A program made the position numbers and the translations under genes. This document shows, piece after piece, positions 1-64,000 of a stretch of DNA of 64,000 nucleotides. The stretch's first letter is position 1; the number at the start of each line of letters is the position of its first letter. The notes under the pieces are model-generated. The model was not told where the DNA came from, did no database searches, and saw only the letters and a list, made by a program, of their open reading frames with translations. The stretch spans positions 2,528-66,527 of the IMG/VR virus record IMGVR_UViG_3300010429_000218; one strand, written 5' to 3'. Origin of the DNA: a virus.

Positions 1-76
1 AACACCGGCGCACCGATGCAAAGCATTAGATCGCCGGCATAGATGACGACTGATTGCAGGATGGTGACGATTTCAC

Positions 77-307
77 TCATTCTTCACCTCCGGACTCTGC
101 CCAGCGCATGGCTTTGTTCGCCATGAACAACGCTTCGGCGCAAGTCATCTTGCTCGACCGGATGTAGAGATAACCATCTGCGTCGTAAGCAATAATGAGC
201 ACATCCTGCATACCGTTTTCTGCGTCACATAAAGCAGAATGGAGCGCCTGAAGAGGCGTCATGCTGGTGTTCGGCGCCGGTGACATGCGGATTATTGGAG
301 TGCTCAT
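77..307 (-). CDS. Hypothetical protein, left copy only
   Basis: ORF coupled to neighbours by ATGA overlaps; absent from right copy. Confidence 0.65.
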   Translation of the reverse strand: MSTPIIRMSPAPNTSMTPLQALHSALCDAENGMQDVLIIAYDADGYLYIRSSKMTCAEALFMANKAMRWAESGGEE

Positions 308-477
308 GAATTGCTGCCCTTGAATTCTTCGCACACAAACGTCGGCGCCACGTACTCGCCCAACAGATTGCAGCGCACCATCGGGTAGGCCACGCTCGGG
401 CTGTGGAGCTTGCAGTCCTTGCAGGAGCAGCGCTTGAAGCCCATTGCTTTCATCATGGAATCAACGGTGGCGTTCAT
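304..477 (-). CDS. Small Cys-rich (Zn-binding) protein
   Basis: MNATVDSMMKAMGFKRCSCKDC...RCNLLGEYVAPTFVCEEF; homolog at 59466-59639. Confidence 0.7.
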   Translation of the reverse strand: MNATVDSMMKAMGFKRCSCKDCKLHSPSVAYPMVRCNLLGEYVAPTFVCEEFKGSNS

Positions 478-587
478 TCTTCATCCTTCGGCGTGTGCTG
501 GAAGAAACGCGGGCAGAACCACAGGCAGAAGCCATAGCTGATGCCAAGCCAGATCAGCGCGGCGATAATCAGAGAAAGTAGAGTCAT
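474..587 (-). CDS. Small single-TM membrane protein
   Basis: MTLLSLIIAALIWLGISYGFCLWFCPR; conserved homolog at 59989-60102. Confidence 0.65.
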   Translation of the reverse strand: MTLLSLIIAALIWLGISYGFCLWFCPRFFQHTPKDEE

Positions 588-591
588 GGGC

Positions 592-792
592 CTATTCCTG
601 TTCCTGAATTGTCATATCAACTCCTGCTTGTTTTGCGTACTCTGAAGCTACTGACTTGATGTGATTGATTAGGAGGCGCCGACAAAATGAGCTTTGCGAA
701 ACATCCTGGTCTTCAGCCATGTGCTTCAACGCGACAAACTGTTCGTCTGTCAGGAAAATCTTTACGGTGTGGTCATGGCCTGGCTTTCCCAT
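592..792 (-). CDS. Ribbon-helix-helix-like regulator in CII position
   Basis: TVKIFLTDEQFVALKHMAEDQDVSQSSFCRRLL pattern; downstream of cro and tR1. Confidence 0.6.
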   Translation of the reverse strand: MGKPGHDHTVKIFLTDEQFVALKHMAEDQDVSQSSFCRRLLINHIKSVASEYAKQAGVDMTIQEQE

Positions 793-808
793 ACTTCACC
801 GGAGGAAT

Positions 809-841
809 AAAAAAGCCCACGAACCCGAAGGCTCAGTGGGC
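809..841 (-). terminator. tR1-like intrinsic terminator after cro
   Basis: GCCCAC...GTGGGC stem with CTTCGG loop followed by T6 on - strand. Confidence 0.75.
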
Positions 842-884
842 GAAACCCGGCTGTCAGTCCGGGAGGAGGGAGACACGGTTAGCA

Positions 885-1079
885 TCAGGCCGATTCCTTG
901 GTCTTGACGGACTCCGGATCAACAACATCCGGCCTGATTTGCGCGAAGAATTTCAGCCAATGCCAAGGAACCCCGTTCTCAGAAGTTCGCCATTGGGACA
1001 CGGCGCCGGTAGTCACCCCGGTAAGTTCCGCTACAGCAGATGTACCGCCAAGCGAGTCGATAATTTTGTTTGCATTCAT
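885..1079 (-). CDS. cro: Cro-like HTH repressor
   Basis: IIDSLGGTSAVAELTGVTTGAVSQW..NGVP; Cro/YdaS-type HTH next to operators. Confidence 0.85.
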   Translation of the reverse strand: MNANKIIDSLGGTSAVAELTGVTTGAVSQWRTSENGVPWHWLKFFAQIRPDVVDPESVKTKESA

Positions 1080-1085
1080 GCCGCT

Positions 1086-1114
1086 ATCTTAGCGAACTAA
1101 GACCATGTGCGCAA
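1086..1114 (-). promoter_or_regulatory. PR promoter (near-leaderless cro transcript)
   Basis: TTGCGC-N17-TAAGAT on - strand, ATG 6 nt after the -10; same in right copy at 61101-61129. Confidence 0.75.
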
Positions 1115-1229
1115 GCCAACTAAGAAATATTTTCTTTAGTATGCTCAACATGACGGTTTTTGGCATAGTCGCAAATTATTTTCTTAGAGAACTAAAAATA
1201 GATTGACGCACAGTCCTTAGTTGGCTAAG
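1088..1229. promoter_or_regulatory. Operator array, consensus CTTAG-N4-CTAAG
   Basis: Perfect sites 1088-1101 and 1216-1229; degenerate sites 1111-1124, 1135-1148, 1183-1196; overlap PR and PL. Confidence 0.8.
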
Positions 1230-1231
1230 AT
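1203..1231 (+). promoter_or_regulatory. PL early promoter
   Basis: TTGACG-N17-TAAGAT overlapping an operator; same at 62922-62950. Confidence 0.8.
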
Positions 1232-1371
1232 GCAGTCGTAGAAACAAACCGCCAGCCGCAGCCGGTAATGCCGGGCAGAGACTCTAGCAACACAAGTTCG
1301 ATGCAGCCGCAGTGGTACTAGAAGCACAAGAGATTAGTAGGAATTAGCAGTCAGCAACGGAGGGAAACAAG

Positions 1372-1548
1372 ATGCCATGCATATACAACCAGGCCACCGG
1401 AGAAGTCGAAACTCTTCTTGAGCGTTATCAGCGCGAAGCCGAGTTCGATGCTTATCTAGCGTGGCGCATGGAACAGGCCATGAAGGCGGTCAATGAAGTA
1501 TCGAAGCAGCACAACCGCACCGCAATGACCTACGGAGTCTGCAAGTAA
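1372..1548 (+). CDS. Hypothetical early protein
   Basis: GGAGGG RBS; C-terminal half RMEQAMxAVNEVSxQHNRT..TYGVxK shared with 63202-63354. Confidence 0.7.
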   Translation: MPCIYNQATGEVETLLERYQREAEFDAYLAWRMEQAMKAVNEVSKQHNRTAMTYGVCK

Positions 1549-1628
1549 ATCAAGTCCCAAAGGCATCTGGCCGGAGTCAATGCAGCCCTGCAACGATGGG
1601 TAGGCAACTCAACACAGAGGGACTTGAT
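1549..1628 (+). ncRNA. Conserved structured non-coding block B
   Basis: ATCAAGTCCC...GGGACTTGAT 10-bp closing stem; identical at 63355-63434 while adjacent codons diverge. Confidence 0.5.
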
Positions 1629-1662
1629 GTATTTGCAGCAACCAACCAACAAGGAGTAACAA

Positions 1663-1926
1663 ATGTCTCGTCCCGTAATCATCTGCACCGAACACCGTGG
1701 CGTTTTCTTCGGCTATGCCGACGACACCAACGGAAACACTATCCATCTCAAAAATGCCCGAATGGCAATCACTTTCGGCACCACGAAAGGCATCATGGAA
1801 CTTGCAGAAACCGGCCCAACTTCGCGCTCCAAGATCAGCGCAAAAGCAGACATTGAGGTTCGCAAGGTTACGGCTGTCTTTGAAGTATCAGGAGAGGCAA
1901 AAGCCAAATGGGACGCGATCAAGTGA
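1663..1926 (+). CDS. DUF6948-like phage protein
   Basis: VIICTEHRGVFFG...LKNARM...GIMELAETGP pattern; AAGGAG RBS. Confidence 0.75.
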   Translation: MSRPVIICTEHRGVFFGYADDTNGNTIHLKNARMAITFGTTKGIMELAETGPTSRSKISAKADIEVRKVTAVFEVSGEAKAKWDAIK

Positions 1927-2210
1927 CCTGGTTTGACTTCCTTGAACGCATTACAGCCGTCGATTTGCTTGATGCAGGCGCGTGCGTTGATGGTGTCAAA
2001 GAATCCGTCGAAAAAAATTCTGCGCTTGCAATGAACACCTCCGACGCTGTTCAGATTTCTGAATGGGCTTCGAAAGCAGCACATGCAGACGGCTACGGCT
2101 ACGGCTACGGCCACGGCTATGGCAACGGCTACGGCTACGGCTACGGCTACGGCGACGGCCACGGCCACGGCGACGGCGACGGCTACGGCCACGGCTACGG
2201 CGACGAATAG
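1923..2210 (+). CDS. Gly-Tyr/Gly-Asp repeat protein
   Basis: GTGA overlap with upstream gene; GAC.DGV motif then GYGYGYGHGYGNG...; 6-nt NACGGC repeats 2088-2201. Confidence 0.75.
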   Translation: MTWFDFLERITAVDLLDAGACVDGVKESVEKNSALAMNTSDAVQISEWASKAAHADGYGYGYGHGYGNGYGYGYGYGDGHGHGDGDGYGHGYGDE

Positions 2211-2251
2211 CAAAACCAGCACGAATTAGTAGCAACAAAACGGAGGTCGAC

Positions 2252-2449
2252 ATGACCAAGCAACAAGTAGCAAAGGCAACGCCAGCGTTCTTTGGTGCTG
2301 GACATGAATATGTTTTCCAGGTTGGCGATAAGCAGGAAGTCGTTGTAGCAGGAAACCAGACCGATGCCACCGCTGCGCTGTACGCCTATCTCAAGGCACA
2401 TGGCAATGACAGCAAGGTTGAGTTCGTCGAAGAACACAACGCTGAATAA
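2252..2449 (+). CDS. Hypothetical protein
   Basis: GGAGG RBS; protein identical to 63565-63762 with only synonymous changes. Confidence 0.85.
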   Translation: MTKQQVAKATPAFFGAGHEYVFQVGDKQEVVVAGNQTDATAALYAYLKAHGNDSKVEFVEEHNAE

Positions 2450-2462
2450 CAAGGGAATGACC

Positions 2463-2657
2463 ATGAACAACGAGCCGAAATTTGGCGCAGCAATCCCGAA
2501 GGATGAATGGATTCAGCGCACCGCCACAACCGATCCGAATCCGCGCATTCCGTTCTCTGGAATCTACTACCAGGACGAAATCAAGATGCCGTTCTTTGAG
2601 CACTTGATTGCTGGAACGGTGTTTGGATTTGCCATCGGCGCGATTCTTTTTTCTTAA
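2463..2657 (+). CDS. Hypothetical protein with C-terminal TM helix
   Basis: Conserved at 63776-63970; hydrophobic end LIAGTVFGFAIGAILFS. Confidence 0.8.
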   Translation: MNNEPKFGAAIPKDEWIQRTATTDPNPRIPFSGIYYQDEIKMPFFEHLIAGTVFGFAIGAILFS

Positions 2658-2681
2658 CCAAAGCAGCTTCTAACTAGGCTG

Positions 2682-2806
2682 CACAGTGAAGCGGCGGCAC
2701 GGAAGGACGTGCGGACAGAGATGCGGGTTATCGGCGTGACGAACCGACCGTCATCCAGTGGATGTCAAAACACTAGCCGGAATCAAGCCCGGCCCGCTTC
2801 ACTGTG
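2682..2806 (+). ncRNA. tRNA-like structured RNA (not a canonical tRNA)
   Basis: 13-bp closing stem CACAGTGAAGCGG/CCGCTTCACTGTG, D-like arm GCAC-GGAAGGAC-GTGC, T-like arm GCCGG-AATCAAGC-CCGGC. Confidence 0.55.
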
Positions 2807-2922
2807 AAACGTAGCAAACGGAACCCAAGGCCACAAGCCGAACGCTTGAGTTCTCCGGATCGCGTAACCGGCATGATTAACGCTGACGTAACCGGCATTG
2901 CGCTTGAGAAAGGAAACGAAGA

Positions 2923-3165
2923 ATGACGACGCTTATTGCACAAGGTCAAGTTGACGCCGATGTTAGGCAGAATTTCAAGGACTTGGAACAAGCTGCATTT
3001 GAAAAATGGCTTCGAGACAAGTGCCCGTCAGGCGATGTTGAGTCTGTGCAACGGCAGTGGATTGAAAGCTACGAGTACGCAGAACTGATCGACGATCAGG
3101 ACCCGGAATGGCAAAACGATGTGCAGGCCGCTTTCGGCGGAATTGTTCAGAAACCGCAAGGATGA
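2923..3165 (+). CDS. Hypothetical protein
   Basis: ORF with AAGGAAA RBS in early operon. Confidence 0.6.
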   Translation: MTTLIAQGQVDADVRQNFKDLEQAAFEKWLRDKCPSGDVESVQRQWIESYEYAELIDDQDPEWQNDVQAAFGGIVQKPQG

Positions 3166-3276
3166 TTCCTAACAACGAGCAGCACCCCGCTGTCAGTTCG
3201 AGATGACATGAACAGGCCACAGGACGAGTAATGAAGAACTCTCACGGCCAGCGGGATTTTTAATACAGAGGGAAAC

Positions 3277-3879
3277 ATGATTGCTATTAAATACAGATTT
3301 ACCGGAGCGACGATTTGCGAGTTTGACGTTAAGACGATCAAAGAAGCTGTTGCTTATGCTGTTGAGCAGAAAATCAACCTGAGCGGCAGCGACCTGAGCG
3401 GCATCGACCTGAGCGGCAGCGACCTGAGCGGCAGCAACCTGAGCGGCAGCAACCTGAGCTACAGCAACCTGAGCTACAGCAACCTGAGCGGCAGCGACCT
3501 GAGCTACAGCAACCTGAGCGGCAGCAACCTGAGCTACAGCAACCTGAGCGGCAGCGACCTGAGCGGCAGCGACCTGAGCGGCAGCAACCTGAGCTACAGC
3601 AACTTGATCGGCAGCGACCTGAGCGGCAGCTACCTGAGCGGCATCAAAATCGACGGCGAAGAAATAACAAAACCACCGCTGTCAATTACCGGACTGTATT
3701 ACAGATGCTTAATAACAGATGGATACATGCGACTCGGATGCAAGCGTTACACGCATGCAGAGTGGTCTGAATTCAATGATTCAGAAATTGCAGCAATGGA
3801 TTCACATGCAACCGAATTTTGGAATCAGTGGAAATTGCCACTGCTTGCAATGTGCAAACAACATGCGGAGTCAAAATGA
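3277..3879 (+). CDS. Pentapeptide-repeat protein
   Basis: 18 tandem (N/D)LS(G/Y)S repeats; C-terminal MRLGC..THAEW domain typical of phage pentapeptide proteins. Confidence 0.9.
   Translation: MIAIKYRFTGATICEFDVKTIKEAVAYAVEQKINLSGSDLSGIDLSGSDLSGSNLSGSNLSYSNLSYSNLSGSDLSYSNLSGSNLSYSNLSGSDLSGSDLSGSNLSYSNLIGSDLSGSYLSGIKIDGEEITKPPLSITGLYYRCLITDGYMRLGCKRYTHAEWSEFNDSEIAAMDSHATEFWNQWKLPLLAMCKQHAESK
3376..3645 (+). repeat. 18 x 15-bp coding tandem repeat
   Basis: Units like AACCTGAGCGGCAGC / GACCTGAGCTACAGC. Confidence 0.95.
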
Positions 3880-4052
3880 ACACGCAAATGCATTCACTAC
3901 GCGAGCAGCCGCAGACGCTACGGAATTACCGCGATTTTCATGCGGCCAATGACGAGCGCGAAGGATTCAGCCTTATCGAGATTGTCGGGATTGTTTTTCT
4001 CGCCTTCTGCGTCGGTTTCACGATTCTTGCACTTGCTATTCCTGGAGGTTGA
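3876..4052 (+). CDS. Small membrane protein
   Basis: ATGA overlap; C-terminal TM segment. Confidence 0.6.
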   Translation: MNTQMHSLREQPQTLRNYRDFHAANDEREGFSLIEIVGIVFLAFCVGFTILALAIPGG

Positions 4053-4053
4053 T

Positions 4054-4350
4054 ATGAAACACAAGATCAAACAGACTGCATTTGTTCATGCAGAAAAAGA
4101 CTGTGTGAAAGGTGGACATAATCTCGTTTTGTATTACAGCGATATGAGCCAATATGGATACATATTTATTGGCGAAGTTGAAGTATCAGTTGATTACGAC
4201 CTGCCTGATAACTTCAATTACACGCAAGCCGAGATTGATGTTTTGCGCAAGGAACAAAAGCGCATTCAGGCCGAAGCGCAAAACAAGGTTACGCGTATTG
4301 AGGAAAAGATTCAAAGCCTGCTGTGCATTGAACACAAGGCCGCAGCATGA
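4054..4350 (+). CDS. Hypothetical coiled-coil protein
   Basis: GGAGG RBS; ends IEEKIQSLLCIEH, a common phage early-gene pattern. Confidence 0.75.
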   Translation: MKHKIKQTAFVHAEKDCVKGGHNLVLYYSDMSQYGYIFIGEVEVSVDYDLPDNFNYTQAEIDVLRKEQKRIQAEAQNKVTRIEEKIQSLLCIEHKAAA

Positions 4351-4586
4351 CCTCGCCAAACACGATCATCGCTGACATGCAGGCAGATATTGATGCGCTG
4401 CGAAAAGAGCGCGATGAATTGATTAATGCGCAATGGACGATAGCGCGAGGATGCGCTGCGCTGGCAATCGAGAAGTGTAAAAACGCCACCGGACAACGAC
4501 GAACAATCGACCTTTATGTTTCTGCGAATCAGTGCGCTGAAGATATTTTCACGGCGATTGAAAAGGCAAAAGTAACGCCATGCTAA
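4347..4586 (+). CDS. Hypothetical protein
   Basis: ATGA-coupled ORF. Confidence 0.6.
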   Translation: MTSPNTIIADMQADIDALRKERDELINAQWTIARGCAALAIEKCKNATGQRRTIDLYVSANQCAEDIFTAIEKAKVTPC

Positions 4587-4783
4587 ACATTTCTCACCTA
4601 GTCACAAGCCGTCAGACATTCCGCGTCGAATTGACCAGAAAGCCGACGATTAACGAAGGCCAGAACATCCGCCGCCAGGTTGAGTATGTAAAGGCATACG
4701 ACAAGGCAGAAGCAAAGGCCATTGCACTGGCGATGCCACAGAACGAAGCCTTTCGCGTTTCTTCTTTGAAGGAAATCAAATGA
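4580..4783 (+). CDS. Hypothetical protein
   Basis: Coupled ORF upstream of ERF. Confidence 0.6.
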   Translation: MLNISHLVTSRQTFRVELTRKPTINEGQNIRRQVEYVKAYDKAEAKAIALAMPQNEAFRVSSLKEIK

Positions 4784-5385
4784 ACATTTACCAGCGCATC
4801 AATGAAGTTCGCAAAGCCATCGGATATGTCCAAAAGGACAAGGCAGTTTCAACTGGCGGCGGATCGTACAAGGCAGTGACGCATGATGCAGTTACCGGCA
4901 TGGTTCGCGCTGCATTAATCGAGCATGGAGTGGTTATCGTGCCTTCGGTTGTTTCATCGGTGTTCAACGCGAAAGAACCGGAAGCAAAGCAGCGCCTTTA
5001 TGAAGCGACGTTCCAGATTGAGTTTGTGAATATGGACGAACCAACGGACAGGATCGTGACGCATCAGACCGCGCACGCCTTGGACAATGGAGACAAAGCG
5101 CCGGGCAAGGCCATGAGCTACGCGACGAAATACGCCATCCTGAAGTTGTTCAATATCGAAACCGGAGAAGACGAGGAAAGCCGGTATCAACAAGATGAAT
5201 TCGATATTGTCGGGGCCGTCGATTACATCCTCGCCAGCACCAGCATTGCTGAACTGAAAATGCGTTATGGACAGCGTTACAAGCTGGCCGAAGATGCGAA
5301 AAGCAAAGACGCAATGAAAGCGATCATCGTCGCAAAGGACAAGGCAAAGAAAGCCATTGAAACAGAAATGGCAGGCCAAGCATGA
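4780..5385 (+). CDS. erf: ERF-family single-strand annealing protein
   Basis: DKAPGKAMSYATKYAILKLFNIETGED motif; precedes exonuclease and SSB. Confidence 0.88.
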   Translation: MNIYQRINEVRKAIGYVQKDKAVSTGGGSYKAVTHDAVTGMVRAALIEHGVVIVPSVVSSVFNAKEPEAKQRLYEATFQIEFVNMDEPTDRIVTHQTAHALDNGDKAPGKAMSYATKYAILKLFNIETGEDEESRYQQDEFDIVGAVDYILASTSIAELKMRYGQRYKLAEDAKSKDAMKAIIVAKDKAKKAIETEMAGQA

Positions 5386-6005
5386 ACCAGGGAAGCGCCG
5401 AATGGCTGCAATCCCGCTGTGGGCTTGTCACAGCATCACGTATCAATGACGTGCTGGCAACGATCAAATCTGGCGAAGCGGCAACCCGTGCCAGCTACCG
5501 AATCCAGTTGGTCGCCGAACGACTGAGCGGCAAGCCCGCCGAATCATTTACAAACGCTGCGATGAAATGGGGAACGGAAACCGAACCTTTCGCCCGCGCC
5601 GCGTATGAGTTGGAAACCGGCTTCATGGTCGATCAAGTCGGGTTGATTCGCCACGCTGAAATTGTGTTTTCAGGCGCTTCTCCGGATGGCCTGATTAACG
5701 ATGATGGCCTGATAGAAATCAAATGCCCGGAAACAAAAACCCACATTGAATATGCGCTGGCCGGGAAAGCGCCTTCAAAGTATCAGAATCAAATGCTCTG
5801 GCAGATGGAATGCACTGGTCGTCAATGGTGCGATTTCGCATCGTTCGATCCACGCATGCCGTCTGATATGCAGTTGTTCATTGTTCGATTTGAGCGCGAT
5901 CAGGCTCGGATTGACGGGATCAAATCTGAAGTTATCAAGTTTTTGGCAGAGGTCGAAGATTCAATTAACCGGCTTCGCTCAATTTTCAAAAAGGAAATTA
6001 AATGA
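5382..6005 (+). CDS. YqaJ/lambda-exonuclease family nuclease
   Basis: QGSAEWLQSRCG.VTAS, GASPDGL, IEIKCP, QMLWQM motifs. Confidence 0.93.
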   Translation: MNQGSAEWLQSRCGLVTASRINDVLATIKSGEAATRASYRIQLVAERLSGKPAESFTNAAMKWGTETEPFARAAYELETGFMVDQVGLIRHAEIVFSGASPDGLINDDGLIEIKCPETKTHIEYALAGKAPSKYQNQMLWQMECTGRQWCDFASFDPRMPSDMQLFIVRFERDQARIDGIKSEVIKFLAEVEDSINRLRSIFKKEIK

Positions 6006-6409
6006 ACGTATTTACCGCAGTTGTCAGGATTGGCTCTGATCCTGAGCAGAAATACACGGCAGGCGGCGATTCAGTCGTCACGTTTAACGCTGCCGTGGAT
6101 TCTGGATATGGCGACAAGAAAGTTACTACCTGGATTCGCTATACGATGTGGGGGAAGCGCGGAGAGTCTGTTCTTCCATACATTAACAAAGGCTCACAAG
6201 TTGCCGTATCCGGCGAATTGACTAACCGACCGTGGAAAGACAAAGAAGGACAGGATCGTTATTCGCTTGAGGTCCGGGTCAATGAACTGACGCTTATCGG
6301 AGGAAAGCAGAATAGTGCAAATGTACCTGAACAAAAAGCGCCGGATAGTGCAAATAGCCAAAAATCGAAGCCGAAATTTGATGATCTTGACGATTCAATT
6401 CCGTTCTGA
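6002..6409 (+). CDS. ssb: Single-stranded DNA-binding protein
   Basis: OB-fold motifs (KGSQVAVSGEL..R.W.DKEGQ.RY) and acidic DDSIPF tail. Confidence 0.95.
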   Translation: MNVFTAVVRIGSDPEQKYTAGGDSVVTFNAAVDSGYGDKKVTTWIRYTMWGKRGESVLPYINKGSQVAVSGELTNRPWKDKEGQDRYSLEVRVNELTLIGGKQNSANVPEQKAPDSANSQKSKPKFDDLDDSIPF

Positions 6410-6548
6410 GGTCTGACTGTACCTGACAAACAAAACAGTCCCGCTTGGAAACAGGCGGCAAATTGAAGGAGGTTAGCAGGCTCTTGGAACAAGCCTGTGT
6501 TGTTTGATCTAGTCGCCTTCAATTTGAACAAGACAGCGAGGAAACAAA

Positions 6549-6842
6549 ATGGAAAGCGAAAATATTAAGGTATGGATTACAAAGTATGCGCTGACCATCG
6601 GAATTGAAGTTTTCGATGGAGTTGTTCACGAAAACGAAGACATGGTTGCATATAGAAATGTTGGTTATGGCGATCAATATGCGCGTGGAAAAGACTGGCA
6701 CCGCACCTATGAAGAGGCGGTAGAAAGAGCAGAAGAGATGCGCGTTAAAAAGATAAAATCTTTGCGAAAAAGTATAGCGAAGCTGGAAAAGCTGTCTTTT
6801 TCTGATAACTGCAACAACCAAGATAACAAGATAAATAAATGA
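6549..6842 (+). CDS. Hypothetical phage protein
   Basis: VWITKYALT.GI...DWHRT.EEA..RAEEMR..KI.SL.K.I.KLE pattern. Confidence 0.75.
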   Translation: MESENIKVWITKYALTIGIEVFDGVVHENEDMVAYRNVGYGDQYARGKDWHRTYEEAVERAEEMRVKKIKSLRKSIAKLEKLSFSDNCNNQDNKINK

Positions 6843-7210
6843 CCACCCTATCCATCCTATTCGGCCTGAAGCCGTTCGCTCCGACATTTCGAGAAATCAG
6901 CAGCACGCCGTTTATAGACGGGAAGCCAAAGCAGGAACTGAAGCCAGCGACGATCAAGCGCAAGGAAAACAAAGCAAATCGCGGATGCCTGCGTATCTCG
7001 CAGCAGCAGAGCAAGAAACTACGAGCTGACGTTATTAAGACGCTGGCCGCTGGTGGAAAATATACCGCCAGGACGATGGCTGAAAAGATTGGCTTTGCTC
7101 AGTCTGCCGTTCGTCGCCATCTTCAAACAATGGCTGCATGTAACGCGATTGAAAGCGAAACGATTTGCAGCCCGGCGTATGACGTGACTTGGTACTGGAT
7201 TTCAGAATGA
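6839..7210 (+). CDS. Winged-HTH domain protein
   Basis: YTARTMAEKIGFAQSAVRRHLQTM HTH. Confidence 0.65.
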   Translation: MTTLSILFGLKPFAPTFREISSTPFIDGKPKQELKPATIKRKENKANRGCLRISQQQSKKLRADVIKTLAAGGKYTARTMAEKIGFAQSAVRRHLQTMAACNAIESETICSPAYDVTWYWISE

Positions 7211-7623
7211 GAAAACAATCCACCTACCGACCGAAGCGCGTATCGCCTCCGATGCTCATCAATCGCGGGCTGCAAAACGATGATCTTGAAATGCGCGAGC
7301 GGATGATTGCCGAAGCGTTTTCAGGCGGATGGGCGACTGAACGGCACTTTGACGAAATTACTGACATGCGCAACCTGCTGACGATTGCTGCGGCGCACAA
7401 AGACGACCAAGGCGTACTTGGAATTTGCCATGCAATGTCAATCGTCATGAACAACATACGCACCCGCTATGCAGAGACTCAGCGCATGGGCGTCAGTGGC
7501 GATGAAGTGAAATTGTTGCGTGAATTCTGCGGAATCTATGCGGATTTCTGGCTACGGCAAAGCGTTGGACTATACGAGCGTTGCTGCGATGAATTGAATT
7601 TATTGATGGAGCGTGCGAAATGA
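7207..7623 (+). CDS. Hypothetical protein
   Basis: MRKQSTYRPKRV start; ATGA-coupled. Confidence 0.7.
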   Translation: MRKQSTYRPKRVSPPMLINRGLQNDDLEMRERMIAEAFSGGWATERHFDEITDMRNLLTIAAAHKDDQGVLGICHAMSIVMNNIRTRYAETQRMGVSGDEVKLLREFCGIYADFWLRQSVGLYERCCDELNLLMERAK

Positions 7624-7961
7624 CCACCGAACAAGAACGTAAGATGCTGGAAGCTGCGGCAAAGGCGTGCGGGGTAACGCTTGAACGCGAAATCAGCGGA
7701 AAGAAGCCACACAGACTAATAGAGCATGAAAGCGGTGAGGGACGCATCTCAGTACCTTGGAACCCCCTCACCAACCCCGCCGACACTGCCGAGATGTGCG
7801 CGGAGCTTGGGATTGACTGGATTAACAGCGTTGATTCTGTGATCTCTGTGTCTGCTGAGTATGATTGCGAGGCTTTTCTAAAAGACCACGACAACTCCCG
7901 CATGAAGGCGTTGATGTACGCTGCGACGATGGTTGCGGCAAAGATTGGAGACTTGAAATGA
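7620..7961 (+). CDS. Hypothetical protein (WNPL family), paralog of 53775-54176
   Basis: LEAAAKACG...WNPLTNPAD...LGI...AATMVAAKIG. Confidence 0.75.
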   Translation: MTTEQERKMLEAAAKACGVTLEREISGKKPHRLIEHESGEGRISVPWNPLTNPADTAEMCAELGIDWINSVDSVISVSAEYDCEAFLKDHDNSRMKALMYAATMVAAKIGDLK

Positions 7962-7986
7962 CCACCGAACAACGGAAGATGCCGAG

Positions 7987-8187
7987 ATGAGCGCACCATA
8001 CTCTCGGCGTCCGAACGAAAGGCCCCGCGCCTCCGCTACGGAGTGGGAAGAAGCCTCGGCTAACGGCCGTCCTATAGGACTAGCCTATGCGTTATGGCTT
8101 CAGTTGTGGCACTGGGACGCCGAAACGGTATGGGGTGACTTACTGAAAGAAACCAGAAACTGTGGTTACGACGGAGAAATAGAATGA
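7987..8187 (+). CDS. Hypothetical protein
   Basis: ORF between direct repeats. Confidence 0.45.
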   Translation: MSAPYSRRPNERPRASATEWEEASANGRPIGLAYALWLQLWHWDAETVWGDLLKETRNCGYDGEIE

Positions 8188-8260
8188 ACTCGCCCATCAC
8201 CAAACGCTGCTCGCCAATAGAAGAGGCGATGGTTGCGGCAAAGATTGGAGGTTACACAGA

Positions 8261-8452
8261 ATGACTATCAAATGCAGACTATGTGGAAAACTCGGCAGTG
8301 AGATTCAAGGCGCCTACCTTACCCGCGTCAATGAGAAAGGCGTCACGGGCATATGGGAATGTCGCCCTGTATGCGGTTCTAACCTGCCGCAAGAAACGCT
8401 CTTAATGATGGCTGTTGAGACCGACGCGGCAAAGACACATGGGTATGAATAA
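8261..8452 (+). CDS. Small Zn-ribbon protein
   Basis: CRLC...CRPVC; GGAGG RBS. Confidence 0.65.
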   Translation: MTIKCRLCGKLGSEIQGAYLTRVNEKGVTGIWECRPVCGSNLPQETLLMMAVETDAAKTHGYE

Positions 8453-8871
8453 TGAACCTTGAAGAACTTATGGCTTCAACGCCGCCAATGCAACAACATG
8501 CGCTCATTAATGGATTCCAAGCCGGTGCCGCCAGCCGGGATGCCGAGGTTGCTCAATGGCAGAAGATAATTGACGAAGAAGCCAAAGACTCTGCACTTGT
8601 AATCATTGAGCGCGACCAACTCCGCGCGCAAATCAATGTGCTGCTAAAAGCACTCCAACTAACGCAAGACCAAGCGATACGCGGGCGCACCTTCCCGGCA
8701 ACTGCAAGTCCTTCAGCGTGGTTCAATGCGGTAACTATTGCCCTCGCCTCCACCACCGAGCAGGCCCTTGCCGAGTACCGGAACAAGGTGATCGAAGAGT
8801 GCGCTGTAAAACTTGATCCGTGCGTTCCGATCTGGGCCAAAGAAGTGCGAGCCATGAAGGAGCAACCATGA
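8452..8871 (+). CDS. Hypothetical protein
   Basis: Coupled ORF in early operon. Confidence 0.65.
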   Translation: MNLEELMASTPPMQQHALINGFQAGAASRDAEVAQWQKIIDEEAKDSALVIIERDQLRAQINVLLKALQLTQDQAIRGRTFPATASPSAWFNAVTIALASTTEQALAEYRNKVIEECAVKLDPCVPIWAKEVRAMKEQP

Positions 8872-9041
8872 ACCTAATCGAAGAACTCCGCGCAGCCGCG
8901 AACGCGAAACTCACCCCATACGATGTTCATTGGGAGGACACGGCTAGGCGCCTTATGCGCCAGGCTGCTGATGTGATAGAAGCGGCAAATGCGGCGATTG
9001 ACGAAAACTACAGAAAGCAGGTTGGCCATGAACATCAATGA
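8868..9041 (+). CDS. Hypothetical protein
   Basis: AAGGAG RBS, ATGA overlap. Confidence 0.6.
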   Translation: MNLIEELRAAANAKLTPYDVHWEDTARRLMRQAADVIEAANAAIDENYRKQVGHEHQ

Positions 9042-9480
9042 ACTAGAGCAACTGGAGAAAACAGGTCGCTTTGACGTTAAGTCAATTGCACTTGAATGGA
9101 CAGAGCCGCATTCCCCTAATGGAGATTGTATGTATAACCACTATATCGCTGAAACAGCATTCGGGCGGTTCCTGCTTACATGGAAGGGGTGGAATGACTA
9201 TCCCGAATACGTCTTTGATGAAACTCCGTGGGATAGCGTTGAGTGTCGCGGATGGGCAACCATAACTGATGCGCAGGAATGGGCAGCACAGGAAATGGCT
9301 AGACGCATTCACATTCACATCGCCGCTGCCAACCCATCCGCAATCCTCGAACTGATCGCCGCGTACCGGGAAGCGGTTGATGCGTTAGAGCGGATAAAGA
9401 ACATTGACGATGAATATAACGAGGCTTGCTGGATTGCTGTCCATGCACTCGACACCGCAAAGCGTCTAGGAGTTGAATGA
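9028..9480 (+). CDS. Ead/Ea22-like protein
   Basis: HIAAANPSAILELI motif. Confidence 0.7.
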   Translation: MNINELEQLEKTGRFDVKSIALEWTEPHSPNGDCMYNHYIAETAFGRFLLTWKGWNDYPEYVFDETPWDSVECRGWATITDAQEWAAQEMARRIHIHIAAANPSAILELIAAYREAVDALERIKNIDDEYNEACWIAVHALDTAKRLGVE

Positions 9481-9572
9481 TGGATGAGCTAGACATTGCC
9501 ATCAAAGCTGTTCGTGCCTATGCTGAAATGCACCCGAGGCCGACACAGGTCGGGCACAAGCGGCGAAATTAG
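9477..9572 (+). pseudogene. Truncated excisionase-like HTH gene
   Basis: MMDELDIAIKAVRAYAEMHPRPTQV then early stop; the expected continuation AQAAKLG appears in a shifted frame. Confidence 0.5.
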
Positions 9573-10210
9573 GCAAGGATGTTCCATGCCTAGAGTGCGG
9601 CGCTGACTTCTACCAAAAACGACCAATCAAAGGAAAGCCAGCACGGAAGTTTTGCAGCACCTCCTGTTATCGAACTTATCTAGCCAAGCGTTTTGACAGA
9701 TGGGTAGCAAATCCTGAAGGCATGGCATTGCCTCAGTGTTACGACGAGTTTCTTGATCGAGAAGAGCTTGCGTGTGTTGTTGATGGTTGTAACTGGACTG
9801 GAAATCATTTGACCATGCATATGAATCAAGCGCATGGCGTCATGGCTGACGATTTTAAGCGGGCGGCAGGCTTCAATCTTTCGACTGGGGTAATTTCTAA
9901 GCCGTTAGCTAAAGCATACCGAGAGCGTGAAATCGTTGGCGTTGCAGCATGTCCTAATGATGCAGCACTAGAGCTTGCCCATGCTGCACTTGCGAACAAT
10001 CCGATCCGTTATAAGTCGCTTGAAGGGAAAGAGCACGCCAAGAAGGCGCGATCTCTTATGGGGGTCGGGCCGGAAAGAACATGTCATCGGTGCGGAAAGG
10101 AGTTTCAACAACAAAGCCCAATGGGCAGGATGCTGTACTGCTCTATAGAGTGCCGAAGTCGATCCTATGCAGAGAAACGTCGAGCGAACGCAAAGCAGTG
10201 TGCGACATGA
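9527..10210 (+). CDS. Multi-Zn-finger protein (MucR/Ros-like finger), 5'-truncated
   Basis: Frame open from 9527 without a start (CLEC..FCSTSC), first ATG 9722; C..C..HLTMHMNQAHG and CHRC..YCSIEC motifs. Confidence 0.65.
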   Translation, partial: NAPEADTGRAQAAKLGKDVPCLECGADFYQKRPIKGKPARKFCSTSCYRTYLAKRFDRWVANPEGMALPQCYDEFLDREELACVVDGCNWTGNHLTMHMNQAHGVMADDFKRAAGFNLSTGVISKPLAKAYREREIVGVAACPNDAALELAHAALANNPIRYKSLEGKEHAKKARSLMGVGPERTCHRCGKEFQQQSPMGRMLYCSIECRSRSYAEKRRANAKQCAT

Positions 10211-10281
10211 CTTTAAAGGAATAACGCAAAGAATCCGGTGCGCGAAGTTGCAAGCAATGGACGATTGCCTATACTGCACAG

Positions 10282-10437
10282 ATGGAAATCCTCTTCATCC
10301 TGTGGCTTGCCTACATGGCATTCATCGGCACACGTACCGCAGAGCAGCGCCAGAATCACTTGGCGCTGCTTTGGGGATCAATGGCGCTGATGCTACTTGC
10401 GTCTCTGCTGTACGTTCTAGGCCGCGTTCTTCTCTGA
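10282..10437 (+). CDS. 51-aa two-TM membrane protein with its own promoter (moron)
   Basis: MEILFILWLAYMAFIG...LALLWGSMALMLLASLLYVLGRVLL; TTGCAA-N16-TATACT at 10248-10275 just upstream. Confidence 0.65.
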   Translation: MEILFILWLAYMAFIGTRTAEQRQNHLALLWGSMALMLLASLLYVLGRVLL

Positions 10438-13400
10438 AAGACTGCGCACGCGGTCATTGAACATCTTCATGCGGCTGGTTATCTGCGACTCGATAGCCTT
10501 CACCCGTTCTGTATTATCCGCCTTCACTGCCTCGCGCTTCGCCGCTTTGAGTTTCTGAATCTCGCGCTCAACGTGATTCGCGCCGACAACCAGCATCGCT
10601 TCTGGATTGTCTTTGATGTACTCGCGGATAGCGTCTGCATTGCCTTCCTTGCGCAATCCCTTGATCTCGTTTTCGTGTTCGTTGATCCGCTGGATTGATG
10701 CGTAGAACTTTCCGCCTTCTGCCGATTGGCCGGTCGTATCGCCAATGAATCGACCGAACAGCGGAATCTTGTGCATCGGCAATTCCTCTCCAGTGGCAAG
10801 CGCCATGCCGGTTTGCTCTGCCTTTGACACTTCGCGCCCAACCCCGCCGGTTGCCTGGCCGATCAGGTAATCAATCTGGTCAGGCGTCGGGCTAAACAGT
10901 CCTTTTTTGTAGTCCGTTCCGCCGGATAGCAAATTGAACCCGTAGGAGATTGCTCGGCTCCAGCTTGTTGCCGTGTCTTTGGCGCGCAGATACCCAGGCG
11001 TCGGATTGAGCGAGTCACGATCCAGCTTGGCAATCGGCTTGCCTGTCCAGTCGCGGTTTTCTGAAAGCGCCGCCAGCGGGTCAATGACTGTTGGGGCGAT
11101 GGTCTGCAAGCTAAGTCCTGCGTTTCCAATCGGGTTGAACGTGTCGGCAAACAACCCGAATATATCGGCAATCCGCTTGGCCGGGTCTTTGAATCCAGAC
11201 ATGACAAACTCAGTCGGGATGCGTGACAGGTTAGGGATGACGTGGAAGCCAAGCGGCATAGGAATGGAAACATACTTGCCATCGCCAATCGGAATGATGA
11301 TGCTGCGCTCGCGTACAAACTCGGGGGGTTCATCGTCACCCATGCCGGACGCTGCAAGCAACATGGCCTGCATTGATCCAAGCAACAGCCCGCCGTATAG
11401 AATCTTCTTGCCCATTGGCCCGGCCATTGTCTCGGCGAGTCGTGCGGTGCCTTGTACAGACGCATTGAAGAAGGCGTACAAAGCGCCCATCTGCGTGGCG
11501 ACCTGGCCCTTACGATTAAAGTTGACCGTGAGATTCTTCGCCAGCGATGCCGCTTGTTCAACGCTCATGCCGCTTTCCTTGGCCGCCTTGAATGAGGCTA
11601 GGCGAACAGCGTTTTCCATCGACTCGTTGTAGTCACTTAGCCAGTCAAACATCGCCCCGCCGCGCTTCAACAACCAGTTTCGGTCAAGCGATTTCAGTTC
11701 CTTGGCAATGGCGTCGCCACGTTCCTGTGCATTACTGTACTGATCTCTGAACCCGGTTTGACCACCTGCATTCTGGAATTCATCAAACTCTTTTTCCCAT
11801 GCCGATGAAGGCGCCTTGCCGTTGCGAGAGTCTCGCAAATCAGCGTAGATTCCACGCAATGCAGACAGCGTGTATTTGAGAACCTTTTTCTGCTGCCCGG
11901 CCAACGGCGTAGTCGAAAGGTTAAGCATTGCACCCTGAGTGTCGCGCGTCAAATTGACCACGCCAAACACGGGGTTGTACTGCGTGTTGATCGCGGCCAT
12001 GTAACGAGTCGCCTTGGCAGTATTCGATAGCACCTTGCCAAGTTGATCCATGTCGAGATTCTTGATGGATTGCGCCATGCGAACAGATCGCGGATTCTTG
12101 TCGTCCATGATGACGAAATGATCCTCGCCGTTAATGCGGGTATGAATCACGTTGTCTTGCTGGCGGAAGCCTGGAACGATGCGAGTAACAACCTTGTCGG
12201 CCCACGACTGCTCTACCGATGTATTGTCATGGTGCAGACTGTAGCGTTCGGCATCTTCCATGCGGTCGAATTCATCCAGCACAACGCCATTCGTGTCATC
12301 GACAACCTTATACACAGCCTTGTTTTGAACGACTCTTTCCGTAGGCGCTTTGTCAACTTCCCATAGGTCAGCATTCGGATTGGCAACAGCAAGCCCGTAT
12401 AGCGCGTTGCTGACACGATTCTTTTCTGCCCTGACAATGTTGCGCTCGCGCTGCATGGCAAGGTTCGCCAGAATATCAACTACAGGCTTATTGGAGCCGA
12501 CCGCGCGCTTGCTGGCGCTGCCGCGAATCGAGTATCCCTTGCCTGTTCCAACGTGGCCGGTATCCACATCCTCACGATGAAGCGGCACATAGTTGCTGTA
12601 CGCGCCATTCCATGCGTCAATCGTTTCCTGCTTTTCAAGACCAGACTTGACGAGGATTTCTTGGCTGCTGCGGTTGATCGCGCCGATACGCTTTGCCAGT
12701 GATTCGTAGGCGGATCTCTTGGCCGGATCAAGTGCCTTCAGATAGGCTCTGGCATCGGCGGTTTTGATACCCGACCCGCCATCCGGCATCTGGTCGTTGA
12801 TCTTGGCAATCTGCTGGTTACGCTCTTCGGCGTGGCGGTTCCACAGATATTCCTCGAAGTCGGCCATCTCCACATTGAGCGAACGCATCTGTGCCACCAG
12901 AGGACGCAGTTCGTTGTTCAGGAAATCATGCACACCCTTGGACGCGCGACCGTGGAATAGCTCTTCCTGGAGGTAGGCGTTGTTGCTATCCGTCAGGTTG
13001 CCACCGGCCTTCTTGATCGACTGCACCACACGGCGCAGATCAACCTGCTTATCCTGCATGGCGTAGATAACATCATCCATCTTGGACGATTCTGGAATAT
13101 CAAATGCTGATTGCCTTCCAGAGTCTCCGATGATTTTGGCGCGGCTGTAGCGGATGTCAGGGTTGGTGCCGAAATCCCCATTGTTTCCTATGGCAGATTT
13201 CACCTGTGTATTGCTGAAGGCAATGTAATGCGTCAGCGTGTTCCCGAGATCAACAAATTCATGCGCCACATTGTCATAGTAACGGTCGGCGCGCTTTGCA
13301 ATAATCCCATCATATCCAGCGGCTTTTGCACGCTCAACACCGGCAGCATCGGAATCTGATCTACCAAACTCTTTCCAAAACGCATCAACCCCCTTGGTGT

Positions 13401-16400
13401 AAGGATTTTCAATACGAGCATAAACCGGCATGATATTTGCCGAAGGCGGAGCAAACGATATTCCTTTGACGGCCTCGCCGTACTCTCCCGCCTCTCGCGG
13501 ATTGTCAGTTAAGTAAATGGCCGGGCCAAACTCTCCTGAACGGGTTGTCTTGAATACAGAAAAGTCAGCGTTAGTTCCGTGATAAACAACCAGCGGCTTA
13601 CCGTCAGCGTCAACCACTTTGCTATTTCCAAACCATTTCTTGAATTCTGGCGTATCTGTCTGGTTGATCTTGGAGTAGGCCATCGCCTCCCGGCCCTGCG
13701 CCTGCAATATGCTATTGATTACCTCAACAGCCCTTCTGGAAGCCTCTTCTTCAGTAATTCCATTAGAAGTAATGCGACCGTCTGAACGCACATCATCACC
13801 TACGTCGTAGAGCGCAATTTCGTAATCAGCCGCGCCGTTGCGATCCTGGTATTCGACTGGAATCTGATGATCAGATACGCGGACTGTTTTTTGCTCACCG
13901 TTGATTTCAACAGAAAAATATTTACTGTCAGATTTTCCGCTACCGCTAATTGCGGATGGTTCGATGCCAAGTTTCTCAAGGTAAGCATGAACAATCTTCG
14001 CCATATCGCCAGCTTTGTTCAGCGAAACAGATTGACGCTCAGGCTCTCCGATTTCATCTTTGGCAATTTTCGTAGATAGCTCACGCTCAAGTTCGTTATA
14101 TCTGCTCGATCCGCTATCCGTCAGGTCGCCGTCTCCATCAAAATACTCCATATTGTTTTCTTTGTGCAGGTCGACATAAATCTTGTCCGGGCCGAATATG
14201 TTCGAGTAATCATCGCTTGAGCCTTTCGACCAGTCAGATTCAATCTCTTCAACAAGGTCGGCAATCTTCTGCTTATAGCCGTAGTTGTCTATCGGCTGCT
14301 CACCCTTGAACCGATTGACAAACGCATTGAATTCTTTGATACTGACTTTGCCGCCAGCCTCGCCAACATACTGCACAGGTTCCGACGAACCCGGATTAAC
14401 GGCTCTCACCGTCCGCTCTTGTGTCTTGCTCATGCGAGCGTCAGCGTAACCCGCAGACGTGTAAGAGGTGGCGGCAACCTTTCCAGCCTTCGCCTTCAAT
14501 CCAGCAATCGCCAGGTTAGCCAAGTCCTGCGGCTTGATATTGCCAATCGCCCACAATTTCAGTTTGCCATTCGGCATTCGTTGAATGATCGCAGTACGTA
14601 GTGCAGAGAGTAGCGATTCCACCCAACGCTTGATGATGTTAGGCTGTTTGGCACCATTGACGTACTGCTCAATGCTGTACGCGGCAATCTCTTCGGTACG
14701 ATGTTCAGCTTTCGTATCGCTCGGAATAGCCGCTTCGGCATCCTTGACCCATTGCGCGCCCTTGCCCATTGCCAGCATGGTATCGAGGCGCTTCATCATC
14801 TGCGTGTAGGTCTGTTCGCCTACGAGGTCGCGGATGGTCGAGTGGAAACCTTCGTGCTGTAGTACACCTGCGAAGTTGTCGGCATTCAGCGCGTCAAGGT
14901 TCAGGGAAATTGAACCATCCTTGTAGGTTGCGCCTTGATACTCGTTACCTTTGTTGGTGAAGCTGACAATTCCCGAGTCAATCAGTACCTTGCCTAGCTT
15001 GTCGCCAAGGATTGACTTGATGCGGGATTCGGCTTGGGCGCGGGGGAATGACTGGCCCTGTGTTGCGCCGTTTCCGCGCGAAAAGAAGTTAGCGCCGACC
15101 GAATCAACGTATTCGCCCGACTCGGCAACCGACTTTCCGCCATCTGTGGCCGCGCTGTCGTAGCGAATGCCATCAAACACGCCCACATCGATCGTGCCGA
15201 GCGCGCCTTTTAGGTTGCCGAACTGCGCCGTAGTTACCTTGCCGTCCGGCATGGCCACCAGCGCGCCAGTTGCGCCGGACTTGGCGGCTGCATTGAACAG
15301 CTTCATCAGCCGGCTACCGCTGCGCAATTCGCCCATTTCCTCCGGCGAGAACGGAACAAAGGAAGCGATTTCATTTTGCGCCGTCAGGAAGACAACACCA
15401 GGAGAATCCTTTGCCAGATCAGGAACTAGACGCTTTGCGTCTTGTGGTCCGCCCACCTTGCTGACCGGATTGGAATTGACCAGCTCGCGCTCAACAATCG
15501 GCACGCGATGCGGCGTCGGCTCGTTCGCCGAAACCTCGCCGCTATTGTAGTCATCATCTTCCCAGCGAATGGTGTCACCGCGCCGCGCCATCGCCGACAG
15601 CCCTTGATAGGTGACACTGGTATCGCGCAGGATTTTTCTGAAATTCCGCGACAGGGTTCTGTCGGCTTCCGACAGGTTGGGCATTCCGGACGGGTGGTTG
15701 TGCGACAGCCACAGATTCGCCGCGCCGTCGATCCGCGCCAGCTCCATCATCAGGGTCGATGAATACACGCTCGCTTGTGTTGGCGCACCCTTGAAAGCAC
15801 CAATGATCGCCAGCGGCTTGCCGTCTTTGTCGGTCACAAGGCCGTCCATATGCTCGACGGCAAAGCGCGACAAGTGCGCGAAGGCGCGGGCGGCGTCTTC
15901 GCTGGTCTTGACCGTGGCTACCGGGAGTTGTCTCTCGCCAACGGTAACGAGCTGGGCCGAAACGTGATAGACGCCTGGGGTATCTGCGGCTTCGCGGACA
16001 GCGAGTACGCGGCTTGCTCCCTGCCCGTCGTCAGCCCGCGCCCGGCTTTGTCGCCCGGCAGGTATAGCCCTTCTTTTGGTTTCGGGTAGCGCATGTTCGG
16101 TTCCTTGGAAAATGTCGCCCGTGAATGCGTCCGGCTCATTCACATTATAGACCGCGCTTTCTTCCATGAGCGCAATCCCTTTGTCGGTTTCCTTGGTTTC
16201 GAGCGTGTTGAACAGGTTGTCAAATGCTTCTGCAACAGGCGCTACCTCTTCCGGCAACAGGTACGGATAGCGCCCCTTGTCACGGCTAAAATCTTCCGCT
16301 GATTTAACATTCGCCAAATAGTCGTTTTGATACCCGCCTTCCATCATCTTGTGGATGACGTAGTTCTCAAATGATCTTGCGCCACGTTCAATGATGCGCG

Positions 16401-19400
16401 ACCAATATCCGTCTGGTCCTTTATCGATCTTTCTGGCGCGGGCCAGCATGGGCGAAGCATTGAGCGTTTCAACAAGCTCAGAAAACGCTTTCTCAACCTG
16501 CGGGCGAATGCCTTCAGGATGGTTCTTATCCTTCTCCCAATTATCTGTAATCCAATACTCAGAGCTAGGCGCCTGTTCATGCATCCGCTGCAAATCGGCG
16601 CGAGACATGGGCGTGCTGCGCTTGGTCTTGTGGACATACATCGCTTCCGGCTTGTAAGTCACAAAATTATCTTTGCGGTAAGCGTTTTGGTCGCCAGTGA
16701 ACTGAACCTCATTGCCGTCATTTCTCATGCGGGCAAAGTAGTTATCGAGCGCATGGAGCCATTCGTGGGCAATACTTCCTGCGCCCCTGGTCTTGGTCAG
16801 GTTGATGAATAGTTTGTCAGGCGAGAAGTGCGCCGAAGCCCATCCCTTGCCATCCAGTCCGAACCCAAGCGCCAATGTTCCATTGAGCGAAATCGCCTTT
16901 GGCGGTAGGCCGACGATCTCGGATAAATCCATGAGCGCGTCGTAGGCTTGGTTCAGCATGCCCTGGCGCTCTTTTGCGTCGTCGCCCTGTTTTACCCAAT
17001 TTCCAAAGTCGGCGGCGCGGAATCCGAACGTGTCAATGAACGTCTGCGAATCAACGTTCTTTCCTTTGCGCCAATCCTGTCCGGTGCGCGGACGATTTTC
17101 AGCGTTGCGAACATCCGTTTTCTTGACGTTATCGCTATCCTTTACAGCCTCCCACGCAGAAACAAGTTCGTCGTAGTTTTCCTTGCGGAATTTGAACGCC
17201 TCTTCTGTGCTGGTGAATGTTTTCAGTTTCCGGTATTCGCGGTCGCCTTTCTTGTTGATGAAATAGGAATTTCCTTTGCCTCGCACCTCGAATTCCATGA
17301 GCTTCGGCTTTGTCTCAACACCAAGCAGTTTGTTGATCTTGTCCAGTGCGTCATGGACGGAGCCAGCATTGTCGATCCAATGGCTCTTACCATCGATTTC
17401 AAGAGAAACCATTGGTGTATCAACTCGGTTTCCATCCTTGTATTGATAGGCATCCGGGCGCTCACGAACATATCCAATGCGCTTCCACTGGGCGCGATCA
17501 ATGGATTCAAGCAATACAACCTTTGAATAGAAGTCGTCCAGCGTCTTCCAGTTCTTCAACATCTCGCGCAGCCTGTCTCGCGTTTCGGTGCTGTTGATAA
17601 CCTTCTGAACCAATCCACGCAGCGCCTTGATCTTGTTTACCCAAGAATCAACCTTATAGACTTTACGTGGCTTTGCTGGAATTTCTGCTCTTGCCGCAGT
17701 CGATACGGCAGCAATAAACGCATCTTCTATGCTGTCAATTTCATCGGCGGGCCATATCTTTGACAGGGGCAAATTGGCTAACTCTTGGTCTGAATACTCT
17801 TTCGCCATTGAGGCAACTTTGTACTTTCGAGCAAATTCAAGCTTCTCGCCAGCGCCTTCGATTACTTCAGATTTCGCCTCTTTCTTGGCGTCGACCGCAG
17901 CAGGCTCAACGGCTTTGGCTTCTGTGGTTGCTTTGACGGGTTGCGCGGGTTCCTGTGCTGGTTGCTCTCTGCTTGAGAGAGTAGCCATTAGCTTCTCTGC
18001 CTCTACCTTAATTTCAAGTGGGGTAGTCGGCTTCCACATTTTTCCAAGGGATTTGCTTTTCCACTGCGAGAGAATTTCTTTGTAACGAAGCTCTGCGGAT
18101 TCTCTCTCGCTTTTTTCTGGTGCTTTCTGTCCCTGTGCGGGTTGCGCAAACACATCCTGTTGCCCGCGAGCATCCTCAGTCGTTACCTTGCGCTCTACGG
18201 GTGCGGGGGCTTCCTGTCCTAGCGCGAAGTCTTCAGCGGCTTTATCGACTTCGGCTTTCTTGGCGGCTTCGCGTTCGGCCAATACCTGCGCAGCACGGCG
18301 GGCCTTCTCTTTGGCGTTTGACTCGCGCTTGGCCTTGGCGATCAGTTCTTCATGCTGGCGCTTCTCTTCGGCAATGTCGGCTTTGCGCTTGGCGAGTTCG
18401 GCAGCGGCTTGTTCGTTGGTCTGACCAGTCAGCCAGTCGGGTTCTGCGCTTTCCTGAATTTCTCCATCTTGGCTGCCATTCCAAGCCCCTTGCGCATCCC
18501 GAGTTTCGCCAGTTCCTTGCGACGTTCCACCGGAATCATTATTTCCAGTCTCTTGCGCTCCGAAAGTTTGCTTGATTGCTTCATTGATTTCGTCCTCGGT
18601 TGCACCATCGCGCTTCATGCCGCGCTTGAATGCTTCAATCGGGTCATCATTATCATAGACCGTTTCGGCATGGAAATCGACCAGCGCCTTTTCGCGGTCG
18701 CTCAGGTCATCGTAGCCAATGGCGTCGTTCTCTTCCTGTTCAGCCTGCATTTCTGCTTGTTGCATTGCAGCATCAGGCGTCATTACAGCATCGCCGCCTA
18801 GTTCTCGGCGGAATGCTTCGATGGCATCGTTCTTGGTTGCGTCCTCAGGGAAATATCCGTGCTGCTTCAGTTCTTCCAAGACGCCATCGAACGACATGCC
18901 GCCTTTCTTGTGCAGCGGCATGTTGAAGCCAAGCGATAGCGATTTAAACGATGGCTTTGTAAGCTGACCTTTGTTTTTGCCGCTTTGAATGACTCTTCCA
19001 TTGTGACGAACACTAATGTCTTTTTGGTCGAATCCGTTGCTTGTCAGTTCTTGCGTATCCATGCCGCCAAGTTTGGCGATGGCCTGGAACAAAGTGTCTT
19101 TGGTTGAGTCGATTTCGCGACGGTTCGGCTTTGCCTTTGGCTTTGGTTGAGCCTCATTGTTTGCAGCGCGGCGCATTACTTCGCCATCCCACAAGCGGCC
19201 ATCGGTCAAAGAGTATTGCCCGCCAACGGCATCAATCTTTACCAGCTTGTTTTGGACGAAGTGATCCCATGCTTTACCGGCGTCTTCTTTGCTCAGTCCG
19301 AACTGCTCTTGAACGCTGTCAATGAAGTTGTTTGCTGCATTCGCTTGGCGTTGAGCTATGCCAGATGCGCCTTTGGCGATACCAGATTTTCCGCCTACGC

Positions 19401-21870
19401 CGATACCAGCATCAGCATTTGTAACAGGCGCGGCGTTTGGTGCCGACTGTACATCAAGACTCCCAAGATACTCTTGAATCGGAACCGCCTCATACTTGGA
19501 CGTGTTCAGCGCATCAACCTTTTTCCGGTCGAATGTCTCCATGACCACTTCGCCGGTTTCCTTGTTGCGGATAACCCAACTTGAATCACGGTTAAGGCTA
19601 GAGTCAGATTTTACTTTTGCTCTTTGAGGTGCGGCGTTCTTGCGCTGCTGATATTCGGCCTCGGCTTGAATCGACTTCTCAATGACTGCTACGGCATCAT
19701 TGGAATCCATGCGCTCCTTAATCCAAAGCGTGTTATCTCGAACAGCCTCTTCAATGCTCTTGTATTGCGAGTCTCCAAACACGCCATTGTCGGTATATCT
19801 GGTTACTTGAATCATTCCTTCTTTCTGTGCAGAAGGATGGATAACAACAAAATTCCCGTTACCTGTTGAATAAGTTGGCGGCACGCCAGATGCAATAGCT
19901 TGTTCGGCATCTTTTGTGACAAGGCTAATCAATTGCCCGTTCAGGTCCGATTCGATACGCTCAAACGGTTTTGCGGTTTTCAGTTGCGCCTGAAGCTGCT
20001 TGATTCGTGCTTGAGGTGCGGCGCCTTGTTCAATCCCATCTTGCGGAGCATTCGTTTCTTGCGGCGCTTGAGCCATTTTGACAGGTTGGGCAGCACGACT
20101 ATTCTCCGGTAGATTGAACTGCGTAGCGGTCTGCGGTAGCGGTCTGGTCGTCGTCGGCTGCGCTTTGGTTGCCATGCGGCGCTGCAAATCCGCAATGGCA
20201 ACTTGGCGCATCTTCGGATTGGCGTTCTCGTTCTCGGCAATGCGTTGAACCTGTTCGTCAGAGCGCGTGCGCATCAGGCGCTCAATGGGCGCAAGTTCTG
20301 CCTGTGCGGCTTCATCGGCAAGCATCTGCTGCTCGATAGCGGCGCGCTCCGGATGCACCGGCATCTGCGTTGCGCCGGTCTGGATGCCGGTCAGTGCAGC
20401 CTTGGAAAGTGCGCCACCTTGGGCAGCGGAACGTACTAGGTCTTGCGTGATAGCAGCGTGTTGCTGCGCTTCTTCTTCGGCTAGTTGGTCTAGGCGTGTC
20501 GTAGCCTGTTGGTTTGCACTGGAACGCATAGGCTTGGCGCGTTCGTTGTCAGCAATCTTAATCTGAGAATCAAGATACTCGCCCATCGTGTAAGGCACTT
20601 CGTTTTGATTTGCATCAAGACGGATACCAATAGGTTCATTGAATGCTGCGACAAGATCAGCCTCATATTGTTTGCGGCCCTTGTCATCCATGCGGGTAGC
20701 GTCGAGGCCAAGCATGGTATCAATGCGTTGCTGTACGGGAACAGGGTCAGAAGTGAGTGATACATCGGGCGGGATAGTCGGAGCGTCTTGTGGTGCAGTC
20801 TGGTCTGCCTTGACGCCACGTAGCGGGCTTGTGGCGGCTTGATAAATCTTCTGGCCGGCATAGGTAATGCCGCTTTGTCCAAGCGACGACAGGGCTTCAA
20901 GCATGGCGCCCTTGGTATCCCAATCGCCGGTTGCAGCGCCTTGTCCAAGATATTCACCAGCGAATTCCCCAACAGGCTCCAGCGCACCTACGGTTGCATT
21001 ACGGGCGAGTGCTTGAACGCCTTTCTGCGATGCTTGATAAATCGGGTCAGCAAGCACCCTTGCGCCAATCTGTTCGCGTGCAGCAGATACAGCAGCCTTG
21101 TCTGCCGCGTTGATACCCAAAGAAGCAATAGCTCTATCCGTAGCGGCATTGACCGGAGCGCGCAGCATCTTCCCGCCAATACCCATCGTTGCGGTATCGA
21201 CCGCGCCAATGATGCCGCCTTTGATGGCTGATTTTCCGAGAACGCCGCCCGCGTCTTGCTCAAGGAATGAACGAACAGCATTGGTATCCTGCGGATTGAT
21301 GCCTGCGCCACGGATAGCCCGATCAACTTGCTCGGCAGATTCAGCAGCCGTATTTCCTGTTGCCGCGCCAGCAAAGGCACCGCCAACCGTACCAACTGGT
21401 CCAGCAAGCGAACCGGCGGCACCACCAGCCAACATTCCCGCCATCGGCATGACCATGTTCGGGATTTGCTCGACAATTCCACCGCCCATTGCTGACAGGT
21501 TTTTTCCGGTCGCCTGCAAGGCGGCAATACCAGTTGGAGCCTCGCGCCAATCTTTTGCAAACTCTCCTGCTACGCCTTTGATACCACCAATGACGCCATC
21601 GCCTTTTTCCCATGCAGCCATCAACTCATTGCCTTCCGGCGTTCCGGGATTGGCGCGTTGATAAGCATCGCGCTCGGCAGCGAGTTTTGCGGCGCTCTCA
21701 TAGTCGCCGGTAGTCAATGCGCCAAATGTCTTGCGGGCGCTATTGGCTTGTGTCAGGCCACGGACTAAGGCGTTATCTTGTTTCTTTGGCTTCTGGTTAG
21801 TAGAAAAATCAGCCCACGGTCCTGATTCTGTTTCACTGTTTTGTGCGAACTCTTCCCACGGTCCAGCCAT
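10417..21870 (-). CDS. Giant polyvalent/ejection protein (LPD1-like, RadC/MPN, zincin, ADP-ribosyltransferase-like, LPD38-like)
   Basis: ~3817 aa; FGFRAADFGNWV..HEWLH, SHNHPSG..SEAD, HEGFH..EEIAAY, VVYHGT..IYLTDN motifs. Confidence 0.88.
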   Translation of the reverse strand: MAGPWEEFAQNSETESGPWADFSTNQKPKKQDNALVRGLTQANSARKTFGALTTGDYESAAKLAAERDAYQRANPGTPEGNELMAAWEKGDGVIGGIKGVAGEFAKDWREAPTGIAALQATGKNLSAMGGGIVEQIPNMVMPMAGMLAGGAAGSLAGPVGTVGGAFAGAATGNTAAESAEQVDRAIRGAGINPQDTNAVRSFLEQDAGGVLGKSAIKGGIIGAVDTATMGIGGKMLRAPVNAATDRAIASLGINAADKAAVSAAREQIGARVLADPIYQASQKGVQALARNATVGALEPVGEFAGEYLGQGAATGDWDTKGAMLEALSSLGQSGITYAGQKIYQAATSPLRGVKADQTAPQDAPTIPPDVSLTSDPVPVQQRIDTMLGLDATRMDDKGRKQYEADLVAAFNEPIGIRLDANQNEVPYTMGEYLDSQIKIADNERAKPMRSSANQQATTRLDQLAEEEAQQHAAITQDLVRSAAQGGALSKAALTGIQTGATQMPVHPERAAIEQQMLADEAAQAELAPIERLMRTRSDEQVQRIAENENANPKMRQVAIADLQRRMATKAQPTTTRPLPQTATQFNLPENSRAAQPVKMAQAPQETNAPQDGIEQGAAPQARIKQLQAQLKTAKPFERIESDLNGQLISLVTKDAEQAIASGVPPTYSTGNGNFVVIHPSAQKEGMIQVTRYTDNGVFGDSQYKSIEEAVRDNTLWIKERMDSNDAVAVIEKSIQAEAEYQQRKNAAPQRAKVKSDSSLNRDSSWVIRNKETGEVVMETFDRKKVDALNTSKYEAVPIQEYLGSLDVQSAPNAAPVTNADAGIGVGGKSGIAKGASGIAQRQANAANNFIDSVQEQFGLSKEDAGKAWDHFVQNKLVKIDAVGGQYSLTDGRLWDGEVMRRAANNEAQPKPKAKPNRREIDSTKDTLFQAIAKLGGMDTQELTSNGFDQKDISVRHNGRVIQSGKNKGQLTKPSFKSLSLGFNMPLHKKGGMSFDGVLEELKQHGYFPEDATKNDAIEAFRRELGGDAVMTPDAAMQQAEMQAEQEENDAIGYDDLSDREKALVDFHAETVYDNDDPIEAFKRGMKRDGATEDEINEAIKQTFGAQETGNNDSGGTSQGTGETRDAQGAWNGSQDGEIQESAEPDWLTGQTNEQAAAELAKRKADIAEEKRQHEELIAKAKRESNAKEKARRAAQVLAEREAAKKAEVDKAAEDFALGQEAPAPVERKVTTEDARGQQDVFAQPAQGQKAPEKSERESAELRYKEILSQWKSKSLGKMWKPTTPLEIKVEAEKLMATLSSREQPAQEPAQPVKATTEAKAVEPAAVDAKKEAKSEVIEGAGEKLEFARKYKVASMAKEYSDQELANLPLSKIWPADEIDSIEDAFIAAVSTAARAEIPAKPRKVYKVDSWVNKIKALRGLVQKVINSTETRDRLREMLKNWKTLDDFYSKVVLLESIDRAQWKRIGYVRERPDAYQYKDGNRVDTPMVSLEIDGKSHWIDNAGSVHDALDKINKLLGVETKPKLMEFEVRGKGNSYFINKKGDREYRKLKTFTSTEEAFKFRKENYDELVSAWEAVKDSDNVKKTDVRNAENRPRTGQDWRKGKNVDSQTFIDTFGFRAADFGNWVKQGDDAKERQGMLNQAYDALMDLSEIVGLPPKAISLNGTLALGFGLDGKGWASAHFSPDKLFINLTKTRGAGSIAHEWLHALDNYFARMRNDGNEVQFTGDQNAYRKDNFVTYKPEAMYVHKTKRSTPMSRADLQRMHEQAPSSEYWITDNWEKDKNHPEGIRPQVEKAFSELVETLNASPMLARARKIDKGPDGYWSRIIERGARSFENYVIHKMMEGGYQNDYLANVKSAEDFSRDKGRYPYLLPEEVAPVAEAFDNLFNTLETKETDKGIALMEESAVYNVNEPDAFTGDIFQGTEHALPETKRRAIPAGRQSRARADDGQGASRVLAVREAADTPGVYHVSAQLVTVGERQLPVATVKTSEDAARAFAHLSRFAVEHMDGLVTDKDGKPLAIIGAFKGAPTQASVYSSTLMMELARIDGAANLWLSHNHPSGMPNLSEADRTLSRNFRKILRDTSVTYQGLSAMARRGDTIRWEDDDYNSGEVSANEPTPHRVPIVERELVNSNPVSKVGGPQDAKRLVPDLAKDSPGVVFLTAQNEIASFVPFSPEEMGELRSGSRLMKLFNAAAKSGATGALVAMPDGKVTTAQFGNLKGALGTIDVGVFDGIRYDSAATDGGKSVAESGEYVDSVGANFFSRGNGATQGQSFPRAQAESRIKSILGDKLGKVLIDSGIVSFTNKGNEYQGATYKDGSISLNLDALNADNFAGVLQHEGFHSTIRDLVGEQTYTQMMKRLDTMLAMGKGAQWVKDAEAAIPSDTKAEHRTEEIAAYSIEQYVNGAKQPNIIKRWVESLLSALRTAIIQRMPNGKLKLWAIGNIKPQDLANLAIAGLKAKAGKVAATSYTSAGYADARMSKTQERTVRAVNPGSSEPVQYVGEAGGKVSIKEFNAFVNRFKGEQPIDNYGYKQKIADLVEEIESDWSKGSSDDYSNIFGPDKIYVDLHKENNMEYFDGDGDLTDSGSSRYNELERELSTKIAKDEIGEPERQSVSLNKAGDMAKIVHAYLEKLGIEPSAISGSGKSDSKYFSVEINGEQKTVRVSDHQIPVEYQDRNGAADYEIALYDVGDDVRSDGRITSNGITEEEASRRAVEVINSILQAQGREAMAYSKINQTDTPEFKKWFGNSKVVDADGKPLVVYHGTNADFSVFKTTRSGEFGPAIYLTDNPREAGEYGEAVKGISFAPPSANIMPVYARIENPYTKGVDAFWKEFGRSDSDAAGVERAKAAGYDGIIAKRADRYYDNVAHEFVDLGNTLTHYIAFSNTQVKSAIGNNGDFGTNPDIRYSRAKIIGDSGRQSAFDIPESSKMDDVIYAMQDKQVDLRRVVQSIKKAGGNLTDSNNAYLQEELFHGRASKGVHDFLNNELRPLVAQMRSLNVEMADFEEYLWNRHAEERNQQIAKINDQMPDGGSGIKTADARAYLKALDPAKRSAYESLAKRIGAINRSSQEILVKSGLEKQETIDAWNGAYSNYVPLHREDVDTGHVGTGKGYSIRGSASKRAVGSNKPVVDILANLAMQRERNIVRAEKNRVSNALYGLAVANPNADLWEVDKAPTERVVQNKAVYKVVDDTNGVVLDEFDRMEDAERYSLHHDNTSVEQSWADKVVTRIVPGFRQQDNVIHTRINGEDHFVIMDDKNPRSVRMAQSIKNLDMDQLGKVLSNTAKATRYMAAINTQYNPVFGVVNLTRDTQGAMLNLSTTPLAGQQKKVLKYTLSALRGIYADLRDSRNGKAPSSAWEKEFDEFQNAGGQTGFRDQYSNAQERGDAIAKELKSLDRNWLLKRGGAMFDWLSDYNESMENAVRLASFKAAKESGMSVEQAASLAKNLTVNFNRKGQVATQMGALYAFFNASVQGTARLAETMAGPMGKKILYGGLLLGSMQAMLLAASGMGDDEPPEFVRERSIIIPIGDGKYVSIPMPLGFHVIPNLSRIPTEFVMSGFKDPAKRIADIFGLFADTFNPIGNAGLSLQTIAPTVIDPLAALSENRDWTGKPIAKLDRDSLNPTPGYLRAKDTATSWSRAISYGFNLLSGGTDYKKGLFSPTPDQIDYLIGQATGGVGREVSKAEQTGMALATGEELPMHKIPLFGRFIGDTTGQSAEGGKFYASIQRINEHENEIKGLRKEGNADAIREYIKDNPEAMLVVGANHVEREIQKLKAAKREAVKADNTERVKAIESQITSRMKMFNDRVRSLSEKNAA

Positions 21871-23795
21871 TATGCTTTCTCCCAAGATGCCTTATCTGCC
21901 GGATTGCCGCCCTTGAATCGGTATCCGCCGCGAACGTCGCCAACAGACGGGGCGCCGGATTGCTGCCCATCTTCCTGAACGCGCCGGCCAGTCTGCTGAT
22001 CGAATACATAGCTCGGGCGGCGAATCTTGCTCATGCCGTCAGGCCCAATTTCTTCCCCGCCCTGCACAGTGATGTAACGGTCAGCGTTCGGATTCTTTCC
22101 GGTCAATGCCTGAAGCGAAGCCAGCGCATTCTTGTCGCCAGCGATTGCTTTTCCTTGAAGGTCAGAAATGCGTTGCGCCTGCGTCAGTGACAGTTGCTTG
22201 GTCTGGTTGTCCAGCGGATTTCCTTGCAGGCGCAGCAGTTCATTCTGCGCATTCAAATCCTGTCCGCGCATGGTTACTTGGTCACGGTTGCTTTCGCGCT
22301 GCGCAGCGACTCCGGCATTCTGGCGGGAAGTTTCGTTGTTCATTGCGGCAACGTCACGATGGCCGTCTGAATTCAGCAATGCGCCAATGGCCGCCTGGTT
22401 TCCGCGAGTGGCAAGTCTTAGCAAATCATCTTGGCGCCAACGCTGCGTTTTCTCGGCGTTCGCCGCTTCCACGCCGCCATCACCAAGAATGCCAGGAGCG
22501 TATCCGCCAGCCGGAATATCCTTGTCTCGATTGGCGATCATTTCCCCCGTAATCTTGTTCGCATTAGCGTAGCGGGAGAGTCCTTCATTCACAGAGGCCG
22601 CATCGCCGCCGATCATCTGATCTTTCAGCCCAACAACGGCTTTCTGCGGATCAATGTTGGTGTAGAGCGGTGATGTTTCGGGTGACGTGACCCGCTTAAC
22701 TCCATCTTGCGATGTCGGATTGACGGTGTAGTTTCTGCTACCTTCGGTGAATTGGTTATCAACGATGGCGCCTGGATTTTGCTTGGAGATCGGAGCAGGA
22801 ACGCTACGGCCCTCATTTCCGTAGTTTAACAACACGCCAGCAGACAAAGGGTTGCTTGCGTGCGAAGGAACTTGGGCCGGCGCTTGTGCTGTGCCGTTTT
22901 GTCCGACAACGCCATATTGCAGGGCAGACTTTACTGGATCATTCATCACGCCAGCAGAGGTCGCTTCGGCGCGCCGGCCACGCTCCATTTCAAGCCCGGT
23001 GCGATTGTCGGCGGACGAAGCGCCGGCATACCAAGGGCGAGGACCGTCATTCGACGGGCTTACAGAATTCTGTGCAGTTGCCACCGGAAGCGAACCAGAC
23101 ACCCGGTCAGTTTTTGTCGGCAGGCCTCCGTTGTCGTAAATAGTCGGCGCCTGTCCTGCGCCCATGCTGATTGCAGGAAGACCAACATCCTTGTAGATTC
23201 CACCCTGCGCTGCCGAGTTGTTGGTGCTGAGTGACGGGATGGAAAGAGTGTTTCGCGTGGCCTGCATTGCTTTGGCGTATTCATCTGGATTGTTGTCTAG
23301 CGACCATCCGCCCGCTGCTGCCTTCTTGCCACCCTTGATCGTCGGGCCAACCGGCTTGCCGGTGCCCGCCTCGAAAAACGCATCGACCGACTCAAAGCCC
23401 ATTGCCTTCGCCAGTCGTTGCAGCAACTTGTCCTGCTCGTGGGAAACAATGCGCTCCTTGGTCGATACCTTGATCGGCTCGCCAGTATCTTCTACCTGTG
23501 CGTCGATGCTGTCCGAGGTCGGCGTGCCGATACCTTTGATAAGACCGCCATTGGCGTAACCAGACGCCTTGTCGATCTGTTTCTGGCGATTGCCAAACAA
23601 ATTCAGCGCATCGCCAATCAGTCCCTTGGAATTCTGTTTCTGTTCCGGCTGCGGTTGTGGTGCCGGTTGGGCGACGGGCGGCGGTGCCGGTTGAGAGTTT
23701 CCGCTGACGCCATACTTGGCATTCATTTCTGCAATCAGTTGATCAGCCTTGCTGATCTGACCACCATCGGCGAAACAGGCTCTTGCTTTCTTCAT
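21870..23795 (-). CDS. Internal virion/DNA-ejection protein
   Basis: FADGG/YANGG motifs, GIGTPTSDSI, C-terminal YRFKGGNPADKASW; upstream of the giant gene. Confidence 0.65.
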   Translation of the reverse strand: MKKARACFADGGQISKADQLIAEMNAKYGVSGNSQPAPPPVAQPAPQPQPEQKQNSKGLIGDALNLFGNRQKQIDKASGYANGGLIKGIGTPTSDSIDAQVEDTGEPIKVSTKERIVSHEQDKLLQRLAKAMGFESVDAFFEAGTGKPVGPTIKGGKKAAAGGWSLDNNPDEYAKAMQATRNTLSIPSLSTNNSAAQGGIYKDVGLPAISMGAGQAPTIYDNGGLPTKTDRVSGSLPVATAQNSVSPSNDGPRPWYAGASSADNRTGLEMERGRRAEATSAGVMNDPVKSALQYGVVGQNGTAQAPAQVPSHASNPLSAGVLLNYGNEGRSVPAPISKQNPGAIVDNQFTEGSRNYTVNPTSQDGVKRVTSPETSPLYTNIDPQKAVVGLKDQMIGGDAASVNEGLSRYANANKITGEMIANRDKDIPAGGYAPGILGDGGVEAANAEKTQRWRQDDLLRLATRGNQAAIGALLNSDGHRDVAAMNNETSRQNAGVAAQRESNRDQVTMRGQDLNAQNELLRLQGNPLDNQTKQLSLTQAQRISDLQGKAIAGDKNALASLQALTGKNPNADRYITVQGGEEIGPDGMSKIRRPSYVFDQQTGRRVQEDGQQSGAPSVGDVRGGYRFKGGNPADKASWEKA

Positions 23796-23834
23796 CGCGG
23801 ACTACTCCAGTCAATATGTTCGGAGAGTACGATA

Positions 23835-23847
23835 ACCCCTCCTGATT
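23835..23847 (-). promoter_or_regulatory. Late-promoter motif copy (ATYAKGAGGGGY)
   Basis: AATCAGGAGGGGT then N5-TACTCT; also at 42863, 43583, 45890. Confidence 0.55.
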
Positions 23848-23919
23848 CCGCCATCTGACGGATTTGCAGATAGGGCAAATCTAATCAATAAGCCAGCATT
23901 CATCAGGATTTGAAGAAAC

Positions 23920-23944
23920 AAAAAGAGCGCCGAAGCGCCCTCTT
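23920..23944 (-). terminator. Probable intrinsic terminator
   Basis: GGGCGC-TTCG-GCGCTC hairpin followed by a T-run on - strand. Confidence 0.6.
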
Positions 23945-23962
23945 GTATATCCACTGATAAGG

Positions 23963-25009
23963 TTAAACAGACTGCGACACACTCTTACTGTTCGACACGC
24001 CAAGCGAAGTCTGTGCATGGATGTTGTTGAATAGCGAGGTCGCCATCTGCGACATGGTTTGAACCTCCGTCAGAATGGCCTTAACCCACTCCGTGACCAT
24101 CATCATTTCGGACTTTAGGTTCTGTGTGTTGGTATCTTGTGTCAGGTCGGCGTTGTGCTGCGTCCCTTTATAGGTAAGCTCTGCTGCGCCGGTGCGGGCG
24201 TTGTAGTACGAAGAAACAGCAGAAATCAGCTTGCTCTGCGCGTCGTATCCGATAGGAACAAGTTTGCTGGCAATATCTGGCCCAAGCGCCTCTACCTTAA
24301 CGTAGTCAAGAATCGCCTTGAGTGCCATGTCGCGCAGAGAAAGAATTTTCTCTACAATCCATTTCTGCATTTCGACCGACATGATAGCGATCTTGCGGCT
24401 TGACTCTGCGGTAAGGTCTTGTGCCTTCTGCTGGATTTGTAGCGTAGCACTCAGCGCGGCGTCGGGTGGAAGCGGGAATCCCCGTGCGGCGAACTGCGAT
24501 AGAACCGCGTCACTTGCGCGGTTTGCGTCTGACAAAATGCGGGCTGCATCGTCACCCCATATTTGCGCAGCAACCGTTGGCGGTAGTCCAACATTCGGGT
24601 TTGCAATCGCTGCGGCAAGCCAATTCTCAGCAAGGGTGTATGTTGCGTTCTCCGTTGGGAAATACGCTGCAATGAAGCTCGTCCGTTTTGCGTCGAACAG
24701 GTTGATAAGGTTGGTGTATTGAGTCGTGAATTCGTTGTAAATATCAGTGGATGTGACCGACGAAGGAATATTTACCAGCGGCTCGGCTACGGTTGCCGGG
24801 GCTAGTGTCGTGTTGTTCATCGTCGGGGTGTTCAGCGTGTTCTGAAGGTCCGAAACAATGTTCGAAATCTTGTTCATAACGTTCGTTCGGTTGTCGAGGC
24901 CGAGCGCCCATGTTGAATTGACCGCTGCTTCGAAGGCGATCACACCTGCATTTTCCATTACCTCCGGTGGAAGGTCGGCAGCAAAGTCCAGTGGGAGTCC
25001 GTAGGGCAT
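23963..25009 (-). CDS. Putative internal virion protein
   Basis: Helical protein with FAARGFPLPP motif between tail and ejection genes. Confidence 0.6.
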   Translation of the reverse strand: MPYGLPLDFAADLPPEVMENAGVIAFEAAVNSTWALGLDNRTNVMNKISNIVSDLQNTLNTPTMNNTTLAPATVAEPLVNIPSSVTSTDIYNEFTTQYTNLINLFDAKRTSFIAAYFPTENATYTLAENWLAAAIANPNVGLPPTVAAQIWGDDAARILSDANRASDAVLSQFAARGFPLPPDAALSATLQIQQKAQDLTAESSRKIAIMSVEMQKWIVEKILSLRDMALKAILDYVKVEALGPDIASKLVPIGYDAQSKLISAVSSYYNARTGAAELTYKGTQHNADLTQDTNTQNLKSEMMMVTEWVKAILTEVQTMSQMATSLFNNIHAQTSLGVSNSKSVSQSV

Positions 25010-25011
25010 GT

Positions 25012-26619
25012 TTAAATCCTCCTGCCGGATTCAACCGGCGCAAAGCTGGCAGAGGCCAGCGTGAAGTCTGAACCTTCTGTGTTGTAAATTGAAAGGTCGT
25101 ACCAGTTGGCGCGCAGCCCTTTTCCCGGATCAATACGATGCGTCTTGATGCCGTCGCTGCATGATCGTGCTTCGTAATAGTACAAATCATCTTCTGGCGT
25201 CGTGACGCGCAACTCCATTGGGGTTTTTGAAGCGCATCCGACATAACAAGCCGGAAGATGTTTAAGGTTCTCTACGCCAAAGTTATTTTTCCCGAGCGAG
25301 ATATGGCCTTCGATTTTTGCCGTCCCTCCTGCCAATAAACACATACCAGCAGGAACGGTCACGTATCCACGCGAAGCCGATGTTACGGGCCAGCCAGAGT
25401 ACCTTGATACGGCCTTGGTCTTGACGTTCACGCACCAGCCGCACGAAACAACCTTGCGATACTCTTCTACGTCTTCTTCAACCACGACAGAAACCCCGGA
25501 AGCCGGCGGAGTCTGCTTGACGGTTTGCGCCATGATCTCAGTAACTGACCCGTTGATGTCTGCAAAGACTATTCCGCGCGCGCCGAACCAACCGACGATT
25601 AGCGCATCCGGAGCGACGTTCTCGATGACGAACTCAGTTCCAGCCACGCCGCCGTAATGAAGGATAGCGCGCATTTCCATATCCGGTCCAATCTGTCGTC
25701 CAGTCATGAAGTATGTCTTTCCAGCGGACACATAGACGCCGTTCTGATTCCCGATGGCAATTCCGATGTCACTTTCGAACGGAACCCGCTTGTCAGTTTT
25801 CAGGCAGTACCCTGGCTTGTACGGGATGCCGTAGTACAGGTCTTTCCCGCTGACTGAGCAAAGCTGTCCATTGAACAGGAATAGTCGTGTCCCATTGGGC
25901 AGCGGTTCCTCGTCCTTGAATATTCCTTCGCGTAACCTAGTCGGCTCTGCAACCACATCAACGATGGTTGTTCCGACTGCATAGCTGCCGATCCACATTG
26001 GTATCGAGCCATTCACTGTCGAGAAATAAACGTTGACGTGCGTAGCGCCAGGGGATGTTCCGGGAAGCGTGATGCGAACGCCGCCAGCAGTAGGAACCGA
26101 TAGGTTGCTAGACGCTGATATTCCGCCCTCTTCGCCAGTCACGCTATTTGAGTAGCTGACGCTAACCTGATACGCGCCTTCATAAAGCGCCCCAGGTATC
26201 ATCGTACAGGTCGGCGCGGTCGGCGTCGCAAGCCCCATCGGATACGCAATACCCCCGATGATCTTTCCGGAATCTGTTGCGCTGGAATAATAGAGTTTGC
26301 CGTCGTATTCCTGCCACGATACCGCTGCGCCACTTGTAAGAACGAGAAACAGAGTCTCGGAATAGGAAGGTGCCAACGTGACCGCATACATCGCCGTGCC
26401 GCGCACCAGATATCCGTCCGTGTCCGTCAGCATGTAGAGCGAATGGGCATCGGTCATCGCCTGAACCTGAAGCAGATCGGCGCGACGTGACACCCACCCT
26501 GAATTGTCGATGTCAACGTTTTCTGCGTCGCGCAGCCAATCCCCGTTTTCAGTAGAAAGCGACGTGTCCGGCAGGTAGTGGTTGATCCCGAGGAACGGGC
26601 CAATGGGTTGTGTATTCAT
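25012..26619 (-). CDS. Putative tail nozzle/tubular protein
   Basis: GPFLGIN...LRDAENVDIDNSG.VSRR start typical of podoviral tail beta-propeller proteins. Confidence 0.6.
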   Translation of the reverse strand: MNTQPIGPFLGINHYLPDTSLSTENGDWLRDAENVDIDNSGWVSRRADLLQVQAMTDAHSLYMLTDTDGYLVRGTAMYAVTLAPSYSETLFLVLTSGAAVSWQEYDGKLYYSSATDSGKIIGGIAYPMGLATPTAPTCTMIPGALYEGAYQVSVSYSNSVTGEEGGISASSNLSVPTAGGVRITLPGTSPGATHVNVYFSTVNGSIPMWIGSYAVGTTIVDVVAEPTRLREGIFKDEEPLPNGTRLFLFNGQLCSVSGKDLYYGIPYKPGYCLKTDKRVPFESDIGIAIGNQNGVYVSAGKTYFMTGRQIGPDMEMRAILHYGGVAGTEFVIENVAPDALIVGWFGARGIVFADINGSVTEIMAQTVKQTPPASGVSVVVEEDVEEYRKVVSCGWCVNVKTKAVSRYSGWPVTSASRGYVTVPAGMCLLAGGTAKIEGHISLGKNNFGVENLKHLPACYVGCASKTPMELRVTTPEDDLYYYEARSCSDGIKTHRIDPGKGLRANWYDLSIYNTEGSDFTLASASFAPVESGRRI

Positions 26620-28340
26620 AGTTTCTTTCTCGTCCCAACGAATCCAGTTCCGATTAACGCCGTTGCGGGTAATATCGTATAGACGCCGCCGATAAAACGC
26701 CCCTCAAGATTTGTTGGGTCGTAGTAAGTAGAGTCTACCGCATTGTTCAATGAAAACTCTTTGCTTATCGGGTTCCACGAAATGCCGGCACGAATCGGAT
26801 CAGCGATGTATTTTTCTCGGTTCCGATTATTCGTGTCTTTTGCCCAATCCGAATACGTGTTGACGTGCCAAAACATTTTTTCATTTCCAGGAAATATCCT
26901 AAGCTCCTGTCTTCCAAGCTCGAATACGTCACCTTCTATGGAAATGGCGCAGTAAAAATACCCCTCTCCATAATATGGAACAGGATTACCAAAATGCTTC
27001 TCTGCTTGCAGCCACGCGCCAAATACGACGCAGTTGTTGGTTACGGCGACAGCATGAACCTGGTCGCCTAGATAGTGCACCACCCCGATAGAACTTATAT
27101 AGTCTGCGCTATTCGACAGCATTGATGCAGGAGAGGCCGTAAGCGTCCCTGATGGGTTGTCCAAATTTATAAAGCAAACAAGTGTTTCGTTGGCGAAAAC
27201 TTCCCCTCTTTCAATGTAACCACCACTGCCAGAATCATACTCGTATCGTTGCGTACAGTAGATAATCCTGCGCTCCCCGTTGTACCCATATCCAGCCAGT
27301 ATTGGATAGAAAGTACCGCCTTCTCCGGTTGGTGTTGTAAGCGTTACTACATACGGTGCCATGTAGGCATCCGGGACGCCTATGTGTGCCGAGCTTGCTG
27401 TAATCTGCCCTGTGCTTCCTTCTGCGCCCCAATCAAACAGAATCGCGCTATCGACGTGCAGAGTACCATCGTAGGTTGCCTCGAACTCGATTATCAACTG
27501 ACCTTGTGGGTCAATCGGGTCAGCAGGGTGCTCAATGTTCCAGTTATTCTGCGTCGGCCATATTCCTGTCATCGTAAGAACAGAATGTATAGTGTCCGGA
27601 GTGGTATTGAGTGTTACGTGCTGCCCATAGACGCCCTCGAATGTCAGCGTCTTTAGTACAACGTCCGGATTCTCTGCGTCGAACACCTCGACCATTGTGT
27701 AGCTCGGTGAATATAGATAGTGCGAATCACAACTCCATGTGATTCTCACTTCGAGGACAAAAAAGTTCTTCGTTCCATTGTGCAGGAGGCCGCATGGCCA
27801 GCGCAAGTACCCGGCTTTCACTGACGACTTGGGAAACGGGCAGTAGTGCCTGTCTCTGCCGTACAGAAGAATGTCTTTCTTTGACCACGGGAACCGGACA
27901 AGGTAAGTATCGCCCTCTGCCGCCGGCAGCGAGAAGTTCTTCAGCCCGTTGACGTTTGTCGCGGCTACGTCGACTTCAGGCGTGGCCGATATGGAGTCGG
28001 TGAATAGCGCAGCCCCGAGTTGCTTTCCGTATCGCTCGTTCGGGTTGGTGCGCAGCATGGCCTTTATGGTAGGAAGCGAGCCTCCGAGTGCCTCTTGTTT
28101 TATGAGGAAATCCGTGCACGGTTTGGCCTCTGCCCCGGCGCACTCGGTAATGAACTCTGGCATGCCGTCTTTTGTTTTTAGCCTCGTCACGCAACTGTCG
28201 GGCTGAAGCCACATTTTCGTTTTGAATGAATTGCTACCGCCTACATTGTCCAGCATGCCGCGCTCTTTCGACGCGCCAATACTCGGCCCGGTACGACTCG
28301 GAAATAGATCGCCCTTGTTATCGTCGTCGTATTTACCCAT
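26616..28340 (-). CDS. Putative tail/virion protein
   Basis: 574-aa aromatic, beta-rich ORF coupled within structural operon. Confidence 0.55.
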   Translation of the reverse strand: MGKYDDDNKGDLFPSRTGPSIGASKERGMLDNVGGSNSFKTKMWLQPDSCVTRLKTKDGMPEFITECAGAEAKPCTDFLIKQEALGGSLPTIKAMLRTNPNERYGKQLGAALFTDSISATPEVDVAATNVNGLKNFSLPAAEGDTYLVRFPWSKKDILLYGRDRHYCPFPKSSVKAGYLRWPCGLLHNGTKNFFVLEVRITWSCDSHYLYSPSYTMVEVFDAENPDVVLKTLTFEGVYGQHVTLNTTPDTIHSVLTMTGIWPTQNNWNIEHPADPIDPQGQLIIEFEATYDGTLHVDSAILFDWGAEGSTGQITASSAHIGVPDAYMAPYVVTLTTPTGEGGTFYPILAGYGYNGERRIIYCTQRYEYDSGSGGYIERGEVFANETLVCFINLDNPSGTLTASPASMLSNSADYISSIGVVHYLGDQVHAVAVTNNCVVFGAWLQAEKHFGNPVPYYGEGYFYCAISIEGDVFELGRQELRIFPGNEKMFWHVNTYSDWAKDTNNRNREKYIADPIRAGISWNPISKEFSLNNAVDSTYYDPTNLEGRFIGGVYTILPATALIGTGFVGTRKKL

Positions 28341-29562
28341 GAGTAACTACCTCCGTTTTGTTGGTTGTTACGAATATCACCACGCCTGTATTTTCACGAT
28401 CTGTTCGCTGATAGTTGAGCGATGCGCTCCCGTCTAATGGAACCGCCCCGGACACATGCAGCGCGCGGGGCGATATATGCCAGAACTCGGCGACTCCGTG
28501 AAAAGCAAACGAGCCATAGGCATTTATCGCTACGGCGTGCTTGAATTGTGCTGCACCGTATAGCGCAACCTTTCCGGATACAGATAGTGCGCGCCCGGCA
28601 TAAAACGCTGCCACGCCCCCGAGCGGAACCTTGCCAGATACGGATAGTTTGCCGCCGACATTGAATGCCCCTATGCCGCTGAGTCTAAACTTCCCGTTGG
28701 CGGACAGGATGGCCGAAGAAAACAGCGTCGCCCCGCCACTGATCTTTATCTTTCCCGAGGCGACCAAAACAGGATCGCTGTAAAAATTGGCTACGCCAAA
28801 GAGGGGCAAGCGACCAGAGACGGTTAGCGCCGACTCTACAGCCAGTGATGCGCTACCTCCGAAGACAAACTTGCCTGCAACAACCAGCGCAACCGGCACA
28901 TCGAACACCGCGCCGCCACCCAAAAAGTAACCGTCACGAACAGAGAATATCGGCGTCCGAACGATTATCACCGCACCGCCAAGCGGTATGCTTCCAGAAA
29001 CGGACAGATTCGCATCGGAAAGCAAGGTCGCCGCACCACCAAGCGGCATGCTGCCGGTGGCAGTCAGTATGCACGCCTCAAACAGAGTTGCGTAACCGCC
29101 AAGCGGGATGCTGCCAGATACAGTTAATGCCGCAGACGGCGACGTGAAACTGCTACTGTGGAGCGTAAATTCGTGTTCCGTTGATGAATCACCAGACTTA
29201 ACCTGAAGCCCGCGAACGGTTGTCCAATCCACACTTGACGTATCCAGAACAACGGTCTTTGTCCCGCCGCCTGACATATCCGTACTCTGCCCGACAATTG
29301 CCGTGAAGTATTCATCTACAAGCCCAACCCACCCACCAGTAGACGATGTTGTCGGGGTTTGGCACGACACGTTAACGGTTAGCTCGTCTGCTCCGAGGCC
29401 GTCTATCCATGTGTTTACCCCGGTCGCTCCAGTCTCTCCGGACGGTCTGAACACAACGCCGGTACTGAAGTAGAAGTCCGCAGAGCCGCCAGTAAGCGGG
29501 CCAGTGAAGTTTCCACTGGTCCAGCCCGCTACCTGATAATCATTCGTGTAGATTGTCGGCAT
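28333..29562 (-). CDS. Fibre scaffold-like protein with 12 x 20-aa repeats
   Basis: Repeat LxVSGxxPLGGxAxF with strict 20-aa period. Confidence 0.7.
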   Translation of the reverse strand: MPTIYTNDYQVAGWTSGNFTGPLTGGSADFYFSTGVVFRPSGETGATGVNTWIDGLGADELTVNVSCQTPTTSSTGGWVGLVDEYFTAIVGQSTDMSGGGTKTVVLDTSSVDWTTVRGLQVKSGDSSTEHEFTLHSSSFTSPSAALTVSGSIPLGGYATLFEACILTATGSMPLGGAATLLSDANLSVSGSIPLGGAVIIVRTPIFSVRDGYFLGGGAVFDVPVALVVAGKFVFGGSASLAVESALTVSGRLPLFGVANFYSDPVLVASGKIKISGGATLFSSAILSANGKFRLSGIGAFNVGGKLSVSGKVPLGGVAAFYAGRALSVSGKVALYGAAQFKHAVAINAYGSFAFHGVAEFWHISPRALHVSGAVPLDGSASLNYQRTDRENTGVVIFVTTNKTEVVTHG

Positions 29563-29580
29563 GCCGCTCTATGCCAGTCG

Positions 29581-29988
29581 TTACGCAGTAATAACGATGC
29601 TCGGCGCAGTAATTGGGCCGCCAATCACGATGCTTGTGGTGTTCATCTGGCCGAATCCGCCGCCGCCGGTAGTGGTAATGTCGATGTCGATTACCGCCAC
29701 CCCTGCGCTATCCGCAAGCCGCGCCCATGTGGCCGTGCCCGTGGCATCTGCCGCAGCGTCCATCGTCACAGCGCCGAACGTAAGCGTGCGGCCAGCTACC
29801 GTACCCGCTGGATCAGAACACGTTAGGGTTCCAAGCAAAACCTGGGAAGTAATTGCCGTGTCAGGATCGGCTGGAATTGTCCCGGTATATAGCTTTATTG
29901 TTGCTGCGCCAGACCCAAGATTTAGGTTGTCATTAATTGATGTAAGCACATCTCCCGCAGCTTCTGCTGATAGCCTGATAATCGCCAT
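29581..29988 (-). CDS. Small beta-rich virion fibre subunit
   Basis: 135 aa, IKLYTGTIPADPD..LLGTL..ATGTATWARL; common phage structural type. Confidence 0.7.
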   Translation of the reverse strand: MAIIRLSAEAAGDVLTSINDNLNLGSGAATIKLYTGTIPADPDTAITSQVLLGTLTCSDPAGTVAGRTLTFGAVTMDAAADATGTATWARLADSAGVAVIDIDITTTGGGGFGQMNTTSIVIGGPITAPSIVITA

Positions 29989-30042
29989 GATATTGCTCCT
30001 TATTAAATCAAATTAAAAATATTACGGACTGCTTACGCAAAG

Positions 30043-32508
30043 CTAATTCATAGCTACAGATTTTCTGCGCTGTGCTGAAACAGAAAGCCGTTTTGTTAAA
30101 ACTTCTACACTTGATTCTTTACTCAAAACTTCAGTTACATTTTCCCTGCTTGAAACCACAACACTTTGAATCTGCGTGAAGACATGGGCTTTTATTACTT
30201 TGGTTGCTTGCGGCAAACCCGCCAATGCCGGACGCACAATGTTTGCTTGTGCGGCATTCGCTATGGTTATTAGGTGCGTCTGGACAATTGCAGAAGCACT
30301 TGCAATCGAATCAATCGCAACCGGCGCAGAAACAATAAGGTGTACTTGTATTGCCGATAATGATGATGCGGAATTTGCTTGAGTCGCGCTATTGATGGCT
30401 ATGTAATGAGAATTATCAATAGCGGCACTGGCGGCTGATGCGTGGTTATTCTGCGATGAATCAGCAGCGCCAATCAGATGCGCTTGACTCGCTGAAACTT
30501 GGGTTATGGAGTTTGCTTGAGTGCCGTTTCCAACAGAAACTTTATGCGACTGAATAATTGCGGACTGACTGGCAGAATCCGCATGTGTCACATTGGAAAT
30601 GTGAATCCTGTGCGTCTGTGAAACAGAAACTACTGACGGCTGATTAACCTGAATTACATTGCTTGACGAAACAAATATTGCAGACGATTGCGTTACTGAT
30701 GCAGGGGAAACGGAGCTTGATTGAGTGACATTTCCTGTCGCAATAAAATGCGCTTGTTTTATTGCGGCCTGGCTAGCGGAATTCGCTTGAACAACGCCAG
30801 CCGGAACAATCAGCGTTGCCGAAGACTGAATGATTTCCGCAGCGCCGGCTGTATTTGTCTGCAAAGCATTCGCAACAGTGACCAATGCCGTTGCTGGATG
30901 GCCTGCGGATTCCGCCGAGACTGAATTCGACTGAGTTACGTTTGCGGCAGCGACGCGATGCGTCTGACTTGCCGCCGCCGCAGAAGTCGCATTGCTCTGC
31001 GCCAAATCTCCCGCCGTGATGTATTGCGTATCACCAACTACTGTCAGTTCAACCAGCGTCGGAGAGCCAGTCGCAGCGCCTTCGACGCGCAGTTGATACT
31101 CGAAACTGTCCGTCCCGACATAGCCGGTATCCGGCGTGTAGATGAACGATCCGTCTTCGTCCGCAAACAATTCGCCATGCAGCGGCCAGGTAACGATTTC
31201 GCCGCTGATTTCCTTGTCGGCATCGGCAGGCAGGGAAATATCGTTGTACAGATAGCCCGGCCCATCGTCGCCCGTTGCGGCAATCTGCGAACCGAGCAGG
31301 CCAAAGCCAGGATCGCCAATCAGCAGCGTATCGGCATAGAATGGGCTGGTGTCAATGCGCCATACATGGCCGATTCCGGAAACTACATGGCCGGCACTTG
31401 CGCCACTGACTAAATTGGCTTGCGCCCCGCTGAAGATCGAAACCAGATGCGTCTGAGCAATGGCCGATGAACCGTCGCTATTCGCTTGCGTTACGCCAGC
31501 ACTGAATATCTGGTGTATCTGATTAACGGCGGACTGACTAACCGTATTCTGTTGAACCGATGAATCCGACCCGACCAGGTGCGTTTGCTGGATTACTACG
31601 GCGCTTAGTGAACTATCCTGTACGGCATTGCTCGGAGACACAAAGGTTGTCGACGACTGACTGATTCCGCTGGCAGATACAGAATTGTCCTGCGCCGCCG
31701 AACTTGAGGTAATGAGGTGTGTCTGATTGATCGCCGCAGAAAAAGCGGCGTTTGCTTGCGATACGCTGGCCGAATAAATCGGGTGCGTTTGCCGTACAGC
31801 AGAATCAGAAACCGCATTCGGCTGGCTGGAATTGGCCGCTGCGACCAGATGCAATTGCATAACCGCAACATGGCTTGCAGAATTTGCCTGCGAAACGCTC
31901 GCAATTGTCGCGTATTGCGTATGGCTGATCGCCGCTGAACTTGAGGTGTTAGCCTGCGCTACGTCTGCGGTCGTCACTAGAACCGCAGTGGCTTGGCTAA
32001 TCGCAGCGGAGGAAGCCGAATTGCTCTGCGCCACGTTGGCAGCCGTGACCAGTTGCCCGCCTTCATCTCCGACAATCAGATAACCGTCTTCCAGCGGATC
32101 GGTATCAACCCGAAGAATACGGTTTAGCTGTGCATGCGCCTGCGCCGGGCTGGCGTTGTTCGACTGCGCCACGCTTGCGGTAGTGATCTGGTGCGTCTGA
32201 CTGACTGCGGCAGCGGAAGCGGCGTTGGACTGGTCCGTATTGCCCACTGCAACCGGATGTGTCTGTAATACACCAGCGGCTAAGGTGGCATTGGCGACCG
32301 CTACATTGCCGGCGGCAACAAGGTGTGTCTGAACAACAGAAACCGCTGATACAGAATTTGACTGGTTTACATTGTCTCCAATAACAAGCTCTGTACCGTT
32401 CAAATTATCGAATAAGGATTCATCAACCCAGCCGCTAGGCTGCGTCAGGCTTGAAAACCATCCTGACTGATCTAGAAGTTTATCGAAGTATCCTTTTGGC
32501 ACCGCCAT
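30043..32508 (-). CDS. Fibre scaffold-like protein with ~26 x 22-aa repeats and an Ig-like (Big) domain
   Basis: Repeat THLVxxxNVxQxNxxSxxAIxQ; DGSFIYTP..GYVGTDSFEY Ig-like motif. Confidence 0.75.
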   Translation of the reverse strand: MAVPKGYFDKLLDQSGWFSSLTQPSGWVDESLFDNLNGTELVIGDNVNQSNSVSAVSVVQTHLVAAGNVAVANATLAAGVLQTHPVAVGNTDQSNAASAAAVSQTHQITTASVAQSNNASPAQAHAQLNRILRVDTDPLEDGYLIVGDEGGQLVTAANVAQSNSASSAAISQATAVLVTTADVAQANTSSSAAISHTQYATIASVSQANSASHVAVMQLHLVAAANSSQPNAVSDSAVRQTHPIYSASVSQANAAFSAAINQTHLITSSSAAQDNSVSASGISQSSTTFVSPSNAVQDSSLSAVVIQQTHLVGSDSSVQQNTVSQSAVNQIHQIFSAGVTQANSDGSSAIAQTHLVSIFSGAQANLVSGASAGHVVSGIGHVWRIDTSPFYADTLLIGDPGFGLLGSQIAATGDDGPGYLYNDISLPADADKEISGEIVTWPLHGELFADEDGSFIYTPDTGYVGTDSFEYQLRVEGAATGSPTLVELTVVGDTQYITAGDLAQSNATSAAAASQTHRVAAANVTQSNSVSAESAGHPATALVTVANALQTNTAGAAEIIQSSATLIVPAGVVQANSASQAAIKQAHFIATGNVTQSSSVSPASVTQSSAIFVSSSNVIQVNQPSVVSVSQTHRIHISNVTHADSASQSAIIQSHKVSVGNGTQANSITQVSASQAHLIGAADSSQNNHASAASAAIDNSHYIAINSATQANSASSLSAIQVHLIVSAPVAIDSIASASAIVQTHLITIANAAQANIVRPALAGLPQATKVIKAHVFTQIQSVVVSSRENVTEVLSKESSVEVLTKRLSVSAQRRKSVAMN

Positions 32509-32513
32509 TCACA

Positions 32514-33854
32514 TCACCAGCAATAGACAATGCAATAACCTGAACCGCCAGCGCCACCGTTGCCGCCAAGCCCGGGATTCATCCCCACGCCGCCGCCGCC
32601 ACCTCCACCGCCGCCAGCACCGCCGTTGCCACCATCGCCGCCATTGGTCGAAGCCGTGATCGTCGTGCCGCCACCGCCACCGCCTGAACCGCCGACAGCA
32701 GAGTTAGCCGCGCCGCCGGAGCCGCCTGCCGTCGGGCTGGCACCATTCGTACCAACTGCGCCGCCACCGCCCGCCGTATAAGCGCCGGATTTTCCGCCTT
32801 CGCCACCAGCGACGATGGTTGGCGTCGCCGTATGTCCACCACCTGAACCGCCACCGCCACCGCCACGAATCGACGATCCGCCCTTTGACGACGCCACCGG
32901 AGGATTAGCCGATCCGGCGCCCGCGCCGCCGCCGTTTTCAGCATTGCCCGTCGTCGATACCGCAACCGTTCCGGTTACACCTTGCCCGCCTGCGCCGTTG
33001 GTTGCTGCCGTAGGAACTCCACCGGCACCGCCTGACGTTGTTCCAGAAGCGCCGGCACCGCCAGCACCGCCGCCGCCACCGCCGCCAGTGACCGCCGCTG
33101 AAATTGCGCCGCCAGCACCGCCGCCGCCGCCATAAGCCGTTAGGTAGGCACCGAAAGTCGAATTGCCGCCGATACCACCCGCGCCACCTGCTGCCCCCGC
33201 CGCGCCATTGGCGCCAGCCGTGCCGCCAGTGCCGATGCCGACCGACACGGTACTGGACAGATCAGCCGCAGCGAATACGCCACGCACCCAGCAGCCGCCG
33301 CCGCCACCGCCGCCGCCCTTGGCAACCACAGCAGTTGCCAGCGAAGCGCCCGCACCTCCACCGCCGCCTGCGCCAATGATTTCAACAATGACTACCTTGG
33401 GCGTAAATGCGGTTGGCTTCGTCCAGGTGCCACCCGTAGTAAAAGTCTGCACGTCAGACTGCGCCGCCAGATTCGAGCCAACCTGCGACCCCGAGGCATT
33501 AAGGCGTTGCCATCCGGAACCATCAACATAAACAATGGCTTCATCCGGCGCCAGCGTCCCTTTCCACAATGTCTGTTCGTTCGTGCCGTCAGTATGGTTA
33601 ATTGTTATGAGGTTCGATACAGAGGCATGTGAATTGCGGATAGACAAAAGCTGTAACGTGCGGATCGTATTTGCTGCCGGACTTGCGACAACCGTAGTTG
33701 TCGTGTTGCTAGTTATGTCGGCTGTATTGGTACGTCCCGGTGTAACAACTCCTGTTGTTGTCAGCAGGTCGGCCCAAGTTGAATGCGCTTCAATCGTTCC
33801 TGATGCTGAGGTAATTACCTTGATTAGATCGGATGTGGATGCGAGATTGAGCAT
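32514..33854 (-). CDS. Glycine-rich tail-fibre-like protein
   Basis: FTTGGTWTKP..VIVEIIGAGGGGG...GGSGYCIVYCW architecture. Confidence 0.8.
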   Translation of the reverse strand: MLNLASTSDLIKVITSASGTIEAHSTWADLLTTTGVVTPGRTNTADITSNTTTTVVASPAANTIRTLQLLSIRNSHASVSNLITINHTDGTNEQTLWKGTLAPDEAIVYVDGSGWQRLNASGSQVGSNLAAQSDVQTFTTGGTWTKPTAFTPKVVIVEIIGAGGGGGAGASLATAVVAKGGGGGGGGCWVRGVFAAADLSSTVSVGIGTGGTAGANGAAGAAGGAGGIGGNSTFGAYLTAYGGGGGAGGAISAAVTGGGGGGGAGGAGASGTTSGGAGGVPTAATNGAGGQGVTGTVAVSTTGNAENGGGAGAGSANPPVASSKGGSSIRGGGGGGSGGGHTATPTIVAGGEGGKSGAYTAGGGGAVGTNGASPTAGGSGGAANSAVGGSGGGGGGTTITASTNGGDGGNGGAGGGGGGGGGVGMNPGLGGNGGAGGSGYCIVYCW

Positions 33855-33864
33855 TTCTTTTCCT

Positions 33865-34881
33865 TTAGGTTGCCGTCAGCACGGGCAGGATTCGTCCATA
33901 GGTAGCGTGGCTCGGTTCCAGCGCATAACTGGTGCCGGCAACGATCAGTGCATCATTGACGGTCAGAACGCCAAGCGAACTGGTCGTCAGCCCGGTGACG
34001 CGCACCACCAGAGCGCCGGTCGTCGGGTTCTTCACATCAACCGTCCATCCGGAGATGTTCGCCAGCAAGGTACGTGTGTTGTTCTTCAGTGGGGCAGTGG
34101 TCAGGATTCCGTTCGCGGTCGCCTGGTAGACGGCAGCACCAGATATGGAATTGGCCTGCGTAACGTTGGCGACAGTGACATTCTGCGTGGAGCCATACGC
34201 CTCCACATTCGGATTATCTGCGCCGTCGTAAGTCAGCGTGCCCGTGGCCGAGAGCGAAATGCCGCCCACCGTTACCGTGGCATCCGAGGTCAGCGGGGAG
34301 TAGAACTTCAGATTTGCTGCCTGAACCGCCTGCGGATTCTTGCCAGCGCCAGCGGTCCCGCCGTTGAAAAGCTCAGAGACTTGCGCCGACGTAAGTTCTT
34401 TGTTCCATACCGCAGCGTGCGCCAATCTGGCCCGACAATACCAATCAGCAGTGGAGAATCCGCCCTTGCCGATTCGGACGCTATCAACAAGGTCACTAAA
34501 GTATTCAGTCGGTGTGGTTCCGTGCGTGTAGGTTGAGACTGACCCGCCTGTGATTGCGGTATAGACTTTTGGCGCAGCGTTTTGCTTAAAAGTTAATACC
34601 AGAAGTTGCCAGGCGGTCGAGTTTGCATTTGGACCTGCGATGATCCGATATTGTGAGTTTTGTGGGTAAACCCAACAATCTGCGCCGGTTCCGTTATGAG
34701 CTATGTCAATGACGTTCCAGTTGTCATCAAAATCCGGCCCAATACCCATGTAGGCTTGGGAATTTGATGTTCCCGAGTTGCGCTTAACCCAAACAGCCAC
34801 AGACATTTCTGTGTTTCCTGTCCCACCTGAGAACCCGGTTCCGGTCAGGTACTCATTATCAGCATCAATTATTAATGACAT
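33865..34881 (-). CDS. LamG/concanavalin-A-like domain virion protein
   Basis: MSVAVWVK, WQLLVLTF, LAHAAVWNKELTSAQVSELF motifs. Confidence 0.75.
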   Translation of the reverse strand: MSLIIDADNEYLTGTGFSGGTGNTEMSVAVWVKRNSGTSNSQAYMGIGPDFDDNWNVIDIAHNGTGADCWVYPQNSQYRIIAGPNANSTAWQLLVLTFKQNAAPKVYTAITGGSVSTYTHGTTPTEYFSDLVDSVRIGKGGFSTADWYCRARLAHAAVWNKELTSAQVSELFNGGTAGAGKNPQAVQAANLKFYSPLTSDATVTVGGISLSATGTLTYDGADNPNVEAYGSTQNVTVANVTQANSISGAAVYQATANGILTTAPLKNNTRTLLANISGWTVDVKNPTTGALVVRVTGLTTSSLGVLTVNDALIVAGTSYALEPSHATYGRILPVLTAT

Positions 34882-34891
34882 TTATTTACCC

Positions 34892-37522
34892 TCAAGAAAG
34901 CACCCATGCCGATCTTGGCGCATGAGCTATTGCACCGCTCGCGCCGTCCGGATTGCCACCCATAGCGAAATATTGGTCGGTTGCTATTTGATTTGTCGAA
35001 ACGCTGTTTGTAACGAAATCAAACGGGAGTTGGACGGGAATCCACGTACTTGTCTCAACGCTGGTCAGGCTTCTCCACCAAGCACCTCGAATGTCACCGC
35101 CAAGCCCTGATGCATCCAGATACCAAAAGAGTATTCCTCCCTTGTATATCCTGATGTACGCATGGTCAGCGTAGGTGTAATTAAGAGCAGGTGTTAGCGG
35201 ATTGCCCATAACACGAATCGGCAAAATGTAAGACGGTCCAACGCCATCATATAAAGCCGGCGTCGCCCTTGTGTCTATTTGCACCAGATCGCCGGTCGCT
35301 GGCCTAATGAAATACAAGTGTCCGGTTGCTGGATCGACTGTAAAGGCTTGATGCCCGTAACCGAGATATTGCAGATCGCCATAGTTAAAGTACGATCCAT
35401 CCGCTAGCTTGGCGCAAGTAAATGGCCTCCATGTTCTCGTGGCGTGGTCAATAGCGAACAGGTGGAATCCGCCACCAATAATTATCCTGAATTGTTTTCT
35501 GGCGACCGGATCATAAGCATTGCCGCGGTTGCTTTCTCCGCCATACAGTTTTGCCAATACGCTGTCACCCCATCCATCCCTGTGTGTTACCGTAAGCTGC
35601 TCAACGGCCCATACCCCGGCTATCGGGTCAAAGGTCATTGCCTCATAGGCTTTCCAACGCGACAGGGCGTTGAAATGCGTCATCATGATACTCTTGCCGT
35701 TGGTGTCGTATGTCCCTGAATACAGGGAATACAGGTTTGCCCACTCGGCATCGGTTGGCATGTCAGAGCATGAGTGCAGATACGAAAGATTGCTCGACTG
35801 GCCCATCTGCCCGCCGCCCGGGAGCCACCAGAACTTTGCGTCAGTGTCGTCCCAAAACAATCCACCATCATCGGGGTTTATCGGCAGCACACCATTCGCG
35901 TTGCCGCTTGGGTCGGCGCCACACGCATTCTGTATTTGCGACCATGTGGATGTTCCAAGGTTGTACCTGAACATCTCCTGAGAGTAGCTATTTACAACAT
36001 CCCCACCGATCATATATATCGAATTGTTCAGTGGGCAATACGCCAGATTGGTATGCTTGCTGTTCGTTATGTCGAACCCTGCATTGCTGGTAAAGCCAAC
36101 AAGGACTTTGGAGAGCGTTACTTCAGGAGGAGAGTCTCCAAGCGATGCGCGGTAATAATTTCCGCCGTAAAAGTCGAGCAGGTACAGCGTGTTCTTCCAG
36201 TAATGCAGAGGCTCACGCCCAAGCGCAGCCGACATTGCCAGCATGTTCGGCGCGGAACTAATTGAAAGCTCGGTCCAAGAACTCAAGGCGCCAAAATAGC
36301 TGACGAAGACCCGGACCGGGGAGCCGAGCACGGCACAGAATAAACGCCGTCCAGCCCTATCAACCTGAATTACATAATCCTGCGTCCCTGTATTGGCAAC
36401 AGGTAGAGAAACAGCAGCAACCTCCCCGGAGGCGTGGTCATAGGTGAAAATATTGAAATTGGCATTTACATTATTGACCAGCACATAAAGGCTACCCTCC
36501 AGCAACTTAATCGGAATCCCGTTGGCTGCATTCCCTTGCGCTGCGGAACCCGTTGCAGCATTCGGCGTGATCGACCTGACATACTGCCAAGCATTCCCGT
36601 TTTTATAGGTCAGTTCCGAAACTCTGAACACACCATAAGATTCGGAAATTCCTATAATCCCGCCAAGTTTTGCGCTGTAGTCAGAAATATCAGTGATGGG
36701 ATTTCCTGTCGTCGGCGCAGAAAACAGCGTGTACTTGTGTGTGCTTTCGTTGTACTTAACGCTTCCGTGCCATTTCGCATCGGATGGACCATAGGCGGTC
36801 AGTGACGATACCGGATAGCCACTCCCATCCCAAGAAACAGGATAGGTCGTCGTGAGCAGATACCCCTCTTGGGGGTGCCATACGTTTTTGCAGTAGTTGT
36901 GGTAGGTGTAAGGCTCCCACTGGTCCCGCTCGCCAACAGAAAAAGCGGTGGCATAGTCCCGGTACATCGCCGGGGTTCCGCTGGTCGAATAGCCAATATC
37001 GCCCGCTGCTGGAACGTGAGGCCGGGCCAACTGTTCTACGGACAACGATGCCCCGAGAGTGATCTTCAGGATGTCGTTACCTGCATACCCGGAATGCAAT
37101 CCACCGTGGTAATAGAGAACCCCGTGATCCGTTGGGGTCGGTCTTGAATACTCGCGGAATGGAATAATGGCGGCGGTAATCGCCGACCCAGCGTCAGTCA
37201 GCGACCTTGAAACGCCAGAGTCATAGCGTGGATTGCCGTCTGTCCCTCTGGTCGGGACGAACGAATAAGGAGAGACGGTAATCTGTGACCACACTCCAGA
37301 CGGTATAGCAGGCGCCTGAAGATAGACAGAACTGGCAAGATTCGCTTGGCCCACATTCGCCATCACGACTTGGTGCAACGTCGCCCCACTGGAAACCGCA
37401 GCAGCACTGGCGATGTTCGCCTGCACCACGCTTGCTCCAATAGCGTACTTGCGGAGAAACTTCCCCCCGATGATGGGGGAATTGATTCTTCCGCTATACG
37501 ACTTGGCGACCGGCAAGGCCAT
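34892..37522 (-). CDS. Kelch/beta-propeller receptor-binding-like protein
   Basis: YYHGG, IYMIGG..MFRYNLGTSTW repeats; N-terminal scaffold-type repeats. Confidence 0.65.
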   Translation of the reverse strand: MALPVAKSYSGRINSPIIGGKFLRKYAIGASVVQANIASAAAVSSGATLHQVVMANVGQANLASSVYLQAPAIPSGVWSQITVSPYSFVPTRGTDGNPRYDSGVSRSLTDAGSAITAAIIPFREYSRPTPTDHGVLYYHGGLHSGYAGNDILKITLGASLSVEQLARPHVPAAGDIGYSTSGTPAMYRDYATAFSVGERDQWEPYTYHNYCKNVWHPQEGYLLTTTYPVSWDGSGYPVSSLTAYGPSDAKWHGSVKYNESTHKYTLFSAPTTGNPITDISDYSAKLGGIIGISESYGVFRVSELTYKNGNAWQYVRSITPNAATGSAAQGNAANGIPIKLLEGSLYVLVNNVNANFNIFTYDHASGEVAAVSLPVANTGTQDYVIQVDRAGRRLFCAVLGSPVRVFVSYFGALSSWTELSISSAPNMLAMSAALGREPLHYWKNTLYLLDFYGGNYYRASLGDSPPEVTLSKVLVGFTSNAGFDITNSKHTNLAYCPLNNSIYMIGGDVVNSYSQEMFRYNLGTSTWSQIQNACGADPSGNANGVLPINPDDGGLFWDDTDAKFWWLPGGGQMGQSSNLSYLHSCSDMPTDAEWANLYSLYSGTYDTNGKSIMMTHFNALSRWKAYEAMTFDPIAGVWAVEQLTVTHRDGWGDSVLAKLYGGESNRGNAYDPVARKQFRIIIGGGFHLFAIDHATRTWRPFTCAKLADGSYFNYGDLQYLGYGHQAFTVDPATGHLYFIRPATGDLVQIDTRATPALYDGVGPSYILPIRVMGNPLTPALNYTYADHAYIRIYKGGILFWYLDASGLGGDIRGAWWRSLTSVETSTWIPVQLPFDFVTNSVSTNQIATDQYFAMGGNPDGASGAIAHAPRSAWVLS

Positions 37523-37917
37523 TAGGTCGGCTGATTGCTGGTGTAGGTCGGATTCGAGTTGAACTGCACCGGATTACCGCTGGTGATGGCCTGATCGCTC
37601 GATTCCGTAGTCACATACAGCACCTTGGAGGCGCCGGTCTGGACGAAAGCGACGTGCATACCAGTACCAGGATTCACCGTCTGCGCCGCGTTTCCGCCGC
37701 TCTTCCCGGTCAGCGTCGCAGTAAGGACGCGTGCTGCGCCATCAGCACCGGCCAGGGCGAAGTCACCCGTTACCAGCGTTGCCTCGGCAACCTTATTGGC
37801 GCCGTTGACCGTGGCGTAGACATTGGAATAGGCCGAGATAAGAATAACCTTGTCGCAATTATCCTTGATGTACTTCGGGCCTTGGTCGAGAACATCTGCG
37901 TGTGCATAAACTGTCAT
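37522..37917 (-). CDS. Small beta-rich virion fibre subunit
   Basis: 131 aa, VLDQG...GDFALAGADGAARVLT..HVAFV..KVLYVT. Confidence 0.7.
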   Translation of the reverse strand: MTVYAHADVLDQGPKYIKDNCDKVILISAYSNVYATVNGANKVAEATLVTGDFALAGADGAARVLTATLTGKSGGNAAQTVNPGTGMHVAFVQTGASKVLYVTTESSDQAITSGNPVQFNSNPTYTSNQPT

Positions 37918-37935
37918 TTTGCTGCTCCTTAAAAA

Positions 37936-38580
37936 TTATGTGGTTACTTCGCCAATTACCCGTACTGGGTCGTACTCTTCGTTGCTTGATTTGAACAACC
38001 TCAGTCGGACTACATCGCTTGGATCAAGCGTGTTGTGCATTTCGAGTTCGGCAACGCCCTTCTTTATGCTCATCGGGATCGCTGCGGTATCGACGGCCGA
38101 AATGCGTAGCGTGGTTTTCTTGAGCGCGTTATCGATGGTTGCAGCAATGATGTTCAATGGCGCAAGGCTGGATTGAGAAGTGGCCCAAACCGTGCCGCCG
38201 ATCTTGTTCTTGAAGTCAATTGCCGGGGTGTAGTTGCTCAAGTCGCGCGGCGTCTTGAATGAAACAAACCCGCCACTCGTATAAGCCGGCCAAATCTTCC
38301 CGCTGTCATCTACTGGATTGACCTTGTTCAGTTCAATCGTATTGGGATCAATCACCAGGCATTCCTGCCGACCAACATCGTTGATCTGCTTCATTCCAAT
38401 AACACCGTAGACTTCAGCCTGCCAGCCGTCAGGCATGCCATGCCCGGCAACCGTCAATCTCGGGGCGCCCGCAGCAAGTGAAATAGCCGTGATCGGCTTG
38501 CGAATGATCGGATCAACGCTCCAATACACGTCAATCTCGTAAGTCTTGCCGCGCTCAATCAGGATTTCTTTAAGCGCCAT
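37936..38580 (-). CDS. Virion structural/adaptor protein
   Basis: ITAISLAAGAPRLTVAGHGM..V.GM.QIN..YTSGG small beta domain inserted in a BppU-like frame. Confidence 0.55.
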   Translation of the reverse strand: MALKEILIERGKTYEIDVYWSVDPIIRKPITAISLAAGAPRLTVAGHGMPDGWQAEVYGVIGMKQINDVGRQECLVIDPNTIELNKVNPVDDSGKIWPAYTSGGFVSFKTPRDLSNYTPAIDFKNKIGGTVWATSQSSLAPLNIIAATIDNALKKTTLRISAVDTAAIPMSIKKGVAELEMHNTLDPSDVVRLRLFKSSNEEYDPVRVIGEVTT

Positions 38581-38984
38581 TACGCAACTCCCTTTTGCTT
38601 TTTGTCGTAGCTGCGCATGGCGCCAAGACCAAGAATTCCAAAAAGAATCTGCATGGTCAGATTGGTATCGATAACAGGAAACGCCCCGGCGTAACCAAAC
38701 CAGACCTGTGCTGCAAAGCGCAGCAGCGGCTCAATGATTGCTGCATAGGAGAAAGCCAGTCCGCATGTCCAGCCAATGAACGGACGCCAACCGGCAATGA
38801 ATGCGTTCGCGCTCGCCGCCTCGACCTTATTCACATCAACCTGGCCCTGCATCCGGTTGGTTTCAGCGGCATAGGCGTCGAGTTCGGCCTTCATGCGTTC
38901 TTCGTCGGACGTGAAAAGATCATCGGCCACTTTGCCGACCGTGCTGATAAGTCCGCCAACAACGGCATCGACTATCGGGTTCAT
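38580..38984 (-). CDS. 3TM (GTA-type) holin-family protein
   Basis: VNKVEAA...FIAGWRPFIGW...LFGILGLGAMRSYDK. Confidence 0.85.
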   Translation of the reverse strand: MNPIVDAVVGGLISTVGKVADDLFTSDEERMKAELDAYAAETNRMQGQVDVNKVEAASANAFIAGWRPFIGWTCGLAFSYAAIIEPLLRFAAQVWFGYAGAFPVIDTNLTMQILFGILGLGAMRSYDKKQKGVA

Positions 38985-39487
38985 GTTGCCTCTCGCAAGG
39001 TACGGTTGATCCAGCCAAGAAGAAATTTCGACTGGCTGCGGTCGCGGGTCACAATGTCTCGATAGCGCGTTATCTTTGCCAGGGCGTAGTAGGCGACAAA
39101 GATAGAACTGTCGATGTTATTCAGCGCCACCAACGTCTTGGGTCCAATCACGCCATCTGGCGTCACCCCAACAACAATCTGCGCCAGTTTGATTGCGGTG
39201 CGCGGCCCGGCATTGACAGCGAAATCGAACAGGTTTGAAGCAATGGAAGGCGCAGCCACTTCATCGCCATGCACTGCATTCCAGAAATTGACACGGTAGA
39301 AGGCGCGCACCAGTTCGCTGGCCGGTATGTCGCCACGGTCAATATCTGACCATCCAGCCCAAGCCGGCCAGTGATTGCGGGCAATTCCGGCATAGGTTTG
39401 ACCGCCTCGATCACCGGCTACGTTGGTCAGCTTGTAGCCGCCCTCGTTGGCAATCATGCGCTCGTAAGCGGACTGAAAACTGCTCAC
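38981..39487 (-). CDS. Endolysin, glycoside hydrolase family 108
   Basis: EGGY....DRGGQTYAGI, FDFAVNAG, DGVIGPKT, FLLGWINR. Confidence 0.92.
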   Translation of the reverse strand: MSSFQSAYERMIANEGGYKLTNVAGDRGGQTYAGIARNHWPAWAGWSDIDRGDIPASELVRAFYRVNFWNAVHGDEVAAPSIASNLFDFAVNAGPRTAIKLAQIVVGVTPDGVIGPKTLVALNNIDSSIFVAYYALAKITRYRDIVTRDRSQSKFLLGWINRTLREAT

Positions 39488-39804
39488 TTCACCACCTCCA
39501 ACCAGACGGCGCTTCCGTTGCCTTCGGCAACCTCAAGCATGGCGAGAAGGCGGCTGAGAGCACCTTGTGATGGCAGGACACCATTGCGGCTGAGTACGCT
39601 ACCCAAAACGCAGTCGCACTCGTAAGAAGCTCCAATCCACCCGAGGCCAATGGCATCTGGAAGAACTTTTCCATGAACATGCGCGTATTGCGTTGCGACC
39701 TCATAGCGTCCAGTTGGTAAATCGTTGCGTCCATTTCCGACTCCTGCCAGGCAAAACCGAAGGTTGTCGACGTAGAAAACGCCGTCTTTGATCGATAGGT
39801 TCAC
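39484..39804 (-). CDS. Hypothetical lysis-cassette protein (DUF5675-like, degenerate)
   Basis: LPTGRYEV...LP...DCVLG...SQGALSRL pattern. Confidence 0.45.
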   Translation of the reverse strand: MNLSIKDGVFYVDNLRFCLAGVGNGRNDLPTGRYEVATQYAHVHGKVLPDAIGLGWIGASYECDCVLGSVLSRNGVLPSQGALSRLLAMLEVAEGNGSAVWLEVVK

Positions 39805-40016
39805 TCGTCTTCCATCTCAAGTTTCGGAAACGGCATGCGCCTTACCTTTTCCTCGATAAGTCGCAGATGCTTGTGCTTGTAGTACCAGTTGATACAGAAG
39901 GTGATGAAGGCGAAGAACAGACCGGATAACACCGCGAAATCATTGGCCGTCAGCCCGAAAAGAATCAAAGAACCGCTGGCCGTGTAGCTTGCTATTGAGG
40001 TTTTTGGGTCTGTCAT
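39801..40016 (-). CDS. Holin-like small membrane protein
   Basis: TM segments followed by INWYYKHK. Confidence 0.7.
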   Translation of the reverse strand: MTDPKTSIASYTASGSLILFGLTANDFAVLSGLFFAFITFCINWYYKHKHLRLIEEKVRRMPFPKLEMEDE

Positions 40017-40666
40017 CAGTTAGCCCCTACGTCGTAATACTGTTCCTGCGCCCAATGTTCGTCGAGCGGTCGGCTTTCTCCGAAGTTGCGTACAAACTCG
40101 GCTTTGTGTGCCTCTGATTTCTTTGGGTCGTACAGATCAAAATCCTGCACCGCATAACACCGATGCTTCGCCCAATCGAGCAGCATCAGGTGATAGTGTT
40201 CGCGGATTTCCGGCTCGTCTTCATCATCTACCATCGGGCCAAGCGGCTTGCGAACAACCGTCATTGATAGCCGGTCAGCAAGTCGCGTTGCCGGCCACAG
40301 GCGGATATATCCGGTCTGCCAGTCAGGAACAAAGCGGATTGGCACGCTGGCCTGATCTTCTTCCCAACTCGGTATCATTTCGTCCATTGCCCGAGCAACA
40401 CACGGCGTCAGCGAGCGTTTGGTCGATGCGAGGCGGGCGCGACGGACGTAAATGATTGATGGATCAAGGTCGGCACCAGCATCCCCGGCGAACAGGTCGA
40501 TTGATGTAACCGATGAAGTTGAATCCACCAGCAACAAGGCGCGACGCGCCGCTTCGACTTCCGACTCATTGATCCAGCGGTCAAGTTGCTCATCGGTGAA
40601 GAAATACTTCTTCACGTCATCCTTGATGTCGGCACGCAGTTGTTTGCGCAATTCGCCCTTGTTCAT
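40016..40666 (-). CDS. Head-tail adaptor protein
   Basis: YFFTDEQLDRWINE...IRLWP...EPEIREHYHLMLLDWA. Confidence 0.7.
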   Translation of the reverse strand: MNKGELRKQLRADIKDDVKKYFFTDEQLDRWINESEVEAARRALLLVDSTSSVTSIDLFAGDAGADLDPSIIYVRRARLASTKRSLTPCVARAMDEMIPSWEEDQASVPIRFVPDWQTGYIRLWPATRLADRLSMTVVRKPLGPMVDDEDEPEIREHYHLMLLDWAKHRCYAVQDFDLYDPKKSEAHKAEFVRNFGESRPLDEHWAQEQYYDVGAN

Positions 40667-42060
40667 GCTGCCGCCTGCTCTTTCCAGACAACTGCCTGAT
40701 ATACGTCTGCCGGATCAATCAACCGCTGGCACATGGCCGCGCCGGTTTCCTTGTCTTCCTTGCAGAATTCTCGGGTGTAGTGCAGGCGGTGGCAGGGATA
40801 GCAATCAAGACCATTGGGCGCCAGGGCAATGGTGTTTTCCCAATGCTTCGTCAGGTTTTCGTGGGAACTATGCGAGAGCAAGACAACCTTGCGGTTATCC
40901 TCGAAGGCCACAGCATTCAAAACGCCGGTTTCGCAGCCGAGAACGACATCAACCTCTTTTGCCAGCGCCAGCGTGTCACGAATGCCAATCTCGCCGGAAA
41001 GACACACCACGCGGCTTTCCTTCTCCCATCCCGCTTCAAGGATGACGCAAGCCGCATCGCCAACAAGAAAGATTCGGCAATCCTGATTTTCAAGCAGGAT
41101 GCGGGCAATCACTACATCCTGTCCGGGATAGAACTTATGACAGGACGATCCAGCCAGCGCCCACATCACGTTCAGACCGGGGCCAAGACGCGCACGGGCG
41201 GCCCTTGTCTCTGCTTCGGTCGGGTAGAACTTCGACTCGCTGGCATAGGGAACGCCGGCCAGCATCGATGAGAATTCAAGGTAGTTCTCGTCAAGCATGG
41301 CATGACGAACTTCATGCGGCCAGCCATGATTGGCCCGTCCCGGCATGGCAATCAAGGTGCCTTCGACCGACTCGCAGAGATTGACGAATTTATCGAACCG
41401 TTGTGAAACCACTTTCCAGAACTCGCTGAGTTCGTGGTTTGGCACTTGGTCATGGTCCTGAATGAACCAGTCGTCAATGTTCGGATCATTCTCGATGACT
41501 TCCTTGCCCTTGGGCGTAGTCATCACCGTGACGCGATAGCCTTGGCGCTTCAGCGCAGGAAGGACATTTGCCGCCTGGATCATGTCGCCGAAACCGCCGT
41601 AACGCACGACACAAGCGGTTTTCTGCTTGCCTTTCAGCGCCTTGACCATCCAGCTATTGACGTTGCTCTGTCCTTCAATCTTGCGAAAAACCAGCAGTTG
41701 CTTATCGTCTTCACGAACGATCAAGTCCCATCCGCCAACCACGTCGCGCATGGCGTCAATGATCTGCTTCGGATCATCCTGAAGATTGAGGACCAGATGC
41801 CCGCCGACCTTTACGCAGCGCCACCAGTCAGCAAGCGACTTGATGGCTTCGGCGTACTGGCTGCAATAGACCGCATCAACGCTGCCATCCTCAATGACCA
41901 GAGACAGATCAGACGGCGTTTCAACGCGGATGTCGGGCCGCACGCCCTCACGCGGCGTATCGACGCACAGGAAATGCGGATAGGCTTTTCCAGCAATGTC
42001 GAGAACAACCCCTCGGGTATATTCAACGACTTCGTACTTGATGGAGTTAGACGGATTCAC
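40663..42060 (-). CDS. Glycosyltransferase family 9 (heptosyltransferase-like) with N-terminal methyltransferase-like domain
   Basis: VVRYGGFGDMI..LPALK, VLGCETGVLN, CYPC..C..C; N-term DGSVDAVY..LADWWRCVKVGGHLVL. Confidence 0.85.
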   Translation of the reverse strand: MNPSNSIKYEVVEYTRGVVLDIAGKAYPHFLCVDTPREGVRPDIRVETPSDLSLVIEDGSVDAVYCSQYAEAIKSLADWWRCVKVGGHLVLNLQDDPKQIIDAMRDVVGGWDLIVREDDKQLLVFRKIEGQSNVNSWMVKALKGKQKTACVVRYGGFGDMIQAANVLPALKRQGYRVTVMTTPKGKEVIENDPNIDDWFIQDHDQVPNHELSEFWKVVSQRFDKFVNLCESVEGTLIAMPGRANHGWPHEVRHAMLDENYLEFSSMLAGVPYASESKFYPTEAETRAARARLGPGLNVMWALAGSSCHKFYPGQDVVIARILLENQDCRIFLVGDAACVILEAGWEKESRVVCLSGEIGIRDTLALAKEVDVVLGCETGVLNAVAFEDNRKVVLLSHSSHENLTKHWENTIALAPNGLDCYPCHRLHYTREFCKEDKETGAAMCQRLIDPADVYQAVVWKEQAAA

Positions 42061-42292
42061 CCGTTACCCCTTGCAGGTTGGCGGCGAGTTGGTCATCGAC
42101 GGCAACAGGTTCGGCTTTCTTCGGGCCGCGCTTTTTCGGCGCAACAGGTTCGACTTCAGGCGCTTGGTCATCGACAGCCAGCGCATTGCCGTCAGCATCA
42201 AACAAGATTTCATCCTGAACGAATGCGGCGCCGCCATCGTGGCCCCACACTTCACCGTAACCGCGCGAACGGTCGAGTTTCTTTGTCATCAT
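42047..42292 (-). CDS. Hypothetical protein
   Basis: Coupled ORF in head-gene cluster. Confidence 0.65.
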   Translation of the reverse strand: MMTKKLDRSRGYGEVWGHDGGAAFVQDEILFDADGNALAVDDQAPEVEPVAPKKRGPKKAEPVAVDDQLAANLQGVTGESV

Positions 42293-42298
42293 CGATCC

Positions 42299-42595
42299 TT
42301 ATTTGTTAGCGAAACGGTCGGACGGCGCATCGCTATCCGCATCGAAACTGCCAAGACTGCCGGTGAAATCCGGATGGCTGGCCGACTCATTGATTTGCTC
42401 GTTGATGCCAAAACGGCGGGCCGAGTGGTGGTCGCTTGAGGCATCAATGCTGCCAAGTCGATTGGTCGCTCCGCCCTCATACGAAACGCCGTGCGAATCA
42501 CCTTCGCAGCCGGTTTCCGTGCCTTTGTCGTCCAGGTTGCCCAACTGCCCGTTACCTACGCGGTTCAGCGCGGCCAATTCAGAATTAACGCCCAT
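42299..42595 (-). CDS. Hypothetical acidic protein (possible capsid accessory)
   Basis: AAGGA RBS; low-complexity acidic sequence. Confidence 0.6.
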   Translation of the reverse strand: MGVNSELAALNRVGNGQLGNLDDKGTETGCEGDSHGVSYEGGATNRLGSIDASSDHHSARRFGINEQINESASHPDFTGSLGSFDADSDAPSDRFANK

Positions 42596-42604
42596 GATCG
42601 TTCC

Positions 42605-42823
42605 TTATCGCGTGTTGAAGCCGATAGGGCTAAGAAAGCCCTCGCGCTCGTAAATGCTGCCGTCCTTGGTGTTGCCTTCGTGGTCGGCTTCGATATTCAT
42701 TTCTTCCGAGATGAACCCATGTTTGATTTCTGCCGAACTGACGCCGGTTTTCTGTGCGCCATAGAGGCCATAGGTGGCCTGTTCATTCGGGGTTTTCTGT
42801 GCTTCGGTGAATTCTTTGAGCAT
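42605..42823 (-). CDS. Hypothetical protein (possible capsid accessory)
   Basis: GGAGA RBS; downstream of late motif 42863-42875. Confidence 0.6.
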   Translation of the reverse strand: MLKEFTEAQKTPNEQATYGLYGAQKTGVSSAEIKHGFISEEMNIEADHEGNTKDGSIYEREGFLSPIGFNTR

Positions 42824-42869
42824 GACTTTCTCCGTTAGGTCGGATGCATGGAGTGTTACTCAACCCCTC

Positions 42870-43565
42870 CTAATCAGAGGTTGCCCATCCAGGTAGCTTG
42901 CGGAAGAAACTATGCGTACCGCCTGAACTGATACGCGCACAAAGCCGATGCTTGACCGCCAGTTCTCCAAGTGACTTACCCGAGTACAATGAAATATGTC
43001 CGTTGCGTGGCGCGGCATACCACCAGTCGGCCAGATCATTGCCATCGGATAGCATGGTGCTGGCGATCAACACGCCTTCTGGCGCAAGGTATGAGGCCAG
43101 ATGCCGCATGACACGGTTCGGATCAGGCGCGTGTTCCAGCACCTCGAAGCAGGTAATCAGGTTGAACTGACCGGACGGCGCTTCCAGATGAATGAACGGG
43201 TCGTAGGCGGTCGAATCGAATCCAGCCTTGAGCAAGCGTTGCGTCAGTTGCCCGTCGCCGCTTCCATAATCCAGATGACGTATTTGCTTGCGCGCCCATG
43301 AATAGGCATAGATGATGTTCTTCGCCTGGCGCTCGGCCCTTATCCCGTCATACTCCGGATCGAACAGATGGTAGTCGGCGTTGTAGATGTTTGCGGCAAA
43401 CCACCCTGGCGGCTTGGCGCACAGATCAGGCGCCCATGAAAATCCGCAATCCTGGCAAGCATGGTAGGCAATCAGGTCGCCACTGGCTTCGTCGTGGTCG
43501 CATGACTTGTTGAACGGAATGTCAGCAACATGGGCGGATTGGCCGCTACAGATGGGGCATGTCAT
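42870..43565 (-). CDS. Class I SAM-dependent methyltransferase with N-terminal Zn ribbon
   Basis: CPIC..CQDC; HLDYGSGDG; FNLITCFEVLEH; LAPEGVL. Confidence 0.9.
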   Translation of the reverse strand: MTCPICSGQSAHVADIPFNKSCDHDEASGDLIAYHACQDCGFSWAPDLCAKPPGWFAANIYNADYHLFDPEYDGIRAERQAKNIIYAYSWARKQIRHLDYGSGDGQLTQRLLKAGFDSTAYDPFIHLEAPSGQFNLITCFEVLEHAPDPNRVMRHLASYLAPEGVLIASTMLSDGNDLADWWYAAPRNGHISLYSGKSLGELAVKHRLCARISSGGTHSFFRKLPGWATSD

Positions 43566-43604
43566 GGCCGAATGATTAGCCAGCCCCTCATGATTTCAGG
43601 CGAT

Positions 43605-43627
43605 AAAAAAGGGGCCGAAGCCCCTTT
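43605..43627 (-). terminator. Terminator after major capsid gene
   Basis: AAAGGGGC-TTCG-GCCCCTTTTTT. Confidence 0.85.
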
Positions 43628-43645
43628 GTCTGCTGAGATACTTGC

Positions 43646-44590
43646 TTACGCAGCGGAGTCCCACTTAATCACGCGGGCTTGGGATGCCGTGCTATGCACT
43701 AGTCCAAAACCGCCCAAATAATACCAGGCGATACCACGCGAGCGGCCATAGTCCTGCGGAATCATCCCGCGCATCTCTTCCGGCACAGCAATACCTTCCG
43801 CGACGGTATCGGCGCCGAAGAAGTAGGCCCAGTTCGACTTGCCATTGACGAAGGTTGCCTTCGCAATGTTGGTCTGCTCGATGAAACGGGTGGATTCGTA
43901 ACGACCGATTTCCCCGTTCATAATCATCTGGAAACCTTCCTGCACATACACCTTCATCGACTCCAGGTCGTTCTTGAAGGTCCGCAGCGTGGTCGGGTGG
44001 GCGATGGCAAAGTAATCGTCGCCTTCATACGGAGGAATGTTGCGTTCCTTCATGGTATCGACGATGTTCTTGACGTGCGCCTTGCCCAGTGCCACGTTGT
44101 TGGTGCCGGTGACGGTGCCGTTTGTATAGAGCGTGATAGCTGCCGTATCGGTGCCAGCGGTCGGGATGACGCGCAACGGGGTCGCGTTGAACTGGTCGTA
44201 AGCGGCTTGATCGAGCGCCTTCTTGGCGTCGTTCTTCAGCACCTTCTGCACGATTTCACGCACCGGATGCTCGGACAGATCGTCCAGCTTGCCGGAGTAA
44301 GGGACCGAATTACCGTACTCGGTAATGGTCATCGTACCCTGGACGATGGTGAAGTTGCTTTGCGGGATTGCCGTGCCTTCCGTCAGCACCGTACCCTGCG
44401 TGGCGATGTTTTGATACACGTTCCAGTGGAAGGTATCACCCTTGCCCTTGCCTTGAACGGCAGCGTCCTTGATGTCAGCGAACTGACGGAACTTGACCAG
44501 CGGTTGCAGCGCCATGCGCAGCACCTTGGACAGATTCGGCGACCACATGTAACCGCCGAGCGAATTGGTGAGCCATACTTGACCAGCCAT
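43646..44590 (-). CDS. Major capsid protein (N4-gp56-like, HK97 fold)
   Basis: KGKGDTF, TITEYGNSV, GEIGRYE..RFIE, DYGR..GIAWY; after scaffold, followed by strong terminator. Confidence 0.88.
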   Translation of the reverse strand: MAGQVWLTNSLGGYMWSPNLSKVLRMALQPLVKFRQFADIKDAAVQGKGKGDTFHWNVYQNIATQGTVLTEGTAIPQSNFTIVQGTMTITEYGNSVPYSGKLDDLSEHPVREIVQKVLKNDAKKALDQAAYDQFNATPLRVIPTAGTDTAAITLYTNGTVTGTNNVALGKAHVKNIVDTMKERNIPPYEGDDYFAIAHPTTLRTFKNDLESMKVYVQEGFQMIMNGEIGRYESTRFIEQTNIAKATFVNGKSNWAYFFGADTVAEGIAVPEEMRGMIPQDYGRSRGIAWYYLGGFGLVHSTASQARVIKWDSAA

Positions 44591-44607
44591 GATAGAACTC
44601 CTTCAGA

Positions 44608-45576
44608 TTATCCGGTTTGTCGAGGCAGCGATTGCCCCAAACGTCTTGCCGCCATTTCCTGAATCACGGAGGAATGGTTGTCTTCTTCCGGACTCAATGC
44701 GGGCGTGACGGCGGTGCTGGAGGCAGAACGAACGGGTTCCAGCCTCTCCTTGTTTTCCAGTCGGCTGTTCTTGTTCGGCTTGTCCGAAGTGTTCGAGCGC
44801 CCCGCTGGCACCTTGCCAATCGACCTGTAAACCTCTTCTGCCGCGGTCAGCAACGCCTGCGCCCGTGGAACACCTTGGGCAATGGCTTCATTGCTGCGCA
44901 TGACAGTCAGCATTTCCAGATTGCGATCAGAAACAAGGTCGGGGTAGTCCGTTTGCACCTTGGTAACAGCCTGGTCAAAGACCAACTTTTCCTGGACAGC
45001 AAAGGCCAGTTCATCGACCGACATCTGCGGCGATTGCGGGGTAGGCTGGTCACCGCCCCGAGTTTTCGCCATCAGTTTCGTCAATGCTTCCGTTGCTGCT
45101 TCTTCATCCCCGCTGTAAATGGCAGACAGGGTTTCTTTCACCTCGTCGCGCACGTCTTTGGACGGCTCGGCGAGTTGTGAAACTTGGGTTTGCGCGGCCA
45201 GTTGGGCGGCGCGCTGTTCGGCTTCGCGCAACAGTTGGGCGGCTTCTTCCAGCCGGCGATCTGCTGCGGAGTTCTTCTGATACGAACGGATAAGTTCGTC
45301 TTCAGTAATGGATCGTTCTTCGCCATCGACCTTGACCCGAACCACTTTGGCCTCGGGTGCGGCGGGCGTCACAACTTCTTCAGGCTTGTCCTCGACCACT
45401 GGCACATCATCTGGATCATCCGCCACCAGCTTGACGCCGGTATCCTCTTCCATGCGACGCAGGTTCGCCAGTTCAATCTGCTCCATCGCAATTTCACGAT
45501 TCGACTTGATTGCGGCTACGGATTCCGGCGACACGTCCTCATTTTGGATAGCATCGTCATTGGCCTGAACGGTCAT
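44608..45576 (-). CDS. Capsid scaffolding protein
   Basis: Acidic/coiled-coil, VKVDGEE..IT.DEL..SYQK motif; upstream of capsid gene. Confidence 0.8.
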   Translation of the reverse strand: MTVQANDDAIQNEDVSPESVAAIKSNREIAMEQIELANLRRMEEDTGVKLVADDPDDVPVVEDKPEEVVTPAAPEAKVVRVKVDGEERSITEDELIRSYQKNSAADRRLEEAAQLLREAEQRAAQLAAQTQVSQLAEPSKDVRDEVKETLSAIYSGDEEAATEALTKLMAKTRGGDQPTPQSPQMSVDELAFAVQEKLVFDQAVTKVQTDYPDLVSDRNLEMLTVMRSNEAIAQGVPRAQALLTAAEEVYRSIGKVPAGRSNTSDKPNKNSRLENKERLEPVRSASSTAVTPALSPEEDNHSSVIQEMAARRLGQSLPRQTG

Positions 45577-45579
45577 GTT

Positions 45580-45870
45580 TTAAAGCTCCTTGTTGATTGC
45601 GGCTTCGGCTGCGTTATGGCCGGCCTGGATGGCATCGGCGAGCCAGTATTGAACTGACTCAGCGACTTGGATGATGTGCTGTTGTGCCCTGATTCCCTTG
45701 GGGTTTTCCGGATCGATCCGCTTCAATTCCTCAACTGCCGATTCGATTTCCTCGTCGGCGCGTTTAATCAGGAATTGCCCAATTGGACCCTGCAAAAACG
45801 CCTCAACCTGAAAGCTCAGATCGATGCTTTGCTGAATTTCGCGGACTTCCTGTGTTTGTTCGTTCGTCAT
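45580..45870 (-). CDS. Hypothetical head-module protein
   Basis: Helical ORF between portal region and scaffold. Confidence 0.65.
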   Translation of the reverse strand: MTNEQTQEVREIQQSIDLSFQVEAFLQGPIGQFLIKRADEEIESAVEELKRIDPENPKGIRAQQHIIQVAESVQYWLADAIQAGHNAAEAAINKEL

Positions 45871-45913
45871 AGTGGCGAACACTACTGCTACCCCTCCTAA
45901 TATGAGGATTCAA

Positions 45914-46285
45914 TCATTCAAGATTGCGCAGCTTGTAGAGCGTGCCAAGATAGAGCGCGGCGATTTCATCGATGATGTTTAGCAACGGGCCATGCGCCGG
46001 CTTCTCGAACGCGCTGCGGGCGCTGACGATTTCTGTCAGGAAAGACTCCAGCACTGCATCAATCTTTCCCTTGGCTGGCGTGCCATAAGGAATGTTGGTC
46101 AATGGTGTGTACATCCCGGCATAGGCTTCGGCGAAACGGTCAGCCAAAGGAATGATGGCTTCGTAGAAATCGCCGAGCGCCACATGACTTGCGTAACTTC
46201 CCGGCCCGGTTGCCGCCAGATGGGCGCGGTGCGCCTGTTCGCGGGACATGAACATGATCGAGACTAGGTTAGCGGCTTCTTTCAT
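45914..46285 (-). CDS. Ferritin/Dps-like protein (DUF5856-like)
   Basis: AHRAHL....SYASHVALGDFYE..D.FAEAY.G..NIIDEI...YKL. Confidence 0.75.
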   Translation of the reverse strand: MKEAANLVSIMFMSREQAHRAHLAATGPGSYASHVALGDFYEAIIPLADRFAEAYAGMYTPLTNIPYGTPAKGKIDAVLESFLTEIVSARSAFEKPAHGPLLNIIDEIAALYLGTLYKLRNLE

Positions 46286-48345
46286 TGCAACTCCGATTCG
46301 ATGCCTTGGTTCAATCCGCTGGCAGCACTATCTGCTCTGGCAGGAAACATCGGCGAGGTATTGCCGCTTTCCGGCACATCAGCCGGATACGGCATATCGA
46401 CCACCGGGAAGTTCGGATCAACGCCGACCGGATTAGGCATTTGATACCCTGCTGCCTGCATCAGCTTGTCAGCAATCGGCGCCACCTGTGGAACGCTTGC
46501 CACCACTTCAGCGGCTTGCATGGCGGAATAGCTTGCCTCTACGCCCTTGGCGACCTTCTCGGCATCGATCTTGGCGGTGCGCGCCTCGATTTCCTTGACC
46601 TGTGCGGCCAGAAGTTCGGGCGGGAACTTGGCAGCAAGTGCCTGTTGCGCCTCTTGCAGTTGCGTTTGCAGCGAAACTAGTTGCGGGTCTTGCGACTTTT
46701 CCTGATTGAAGAAGCGCCCACCATCCTTATGCCCTAAAGCGCCAAAGACTTCCTTGATAACTTCGGTCGGGTCAATGCCGTACTTCTCCAACACCCCATC
46801 AGATAGAGCGTTCTTGACACCGTTGATGCCCGTCAGCAGGTTGTTGATCTTCTGCGTTGGGCTGGTCGCATTCATGCCGACATTGACCGATAGCGTTAGA
46901 TCGGCCATCAGCAATTCATCCGTCACCTGGTCAAATCCGAACTTCTGGAACAACGGCGCCTTGTCAGCCGCCAGCGCAAGAATGGTTTCGTCAGTTTCGT
47001 AATGCTGTTCCAGCTTGACCAGTTGATTCAACACTGGCTCAACCCACGTTTCGATGAATGTCTTGAGGCTATACGACTGAACCTTGTTGGCATCTCCAGC
47101 GAGAATTTCCATCCCGCCAACGGTTTCATTCAGCTTACGATTGGCCTGAACGGATGACTGGCTCATGTTTCCGGTAATCTCGTCAAAGTCCATGTTCAGC
47201 CGGTCCTGCTCGTTGTAGCTCGAACTGGTCACATCCGGCGTATCAATGACCTTCACATCTGCATTGATGTCATTCATCAATGTAACCGCAGACGGTACGT
47301 TACGGGTCAGCGAGCGCAGATCAACCTGGCGATTGCGGGCGACGAAATACCGCTTGTTCATCGCAAACTTGACGTTATCAATGCGCTGATTGGCGATTTC
47401 GTTGATTTCTGCGGCGGTATCCCGAGCAAGGCGTACCGGACCACTCGGCCAGTTCTTATGCGTTTCGATTACACACTTGCCAATGACGAACGGGCGCTTG
47501 CCGTGGGCGTACTGCGTAATCAACGGCTCCGGCTCGGACAGCATGAACTCGGCGCCGAGCGTGTAGTACAGCACATCACTACCAGATTCGTCGTCGGCCA
47601 TGATGTTCATATGCACCCATACAATCGTGAAATCATTGATGGATGTCACTTGATCGGTGCTGCTTGAACGGTTGTCCTCACGAAGCAATCGGGTCGAGTC
47701 GTATTGCTTGGCCGAACTCTTCAGTTGCGAATCACTCAGCGCCAGCCAGTTGCCGGAAACCATCTTCGCCTTTACGTCCTTGACGTACATCGGAATCAGG
47801 CGAATCAGGTAAGGCGACGTGCCAACCGGATCGGTCCAGTCAGCCGCAGGATCGAAGCGTAGGTTTTCAATCGGCAACAGGGTAATTCGCGGCTCGTCAA
47901 TGCGGCGGATCGGGTCATACACCCATTCCTGATGACTGATGACCGTACCCTGCACCATCGCGTCCTGATAGGCGCCAATGGCGATCTGGAACCACGGAAT
48001 CGACTTGGTGAGGCGGTACTGAAGCAACTCCTGCATGATTTCAGCACTGACCTGCTGCGCTTCGTCAGTCTCGCGCTGCGGGGTAATGCTTACCGTGTCA
48101 GAGGTAGAGAAAAACGCCTCGGCAGCAGTTGCTTCATTGGAGCGCACCATCGCTCGCGTCTTCGGGCGATAGAACTTGCTACGCGCCCTGTAGGCGTCTG
48201 AAAGATACTTGGAATCAGGGTTGTGCCGGCTCTGGAACTGGCGAATATCGCGCTCAAGCTGCGGCCTGATATTGGCATTGAAGTAGTCAGTGCTGCCACG
48301 AAACGCGTCTCGCGCCAATTGCAGCGCCTTGGCCTTGTCGATCAT
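46282..48345 (-). CDS. Portal protein
   Basis: 687 aa between terminase and scaffold; NQRIDNVK, NETVGGM motifs, coiled-coil C-terminus. Confidence 0.85.
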   Translation of the reverse strand: MIDKAKALQLARDAFRGSTDYFNANIRPQLERDIRQFQSRHNPDSKYLSDAYRARSKFYRPKTRAMVRSNEATAAEAFFSTSDTVSITPQRETDEAQQVSAEIMQELLQYRLTKSIPWFQIAIGAYQDAMVQGTVISHQEWVYDPIRRIDEPRITLLPIENLRFDPAADWTDPVGTSPYLIRLIPMYVKDVKAKMVSGNWLALSDSQLKSSAKQYDSTRLLREDNRSSSTDQVTSINDFTIVWVHMNIMADDESGSDVLYYTLGAEFMLSEPEPLITQYAHGKRPFVIGKCVIETHKNWPSGPVRLARDTAAEINEIANQRIDNVKFAMNKRYFVARNRQVDLRSLTRNVPSAVTLMNDINADVKVIDTPDVTSSSYNEQDRLNMDFDEITGNMSQSSVQANRKLNETVGGMEILAGDANKVQSYSLKTFIETWVEPVLNQLVKLEQHYETDETILALAADKAPLFQKFGFDQVTDELLMADLTLSVNVGMNATSPTQKINNLLTGINGVKNALSDGVLEKYGIDPTEVIKEVFGALGHKDGGRFFNQEKSQDPQLVSLQTQLQEAQQALAAKFPPELLAAQVKEIEARTAKIDAEKVAKGVEASYSAMQAAEVVASVPQVAPIADKLMQAAGYQMPNPVGVDPNFPVVDMPYPADVPESGNTSPMFPARADSAASGLNQGIESELQ

Positions 48346-48713
48346 TTGCTTACATCCCCAATCACGCGCCCCTTGATGTCAGTCGGCATTGAGGCAATCG
48401 CATCGTCATTGACCCGTCCGCGCATCTGTTTGAATCGCTCTAGGATTTCACCAGCGCCACGCACCGCCCTTGCCAGCAGGTCGGATGCCGAATAAGACTT
48501 GTCCAGCTTGAGCAGATAACCATACTCAGCAGACAGCATGAAGTTATGAATCGTCGCCACGCCCTGCTCGCCACGCACACGCACCGCCCACAAATGGCCT
48601 GGATACTTCTCGTTGAGCTTTTCGCCGATCATCTTCGACATGGAAAAATCAAGCGCGTCGCTGGCGTTGTGTTGTTCGTCGGCGACGATGATGTTTGAAT
48701 CGGCTGTCAGCAT
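48342..48713 (-). CDS. Hypothetical protein
   Basis: LNEKYPGHLWAV...GEILERF..RG, coupled to portal. Confidence 0.7.
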   Translation of the reverse strand: MLTADSNIIVADEQHNASDALDFSMSKMIGEKLNEKYPGHLWAVRVRGEQGVATIHNFMLSAEYGYLLKLDKSYSASDLLARAVRGAGEILERFKQMRGRVNDDAIASMPTDIKGRVIGDVSK

Positions 48714-49201
48714 TCTGGCTCTGTCTCGGTCTGGATCAGGTTGGTTTTTTGGTCATCGGACAAGCACATCCATTCTTCGCGGGCGTAATACTGACGAATG
48801 CACTCCGGTAACTGGTAATACGGGTCAGGCTCATGCCTGTTCATACTCTGAAGTAAATTTTCGACCATTTGAAAACTCGTAAGCCCAATCGTTAGGGCGC
48901 AAAGGCTCGCCCGTGGAAGCCTGGGCAATGGCAACCTCTTCGCTGAACAGGCGCTCGCTGAAGCTGCAATTCGGCGTATTGATCGGGGTGTTTTCGTCAG
49001 CCACGTATCGTCCTCTCGTAAGCCTCAAACATTCGTTGCTGCTTATTGCCTTGGCGCTCTGCTATGACACATGCCTTTTCCATCAACTCGTCAGTCCATT
49101 CAACAACATCAAGGAACGGCGCCCACTCCTTGTCGATTTGCACGTCATAAGCATTGGCTTTGCGCTGGTATCCTTCCCAATGCGTTTCAATTTTCATCAG
49201 G

Positions 49202-50824
49202 TCAGCTACCGTCTGCATATACCTCTGGCTCCAATGTGCGCTGGTCGATGATGATCGGTGGAACTGGATCAATGTCATAAATCCGGCTAACGGCATCAAT
49301 CAAGTCGTCATGCGCACAGAAAGGAAACGTCAAAAACTCTTCAAGGAAATTCTTGTTGAGAGAATAAACGCGCCCCTCTTCATCCTTGCGATGCACTGGC
49401 GTGAAGATACGGAACGCTTGGCCGTCTGCCCTGACCTTCGCCTGATTGGTTGTCTCGCCCTTGGTAATGGCCGGCAGGAAGAATCTTCCGTTGCGGAATG
49501 CCGGCTCCAGTCGTTGCACACGGTCTGTCTTGCTGCCTGGACCTTCACGCGGCCAAGCTAGTTCAACAATGTCGAACACGTCCTTGTCGCGCTGCATTTC
49601 CATGTCGAAGTATTCAAGGTCTGAAGTGCTTCCGTATCTTTCATAGCCGACCTTGACCGCCTGAACGCCGGGCATTGTCATCCAGTATTTGCGCATTGCC
49701 TTGATAGTCGTGTATCGCTCACGCAAGCCCATCTTGTGATGGTAGCCATCGACCAACCAGAAATTACCCGAGGCATCCATCGCTACCGCAGGGATGGCGG
49801 TCTTGTCGCTGCCCTTCTTCTTGGAACTGGCCGGGTCGCACAAGATGTAGATGTTCAGCGTCGCAGGGCGCACATCCTGGAAGCGCAACCAGTCCTTGCT
49901 GAAGATAGCCGCCGTGCCGGCTGCTGGATTCTGTAGCATCTGCGCCGCGAGAACTGCCGTGGTCTGCTTCTTCAGCTTGTCGGCCCATACTTCATCGCTA
50001 AGAAACACAGGCTTTCCATCGCGCAATCCATTATCGGTTGCGGCATAGATACGCGGAATGACAGCGCCCATGTCCATCATGGTCTGATAACTGTCGGCAA
50101 AGGAATATCGCGTGCCGATATGCCAAGACCTTGCGAGTCCGCCGCCTTCTGGCCGGGCACCAAGGTTATCCGATAGTGACCATGCTTCCGTGGTCTTTTG
50201 GACCATTTCCGGACTGGTTACAGACTCCAGCGTAACCACGTCATCATAGACGCGCAGCAGGAAATGGCGCCCGGTCGGCTGACCATCGACCAATCCATGT
50301 CCTTCTACCGTAGATTCCTTCGGATTGCTCTTGCGCTTGACGACAATCCCGGCGTCTTCCGACCATCGGGGAGATTCTTTCTTTGGGTCGGCGTACAGAA
50401 TGTCAGGATAAATCGCCTTCAGATGTTCGTTCGATTCAAGCTCGTACTTGATCTGTCGCAGGAATGCGCGGGCGGTCGGCTTGTTGAACGAGAATATCCC
50501 GATGGTTATCTCGGGATTCTTCAGAACCTCCTGGATGATCCCGCAGAAGGTAATAATTGTTGATTTGTAATGCTCGCGTGCCCACAAATCCAAGTAGCCA
50601 TCAGGGGATTCCTCAACCTCTCTGCACCTTGCGTAAAGCCAATCATCCCAAACGTCACCCCGCTTAAGCAGGGTCGTAAGGAGATAGAACCTGTCATTAC
50701 GACCAAGCCACGCGGCGCCCTTGTCGCCATGAACCGCAATGATGCGAACCCACCAGTCATGCGCCTCTTCTTTGGTCGGTTCAGACCGAATAAACCCGGC
50801 AAGCTCTTCGCTTAGGTCAATCAC
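49202..50824 (-). CDS. terL: Terminase large subunit
   Basis: AREHYKST Walker A, VYDDVV Walker B, CDPASS..D and HDDLIDA nuclease motifs. Confidence 0.93.
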   Translation of the reverse strand: MIDLSEELAGFIRSEPTKEEAHDWWVRIIAVHGDKGAAWLGRNDRFYLLTTLLKRGDVWDDWLYARCREVEESPDGYLDLWAREHYKSTIITFCGIIQEVLKNPEITIGIFSFNKPTARAFLRQIKYELESNEHLKAIYPDILYADPKKESPRWSEDAGIVVKRKSNPKESTVEGHGLVDGQPTGRHFLLRVYDDVVTLESVTSPEMVQKTTEAWSLSDNLGARPEGGGLARSWHIGTRYSFADSYQTMMDMGAVIPRIYAATDNGLRDGKPVFLSDEVWADKLKKQTTAVLAAQMLQNPAAGTAAIFSKDWLRFQDVRPATLNIYILCDPASSKKKGSDKTAIPAVAMDASGNFWLVDGYHHKMGLRERYTTIKAMRKYWMTMPGVQAVKVGYERYGSTSDLEYFDMEMQRDKDVFDIVELAWPREGPGSKTDRVQRLEPAFRNGRFFLPAITKGETTNQAKVRADGQAFRIFTPVHRKDEEGRVYSLNKNFLEEFLTFPFCAHDDLIDAVSRIYDIDPVPPIIIDQRTLEPEVYADGS

Positions 50825-51330
50825 TCTTTCGCTTCTGCTCGCTTCTTGGCAATCTTTGCCTCTAGCGCAGCGATTGATTCCTGGCTAGCAGTCGTCACAG
50901 TGGATTCAACGGTGGCATTAACCGTCTGGTCGATTTCCTGCTTATCGCGCCAAATCGCCTTTTGCCGATTCTTCAGCCAAAAGATTGCCGCGCCGGTATC
51001 CGGAGGATAGTGTTCTTCGTAATCAACGATAAGTGGCGTGCCGCCGTCATTGAAAATCTTTACCGCTTTATGGGTGTATCCGGTAGCTCGTTTGAACAAT
51101 CTGTCAGCCACAAAAGCATCAGCAGCATCCTTTCCTTTGTTTATGGACTCTAAAAAACCTGGTTGCGAAACCTTCCAGACGTTGATTGTTTGCTCACAAA
51201 CACCCCATATTCTTGCAAGGTCTTTGTCAGTCATCCCAAGCAAAGCCATTTGATAGCCCTGTTCGATATACTCTTTCTTGAACAATGACGGGCGACCTGC
51301 TTTTTTCTTTTCAGTGTTATCCGCCATCAT
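50821..51330 (-). CDS. terS: Terminase small subunit
   Basis: GRPSLF..HTH..LFKRATGY..YPPDTGAAIFWLKNRQ..WRDK. Confidence 0.9.
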   Translation of the reverse strand: MMADNTEKKKAGRPSLFKKEYIEQGYQMALLGMTDKDLARIWGVCEQTINVWKVSQPGFLESINKGKDAADAFVADRLFKRATGYTHKAVKIFNDGGTPLIVDYEEHYPPDTGAAIFWLKNRQKAIWRDKQEIDQTVNATVESTVTTASQESIAALEAKIAKKRAEAKE

Positions 51331-51704
51331 TAATCCTCCAATACCCGATGAACAAATCCGATTCCTATTTCTACCTCTTGCGCCCTTGGCATCATCCACT
51401 CGGGATAAATGGCTGTTGGCGCTGAGACGTGCCGGTATATCCAGCACGTCCTAGTCCTGAACTTGTTACTCACCCAATTCCATTCACGTTTTTCCACTTC
51501 TGCCATTTTCAGCAATGCCCTTGCAACTTTTCTCCAAGGGAAGCCCATTTCACACGCTATTTCTCTTGATGTTGCCCAACTTGGTCCGCGTTCGATCATG
51601 TGACAAAGAATGACCGACTGAATGTCTGCGTCTTCTTCCTGTCGGTCATAGTGCGATGGGCGGTCTAAAGTACAGTCGTTGCGGATTATTTTTTGTTGTG
51701 GCAT
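51330..51704 (-). CDS. HTH-containing protein
   Basis: ATSREIACEMGFPWRKVARAL. Confidence 0.55.
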   Translation of the reverse strand: MPQQKIIRNDCTLDRPSHYDRQEEDADIQSVILCHMIERGPSWATSREIACEMGFPWRKVARALLKMAEVEKREWNWVSNKFRTRTCWIYRHVSAPTAIYPEWMMPRAQEVEIGIGFVHRVLED

Positions 51705-51731
51705 CGGATGGTTCTTTCAAAGTCCATCAAG

Positions 51732-52094
51732 TCAAACAGATGTATTCATTTGTTCTATTGGCCCGTATGGACTTGGCCGATACCTGATTTCAGCAACCAA
51801 TCCAATTCGATCAAAATAGGCGTTCAGTTTCTTAATCGAAAACATGGAATTGCTATTTAATCGCGGGAATTTAATCCGAAGATGCTTTGCCTGTTCACGC
51901 TCTTCAATCAGCCTTTTTGCCGCATCAATGTCAGGCGGAGACTGCCCCATAATGTCTGGGCGCAACCGATTGAAATTAAGATGCGGAAGTGGATATGCCC
52001 ACTCTGCAATTGCGCCTGGTATCTGATCGGCACGAACCTTTGTTTCATTCGGCCCAAGCCAGAAAATTACTGTTCGGTTCATTAGCTCGCCCAT
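51732..52094 (-). CDS. Hypothetical protein
   Basis: Co-oriented ORF. Confidence 0.5.
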   Translation of the reverse strand: MGELMNRTVIFWLGPNETKVRADQIPGAIAEWAYPLPHLNFNRLRPDIMGQSPPDIDAAKRLIEEREQAKHLRIKFPRLNSNSMFSIKKLNAYFDRIGLVAEIRYRPSPYGPIEQMNTSV

Positions 52095-52298
52095 TTACTG
52101 AATCGTGATTGCTTCTTCTTCGTTCAGTTCCTCGCCGGCAATCTCGTCCGACTCGGCCAGTGTTTCGACTATCGCCAGCGCAAATGCCAGCGGATAACCT
52201 TCGAGCAGATTCTTTTCGAGTGCTACGGCGCAGACCTCATACATGGCTGCAACTTCGTCGTCATTCAGCAGAAGCTTGGTTAGCTGTTCGATTTGCAT
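52095..52298 (-). CDS. Hypothetical acidic protein
   Basis: AAGGA RBS, co-oriented. Confidence 0.6.
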   Translation of the reverse strand: MQIEQLTKLLLNDDEVAAMYEVCAVALEKNLLEGYPLAFALAIVETLAESDEIAGEELNEEEAITIQ

Positions 52299-52485
52299 TC
52301 GATATTCCTTTGCAGTGAATCATGCTCAAAGACGGGCAGAGCGTGCGATATGCCAACAATCAATAGCCCCATAGATTTCAGGTATTCGCTATCCGTTGTC
52401 CGTTGGCATCCTTCGCACTTGCGGTCGATTGCACGGCGGTCGTATCGGCAGAGTCTGGTTATGTCGTATTGCTGGCAACCGTAGG

Positions 52486-53112
52486 TCATGCAAAATCTCT
52501 GCACTTAATCTTTGTAATGATCCGATGACCATTGCGCGTTTTAAGCTCAGTCTTCGGTCGCGCAACTATTCCCTCAGCCTGAAATTCTCCCCACGTTGAA
52601 ATAATCCCTGTTTTTGCTGCGGAAATTGCATCGTGTAGCGTCCCCTCGCCGATGATCGGAACAACATCAATACCTAGCTTCTGCGCCACATCCTCAACGT
52701 CTGCGCGTTGCAACCACCAATCTCCAACTTTCACATCAAAAAGCACGAAATCTTGGTCAGGTCGATAATTGCCTCCGACCTTCTGAATTTTCGCTCCATA
52801 TCCTTCACCATATAGGCAGGCATCACATCCAAATACTTCCTGCATCTTTGTCGCCAGCGGCAAGAACCGCTCATTCAGTCGCGTAACCAGTTGCGCCGGA
52901 ATCTGCGCCGAGTCAGTCTTGCCGCCAAAAGTCACAACGCCATCATTAAGCATCACGCGAATATTTGTTCCATCCACCTTCTCTGTGAAAACCCACGTAT
53001 TCATTGCTAGAAACTCGAACTCAGGCAAAGTCCATTGACCTTCCAATAGCGTCTTTCCATTTCGTTCCATATCTCGCTTAAACAGCGTTTGAATCTTGTG
53101 ATATTCATTCAT
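52486..53112 (-). CDS. ATP-dependent RNA ligase family protein
   Basis: Nucleotidyltransferase motifs EKVDGTN (I), YGEGYG (III), FVLFDV (IIIa), EGIVARP (IV), ITKIK (V). Confidence 0.85.
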   Translation of the reverse strand: MNEYHKIQTLFKRDMERNGKTLLEGQWTLPEFEFLAMNTWVFTEKVDGTNIRVMLNDGVVTFGGKTDSAQIPAQLVTRLNERFLPLATKMQEVFGCDACLYGEGYGAKIQKVGGNYRPDQDFVLFDVKVGDWWLQRADVEDVAQKLGIDVVPIIGEGTLHDAISAAKTGIISTWGEFQAEGIVARPKTELKTRNGHRIITKIKCRDFA

Positions 53113-53121
53113 TTCAATCTC

Positions 53122-53526
53122 CTATGGTGCGTAATACTTTGAAAACAGCTCTTGCTTGAGCGCGTAGCCCATCAGCGGCCAAATCTTCTGCACGGCATTC
53201 TGGCGGGCTATCTTGCGGCCTAGTTCGGCGTCGAAGTTATCCGGAGATGCGCAGGCGCTCTCACCTGTGACGGTGAAGCCGTTCTTCATGACGATGACAC
53301 AGAATGTCAAAAGACCAAGCGGGCTTCTGTGGTCGTGAATTTCTGCAATGGAAACGCCGTCAATTTCATCATCGTCATCAGAACGCTTCCACGCTTCGCC
53401 AATGGCTCCTTCGCGTGCCGTGAAGTAGTGTTCGCTGGCGATGTTAGCCTCAATGTCTGCATGAGTTACACGCGGAGCCGTAAGACCCTTTGCCTGGATT
53501 TCCTTCTCAATTGTTTCGTCGTTCAT
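53122..53526 (-). CDS. N4 Gp49/Sf6 Gp66 family protein
   Basis: APRVT..DIE..LTFCVIVMKNGFTVTGESACASPDNFDAELGRKIA..KIWPLMGY. Confidence 0.88.
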   Translation of the reverse strand: MNDETIEKEIQAKGLTAPRVTHADIEANIASEHYFTAREGAIGEAWKRSDDDDEIDGVSIAEIHDHRSPLGLLTFCVIVMKNGFTVTGESACASPDNFDAELGRKIARQNAVQKIWPLMGYALKQELFSKYYAP

Positions 53527-53548
53527 TTGCTTCTCCTTTGTTAAAAAA

Positions 53549-53785
53549 TCAAAATCCGGTTGCGTAAAACCTTGCAATCTTTGCGTACCTATCGCGGCAT
53601 GGTGCGCATGTTTCATCAACTAGGCGAATTGACCATTCACCGCAAGATGAACACTCGCCAGCCGTACCTTTCGGAATCTCAGCAGCTTTCCGCATGGCTT
53701 CTTTTACGTGGTCATCAACGACTGATTCGATAAAGTAATCAGCGCGGTCTATTGGATCGTTTGGAATGTCTCGGTCAATTTCCAT
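53549..53785 (-). CDS. TraR/DksA C4 zinc-finger protein
   Basis: DPIDRA...ECSSCGE..RL....CAPCRD. Confidence 0.75.
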   Translation of the reverse strand: MEIDRDIPNDPIDRADYFIESVVDDHVKEAMRKAAEIPKGTAGECSSCGEWSIRLVDETCAPCRDRYAKIARFYATGF

Positions 53786-54176
53786 TGCTGGCCTCGTTTT
53801 GTTTTGCGCGTCCGATTTCGGCAGCGGATCGAACTATGGCGCGACGGGTTGCTGCGCAAGAATCGTCACCATAAACCTCTATAACTTCTGTTTGGTTTGC
53901 TTCACGCATCATGTCAGTACGGCGTCGTTGCTTGGCAATGACTGAGTGACGCTCAGTTTCGTTGTATATTGGATAAGGCAATGTGCTGATACCAAGCTTC
54001 ACAGCCAGCCGCAGCGCATCGCCGTCGTCGGTAAGCGGGTTCCAGTTTCCTGGTATTCCATCGACTACGATGTACCCGCCAAATTTTGCATATTCATAAC
54101 CAGCCGCATTGGCAGCAAGACGCAATAGTTCGCGGTCGGCTTCATCGCCTGGGGAAATGTCGCGGTCAATTTCCAT
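53775..54176 (-). CDS. Hypothetical protein (WNPL family)
   Basis: LLRLAANAAG..WNPLTDDGDALRLAVKLGI..TRRAIVRSAAEIG. Confidence 0.75.
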   Translation of the reverse strand: MEIDRDISPGDEADRELLRLAANAAGYEYAKFGGYIVVDGIPGNWNPLTDDGDALRLAVKLGISTLPYPIYNETERHSVIAKQRRRTDMMREANQTEVIEVYGDDSCAATRRAIVRSAAEIGRAKQNEASNGN

Positions 54177-54180
54177 TTTT

Positions 54181-54402
54181 CTATCCACGCTCATGAGGCG
54201 ACGACGGCAAATGCATCCAATGAGTCGGATTACAGATCCGACCGCCAGCATTCCATCTTCCTTTTCCTCTTTCCGTATATCCATACACTCCGATTTGGCA
54301 AAATGATCCGTTCCAAATCAATAAATATGGACTGTGATTCATGAACCACTTTTCTTTATCAAACGGTTTAACTGGTGCGGTTTCAATCGGTTGCCATTCC
54401 AT
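54181..54402 (-). CDS. DUF551-like protein
   Basis: MEWQPIETAP...PTHWMHLPSSP. Confidence 0.8.
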   Translation of the reverse strand: MEWQPIETAPVKPFDKEKWFMNHSPYLLIWNGSFCQIGVYGYTERGKGRWNAGGRICNPTHWMHLPSSPHERG

Positions 54403-54982
54403 TCTTCATCTCCTTTAGTTTCGCCACGTAATGCGCTTTGATGGCCTTCAGTTCGGCTATCGTGTATTTCTTTGGTGTCTGGTCAGCCTCTAGTGATTCA
54501 ACGGCTTCTAGTCCGATTCTGGCGATTAGTCCGACGCGATAATCAACGGCATTTCCAGACAAATATCGATTCTCGCGCTTGGCCTGGGCGTGGCAGTTGC
54601 GCTCGTCAAAGCGAAGATGAGGTGCACTTCCCCTGCTGCGATAATGACCGGCATCTACGTTGTTACCTGACCAGTCCAACGGCTGACCGCTCGATATGCA
54701 CGGATGGCCTGCCAGTTGATCCCGAAGTCTTATAAATTGGTTGAATGCTGTTTGCGCCTCTCGCATCCATTCACTTTTCGTCTTCAGCTTCAGGCGTAAT
54801 ATCTTCGTGCTGGCTATCTCTGCAATCCGCTCGGCTTTCTCGCGCTTGGCCTTGGAGCGTTCGGCAAAGAAAACACCAAGCGCAACCTTGCACTCGAATG
54901 AGCAAGTGTTTTGACCGCAATATGTTGGTTTGAACATTTGCTTGCAGTGACGGCATTTGCGCGGTTTCTTCGGGATTGCCAT
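54383..54982 (-). CDS. ninG: NinG/Rap recombination endonuclease
   Basis: AFNQFIRLRD..CISSG..DAGHYRSRGSAPHLRFDERNCHAQ..N.YLSGN. Confidence 0.9.
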   Translation of the reverse strand: MAIPKKPRKCRHCKQMFKPTYCGQNTCSFECKVALGVFFAERSKAKREKAERIAEIASTKILRLKLKTKSEWMREAQTAFNQFIRLRDQLAGHPCISSGQPLDWSGNNVDAGHYRSRGSAPHLRFDERNCHAQAKRENRYLSGNAVDYRVGLIARIGLEAVESLEADQTPKKYTIAELKAIKAHYVAKLKEMKNGMATD

Positions 54983-55419
54983 TACGCGGCCTGCCATAAT
55001 GATTTTTGGCCACATAGATGCTCTAACGTATCAATGCGAGGTCTGCTTTTAACATTCCAATTTCCGCCGCCACGCAATCCAATTAGTATCCATCCTGCCC
55101 CCCTAAGACTTGCTCCGCCTTCTTCTGGAAGCGTATAGGTAATGAGTCGTGAATATCCAAGCGCCTTTGCAGCCCTCCATGCAGATGAATAAAGCATGGA
55201 ACACGCATTTCTAGTTCCGTCAGTGCAACAACGATTAACTTCAAGCGTAAATCCATCATCAAGATGACGAGATACAGGACGCCCAACTATTGCAACTCCA
55301 CGAACGGTTTCATCAGAAACCGCAATCGAAAATTTATGGCCTACAACTGGCCTGTGATGCCTGTGATGAGTTGAAACAAATGCGTTTGCCTCAGAAAGTT
55401 CAATTGGCGTAATTTTCAC
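54982..55419 (-). CDS. XF1762-family (Mom-related GNAT-like) protein
   Basis: ANAFV..HHRHH.P..GHKF..GRPVSR..LEVNR.CTDG..NACSMLY..ITYTL..E.GASL. Confidence 0.8.
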   Translation of the reverse strand: MKITPIELSEANAFVSTHHRHHRPVVGHKFSIAVSDETVRGVAIVGRPVSRHLDDGFTLEVNRCCTDGTRNACSMLYSSAWRAAKALGYSRLITYTLPEEGGASLRGAGWILIGLRGGGNWNVKSRPRIDTLEHLCGQKSLWQAA

Positions 55420-55865
55420 GATGCAATCCTTTCAGCACTATCTGGAAACTCAAGCCGAACATTCTTGCGCAAGAAATCAGCCTGCATCGATTCCAGATAC
55501 TTTGATAATTGAACCTTCGTCATCAGCGATGTGACTGGAAGCATCCGCATGGCAATCAGCTTTTTCTCGTAAGTCATTCCCTTGATCGTGGCGTCGTATG
55601 CCTCGCGGAAATATTCGTCTTCAGCGCGAAGAATCGGAACGCCATGATGCAATTTGCAATAGGATTTCCACCCGAGCACGTCGTCTTCGCGTAACTCTCT
55701 GGCCAACTGTTCGTACCAGGCGTGGCTGATTGAATTCTGGTCAATGCTTCTTGCCTTTCCCGTTTTCGTGGTCGCTTTTATGTACCGATGCTGAAGGTAC
55801 ATTTCACGTACTTCGCCGATGAACGATTGGAGAGAGGTGTCGCTATTGATTACGTGCGTAGTCAT
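55416..55865 (-). CDS. NinB-like protein
   Basis: RSIDQN..SHAW...TSLMT..QLS.YLE. Confidence 0.65.
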   Translation of the reverse strand: MTTHVINSDTSLQSFIGEVREMYLQHRYIKATTKTGKARSIDQNSISHAWYEQLARELREDDVLGWKSYCKLHHGVPILRAEDEYFREAYDATIKGMTYEKKLIAMRMLPVTSLMTKVQLSKYLESMQADFLRKNVRLEFPDSAERIAS

Positions 55866-56446
55866 GCTGCAATTTCCATCTGAGCAGGAGAACCCCACTG
55901 ACTCGCCATAGCATCCGCAATGCCTTGGAATGTCTTGCTGCGCTCTTTCCATCTGTCAGGCGATGGCGGCATCCGGTGAATGCGCGCTTCGCGGCCTTCG
56001 ACAATGTTTGTAGGCTGAAGCAGCGGCAAGCCTTTAAGCCATAGACACGTGGCCTTTGTTTCGCCGTGGCCATACTGCCAAGGATGGATTATTTGATCGG
56101 GCTTCAGGTACAGACTCGACATGATGCAGACCGGGTTTTCTATTGCGACCATCGGAATATGCGCAGACTGGCGAATCAGCCGCATGAAGAACGACACAGC
56201 GGCCTGCTGTCTGCCGTCCAATTTCTTCTCTGCAAAATGGCGCGAACCGCTTACGCTCAGGTGCGTACAAGGTGGATGCCCGATCATCAATTCCCACGGA
56301 TAGTCGATTACGTCGAACACGTCGCCTTGATAGTGCGGTCCAGGCGAATCGGTCGGCAGCAGGTCGCAACTCATTGCGTCATGCCCGGAGCGAATGAAAG
56401 CATCGCGGACAATTCCGGATGATTCGCAAGCAACAAGCACTCTCAC
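55862..56446 (-). CDS. Short C5 DNA cytosine methyltransferase
   Basis: VLVACESSG, HPPCT, IENP, KATCLWL, RSKTF motifs. Confidence 0.85.
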   Translation of the reverse strand: MRVLVACESSGIVRDAFIRSGHDAMSCDLLPTDSPGPHYQGDVFDVIDYPWELMIGHPPCTHLSVSGSRHFAEKKLDGRQQAAVSFFMRLIRQSAHIPMVAIENPVCIMSSLYLKPDQIIHPWQYGHGETKATCLWLKGLPLLQPTNIVEGREARIHRMPPSPDRWKERSKTFQGIADAMASQWGSPAQMEIAA

Positions 56447-56865
56447 TTCGCCACCTTTCCGCTATCCACATCAATCTCGAAAATGTAGTGGCCTCCACGA
56501 CGTGATTGAACCCACACTAAACTCCAAAGCATCGTGTTTTCTCGCATGGCATTGATTAGCGTTTCATTACCAGACCATCCTGCGGTTGAAACATGGAAAC
56601 GATGGACCATTTCGCCTTCTTTCCAATCGTGTGGCTCGTCCGCTTCACTCCATCCCCATTCGCGCAGATGCCATATAGATTCAATGAATTTCATCCATCC
56701 AGATTTATCTGACCAATGCCAAGCCTTAATTCGTTCGCATGCTAGTTCAGTTGGGTATCCATCATCGTCAAGATCATCGCCGTCTTGATCCATTAGAGCT
56801 TTCCACTTGGCGCGATTTTCTTGATCCGCTTTTCTTGCTTCTTCTCTAAAATCCCTATGATTCAT
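56443..56865 (-). CDS. Hypothetical protein
   Basis: STAGWSGNE..RGGHYIF conserved-looking motifs. Confidence 0.7.
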   Translation of the reverse strand: MNHRDFREEARKADQENRAKWKALMDQDGDDLDDDGYPTELACERIKAWHWSDKSGWMKFIESIWHLREWGWSEADEPHDWKEGEMVHRFHVSTAGWSGNETLINAMRENTMLWSLVWVQSRRGGHYIFEIDVDSGKVAK

Positions 56866-57173
56866 TTGGAAACCTTCCCACTATCCACATTGGCCCGCTG
56901 TGCCTTGCGGGTTTCGATCTCGCGGCGCCAGGCTTCCCGGCAATCAACTATCAATCGCTCGGCGGCATCGTTTCCGCGATTGGCCTTGACCAGATCAAAG
57001 TACGGAGTCGGGTCGCCTTTTGGAAAGAACCGAAAAATCACATCGCGCACTTCATACTTGTGCAGATCAACCGCAGCGGCTTGCTCTGGATTGGCGATAC
57101 CGGAATCAGCCATAATCGCGGCGCGTTCTTCGCGGGCTTCTTCGTGGCTGGTGAATAGGTCGTTCGGCGTCAA
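56862..57173 (-). CDS. Hypothetical protein
   Basis: EEAREERAAIM motif; ATGA-coupled. Confidence 0.65.
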   Translation of the reverse strand: MTPNDLFTSHEEAREERAAIMADSGIANPEQAAAVDLHKYEVRDVIFRFFPKGDPTPYFDLVKANRGNDAAERLIVDCREAWRREIETRKAQRANVDSGKVSK

Positions 57174-57478
57174 AACGGCACCCCATCACAGTTTTCACGG
57201 TGTCCAAATCGCGCACCACACGCATAGCACTTTGCCGGTATCCAGCGCCTCCACAGCCAGTAGCGCAACCATCCAATCGTCCTGTTGTGTCGCGTATCTC
57301 CAACCATGTCGCTATAAGGAACGTTCATTCCGCAGCGCATGCACTCCAGTTCATCCGGAGGCGCAGTGTCTTGCGTGTGCGGAGCGCATCCAAACCACCA
57401 ACATATCTGCCGAACAACAAAACGCTTAACTGCGGACATATCGGAAACGTGTCTTCGTTCAATAGGTTCAGTTCTCAT
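57170..57478 (-). CDS. Hypothetical Cys-rich protein
   Basis: CMRC and CYAC motifs; coupled. Confidence 0.55.
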   Translation of the reverse strand: MRTEPIERRHVSDMSAVKRFVVRQICWWFGCAPHTQDTAPPDELECMRCGMNVPYSDMVGDTRHNRTIGWLRYWLWRRWIPAKCYACGARFGHRENCDGVPF

Positions 57479-58020
57479 GCTTTGCACCACTGCACTCCAT
57501 CCCACTTTTTCAGCAGCTTTCCAGCCGGAGTAATCACTTCGTTCGCAACGTGCTTGTCGAATATCTCGGCAAGCTGACGAAACCTTGACGGGTTTTTGTG
57601 CGCATCAAACAAGTAATCCGCAACAATCTGCGACTTCGGACGGCGCCAGCAGTGCATTGGATCAACGTGATTGGTTACGGCCTTGGTAGCCTTCTCAGCC
57701 ATCCGACGATTGCGCTCGATGTCTTCAGCGGTCGGCTTGTATTCAATCGCGGGAACATCTTTTTTCGGCGCAAGATTGGCAATGGCCTGAAACTCCAACA
57801 CGTTCGGGCAGTGCGTTGTTGGCAGGTTTTTCAGCGCGTAGCCGATGGCTTCCGGGTTTTCGCAGAATCCGCCCAAACGATTCGCCATCGATTCCTTGAA
57901 GTTGGCAATGCCAACGTCTGTTCCGCCTTCGATCTTGGAATACTTGCCAGTGAATTGCTGGCCGTAGATGCCCTGCAATTCGAGGACGATTTTATTCACC
58001 CACTTGTCAGGTAGTCTCAC
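57475..58020 (-). CDS. Replication protein P-position / helicase-loader-like
   Basis: LQGIYG..F..PNVLEF pattern directly after initiator gene. Confidence 0.6.
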   Translation of the reverse strand: MRLPDKWVNKIVLELQGIYGQQFTGKYSKIEGGTDVGIANFKESMANRLGGFCENPEAIGYALKNLPTTHCPNVLEFQAIANLAPKKDVPAIEYKPTAEDIERNRRMAEKATKAVTNHVDPMHCWRRPKSQIVADYLFDAHKNPSRFRQLAEIFDKHVANEVITPAGKLLKKWDGVQWCKA

Positions 58021-58853
58021 GAAATCACCTCGCCGGAAATGAGTTTTTCAGAGAAAGCGAACTCGGCTGGATTGCCGAATATGGCGCGGGTCGTCGCTTC
58101 CTGGTTGAGTTGGTGCTGAGTTTTTGCTGGCGATCTTTGGCTATTTCCTGACCGTCCAAACTCAACAGCTTTGTCGCACCATGTTCGCCATGCCGCTTGC
58201 CAGTCCTTCATGGTCGAACCTCTTGCCGCGTGCCAGTTGCGGAACGATTCAAGCTCTACGGCAAATGAAATTCGTTTCGAATCGGCGTAGGTAACGCCTG
58301 TTTCGTCAGGGTAGAAGTCGTCAGATAAAACTGTTGAAACCTTGCGCGGCTTCTTTTCTTTTTCCTGTTTCTGACCCTGATCCTGTTCCTGATCCTGTTC
58401 CTGGCTTGGCAGGGGCTTGGAAGGGGCTTGCATTTCTTCGCTAGAAACAAGGCAAAATGCAACGCCATAAACAGCCAGAAACGCTTGCCTGATGCGGCCT
58501 TCAGGCATCTTTGCGACCTCTTTGCGGAGACCTGAAACGCGGTTATCGCTAGGCTTCAACTCTTCAGCGATCTGGTAAGCCGCCATTCGAATGACGAATA
58601 CCACCTCGGAAGCCTCTTCATAGATACAAAACCCGGCTTCGGAGAGGCTTGCAAGGGCCTTCGTAGCCCATTCAATAGTCATTCCGGTTTCATGCGCCAT
58701 GTACAGAATCGGGCAGTGAAAAACGCCGGTCATTGAAGAGTGCGGAGATGTCATCAGGTACAAAGCGAGAACCTGCGCCTCATGATTACCGCGCAATTTC
58801 TTGCCTGTTTCACCGATCCAGAACTTTGGAGATACAACTCCGTAATCGCGCAT
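58017..58853 (-). CDS. Replication initiator (O-like)
   Basis: MRDYGVVSPKFW..LYLMTSPHS..G wHTH; linker QEQDQEQDQ; C-terminal F..W...DWQAAWRTW. Confidence 0.8.
   Translation of the reverse strand: MRDYGVVSPKFWIGETGKKLRGNHEAQVLALYLMTSPHSSMTGVFHCPILYMAHETGMTIEWATKALASLSEAGFCIYEEASEVVFVIRMAAYQIAEELKPSDNRVSGLRKEVAKMPEGRIRQAFLAVYGVAFCLVSSEEMQAPSKPLPSQEQDQEQDQGQKQEKEKKPRKVSTVLSDDFYPDETGVTYADSKRISFAVELESFRNWHAARGSTMKDWQAAWRTWCDKAVEFGRSGNSQRSPAKTQHQLNQEATTRAIFGNPAEFAFSEKLISGEVIS
58376..58430. repeat. Candidate replication-origin iterons within initiator gene
   Basis: CCTGATCCTGTT x2 and AGGGGCTTG x2 next to an A/T-rich tract. Confidence 0.5.
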
Positions 58854-58855
58854 TT

Positions 58856-59068
58856 TTACCCTTGCTTTCTGTCAAGCCGAGCAAAAACAGCAGCCAGTTG
58901 CGCGGCCTTCAAATACTCAATGTCGTCGTCGTCGCCGTTGATTTCCCGGTTGCCATTGCCATCGATAAGCAGGCACGACTCAAGCAAATCAAGCAGGTCT
59001 GATACAGCACCGTACTTAGTTGCGGCTTCTCTAAGATGGTCAATAAATCTTGCTTTTTCTTCGTTCAT
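58856..59068 (-). CDS. Hypothetical protein
   Basis: Co-oriented ORF upstream of initiator. Confidence 0.6.
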   Translation of the reverse strand: MNEEKARFIDHLREAATKYGAVSDLLDLLESCLLIDGNGNREINGDDDDIEYLKAAQLAAVFARLDRKQG

Positions 59069-59107
59069 GCTAGAATTGCTCCAGTAGTTTTGACGGCAGC
59101 CGAGGTG

Positions 59108-59359
59108 TTAGCGCACCAATGACGCTGCCGTTTGCTTGTCTTCACTCGCAGCAGCAGACTTCTCTGTTTTTTTGGTGTGGCACGCAGCACAGCGGTATCC
59201 ATCAGCTTTCATTCCACGCGCCTTGCGATCTACGATGGATTTGTACTGGTGACACTCACGGCACTGGAACGTGATGTATGGAACGCCGCACATCTTTTCG
59301 TGATTGTCTGTAGCGTCGCGGAACTGCTCGACGTGTCCAGGTTCGGCTGAGTAGCTCAT
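59108..59359 (-). CDS. Zn-finger protein
   Basis: FQCRECH...YRCAACH. Confidence 0.6.
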   Translation of the reverse strand: MSYSAEPGHVEQFRDATDNHEKMCGVPYITFQCRECHQYKSIVDRKARGMKADGYRCAACHTKKTEKSAAASEDKQTAASLVR

Positions 59360-59465
59360 AGACCATCTTCCATAAACACAAGCCCAAGAAACACCCGCGC
59401 ACCGATGCAAAGCATTAGATCGCCGGCATAGATGACGACTAATTGCAGGATGGTGATTGACTCAG

Positions 59466-59639
59466 TCATGACTTTCCGCCCTTGAATTCTTCGCATACGA
59501 ACGTCGGCGCCACATATTCGCCAAGCAAATTGCAGCGCAGTTTCGGATAGGCCACGCTCGGGCTATGGAATCCGCAGTCTTTGCAGGTGCAGCGTTTGAA
59601 GCCCATCGCTTTCATCATGGAATCAACGGTCGGGTTCAT
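59466..59639 (-). CDS. Small Cys-rich protein (homolog of 304-477)
   Basis: MNPTVDSMMKAMGFKRCTCKDC. Confidence 0.7.
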   Translation of the reverse strand: MNPTVDSMMKAMGFKRCTCKDCGFHSPSVAYPKLRCNLLGEYVAPTFVCEEFKGGKS

Positions 59640-59992
59640 GGCTGGCACTCTTCAAGAAGGAACCGGCGGGCATCATCGATCATCTTGTCAGTCGGCTTGC
59701 GAACGCGTAGAACACGGGCTTTCTCGCACTCGAATGACATGCCTGGAAAATTGCAGTCCGGGTCAGCAACAACGATTCCTAGCGGAGCAACTTCATAAAC
59801 CACGCCACCGGGCCAGCCAGCAGCAAACATCAAAGCTACTGTCTGGTTGGTAGTCACATATACGCGGTCGCGCATATGAACGCTGGCGGCTCCATATTCA
59901 GAGCACGAAGGCGCCTTGGTGATACTCGGAGGAAGAATGAACTCGCCGCGCTTACGGCCAGCCTTGCCGCCGTGATAGTAGATGTCGGTCAT
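59636..59992 (-). CDS. Arr-like ADP-ribosyltransferase
   Basis: YYHGG...G..ILPP...VYVTT...A...A...VYEVAPLG....DPD, matching the H-Y-D pattern of rifampin ADP-ribosyltransferase Arr. Confidence 0.65.
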   Translation of the reverse strand: MTDIYYHGGKAGRKRGEFILPPSITKAPSCSEYGAASVHMRDRVYVTTNQTVALMFAAGWPGGVVYEVAPLGIVVADPDCNFPGMSFECEKARVLRVRKPTDKMIDDARRFLLEECQP

Positions 59993-60102
59993 TCTTCATC
60001 CCTCGGCACATAGCGGAACAGGCGCGGGCAGAACCAAATGCAGAATCCATAGCTGATGCCAAGCCAGATCAGCGCGGCGATAATCAGGGTTAGCAAGTTC
60101 AT
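59989..60102 (-). CDS. Small membrane protein (homolog of 474-587)
   Basis: MNLLTLIIAALIWLGISYGFCIWFCPR. Confidence 0.65.
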   Translation of the reverse strand: MNLLTLIIAALIWLGISYGFCIWFCPRLFRYVPRDEE

Positions 60103-60296
60103 TTCCGGCCCCCTTCCGATGTGGTCGGATTGATACCGGCAACCCGACAAACGATAGTGGCCTCATAGAGCTTCGCCTTAGCCCAGTTCTCTAGGAGGTC
60201 ATTGATGAAAGCTGTCCGACACTTGCCAGTTGCAGAGCAATACCCGTCGAGAACGTCGATGGTTTCCTTCTTTGCCTCAAAGCGGATTTCTGGCAT
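60099..60296 (-). CDS. RHH-like regulator in CII position (different allele from left copy)
   Basis: EIRFEAKKETIDVLD....GKCRTAFINDLL..WA. Confidence 0.6.
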   Translation of the reverse strand: MPEIRFEAKKETIDVLDGYCSATGKCRTAFINDLLENWAKAKLYEATIVCRVAGINPTTSEGGRK

Positions 60297-60297
60297 G

Positions 60298-60810
60298 TCA
60301 CGCCACCCGCTGAATAGGATTGAATTTATGAACAATCGCTTTAATTCTTATTCTTGTGGCAATAGCTTCATCTTTGGTGCAACACCTAATCCTTGTGTAA
60401 ATGCCATTCTTTTTTACAGAGGCAACCCACTTTTTCTGACTCTTGTCGAAATGCACGCCAATAAAACCGGATGTGTTTTTTTTGCTTATCCCAATGTTTT
60501 CCATGTTTTGAGACGGATTGCACTCTCTAAGATTGGCGATACGGTTATCCGTGCCGATGCCGTTTATATGGTCTATCTGTTCGTCAGGGAACTTTCCATA
60601 TACATAGAGCCACGCAAGCTGATGTGCCACATAGCACCGTCCGTTTATTGTTATGTGCGCATACTCAACACCAGCTTGGTTTTTTCTACGGTGTCCGCTC
60701 AATTCTCCAGCCCTTGCCTTTTTCCCTCTGTTCACGCGATTAATGAACAATCCTGTCATTGGGTCGTAAGACACGAGTTCAATAAGAGACTCATAAGAAA
60801 TACGTTCCAT
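60298..60810 (-). CDS. HNH homing endonuclease (HNH_3 + AP2-like)
   Basis: YDPMTG.F..AHQLAW.Y..G.FP...IDHING...DNRIANLRE..N..NTSGFIGV. Confidence 0.9.
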   Translation of the reverse strand: MERISYESLIELVSYDPMTGLFINRVNRGKKARAGELSGHRRKNQAGVEYAHITINGRCYVAHQLAWLYVYGKFPDEQIDHINGIGTDNRIANLRECNPSQNMENIGISKKNTSGFIGVHFDKSQKKWVASVKKNGIYTRIRCCTKDEAIATRIRIKAIVHKFNPIQRVA

Positions 60811-60899
60811 CAATTCACCGAAAAAAGAAGCCCCGGATGCCGAAGCATCTACGTGGCGAAACCCGGCATTTAGTCCGGGGGAGGGAGACACGGTTAGCA

Positions 60900-61094
60900 T
60901 CAGGCCGATTCCTTGGTCTTGACCGACTCTGGATCAACCACGTCGGGCCTGATTTGCGCGAAGAACTTCAGCCAGTGCCACGGAACACCGTTTTCAGAGG
61001 TGCGCCATTGCGACACTGCGCCGGTTGTGACTCCGGTCATCTCGGCAACAGCAGAGGTGCCACCAAGCGAGTCGATAATTTTGTTTGCATCCAT
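60900..61094 (-). CDS. cro: Cro-like HTH repressor (right allele)
   Basis: 62/64 aa identical to 885-1079. Confidence 0.85.
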   Translation of the reverse strand: MDANKIIDSLGGTSAVAEMTGVTTGAVSQWRTSENGVPWHWLKFFAQIRPDVVDPESVKTKESA

Positions 61095-61164
61095 GTCGTT
61101 ATCTTAGCGAACTAAGACCATGTGCGCAAGCCAACTAAGAAACTTTTTCTTTAGTATGCTCAAT

Positions 61165-61623
61165 ATGAGCACGCTTCAGGAACGGATCACTCTCGCCTAT
61201 AAGAACGAGAACGAGCGCAGGCTGAATAAAGGAGAGAGGAAGCTAACGAAAACAGCTTTGTGGAAAGCTGCCGGACTGTCTTCGTCTTCGGCATCGCATT
61301 GGTTTTCAGGAACTAACGGCATGGACTTTGATGTTGCCGTCAAGATTGCGCCGCTGCTGAACGTCAATCCTTATTGGCTGTTTGACGAATCTCAGCCAAT
61401 GACGAAGCGCGGCCCTGATTTGGCGCCTGTAAAGATATTCCCAACTCATCTCAGCGATGTTTCGCTAAGAGTCGCCGAGCTGGTTAATAAGATGCCAGCA
61501 GAAGATCAGGAAAAGTTCGAGTTTTACCTGACGGTAGAAAAGCACCGCCGTGAAATCAGTGCAACGCCGAACGATCCAATCGGTTCTCCACCTGGTTCGA
61601 TGCCGGATCACGACGCCCCTTAA
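61165..61623 (+). CDS. cI: CI-like XRE repressor without S24 autoprotease domain
   Basis: LTKTALWKAAGLSSSSASHWFSG..KIAPLLNVNPYWL; divergent from cro; TATGCT -10 four nt before ATG. Confidence 0.82.
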   Translation: MSTLQERITLAYKNENERRLNKGERKLTKTALWKAAGLSSSSASHWFSGTNGMDFDVAVKIAPLLNVNPYWLFDESQPMTKRGPDLAPVKIFPTHLSDVSLRVAELVNKMPAEDQEKFEFYLTVEKHRREISATPNDPIGSPPGSMPDHDAP

Positions 61624-61826
61624 TTTCGATAGGCGCGCCGCCTGGGTTGCTAATGATGGCAGTACATGGGCGCCCGTGAAGCAATGCAAGGCGATCCAGC
61701 TTTCCCTGAATCGAGTCGATGAGTTCTTCTATGCTGTTCATGATTGTTTTAAACGCTGTTTGATGCCCATTGTGCGCCTGACAACAGGCTGACGCAACAC
61801 TGACTTACGTCATAGGAGATTGCGCT

Positions 61827-62411
61827 TCACCGCCAGTCCGTATCGTCTTTGTTGCTCTTCCCTAGATTGCAATCCTCGCAAAGAACCTGAAGATTGTTTA
61901 TGTCTAGTTGCAACCAAGGGAATTTTGAGCGCGGCTTGATGTGATCGACGTGGAGACGGACGCCATCTGTTCTTGTGGCACCGCAGCACTGGCAAGCCGC
62001 GCCATGCTTTACTAGGGCTTTATAGCGTACTTCTCGCCATTCTCTAGAAAGATAGAAGGAGTCATTTGAAACACGCGTTTTCGGCTTTTTGTCGATAACA
62101 ACGGGCGACTTCTGAGCGAAGATTTTTATTTCTGAATCGGCGTCGGCCCTAGTGATTGCGCCAGCCTTGACGAGCTTGTTAAGCCGGTTGCGTTCCTTGC
62201 GCTCAAGTCTATCTTGGATGTTCTGCGAATTTCTGCTGTCTGCAATCGCCATTAGTTGCTGCAACTTTTGCTCGGTGATTTTTACGTCCGCGAATTTTTC
62301 GACCCATCCTTTTTTCAATGGCCACTTAAGCCCAATCAGATCGGATTCGCGCCTTGTAAGAGCATTTGACTTAGAGAATCTGCTTACAAGATACTCTCTT
62401 ACAGTAATCAT
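61827..62411 (-). CDS. HNH endonuclease with N-terminal extension
   Basis: FYLSREWREVR..CQCCG..LHVDHIKPRS...NLQVLCEDCNLGK. Confidence 0.9.
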   Translation of the reverse strand: MITVREYLVSRFSKSNALTRRESDLIGLKWPLKKGWVEKFADVKITEQKLQQLMAIADSRNSQNIQDRLERKERNRLNKLVKAGAITRADADSEIKIFAQKSPVVIDKKPKTRVSNDSFYLSREWREVRYKALVKHGAACQCCGATRTDGVRLHVDHIKPRSKFPWLQLDINNLQVLCEDCNLGKSNKDDTDWR

Positions 62412-62880
62412 CTAGCAACCCCTTAAGCATATACCCGGATCGGTTCGCAAGACTCCAGCTTTTGTACTAGAGCCTTCACATCACACCCGTCTCGGACATG
62501 CAATGACCCGTCAGCCTTTCGGGTGATCGTGCTAACTTCGCTGCGATCTGCTCTAGTGCGACCCTTGTACCCTGGTAGAGCATTCCGATATTGCCGCCAG
62601 TGTTCGTATCCCCCAGCAATACCGCACTACTCGTCATTGCCGCAACGAACTTGCCCGCCGTTGCTTTGCTTGCTCCGGTTTAGCAGGAGTCCAAGCAATG
62701 ACTACCGGCTAACCGCCAAATAAAAAGCCCTGATCGGCTTGTGACCGTCAGGGCTTTAGCATTTTTGCTTGGAGTCATTCGGTCAGCTTGGCGGCTATTC
62801 AGCTATCTAGGAAACTGAACGCCGATAGGGCGCAACCCTATCTCTGACCTAGATAACTCCATCGGGTGCCATCCCGACTT
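62412..62880 (-). ncRNA. Long structured non-coding leader of the HNH gene
   Basis: No credible ORF; many hairpins; internal terminator 62721-62757; promoter TTGAGT-N17-TATACT at 62887-62915 (-). Confidence 0.6.
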
Positions 62881-62901
62881 GACGCAAGTATAAATTATTT
62901 T

Positions 62902-62950
62902 CTTAGACAACTCAAAATGTATTGACGCATTGTGCTTAGTTAGCTAAGAT
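62902..62950 (+). promoter_or_regulatory. PL promoter and OL operators (right copy)
   Basis: TTGACG-N17-TAAGAT; CTTAGTTAGCTAAG 62935-62948; CTTAGACAACTCAA 62902-62915. Confidence 0.8.
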
Positions 62951-62986
62951 TCAGTCATCGGAACACAACAACGAGCGGAGAACGAG

Positions 62987-63205
62987 ATGACCGACAAGAA
63001 GACAGTAACGATTGATCTGAACGAGTTGCAAAAAGCCAAGGATCTAATCGATCTTGCAAACAGCGTACCGCTTGAAAACGTGGTGTGGCAGCGGGATGGA
63101 GTAACGGTTAATCCGCCGAAGGTTGAATTTGATGCGTGGAAGTACATCGGATTGAGCAACGTGCATTTTGCATACGACCATATGCTTACTAAGAGCCAAA
63201 AATGA
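62987..63205 (+). CDS. Hypothetical protein, right copy only
   Basis: GGAG RBS; first gene after PL. Confidence 0.65.
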   Translation: MTDKKTVTIDLNELQKAKDLIDLANSVPLENVVWQRDGVTVNPPKVEFDAWKYIGLSNVHFAYDHMLTKSQK

Positions 63206-63354
63206 CCGACAAGCAACTAGCCGAACTGGAAGCCAATGAACTGGCAGAGCAGCGCGACGAGCAAGCCAAGCGCATGGAACAGGCAATGCTGGCGGTCAAT
63301 GAAGTCTCGCAGCAGCACAACCGCACAGGAACCACCTACGGAGTAAGCAAGTAA
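63202..63354 (+). CDS. Hypothetical protein (C-terminal half homologous to 1372-1548)
   Basis: MTDKQLAELE...RMEQAMLAVNEVSQQHNRT. Confidence 0.65.
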   Translation: MTDKQLAELEANELAEQRDEQAKRMEQAMLAVNEVSQQHNRTGTTYGVSK

Positions 63355-63564
63355 ATCAAGTCCCAAAGGCATCTGGCCGGAGTCAATGCAGCCCTGCAAC
63401 GATGGGTAGGCAACTCAACACAGAGGGACTTGATGTATTTGCAACAAACCACCAGCCGCAGCCGGTAATGCCGGGCAGAGACTCTAGCAACACAAGTTCG
63501 ACGCAGCCGCAGTGGAGTACTAAAAGTTCAAGCGATTAGTAGCAATTAACAACTGGAGGCCGAC

Positions 63565-63762
63565 ATGACCAAGCAACAAGTAGCAAAGGCAACGCCAGCT
63601 TTCTTTGGTGCTGGACATGAATATGTTTTCCAGGTTGGAGATAAGCAGGAAGTCGTTGTAGCAGGAAACCAGACCGATGCCACCGCTGCGCTGTACGCCT
63701 ATCTCAAGGCACACGGCAATGACAGTAAGGTTGAGTTCGTCGAAGAACACAACGCCGAATAA
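63565..63762 (+). CDS. Hypothetical protein (copy of 2252-2449)
   Basis: Identical protein. Confidence 0.85.
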   Translation: MTKQQVAKATPAFFGAGHEYVFQVGDKQEVVVAGNQTDATAALYAYLKAHGNDSKVEFVEEHNAE

Positions 63763-63775
63763 CGAGGGAATGACC

Positions 63776-63970
63776 ATGAACAACGAGCCGAAATTTGGCG
63801 CAGCAATCCCGCAAGACCAGTGGATTCAGCGCACCGCAACAACCGATCCGAATCCGCGCATGCCGTTCTCTGGCATCTATTACCAGGATGAAATCAAGAT
63901 GCCGTTCTTTGAGCACTTGATTGCTGGAACGGTGTTTGGATTTGCCATCGGCGCGATTCTTTTTTCTTAA
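63776..63970 (+). CDS. Hypothetical TM protein (copy of 2463-2657)
   Basis: Near-identical protein. Confidence 0.8.
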   Translation: MNNEPKFGAAIPQDQWIQRTATTDPNPRMPFSGIYYQDEIKMPFFEHLIAGTVFGFAIGAILFS

Positions 63971-64000
63971 CCAAAGCAGCTTCTAACGAGGCTGCACAAT

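What the first reader, a model, noticed from the sequence alone, without database searches (positions are those of the whole stretch)
61827..62915. Cassette of a ~470-nt structured RNA leader plus HNH nuclease inside the immunity region, with parallel-ordered complementary blocks around a terminator
Seen: between cI and PL of the right copy only lies a leftward promoter (TTGAGT-N17-TATACT, 62887-62915, its -35 inside an operator), ~470 nt without a credible ORF, then an HNH gene. On the transcript, blocks TAGCCGCCAA, ACCG, ATGACT, CCAAGCA (62766-62797) precede an intrinsic terminator (62721-62757). Just after it come TTGGCGGTTA, CGGT, AGTCAT, TGCTTGG (62691-62719). Each is the reverse complement of its partner (one G-U pair), but in the SAME order, so they cannot form one simple nested hairpin. 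The upstream blocks can alternatively pair with the 5' end (GGAGTTAT/ATGACTCC, GGTCAG/CTGACC). A further ~280 nt of hairpin-rich sequence follows. Knowledge: P1 c4 and P4 CI RNAs use short split complementary boxes to control termination of a toxic or antirepressor gene. Inference: an RNA-gated, repressor-coupled nuclease module (abortive infection or anti-competitor), or an RNA-associated HNH system distinct from IscB/HEARO (no RuvC or PLMP motif seen).
Basis: partly seen in the sequence, partly recalled or inferred. Interest (0 to 1): 0.8.

Follow-up and report, generated by a model that had tools for sequence, protein, structure and literature searches.

The report
Knotted phage RNA leading HNH gene
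The gene-free stretch is a long form of a widespread but still unexplained phage RNA, preceded by a switchable stop signal and followed by a DNA-cutting enzyme gene that often sits behind this RNA; the arrangement is real and partly new, but it is not the RNA-gated defence module first proposed.

Summary
On the minus strand lie a promoter-like site, about 470 nt with no credible ORF, a terminator-like hairpin flanked by same-order complementary blocks, and an HNH gene.

The "hairpin-rich 280 nt" is a known Rfam family: RF02932, Betaproteobacteria-1 RNA, at 62506-62623, 59.8 bits against a cut-off of 49.4. Here it is a long form with an extra 5' module and a 75-nt 3' domain.

The family is common in uncultured phages, with at least 119 pattern matches. 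It is multiply pseudoknotted with strong covariation. Most copies stand without any HNH gene, typically after helicase and primase genes or after cro.

HNH genes nevertheless recur in the variable slot just behind it: 12 of 148 loci fetched with the HNH protein carry the RNA upstream.

The upstream leader is a bistable domain. Two of its alternative helices are supported by compensatory changes, but block pairs C:C' and D:D' are not.

There is no c4, CI or HEARO match. This scan met the same RNA family before on other DNA. Its function remains unknown.

The parts
62887..62915 (-). Promoter-like site; its first hexamer overlaps the right half of an operator-like palindrome copy (62901-62916), back to back with the plus-strand promoter-like site at 62922-62950
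   Evidence: 9 of 12; 3 sites found against 2.2 expected; palindromes read. It is the only minus-strand promoter-like site between 63300 and 62412. Not shown to be active.
62771..62878 (-). Bistable 5' leader domain. It holds a small 5' hairpin (62878-62861). An early hairpin H1 (62858-62848 with 62811-62801) is replaced by a three-way junction closed by 62860-62853 with 62778-62771 and 62849-62844 with 62786-62781.
   Evidence: Folds of growing transcripts; MFE with z -7.5; the same architecture in L189. Compensatory changes in H1 in three lineages (window, L189, an RNA-run contig) and in the closing helix (one G-C to A-U change and one co-deleted pair).
62766..62797 (-).
   Evidence: shuffle test. 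B and C form the 3' strand of the junction's closing helix. Part of A lies in a junction hairpin.
62718..62757 (-). Terminator-like hairpin T (10-bp stem, 14-nt loop) with a run of T
   Evidence: The hairpin is kept in L189 with one added base pair, but the T-run is interrupted there and the scan does not call it. One RNA-library contig bridges it (weak, since DNA can be present in such libraries).
62691..62719 (-).
   Evidence: A:A' is kept in L189 (8 contiguous pairs, one G-U becoming G-C). C' covaries with 62643-62636 instead of with C. D' can form a local hairpin with 62669-62663.
62631..62706 (-). Module 2: two hairpins joined by a purine-rich linker, closed by 62705-62698 with 62643-62636. 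Counterparts exist in the L078/L080-type long forms.
   Evidence: One compensatory change against L189. The likeness to other loci was judged by eye only.
62506..62623 (-). Core of the RF02932 (Betaproteobacteria-1) RNA; my own model R1 matches 62500-62630
   Evidence: Rfam 59.8 bits against a cut-off of 49.4; R1 65.6 bits. Covariation of five helices, three of them crossing the others. Compensatory changes against L189 in four helices.
62429..62505 (-). 3' domain. It consists of a short hairpin whose loop carries repeat R1 (62495-62481), a GAAGGC linker, a second hairpin, then repeat R2 (62443-62429).
   Evidence: The same layout is visible by eye in nearly all of 64 distinct loci. R1 and R2 are direct repeats that change together: 78% identity within a locus against 41% between loci, in 51 loci.
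61827..62411 (-). HNH endonuclease gene (194 aa). It has a conserved roughly 45-residue N-terminal domain, a long helical linker and a C-terminal HNH domain.
   Evidence: Pfam PF01844; PHROGs HNH families; 1406 relatives; alignment A3; model pLDDT 89.3, with only the HNH part matching solved structures.

Best explanation
The 470-nt 'leader' is one non-coding early transcript built from two separable modules, and the HNH gene is a passenger behind it.

Module 1 (about 62880-62718) is a promoter-proximal bistable RNA domain followed by a hairpin with a T-run. A first hairpin (H1) forms as the RNA emerges. It is replaced by a three-way junction once blocks B and C are made. The hairpin T then stops part of the polymerases. 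In this reading, how compact the structure just upstream of T is sets how leaky the stop is (inferred).

Module 2 (about 62706-62429) is a long form of the known phage RNA family RF02932. It is a multiply pseudoknotted RNA of about 200-280 nt. Many phages carry it in their early operons whatever gene follows, so it works as an autonomous RNA, and its molecular job is not known.

Polymerases that pass T transcribe this RNA, then the HNH gene from its own ribosome-binding site. In this phage no further terminator-like site is called before cro, so they would run on antisense through the repressor gene into cro (inferred).

The HNH gene belongs to nuclease genes that repeatedly occupy the variable slot right behind this conserved RNA gene. 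Most likely it is a free-standing homing-type (selfish) endonuclease. It would use the conserved RNA gene as its landing or cutting site and the RNA's transcription for its own expression, rather than being an enzyme gated or guided by the RNA.

Shown: the identity and structure of the RNA, the alternative leader helices, and the recurrent RNA-HNH neighbourhood.
Inferred: termination and read-through, the homing role, and antisense transcription of the repressor gene.
For: RNA identity:
- RF02932 is matched above its gathering score. It is also matched in L083, L233, L109, L097, L080 and L189.
- Model R1 finds exactly one copy in each of 70 of 70 sources.

Structure:
- On 70 sequences, 94.7% of cells are paired and 17 of 19 pairs show changes on both sides.
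- The covariation score is 0.511 against 0.153 in shuffles (0 of 500 reach it) and at most 0.114 when partners are slid.

Autonomy of the RNA:
- At least 119 viral contigs match the pattern, giving 67 distinct cores among 81 segments.
- 33 loci have the RNA right after a Toprim_3 gene, preceded by a helicase gene in 27. Nine loci, the window included, have a Cro/YdaS-like gene nearby on the RNA's strand, mostly a few hundred nt upstream of the RNA (downstream of it in the window). Genes downstream are heterogeneous, for example NinB.
- The cultured Acidovorax phage AP1 holds it (R1 89.1 bits) in an unannotated gap after its helicase and primase genes.

HNH as an occupant of a variable slot:
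- HNH ORFs start +77 to +94 after the core in the window, L075, L078 and L080.
- L078 and L107 are alike from -1320 to +60. Then the HNH ORF of L078 stands where L107 has an unrelated 53-aa ORF, and likeness resumes after it.
- L093 has an identical core but no HNH gene.
- HNH genes with differing N-terminal parts sit behind the RNA (window/L189/L003 type against L258, L075 and L078).
- A second HNH ORF (HNH_3 + AP2, 60298-60900) is an indel against the left copy.

From the protein side: 12 of 148 loci fetched with the HNH protein have an R1 match (E below 0.01) upstream on the same strand. These represent 7 lineages, down to 36% protein identity.

Leader:
- The cassette L189-191 is about 80% identical over the leader and keeps the architecture.
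- Compensatory changes support H1 and the junction's closing helix.

Read-through:
- No other minus-strand promoter-like site lies between T and the HNH gene, and no terminator-like site between the HNH gene and 60846.
- One 361-nt contig from an RNA library spans 62505-62850.
- In L191 the same cassette runs straight into a Cro-like gene with no repressor gene between.
Against: - No transcription start, end or termination has been measured. The contigs from RNA libraries are shallow (depth 2-6) and may include DNA.
- The promoter-like match is no better than chance gives in this region.
- In L189 the scan calls neither a promoter nor a terminator at the homologous places, and the T-run is interrupted there. 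T may therefore be a structural hairpin rather than a stop signal.
- Homing is not shown. No cleavage site is known, and I found no clear resistance-type differences between alleles with and without the HNH gene (by eye).
- The RNA-HNH neighbourhood persists down to 36% protein identity, and the N-terminal domain is conserved. Both also fit a functional RNA-protein tie.
- Four of 9 lineages with the N-terminal domain and enough upstream DNA gave no R1 match (L006, L020/21, L023, L206).
- The 1.67-kb stretch shared by L189-191 holds the whole early control region. It is mosaicism, not evidence for HNH mobility.
- The helices scored were picked from the same alignment.
Confidence: 0.55

Rival explanations
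1. RNA-gated nuclease module. The complementary blocks around the terminator act like the split boxes of P1 c4 or P4 CI RNA. They control read-through into a toxic or anti-competitor HNH nuclease that is coupled to the repressor.
For: - The blocks are real and unusual: 12 of 5000 shuffles reach the chain length.
- The leader has two alternative folds with covariation.
- A:A' is kept in L189.
- The promoter-like site overlaps an operator-like palindrome.
- The RNA-HNH neighbourhood is conserved in 7 lineages.
Against: - No match to C4, c4-a1b1, IsrK or sRNA-Xcc1 at E up to 10.
- C:C' loses two pairs in L189, while C' covaries with 62643-62636. D has three uncompensated changes.
- A' to D' are made after the T-run, so they cannot act on that terminator.
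- The leader type seen in the window was found only in L189-191 (searches found nothing else).
- Other phages put the same RNA before unrelated genes.
Confidence: 0.13
2. Processive antitermination. The RF02932 long form acts in cis on the polymerase that makes it, as HK022 put RNA does. Only transcripts that start at the upstream promoter and pass T would then read through the terminator-like site behind cro (60846-60830) and on into the replication and late genes.
For: - The RNA always lies in early operons, co-oriented with long downstream operons, whatever gene follows.
- In the window and in L191 it lies upstream of cro and of the hairpin with a T-run behind cro. That hairpin region is 92% conserved between the two.
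- No terminator-like feature was seen by eye straight after the RNA in the 64 loci listed.
- The first ORFs of the plus-strand early operon match no Pfam family (62987-63205) and no PHROG above a weak hit of unknown function (both ORFs), so no known antiterminator protein was recognised there.
- put RNA sets the precedent (passages of PMC9378689).
Against: - put RNAs are about 70 nt, form two stem-loops, and come as one copy in each early operon. Here there is a single, roughly 200-nt knotted RNA with no likeness to put.
- Earlier notes of this scan report relatives of the family as stand-alone genes with their own promoter and terminator in T4-like phages (not checked by me). That fits a free RNA better.
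- I did not survey terminators downstream in the other loci.
Confidence: 0.15
3. RNA-protein nuclease. The HNH protein binds the RNA through its N-terminal domain (for example at the paired repeats R1 and R2) and works as a ribonucleoprotein. This would be analogous to, but unrelated to, IscB/IshB with omega RNA.
For: - The RNA lies directly 5' of the ORF, as omega RNA does (recalled).
- The neighbourhood is kept from 64% down to 36% protein identity, and RNA and protein have diverged together.
- The N-terminal domain is conserved, has no known fold match, and its role is unexplained.
- R1 and R2 change together as direct repeats, as two sites for one specific binder would.
Against: - The RNA, with R1 and R2, is present in most loci without any HNH gene nearby.
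- HNH genes lacking this N-terminal domain also sit behind the RNA.
- Pfam finds only HNH, with no RuvC or RRXRR-type domain, and there is no HEARO match.
- No guide-like variable 5' or 3' segment with a target was found. R1 and R2 have no antisense match in the window.
Confidence: 0.07

Closest known systems
Rfam RF02932, Betaproteobacteria-1 RNA motif (listed as a candidate sRNA. Its source survey is recalled to be Weinberg et al. 2017, PMC5737381. The main text does not mention it and the supplements were closed).
   Same: The core at 62506-62623 matches the whole 120-position model above the gathering score. The cultured host of one carrier (Acidovorax phage AP1, on Paracidovorax oryzae) is, from my own knowledge, a betaproteobacterium.
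   Different: The Rfam structure line shows three plain hairpins. The alignments here add three crossing helices, a 75-nt 3' domain present in nearly all loci and, in promoter-proximal copies, extra 5' modules. Phage early-operon contexts and the HNH neighbourhood are not part of the Rfam record as seen.
Free-standing HNH homing endonuclease genes of phages (T4 mob-type genes; recalled, no call)
   Same: A small HNH ORF sits in an intergenic, variable slot next to a highly conserved gene. Presence or absence differs between near-identical backgrounds. A second HNH ORF lies nearby as an indel.
   Different: No cleavage or homing data exist. The neighbour is an RNA gene. The protein carries a conserved N-terminal domain of unknown fold and its HNH domain is C-terminal.
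P1/P7 c4 RNA and P4 CI RNA immunity systems
   Same: A structured, promoter-proximal leader with a stop signal and short complementary boxes stands ahead of a gene in the immunity region.
   Different: No Rfam match to C4 or c4-a1b1. Two of the three meaningful box pairs fail the comparison with L189. The boxes downstream of the stop cannot act on it.
HK022 put RNA (PMC9378689, passages read)
   Same: An RNA element encoded in the early operon of a lambdoid-type phage, upstream of terminators, in a phage where no antiterminator protein was recognised in the ORFs scanned.
   Different: put is about 70 nt, forms two stem-loops, and has one copy in each early operon. Here there is one copy of a roughly 200-nt knotted RNA. 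No activity has been tested.
IscB/IshB with omega (HEARO) RNA (recalled)
   Same: A structured, pseudoknotted RNA lies immediately 5' of a small HNH ORF.
   Different: No HEARO match and only an HNH domain in Pfam. No IS200/605-type context was noticed, but I did not search for transposon ends or TnpA. The RNA mostly occurs without any HNH gene.

Membership tests
Rfam RF02932 Betaproteobacteria-1 RNA | Covariance-model score at or above the curated gathering score (49.4 bits) over the full model | tested here: met
   59.8 bits, model positions 1-120 of 120, minus strand, E 4.1e-10
Rfam RF02932 Betaproteobacteria-1 RNA | Conserved helices kept by compensatory changes | tested here: met
   on 70 sequences; window against L189 in four helices
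Intrinsic (factor-independent) terminator | G+C-rich hairpin directly followed by a run of U | tested here: met
   Window: 10-bp stem followed by a T-rich tail. In the homologue L189 the T-run is interrupted and the site is not called.
Intrinsic (factor-independent) terminator | RNA 3' ends at the U-run | not testable with these tools
   Only contigs of RNA libraries were on hand, and they cannot show ends
P1 c4 / P4 CI-type antisense-box control | Match to the C4 or c4-a1b1 RNA families | tested here: not met
   Only RF02932 and a chance-level asX2 match at E up to 10
P1 c4 / P4 CI-type antisense-box control | Complementary boxes kept by covariation | tested here: not met
   C:C' is broken in L189, and C' covaries with another partner. 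D has three uncompensated changes. Only A:A' is kept.
IscB/IshB-omega RNA (HEARO) | HEARO RNA match, and an N-terminal PLMP/RRXRR-type domain or a RuvC domain | tested here: not met
   No HEARO match; Pfam gives only HNH and HNH_5
Free-standing HNH homing endonuclease | HNH catalytic motif | tested here: met
   PF01844 at residues 140-188; invariant D156, H157, N173 and N182 and four Cys in 48 relatives
Free-standing HNH homing endonuclease | Presence or absence of the gene between otherwise alike genomes, next to a conserved target gene | tested here: inconclusive
   L078 against L107 and L093 shows this for a shorter HNH relative. No HNH-less relative of the window's own cassette was found.
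Free-standing HNH homing endonuclease | Cleavage of the HNH-less allele and gene conversion | not testable with these tools
   Needs enzyme assays and phage crosses
HK022 put-type antiterminator RNA | About 70 nt, two stem-loops, one copy downstream of each early promoter | tested here: not met
   One copy per record, and a knotted fold of about 200 nt. put features are taken.

The most novel reading that the evidence does not exclude
The HNH subfamily with the conserved N-terminal domain is an RNA-bound nuclease. It docks on the paired, co-varying repeats R1 and R2 in the 3' domain of the knotted RNA made just before it, giving a new kind of RNA-associated HNH system in phages, unrelated to IscB. 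The knotted RNA would be a general phage platform that different partners read through R1 and R2.
Probability: 0.08. Interest if true: 0.85.

Novelty: new variant of a known kind. Interest (0 to 1): 0.45.

Why it matters
RF02932 turns out to be one of the commoner structured RNAs of uncultured temperate-type phages, yet nothing is known about what it does.

This window adds four things.
- The true RNA is much longer and more knotted than the catalogued 120 nt.
- Promoter-proximal copies are preceded by switchable stop-signal leaders.
- Its 3' domain carries two direct repeats that change together, a pattern ordinary base pairing does not explain.
- A subfamily of HNH nuclease genes has lived right behind it for a long evolutionary time.

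Either answer about the HNH gene is useful. If it is a homing nuclease aimed at an RNA gene, it is a clean natural example. If it is an RNA-bound nuclease, it is a new system.

A cultured carrier, Acidovorax phage AP1, makes the RNA testable at the bench.

Tried and rejected
- Closest HNH relatives. The RNA-HNH link therefore rests on loci from the search for related loci and the DNA search only.
- Bacterial genomes. A sample of 151 genomes of one class, plus two single genomes, gave 0 RF02932 matches. The tool itself warns that this does not show absence.
- Rfam at the gathering threshold on 20 viral HNH loci found nothing. My own model later found sub-threshold relatives in three of them, L007, L015 and L016.
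- Closer relatives of the window's RNA or leader. Two pattern scans of viral contigs found none. blastn of 60800-63300 against cultured phages found none.
- Full-length HNH relatives in cultured phages: 0 of 12 records cover 80% of the protein.
- N-terminal domain of the HNH protein. It has no Pfam or PHROG family, no solved-structure match (best row 5h0m, HNH part only, E 4.1e-3) and no Atlas lead.
- A partner for repeats R1 and R2: no antisense match in the window with up to 3 mismatches in 15.
- RNA libraries. Parts of the stretch without cover in the four runs say nothing. The apparent stop of one contig at 62505 and the depth differences are not evidence.
- Replication-primer idea. The RNA often follows primase genes, but in the window and in L191 it lies upstream of cro, far from the replication genes. 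I dropped the idea as unsupported.
- Shared cassette. The 1.67-kb stretch shared by L189-191 is not evidence for HNH mobility.
- Papers. 'Betaproteobacteria-1' appears in 3 papers of the library, none about this RNA (listing only). The main text of PMC5737381 has no mention and its supplements were closed, so they may describe the motif and its contexts. PMC10690425 and the preprint 10.64898/2026.09.22.753630 do not mention HNH or the motif (term look-ups only). The 'tug-of-war' preprint 10.64898/2026.06.17.733018 was read as abstract and outline only. I used it only as a precedent that structures just upstream of terminators can suppress termination. I found no paper on an RF02932-HNH link, but my searches were few.
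Full report
WHAT IS THERE

The window is bases 2528-66527 of a 66.5-kb IMG/VR virus record. Its two ends hold diverged copies of a lambdoid-type early region.

In the right copy the genes run as follows:
- a Cro-like gene, 60900-61094 minus;
- a repressor-like helix-turn-helix gene, 61120-61623 plus;
- an HNH gene, 61827-62411 minus;
- a plus-strand early operon starting behind a promoter-like site at 62922-62950.

The left copy joins 1153 to 1173. It therefore lacks the repressor gene, the HNH gene and the whole leader.

In a dinucleotide-shuffle test, 12 of 5000 shuffles reach the same-order block chain and 51 of 5000 reach the longest block.

THE 'HAIRPIN-RICH 280 NT' IS A KNOWN RNA FAMILY IN A LONGER FORM

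Rfam finds one family in the window: RF02932, Betaproteobacteria-1 RNA, at 62506-62623 minus, 59.8 bits against a cut-off of 49.4. Nothing else appears at E up to 10 except a chance-level terminator look-alike.

The 80 loci fetched, with the window, give 67 distinct cores.

Alignment shows more than the three hairpins in the Rfam structure line. Five helices, three of them crossing the others, are 94.7% paired. Seventeen of 19 pairs change on both sides. The covariation score is 0.511, against 0.153 in shuffles (0 of 500 reach it) and at most 0.114 with slid partners. I picked these helices from the same alignment, so the figures lean in their favour.

Behind the core, nearly all of 64 distinct loci show the same 75-nt 3' domain by eye. 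It holds two 9-nt direct repeats, R1 and R2, that change together: 78% identity within a locus against 41% between loci, in 51 loci. In the window they lie at 62495-62481 and 62443-62429 and have no antisense partner. I have no explanation for this pattern.

WHERE THE RNA LIVES

In 33 loci it directly follows a Toprim_3 (primase-type) gene, preceded by a helicase gene in 27. The cultured Acidovorax phage AP1 shows exactly this: partition-related protein, helicase, primase, then a 293-nt unannotated gap with the RNA (R1 89.1 bits).

In eight other loci a Cro/YdaS-like gene lies a few hundred nt upstream on the same strand. By eye, the RNA then has its own promoter-like boxes and a leader.

Genes downstream are heterogeneous. 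Every source holds one copy. The RNA is thus an autonomous module of early operons, not the leader of one gene family.

THE LEADER IN FRONT OF IT

Promoter-proximal copies in other phages are preceded by a roughly 100-nt element. It has two long complementary pairs in the order A, B, hairpin, A', B', followed by a T-run (by eye). This is again same-order complementarity, which cannot nest. Rfam does not hold this element.

The window's leader differs in sequence. I found it only in L189-191, three metagenome contigs that share a 1.67-kb cassette at 96.6-98.5% identity and are about 80% identical to the window over the leader.

Folding growing transcripts gives this order of events:
- Hairpin H1 forms first (62858-62848 with 62811-62801).
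- Once blocks B and C are made, a three-way junction replaces it. The junction is closed by 62860-62853 with 62778-62771 and by 62849-62844 with 62786-62781.
- The final fold has z -7.5.

Both folds have comparative support:
- H1 is kept by different base pairs in the window, in L189, and in a 361-nt contig from an RNA library. In that contig, three changes on the 3' strand match its own 5' strand.
- The closing helix shows one G-C to A-U exchange and one co-deleted base pair.

For the block pairs themselves:
- A:A' is kept (8 contiguous pairs in L189, with one G-U becoming G-C).
- B is too short to judge.
- C:C' loses two pairs in L189, while the change in C' is compensated at 62643-62636.
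- D carries three uncompensated changes. D' can instead form a local hairpin.

The downstream blocks are made after the T-run, so they cannot decide termination there.

Whether the hairpin terminates at all is open. It is kept in L189, but the T-run is interrupted there and the scan calls neither a promoter nor a terminator at the homologous places.

[quoted passage not shown] A switch between H1 and the junction, which ends 13 nt before the hairpin, could meter read-through in that way. This is inference.

THE HNH GENE

The protein has three parts: a conserved roughly 45-residue N-terminal domain, a long helical and variable linker, and a C-terminal HNH domain with an invariant catalytic motif. 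Only the HNH part matches families and solved structures. No cultured phage has a full-length relative.

From the RNA side:
- HNH ORFs start 77-94 nt behind the core in the window, L075, L078 and L080. That is 3 of the 80 loci fetched by the RNA pattern.
- Two more loci have an HNH ORF starting about 300 nt behind the core, and four at 900-1900 nt.
- L078 and L107 are alike up to +60. The HNH ORF of L078 then stands where L107 has an unrelated 53-aa ORF, and likeness resumes behind it.
- L093 has an identical core but no HNH gene.

From the protein side:
- 12 of 148 loci fetched with the HNH protein carry an R1 match (E below 0.01) upstream on the same strand. They represent 7 lineages.
- These include relatives at 36% identity whose RNAs are equally diverged.
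- Among lineages that keep the N-terminal domain and have enough upstream DNA, 5 of 9 have such a match. The four without are L006, L020/21, L023 and L206. By eye, L006 has a leader-type terminator element.
- HNH genes with other N-terminal parts also sit behind the RNA (L258, L075, L078).

A second HNH ORF (HNH_3 + AP2, 60298-60900) behind cro is an indel against the left copy.

The simplest reading is that the slot behind this very conserved RNA gene is a habitual home for selfish HNH genes. The long co-residence and the unexplained N-terminal domain leave room for a real RNA-protein tie.

TRANSCRIPTION

No other minus-strand promoter-like site lies between the hairpin and the HNH gene. No terminator-like site lies between the HNH gene and a hairpin with a T-run behind cro, at 60846-60830. 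Polymerases that pass the leader would therefore cross the repressor gene antisense and enter cro.

In L191 the same cassette runs directly into a Cro-like gene with no repressor gene between. There the RNA simply heads the early operon.

Four RNA libraries from sludge-type samples hold shallow contigs over parts of the leader, the core and the HNH gene. One contig spans 62505-62850 across the hairpin. This is weak support, because such libraries can hold DNA.

COMPARISON AND VERDICT

The core is a member of RF02932. The c4/CI, HEARO/IscB and put families each fail a defining test (see the membership table).

The RNA's function is unknown. I rate the four readings as follows:
- autonomous early RNA with a selfish HNH passenger, 0.55;
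- put-like antitermination, 0.15;
- an RNA-bound nuclease, 0.07.

This scan had already met the family at least eight times on other DNA. The new points here are the HNH neighbourhood, the bistable leader with comparative support for both folds, and the co-varying direct repeats.

Noticed in passing
window 62495-62481 and 62443-62429 (minus); same layout in L070-L149: Two 9-15-nt direct repeats (R1 in a hairpin loop, R2 in the 3' tail) in the RNA's 3' domain change together between phages. Identity is 78% within a locus against 41% between loci, in 51 loci. No antisense partner exists in the window. Ordinary base pairing does not explain this.
   Followed up: partly
window 1153-1173 against 61169-62891: The left copy of the early region lacks the repressor gene, the small ORF, the HNH gene and the whole leader. 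Only about 20 unrelated bases lie between the cro-side and PL-side operators. It could be a repressor-less deletion variant, or a second strain joined to the first during assembly.
   Followed up: partly
window 60298-60900 (minus): A second nuclease ORF (HNH_3 plus an AP2 domain) sits directly behind cro. The left copy has a different 232-nt stretch with a 66-aa ORF (592-792 minus) in place of 60088-60819. Relatives of this ORF occur in L078, L109 and L132, 1.9-2.1 kb behind the RNA.
   Followed up: partly
window 60846-60830 (minus): A terminator-like hairpin with a T-run lies just behind cro. The surrounding 78 nt are 92% identical in L191 (2604-2681). It is a candidate first stop of the early operon.
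   Followed up: no
L269 3428-3720 (Acidovorax phage AP1, OM049504.1, 11822-12114): The unannotated gap behind the primase gene of a cultured phage holds the RNA (R1 89.1 bits at 11850-11985 of the record).
   Followed up: yes
L078, L083, L097, L109, L130, L233, L006 and others, about 100-110 nt ahead of the RNA: A promoter-proximal leader of the form A, B, hairpin, A', B', T-run. The two long helices share no bases but cross, so they cannot both form as nested stems. Rfam found nothing for it in the loci I scanned (L097, L083, L233, L006 and L109 among them).
   Followed up: partly
window 10417-21885 (minus): A single 3822-aa ORF lies in the structural region.
   Followed up: no
window 1700-2230: The left copy holds about 0.5 kb of simple-repeat coding sequence (Gly/Tyr/His and Ala/Val repeat ORFs on both strands) ahead of the stretch shared with 63535-63998. 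I did not see it in the right copy.
   Followed up: no
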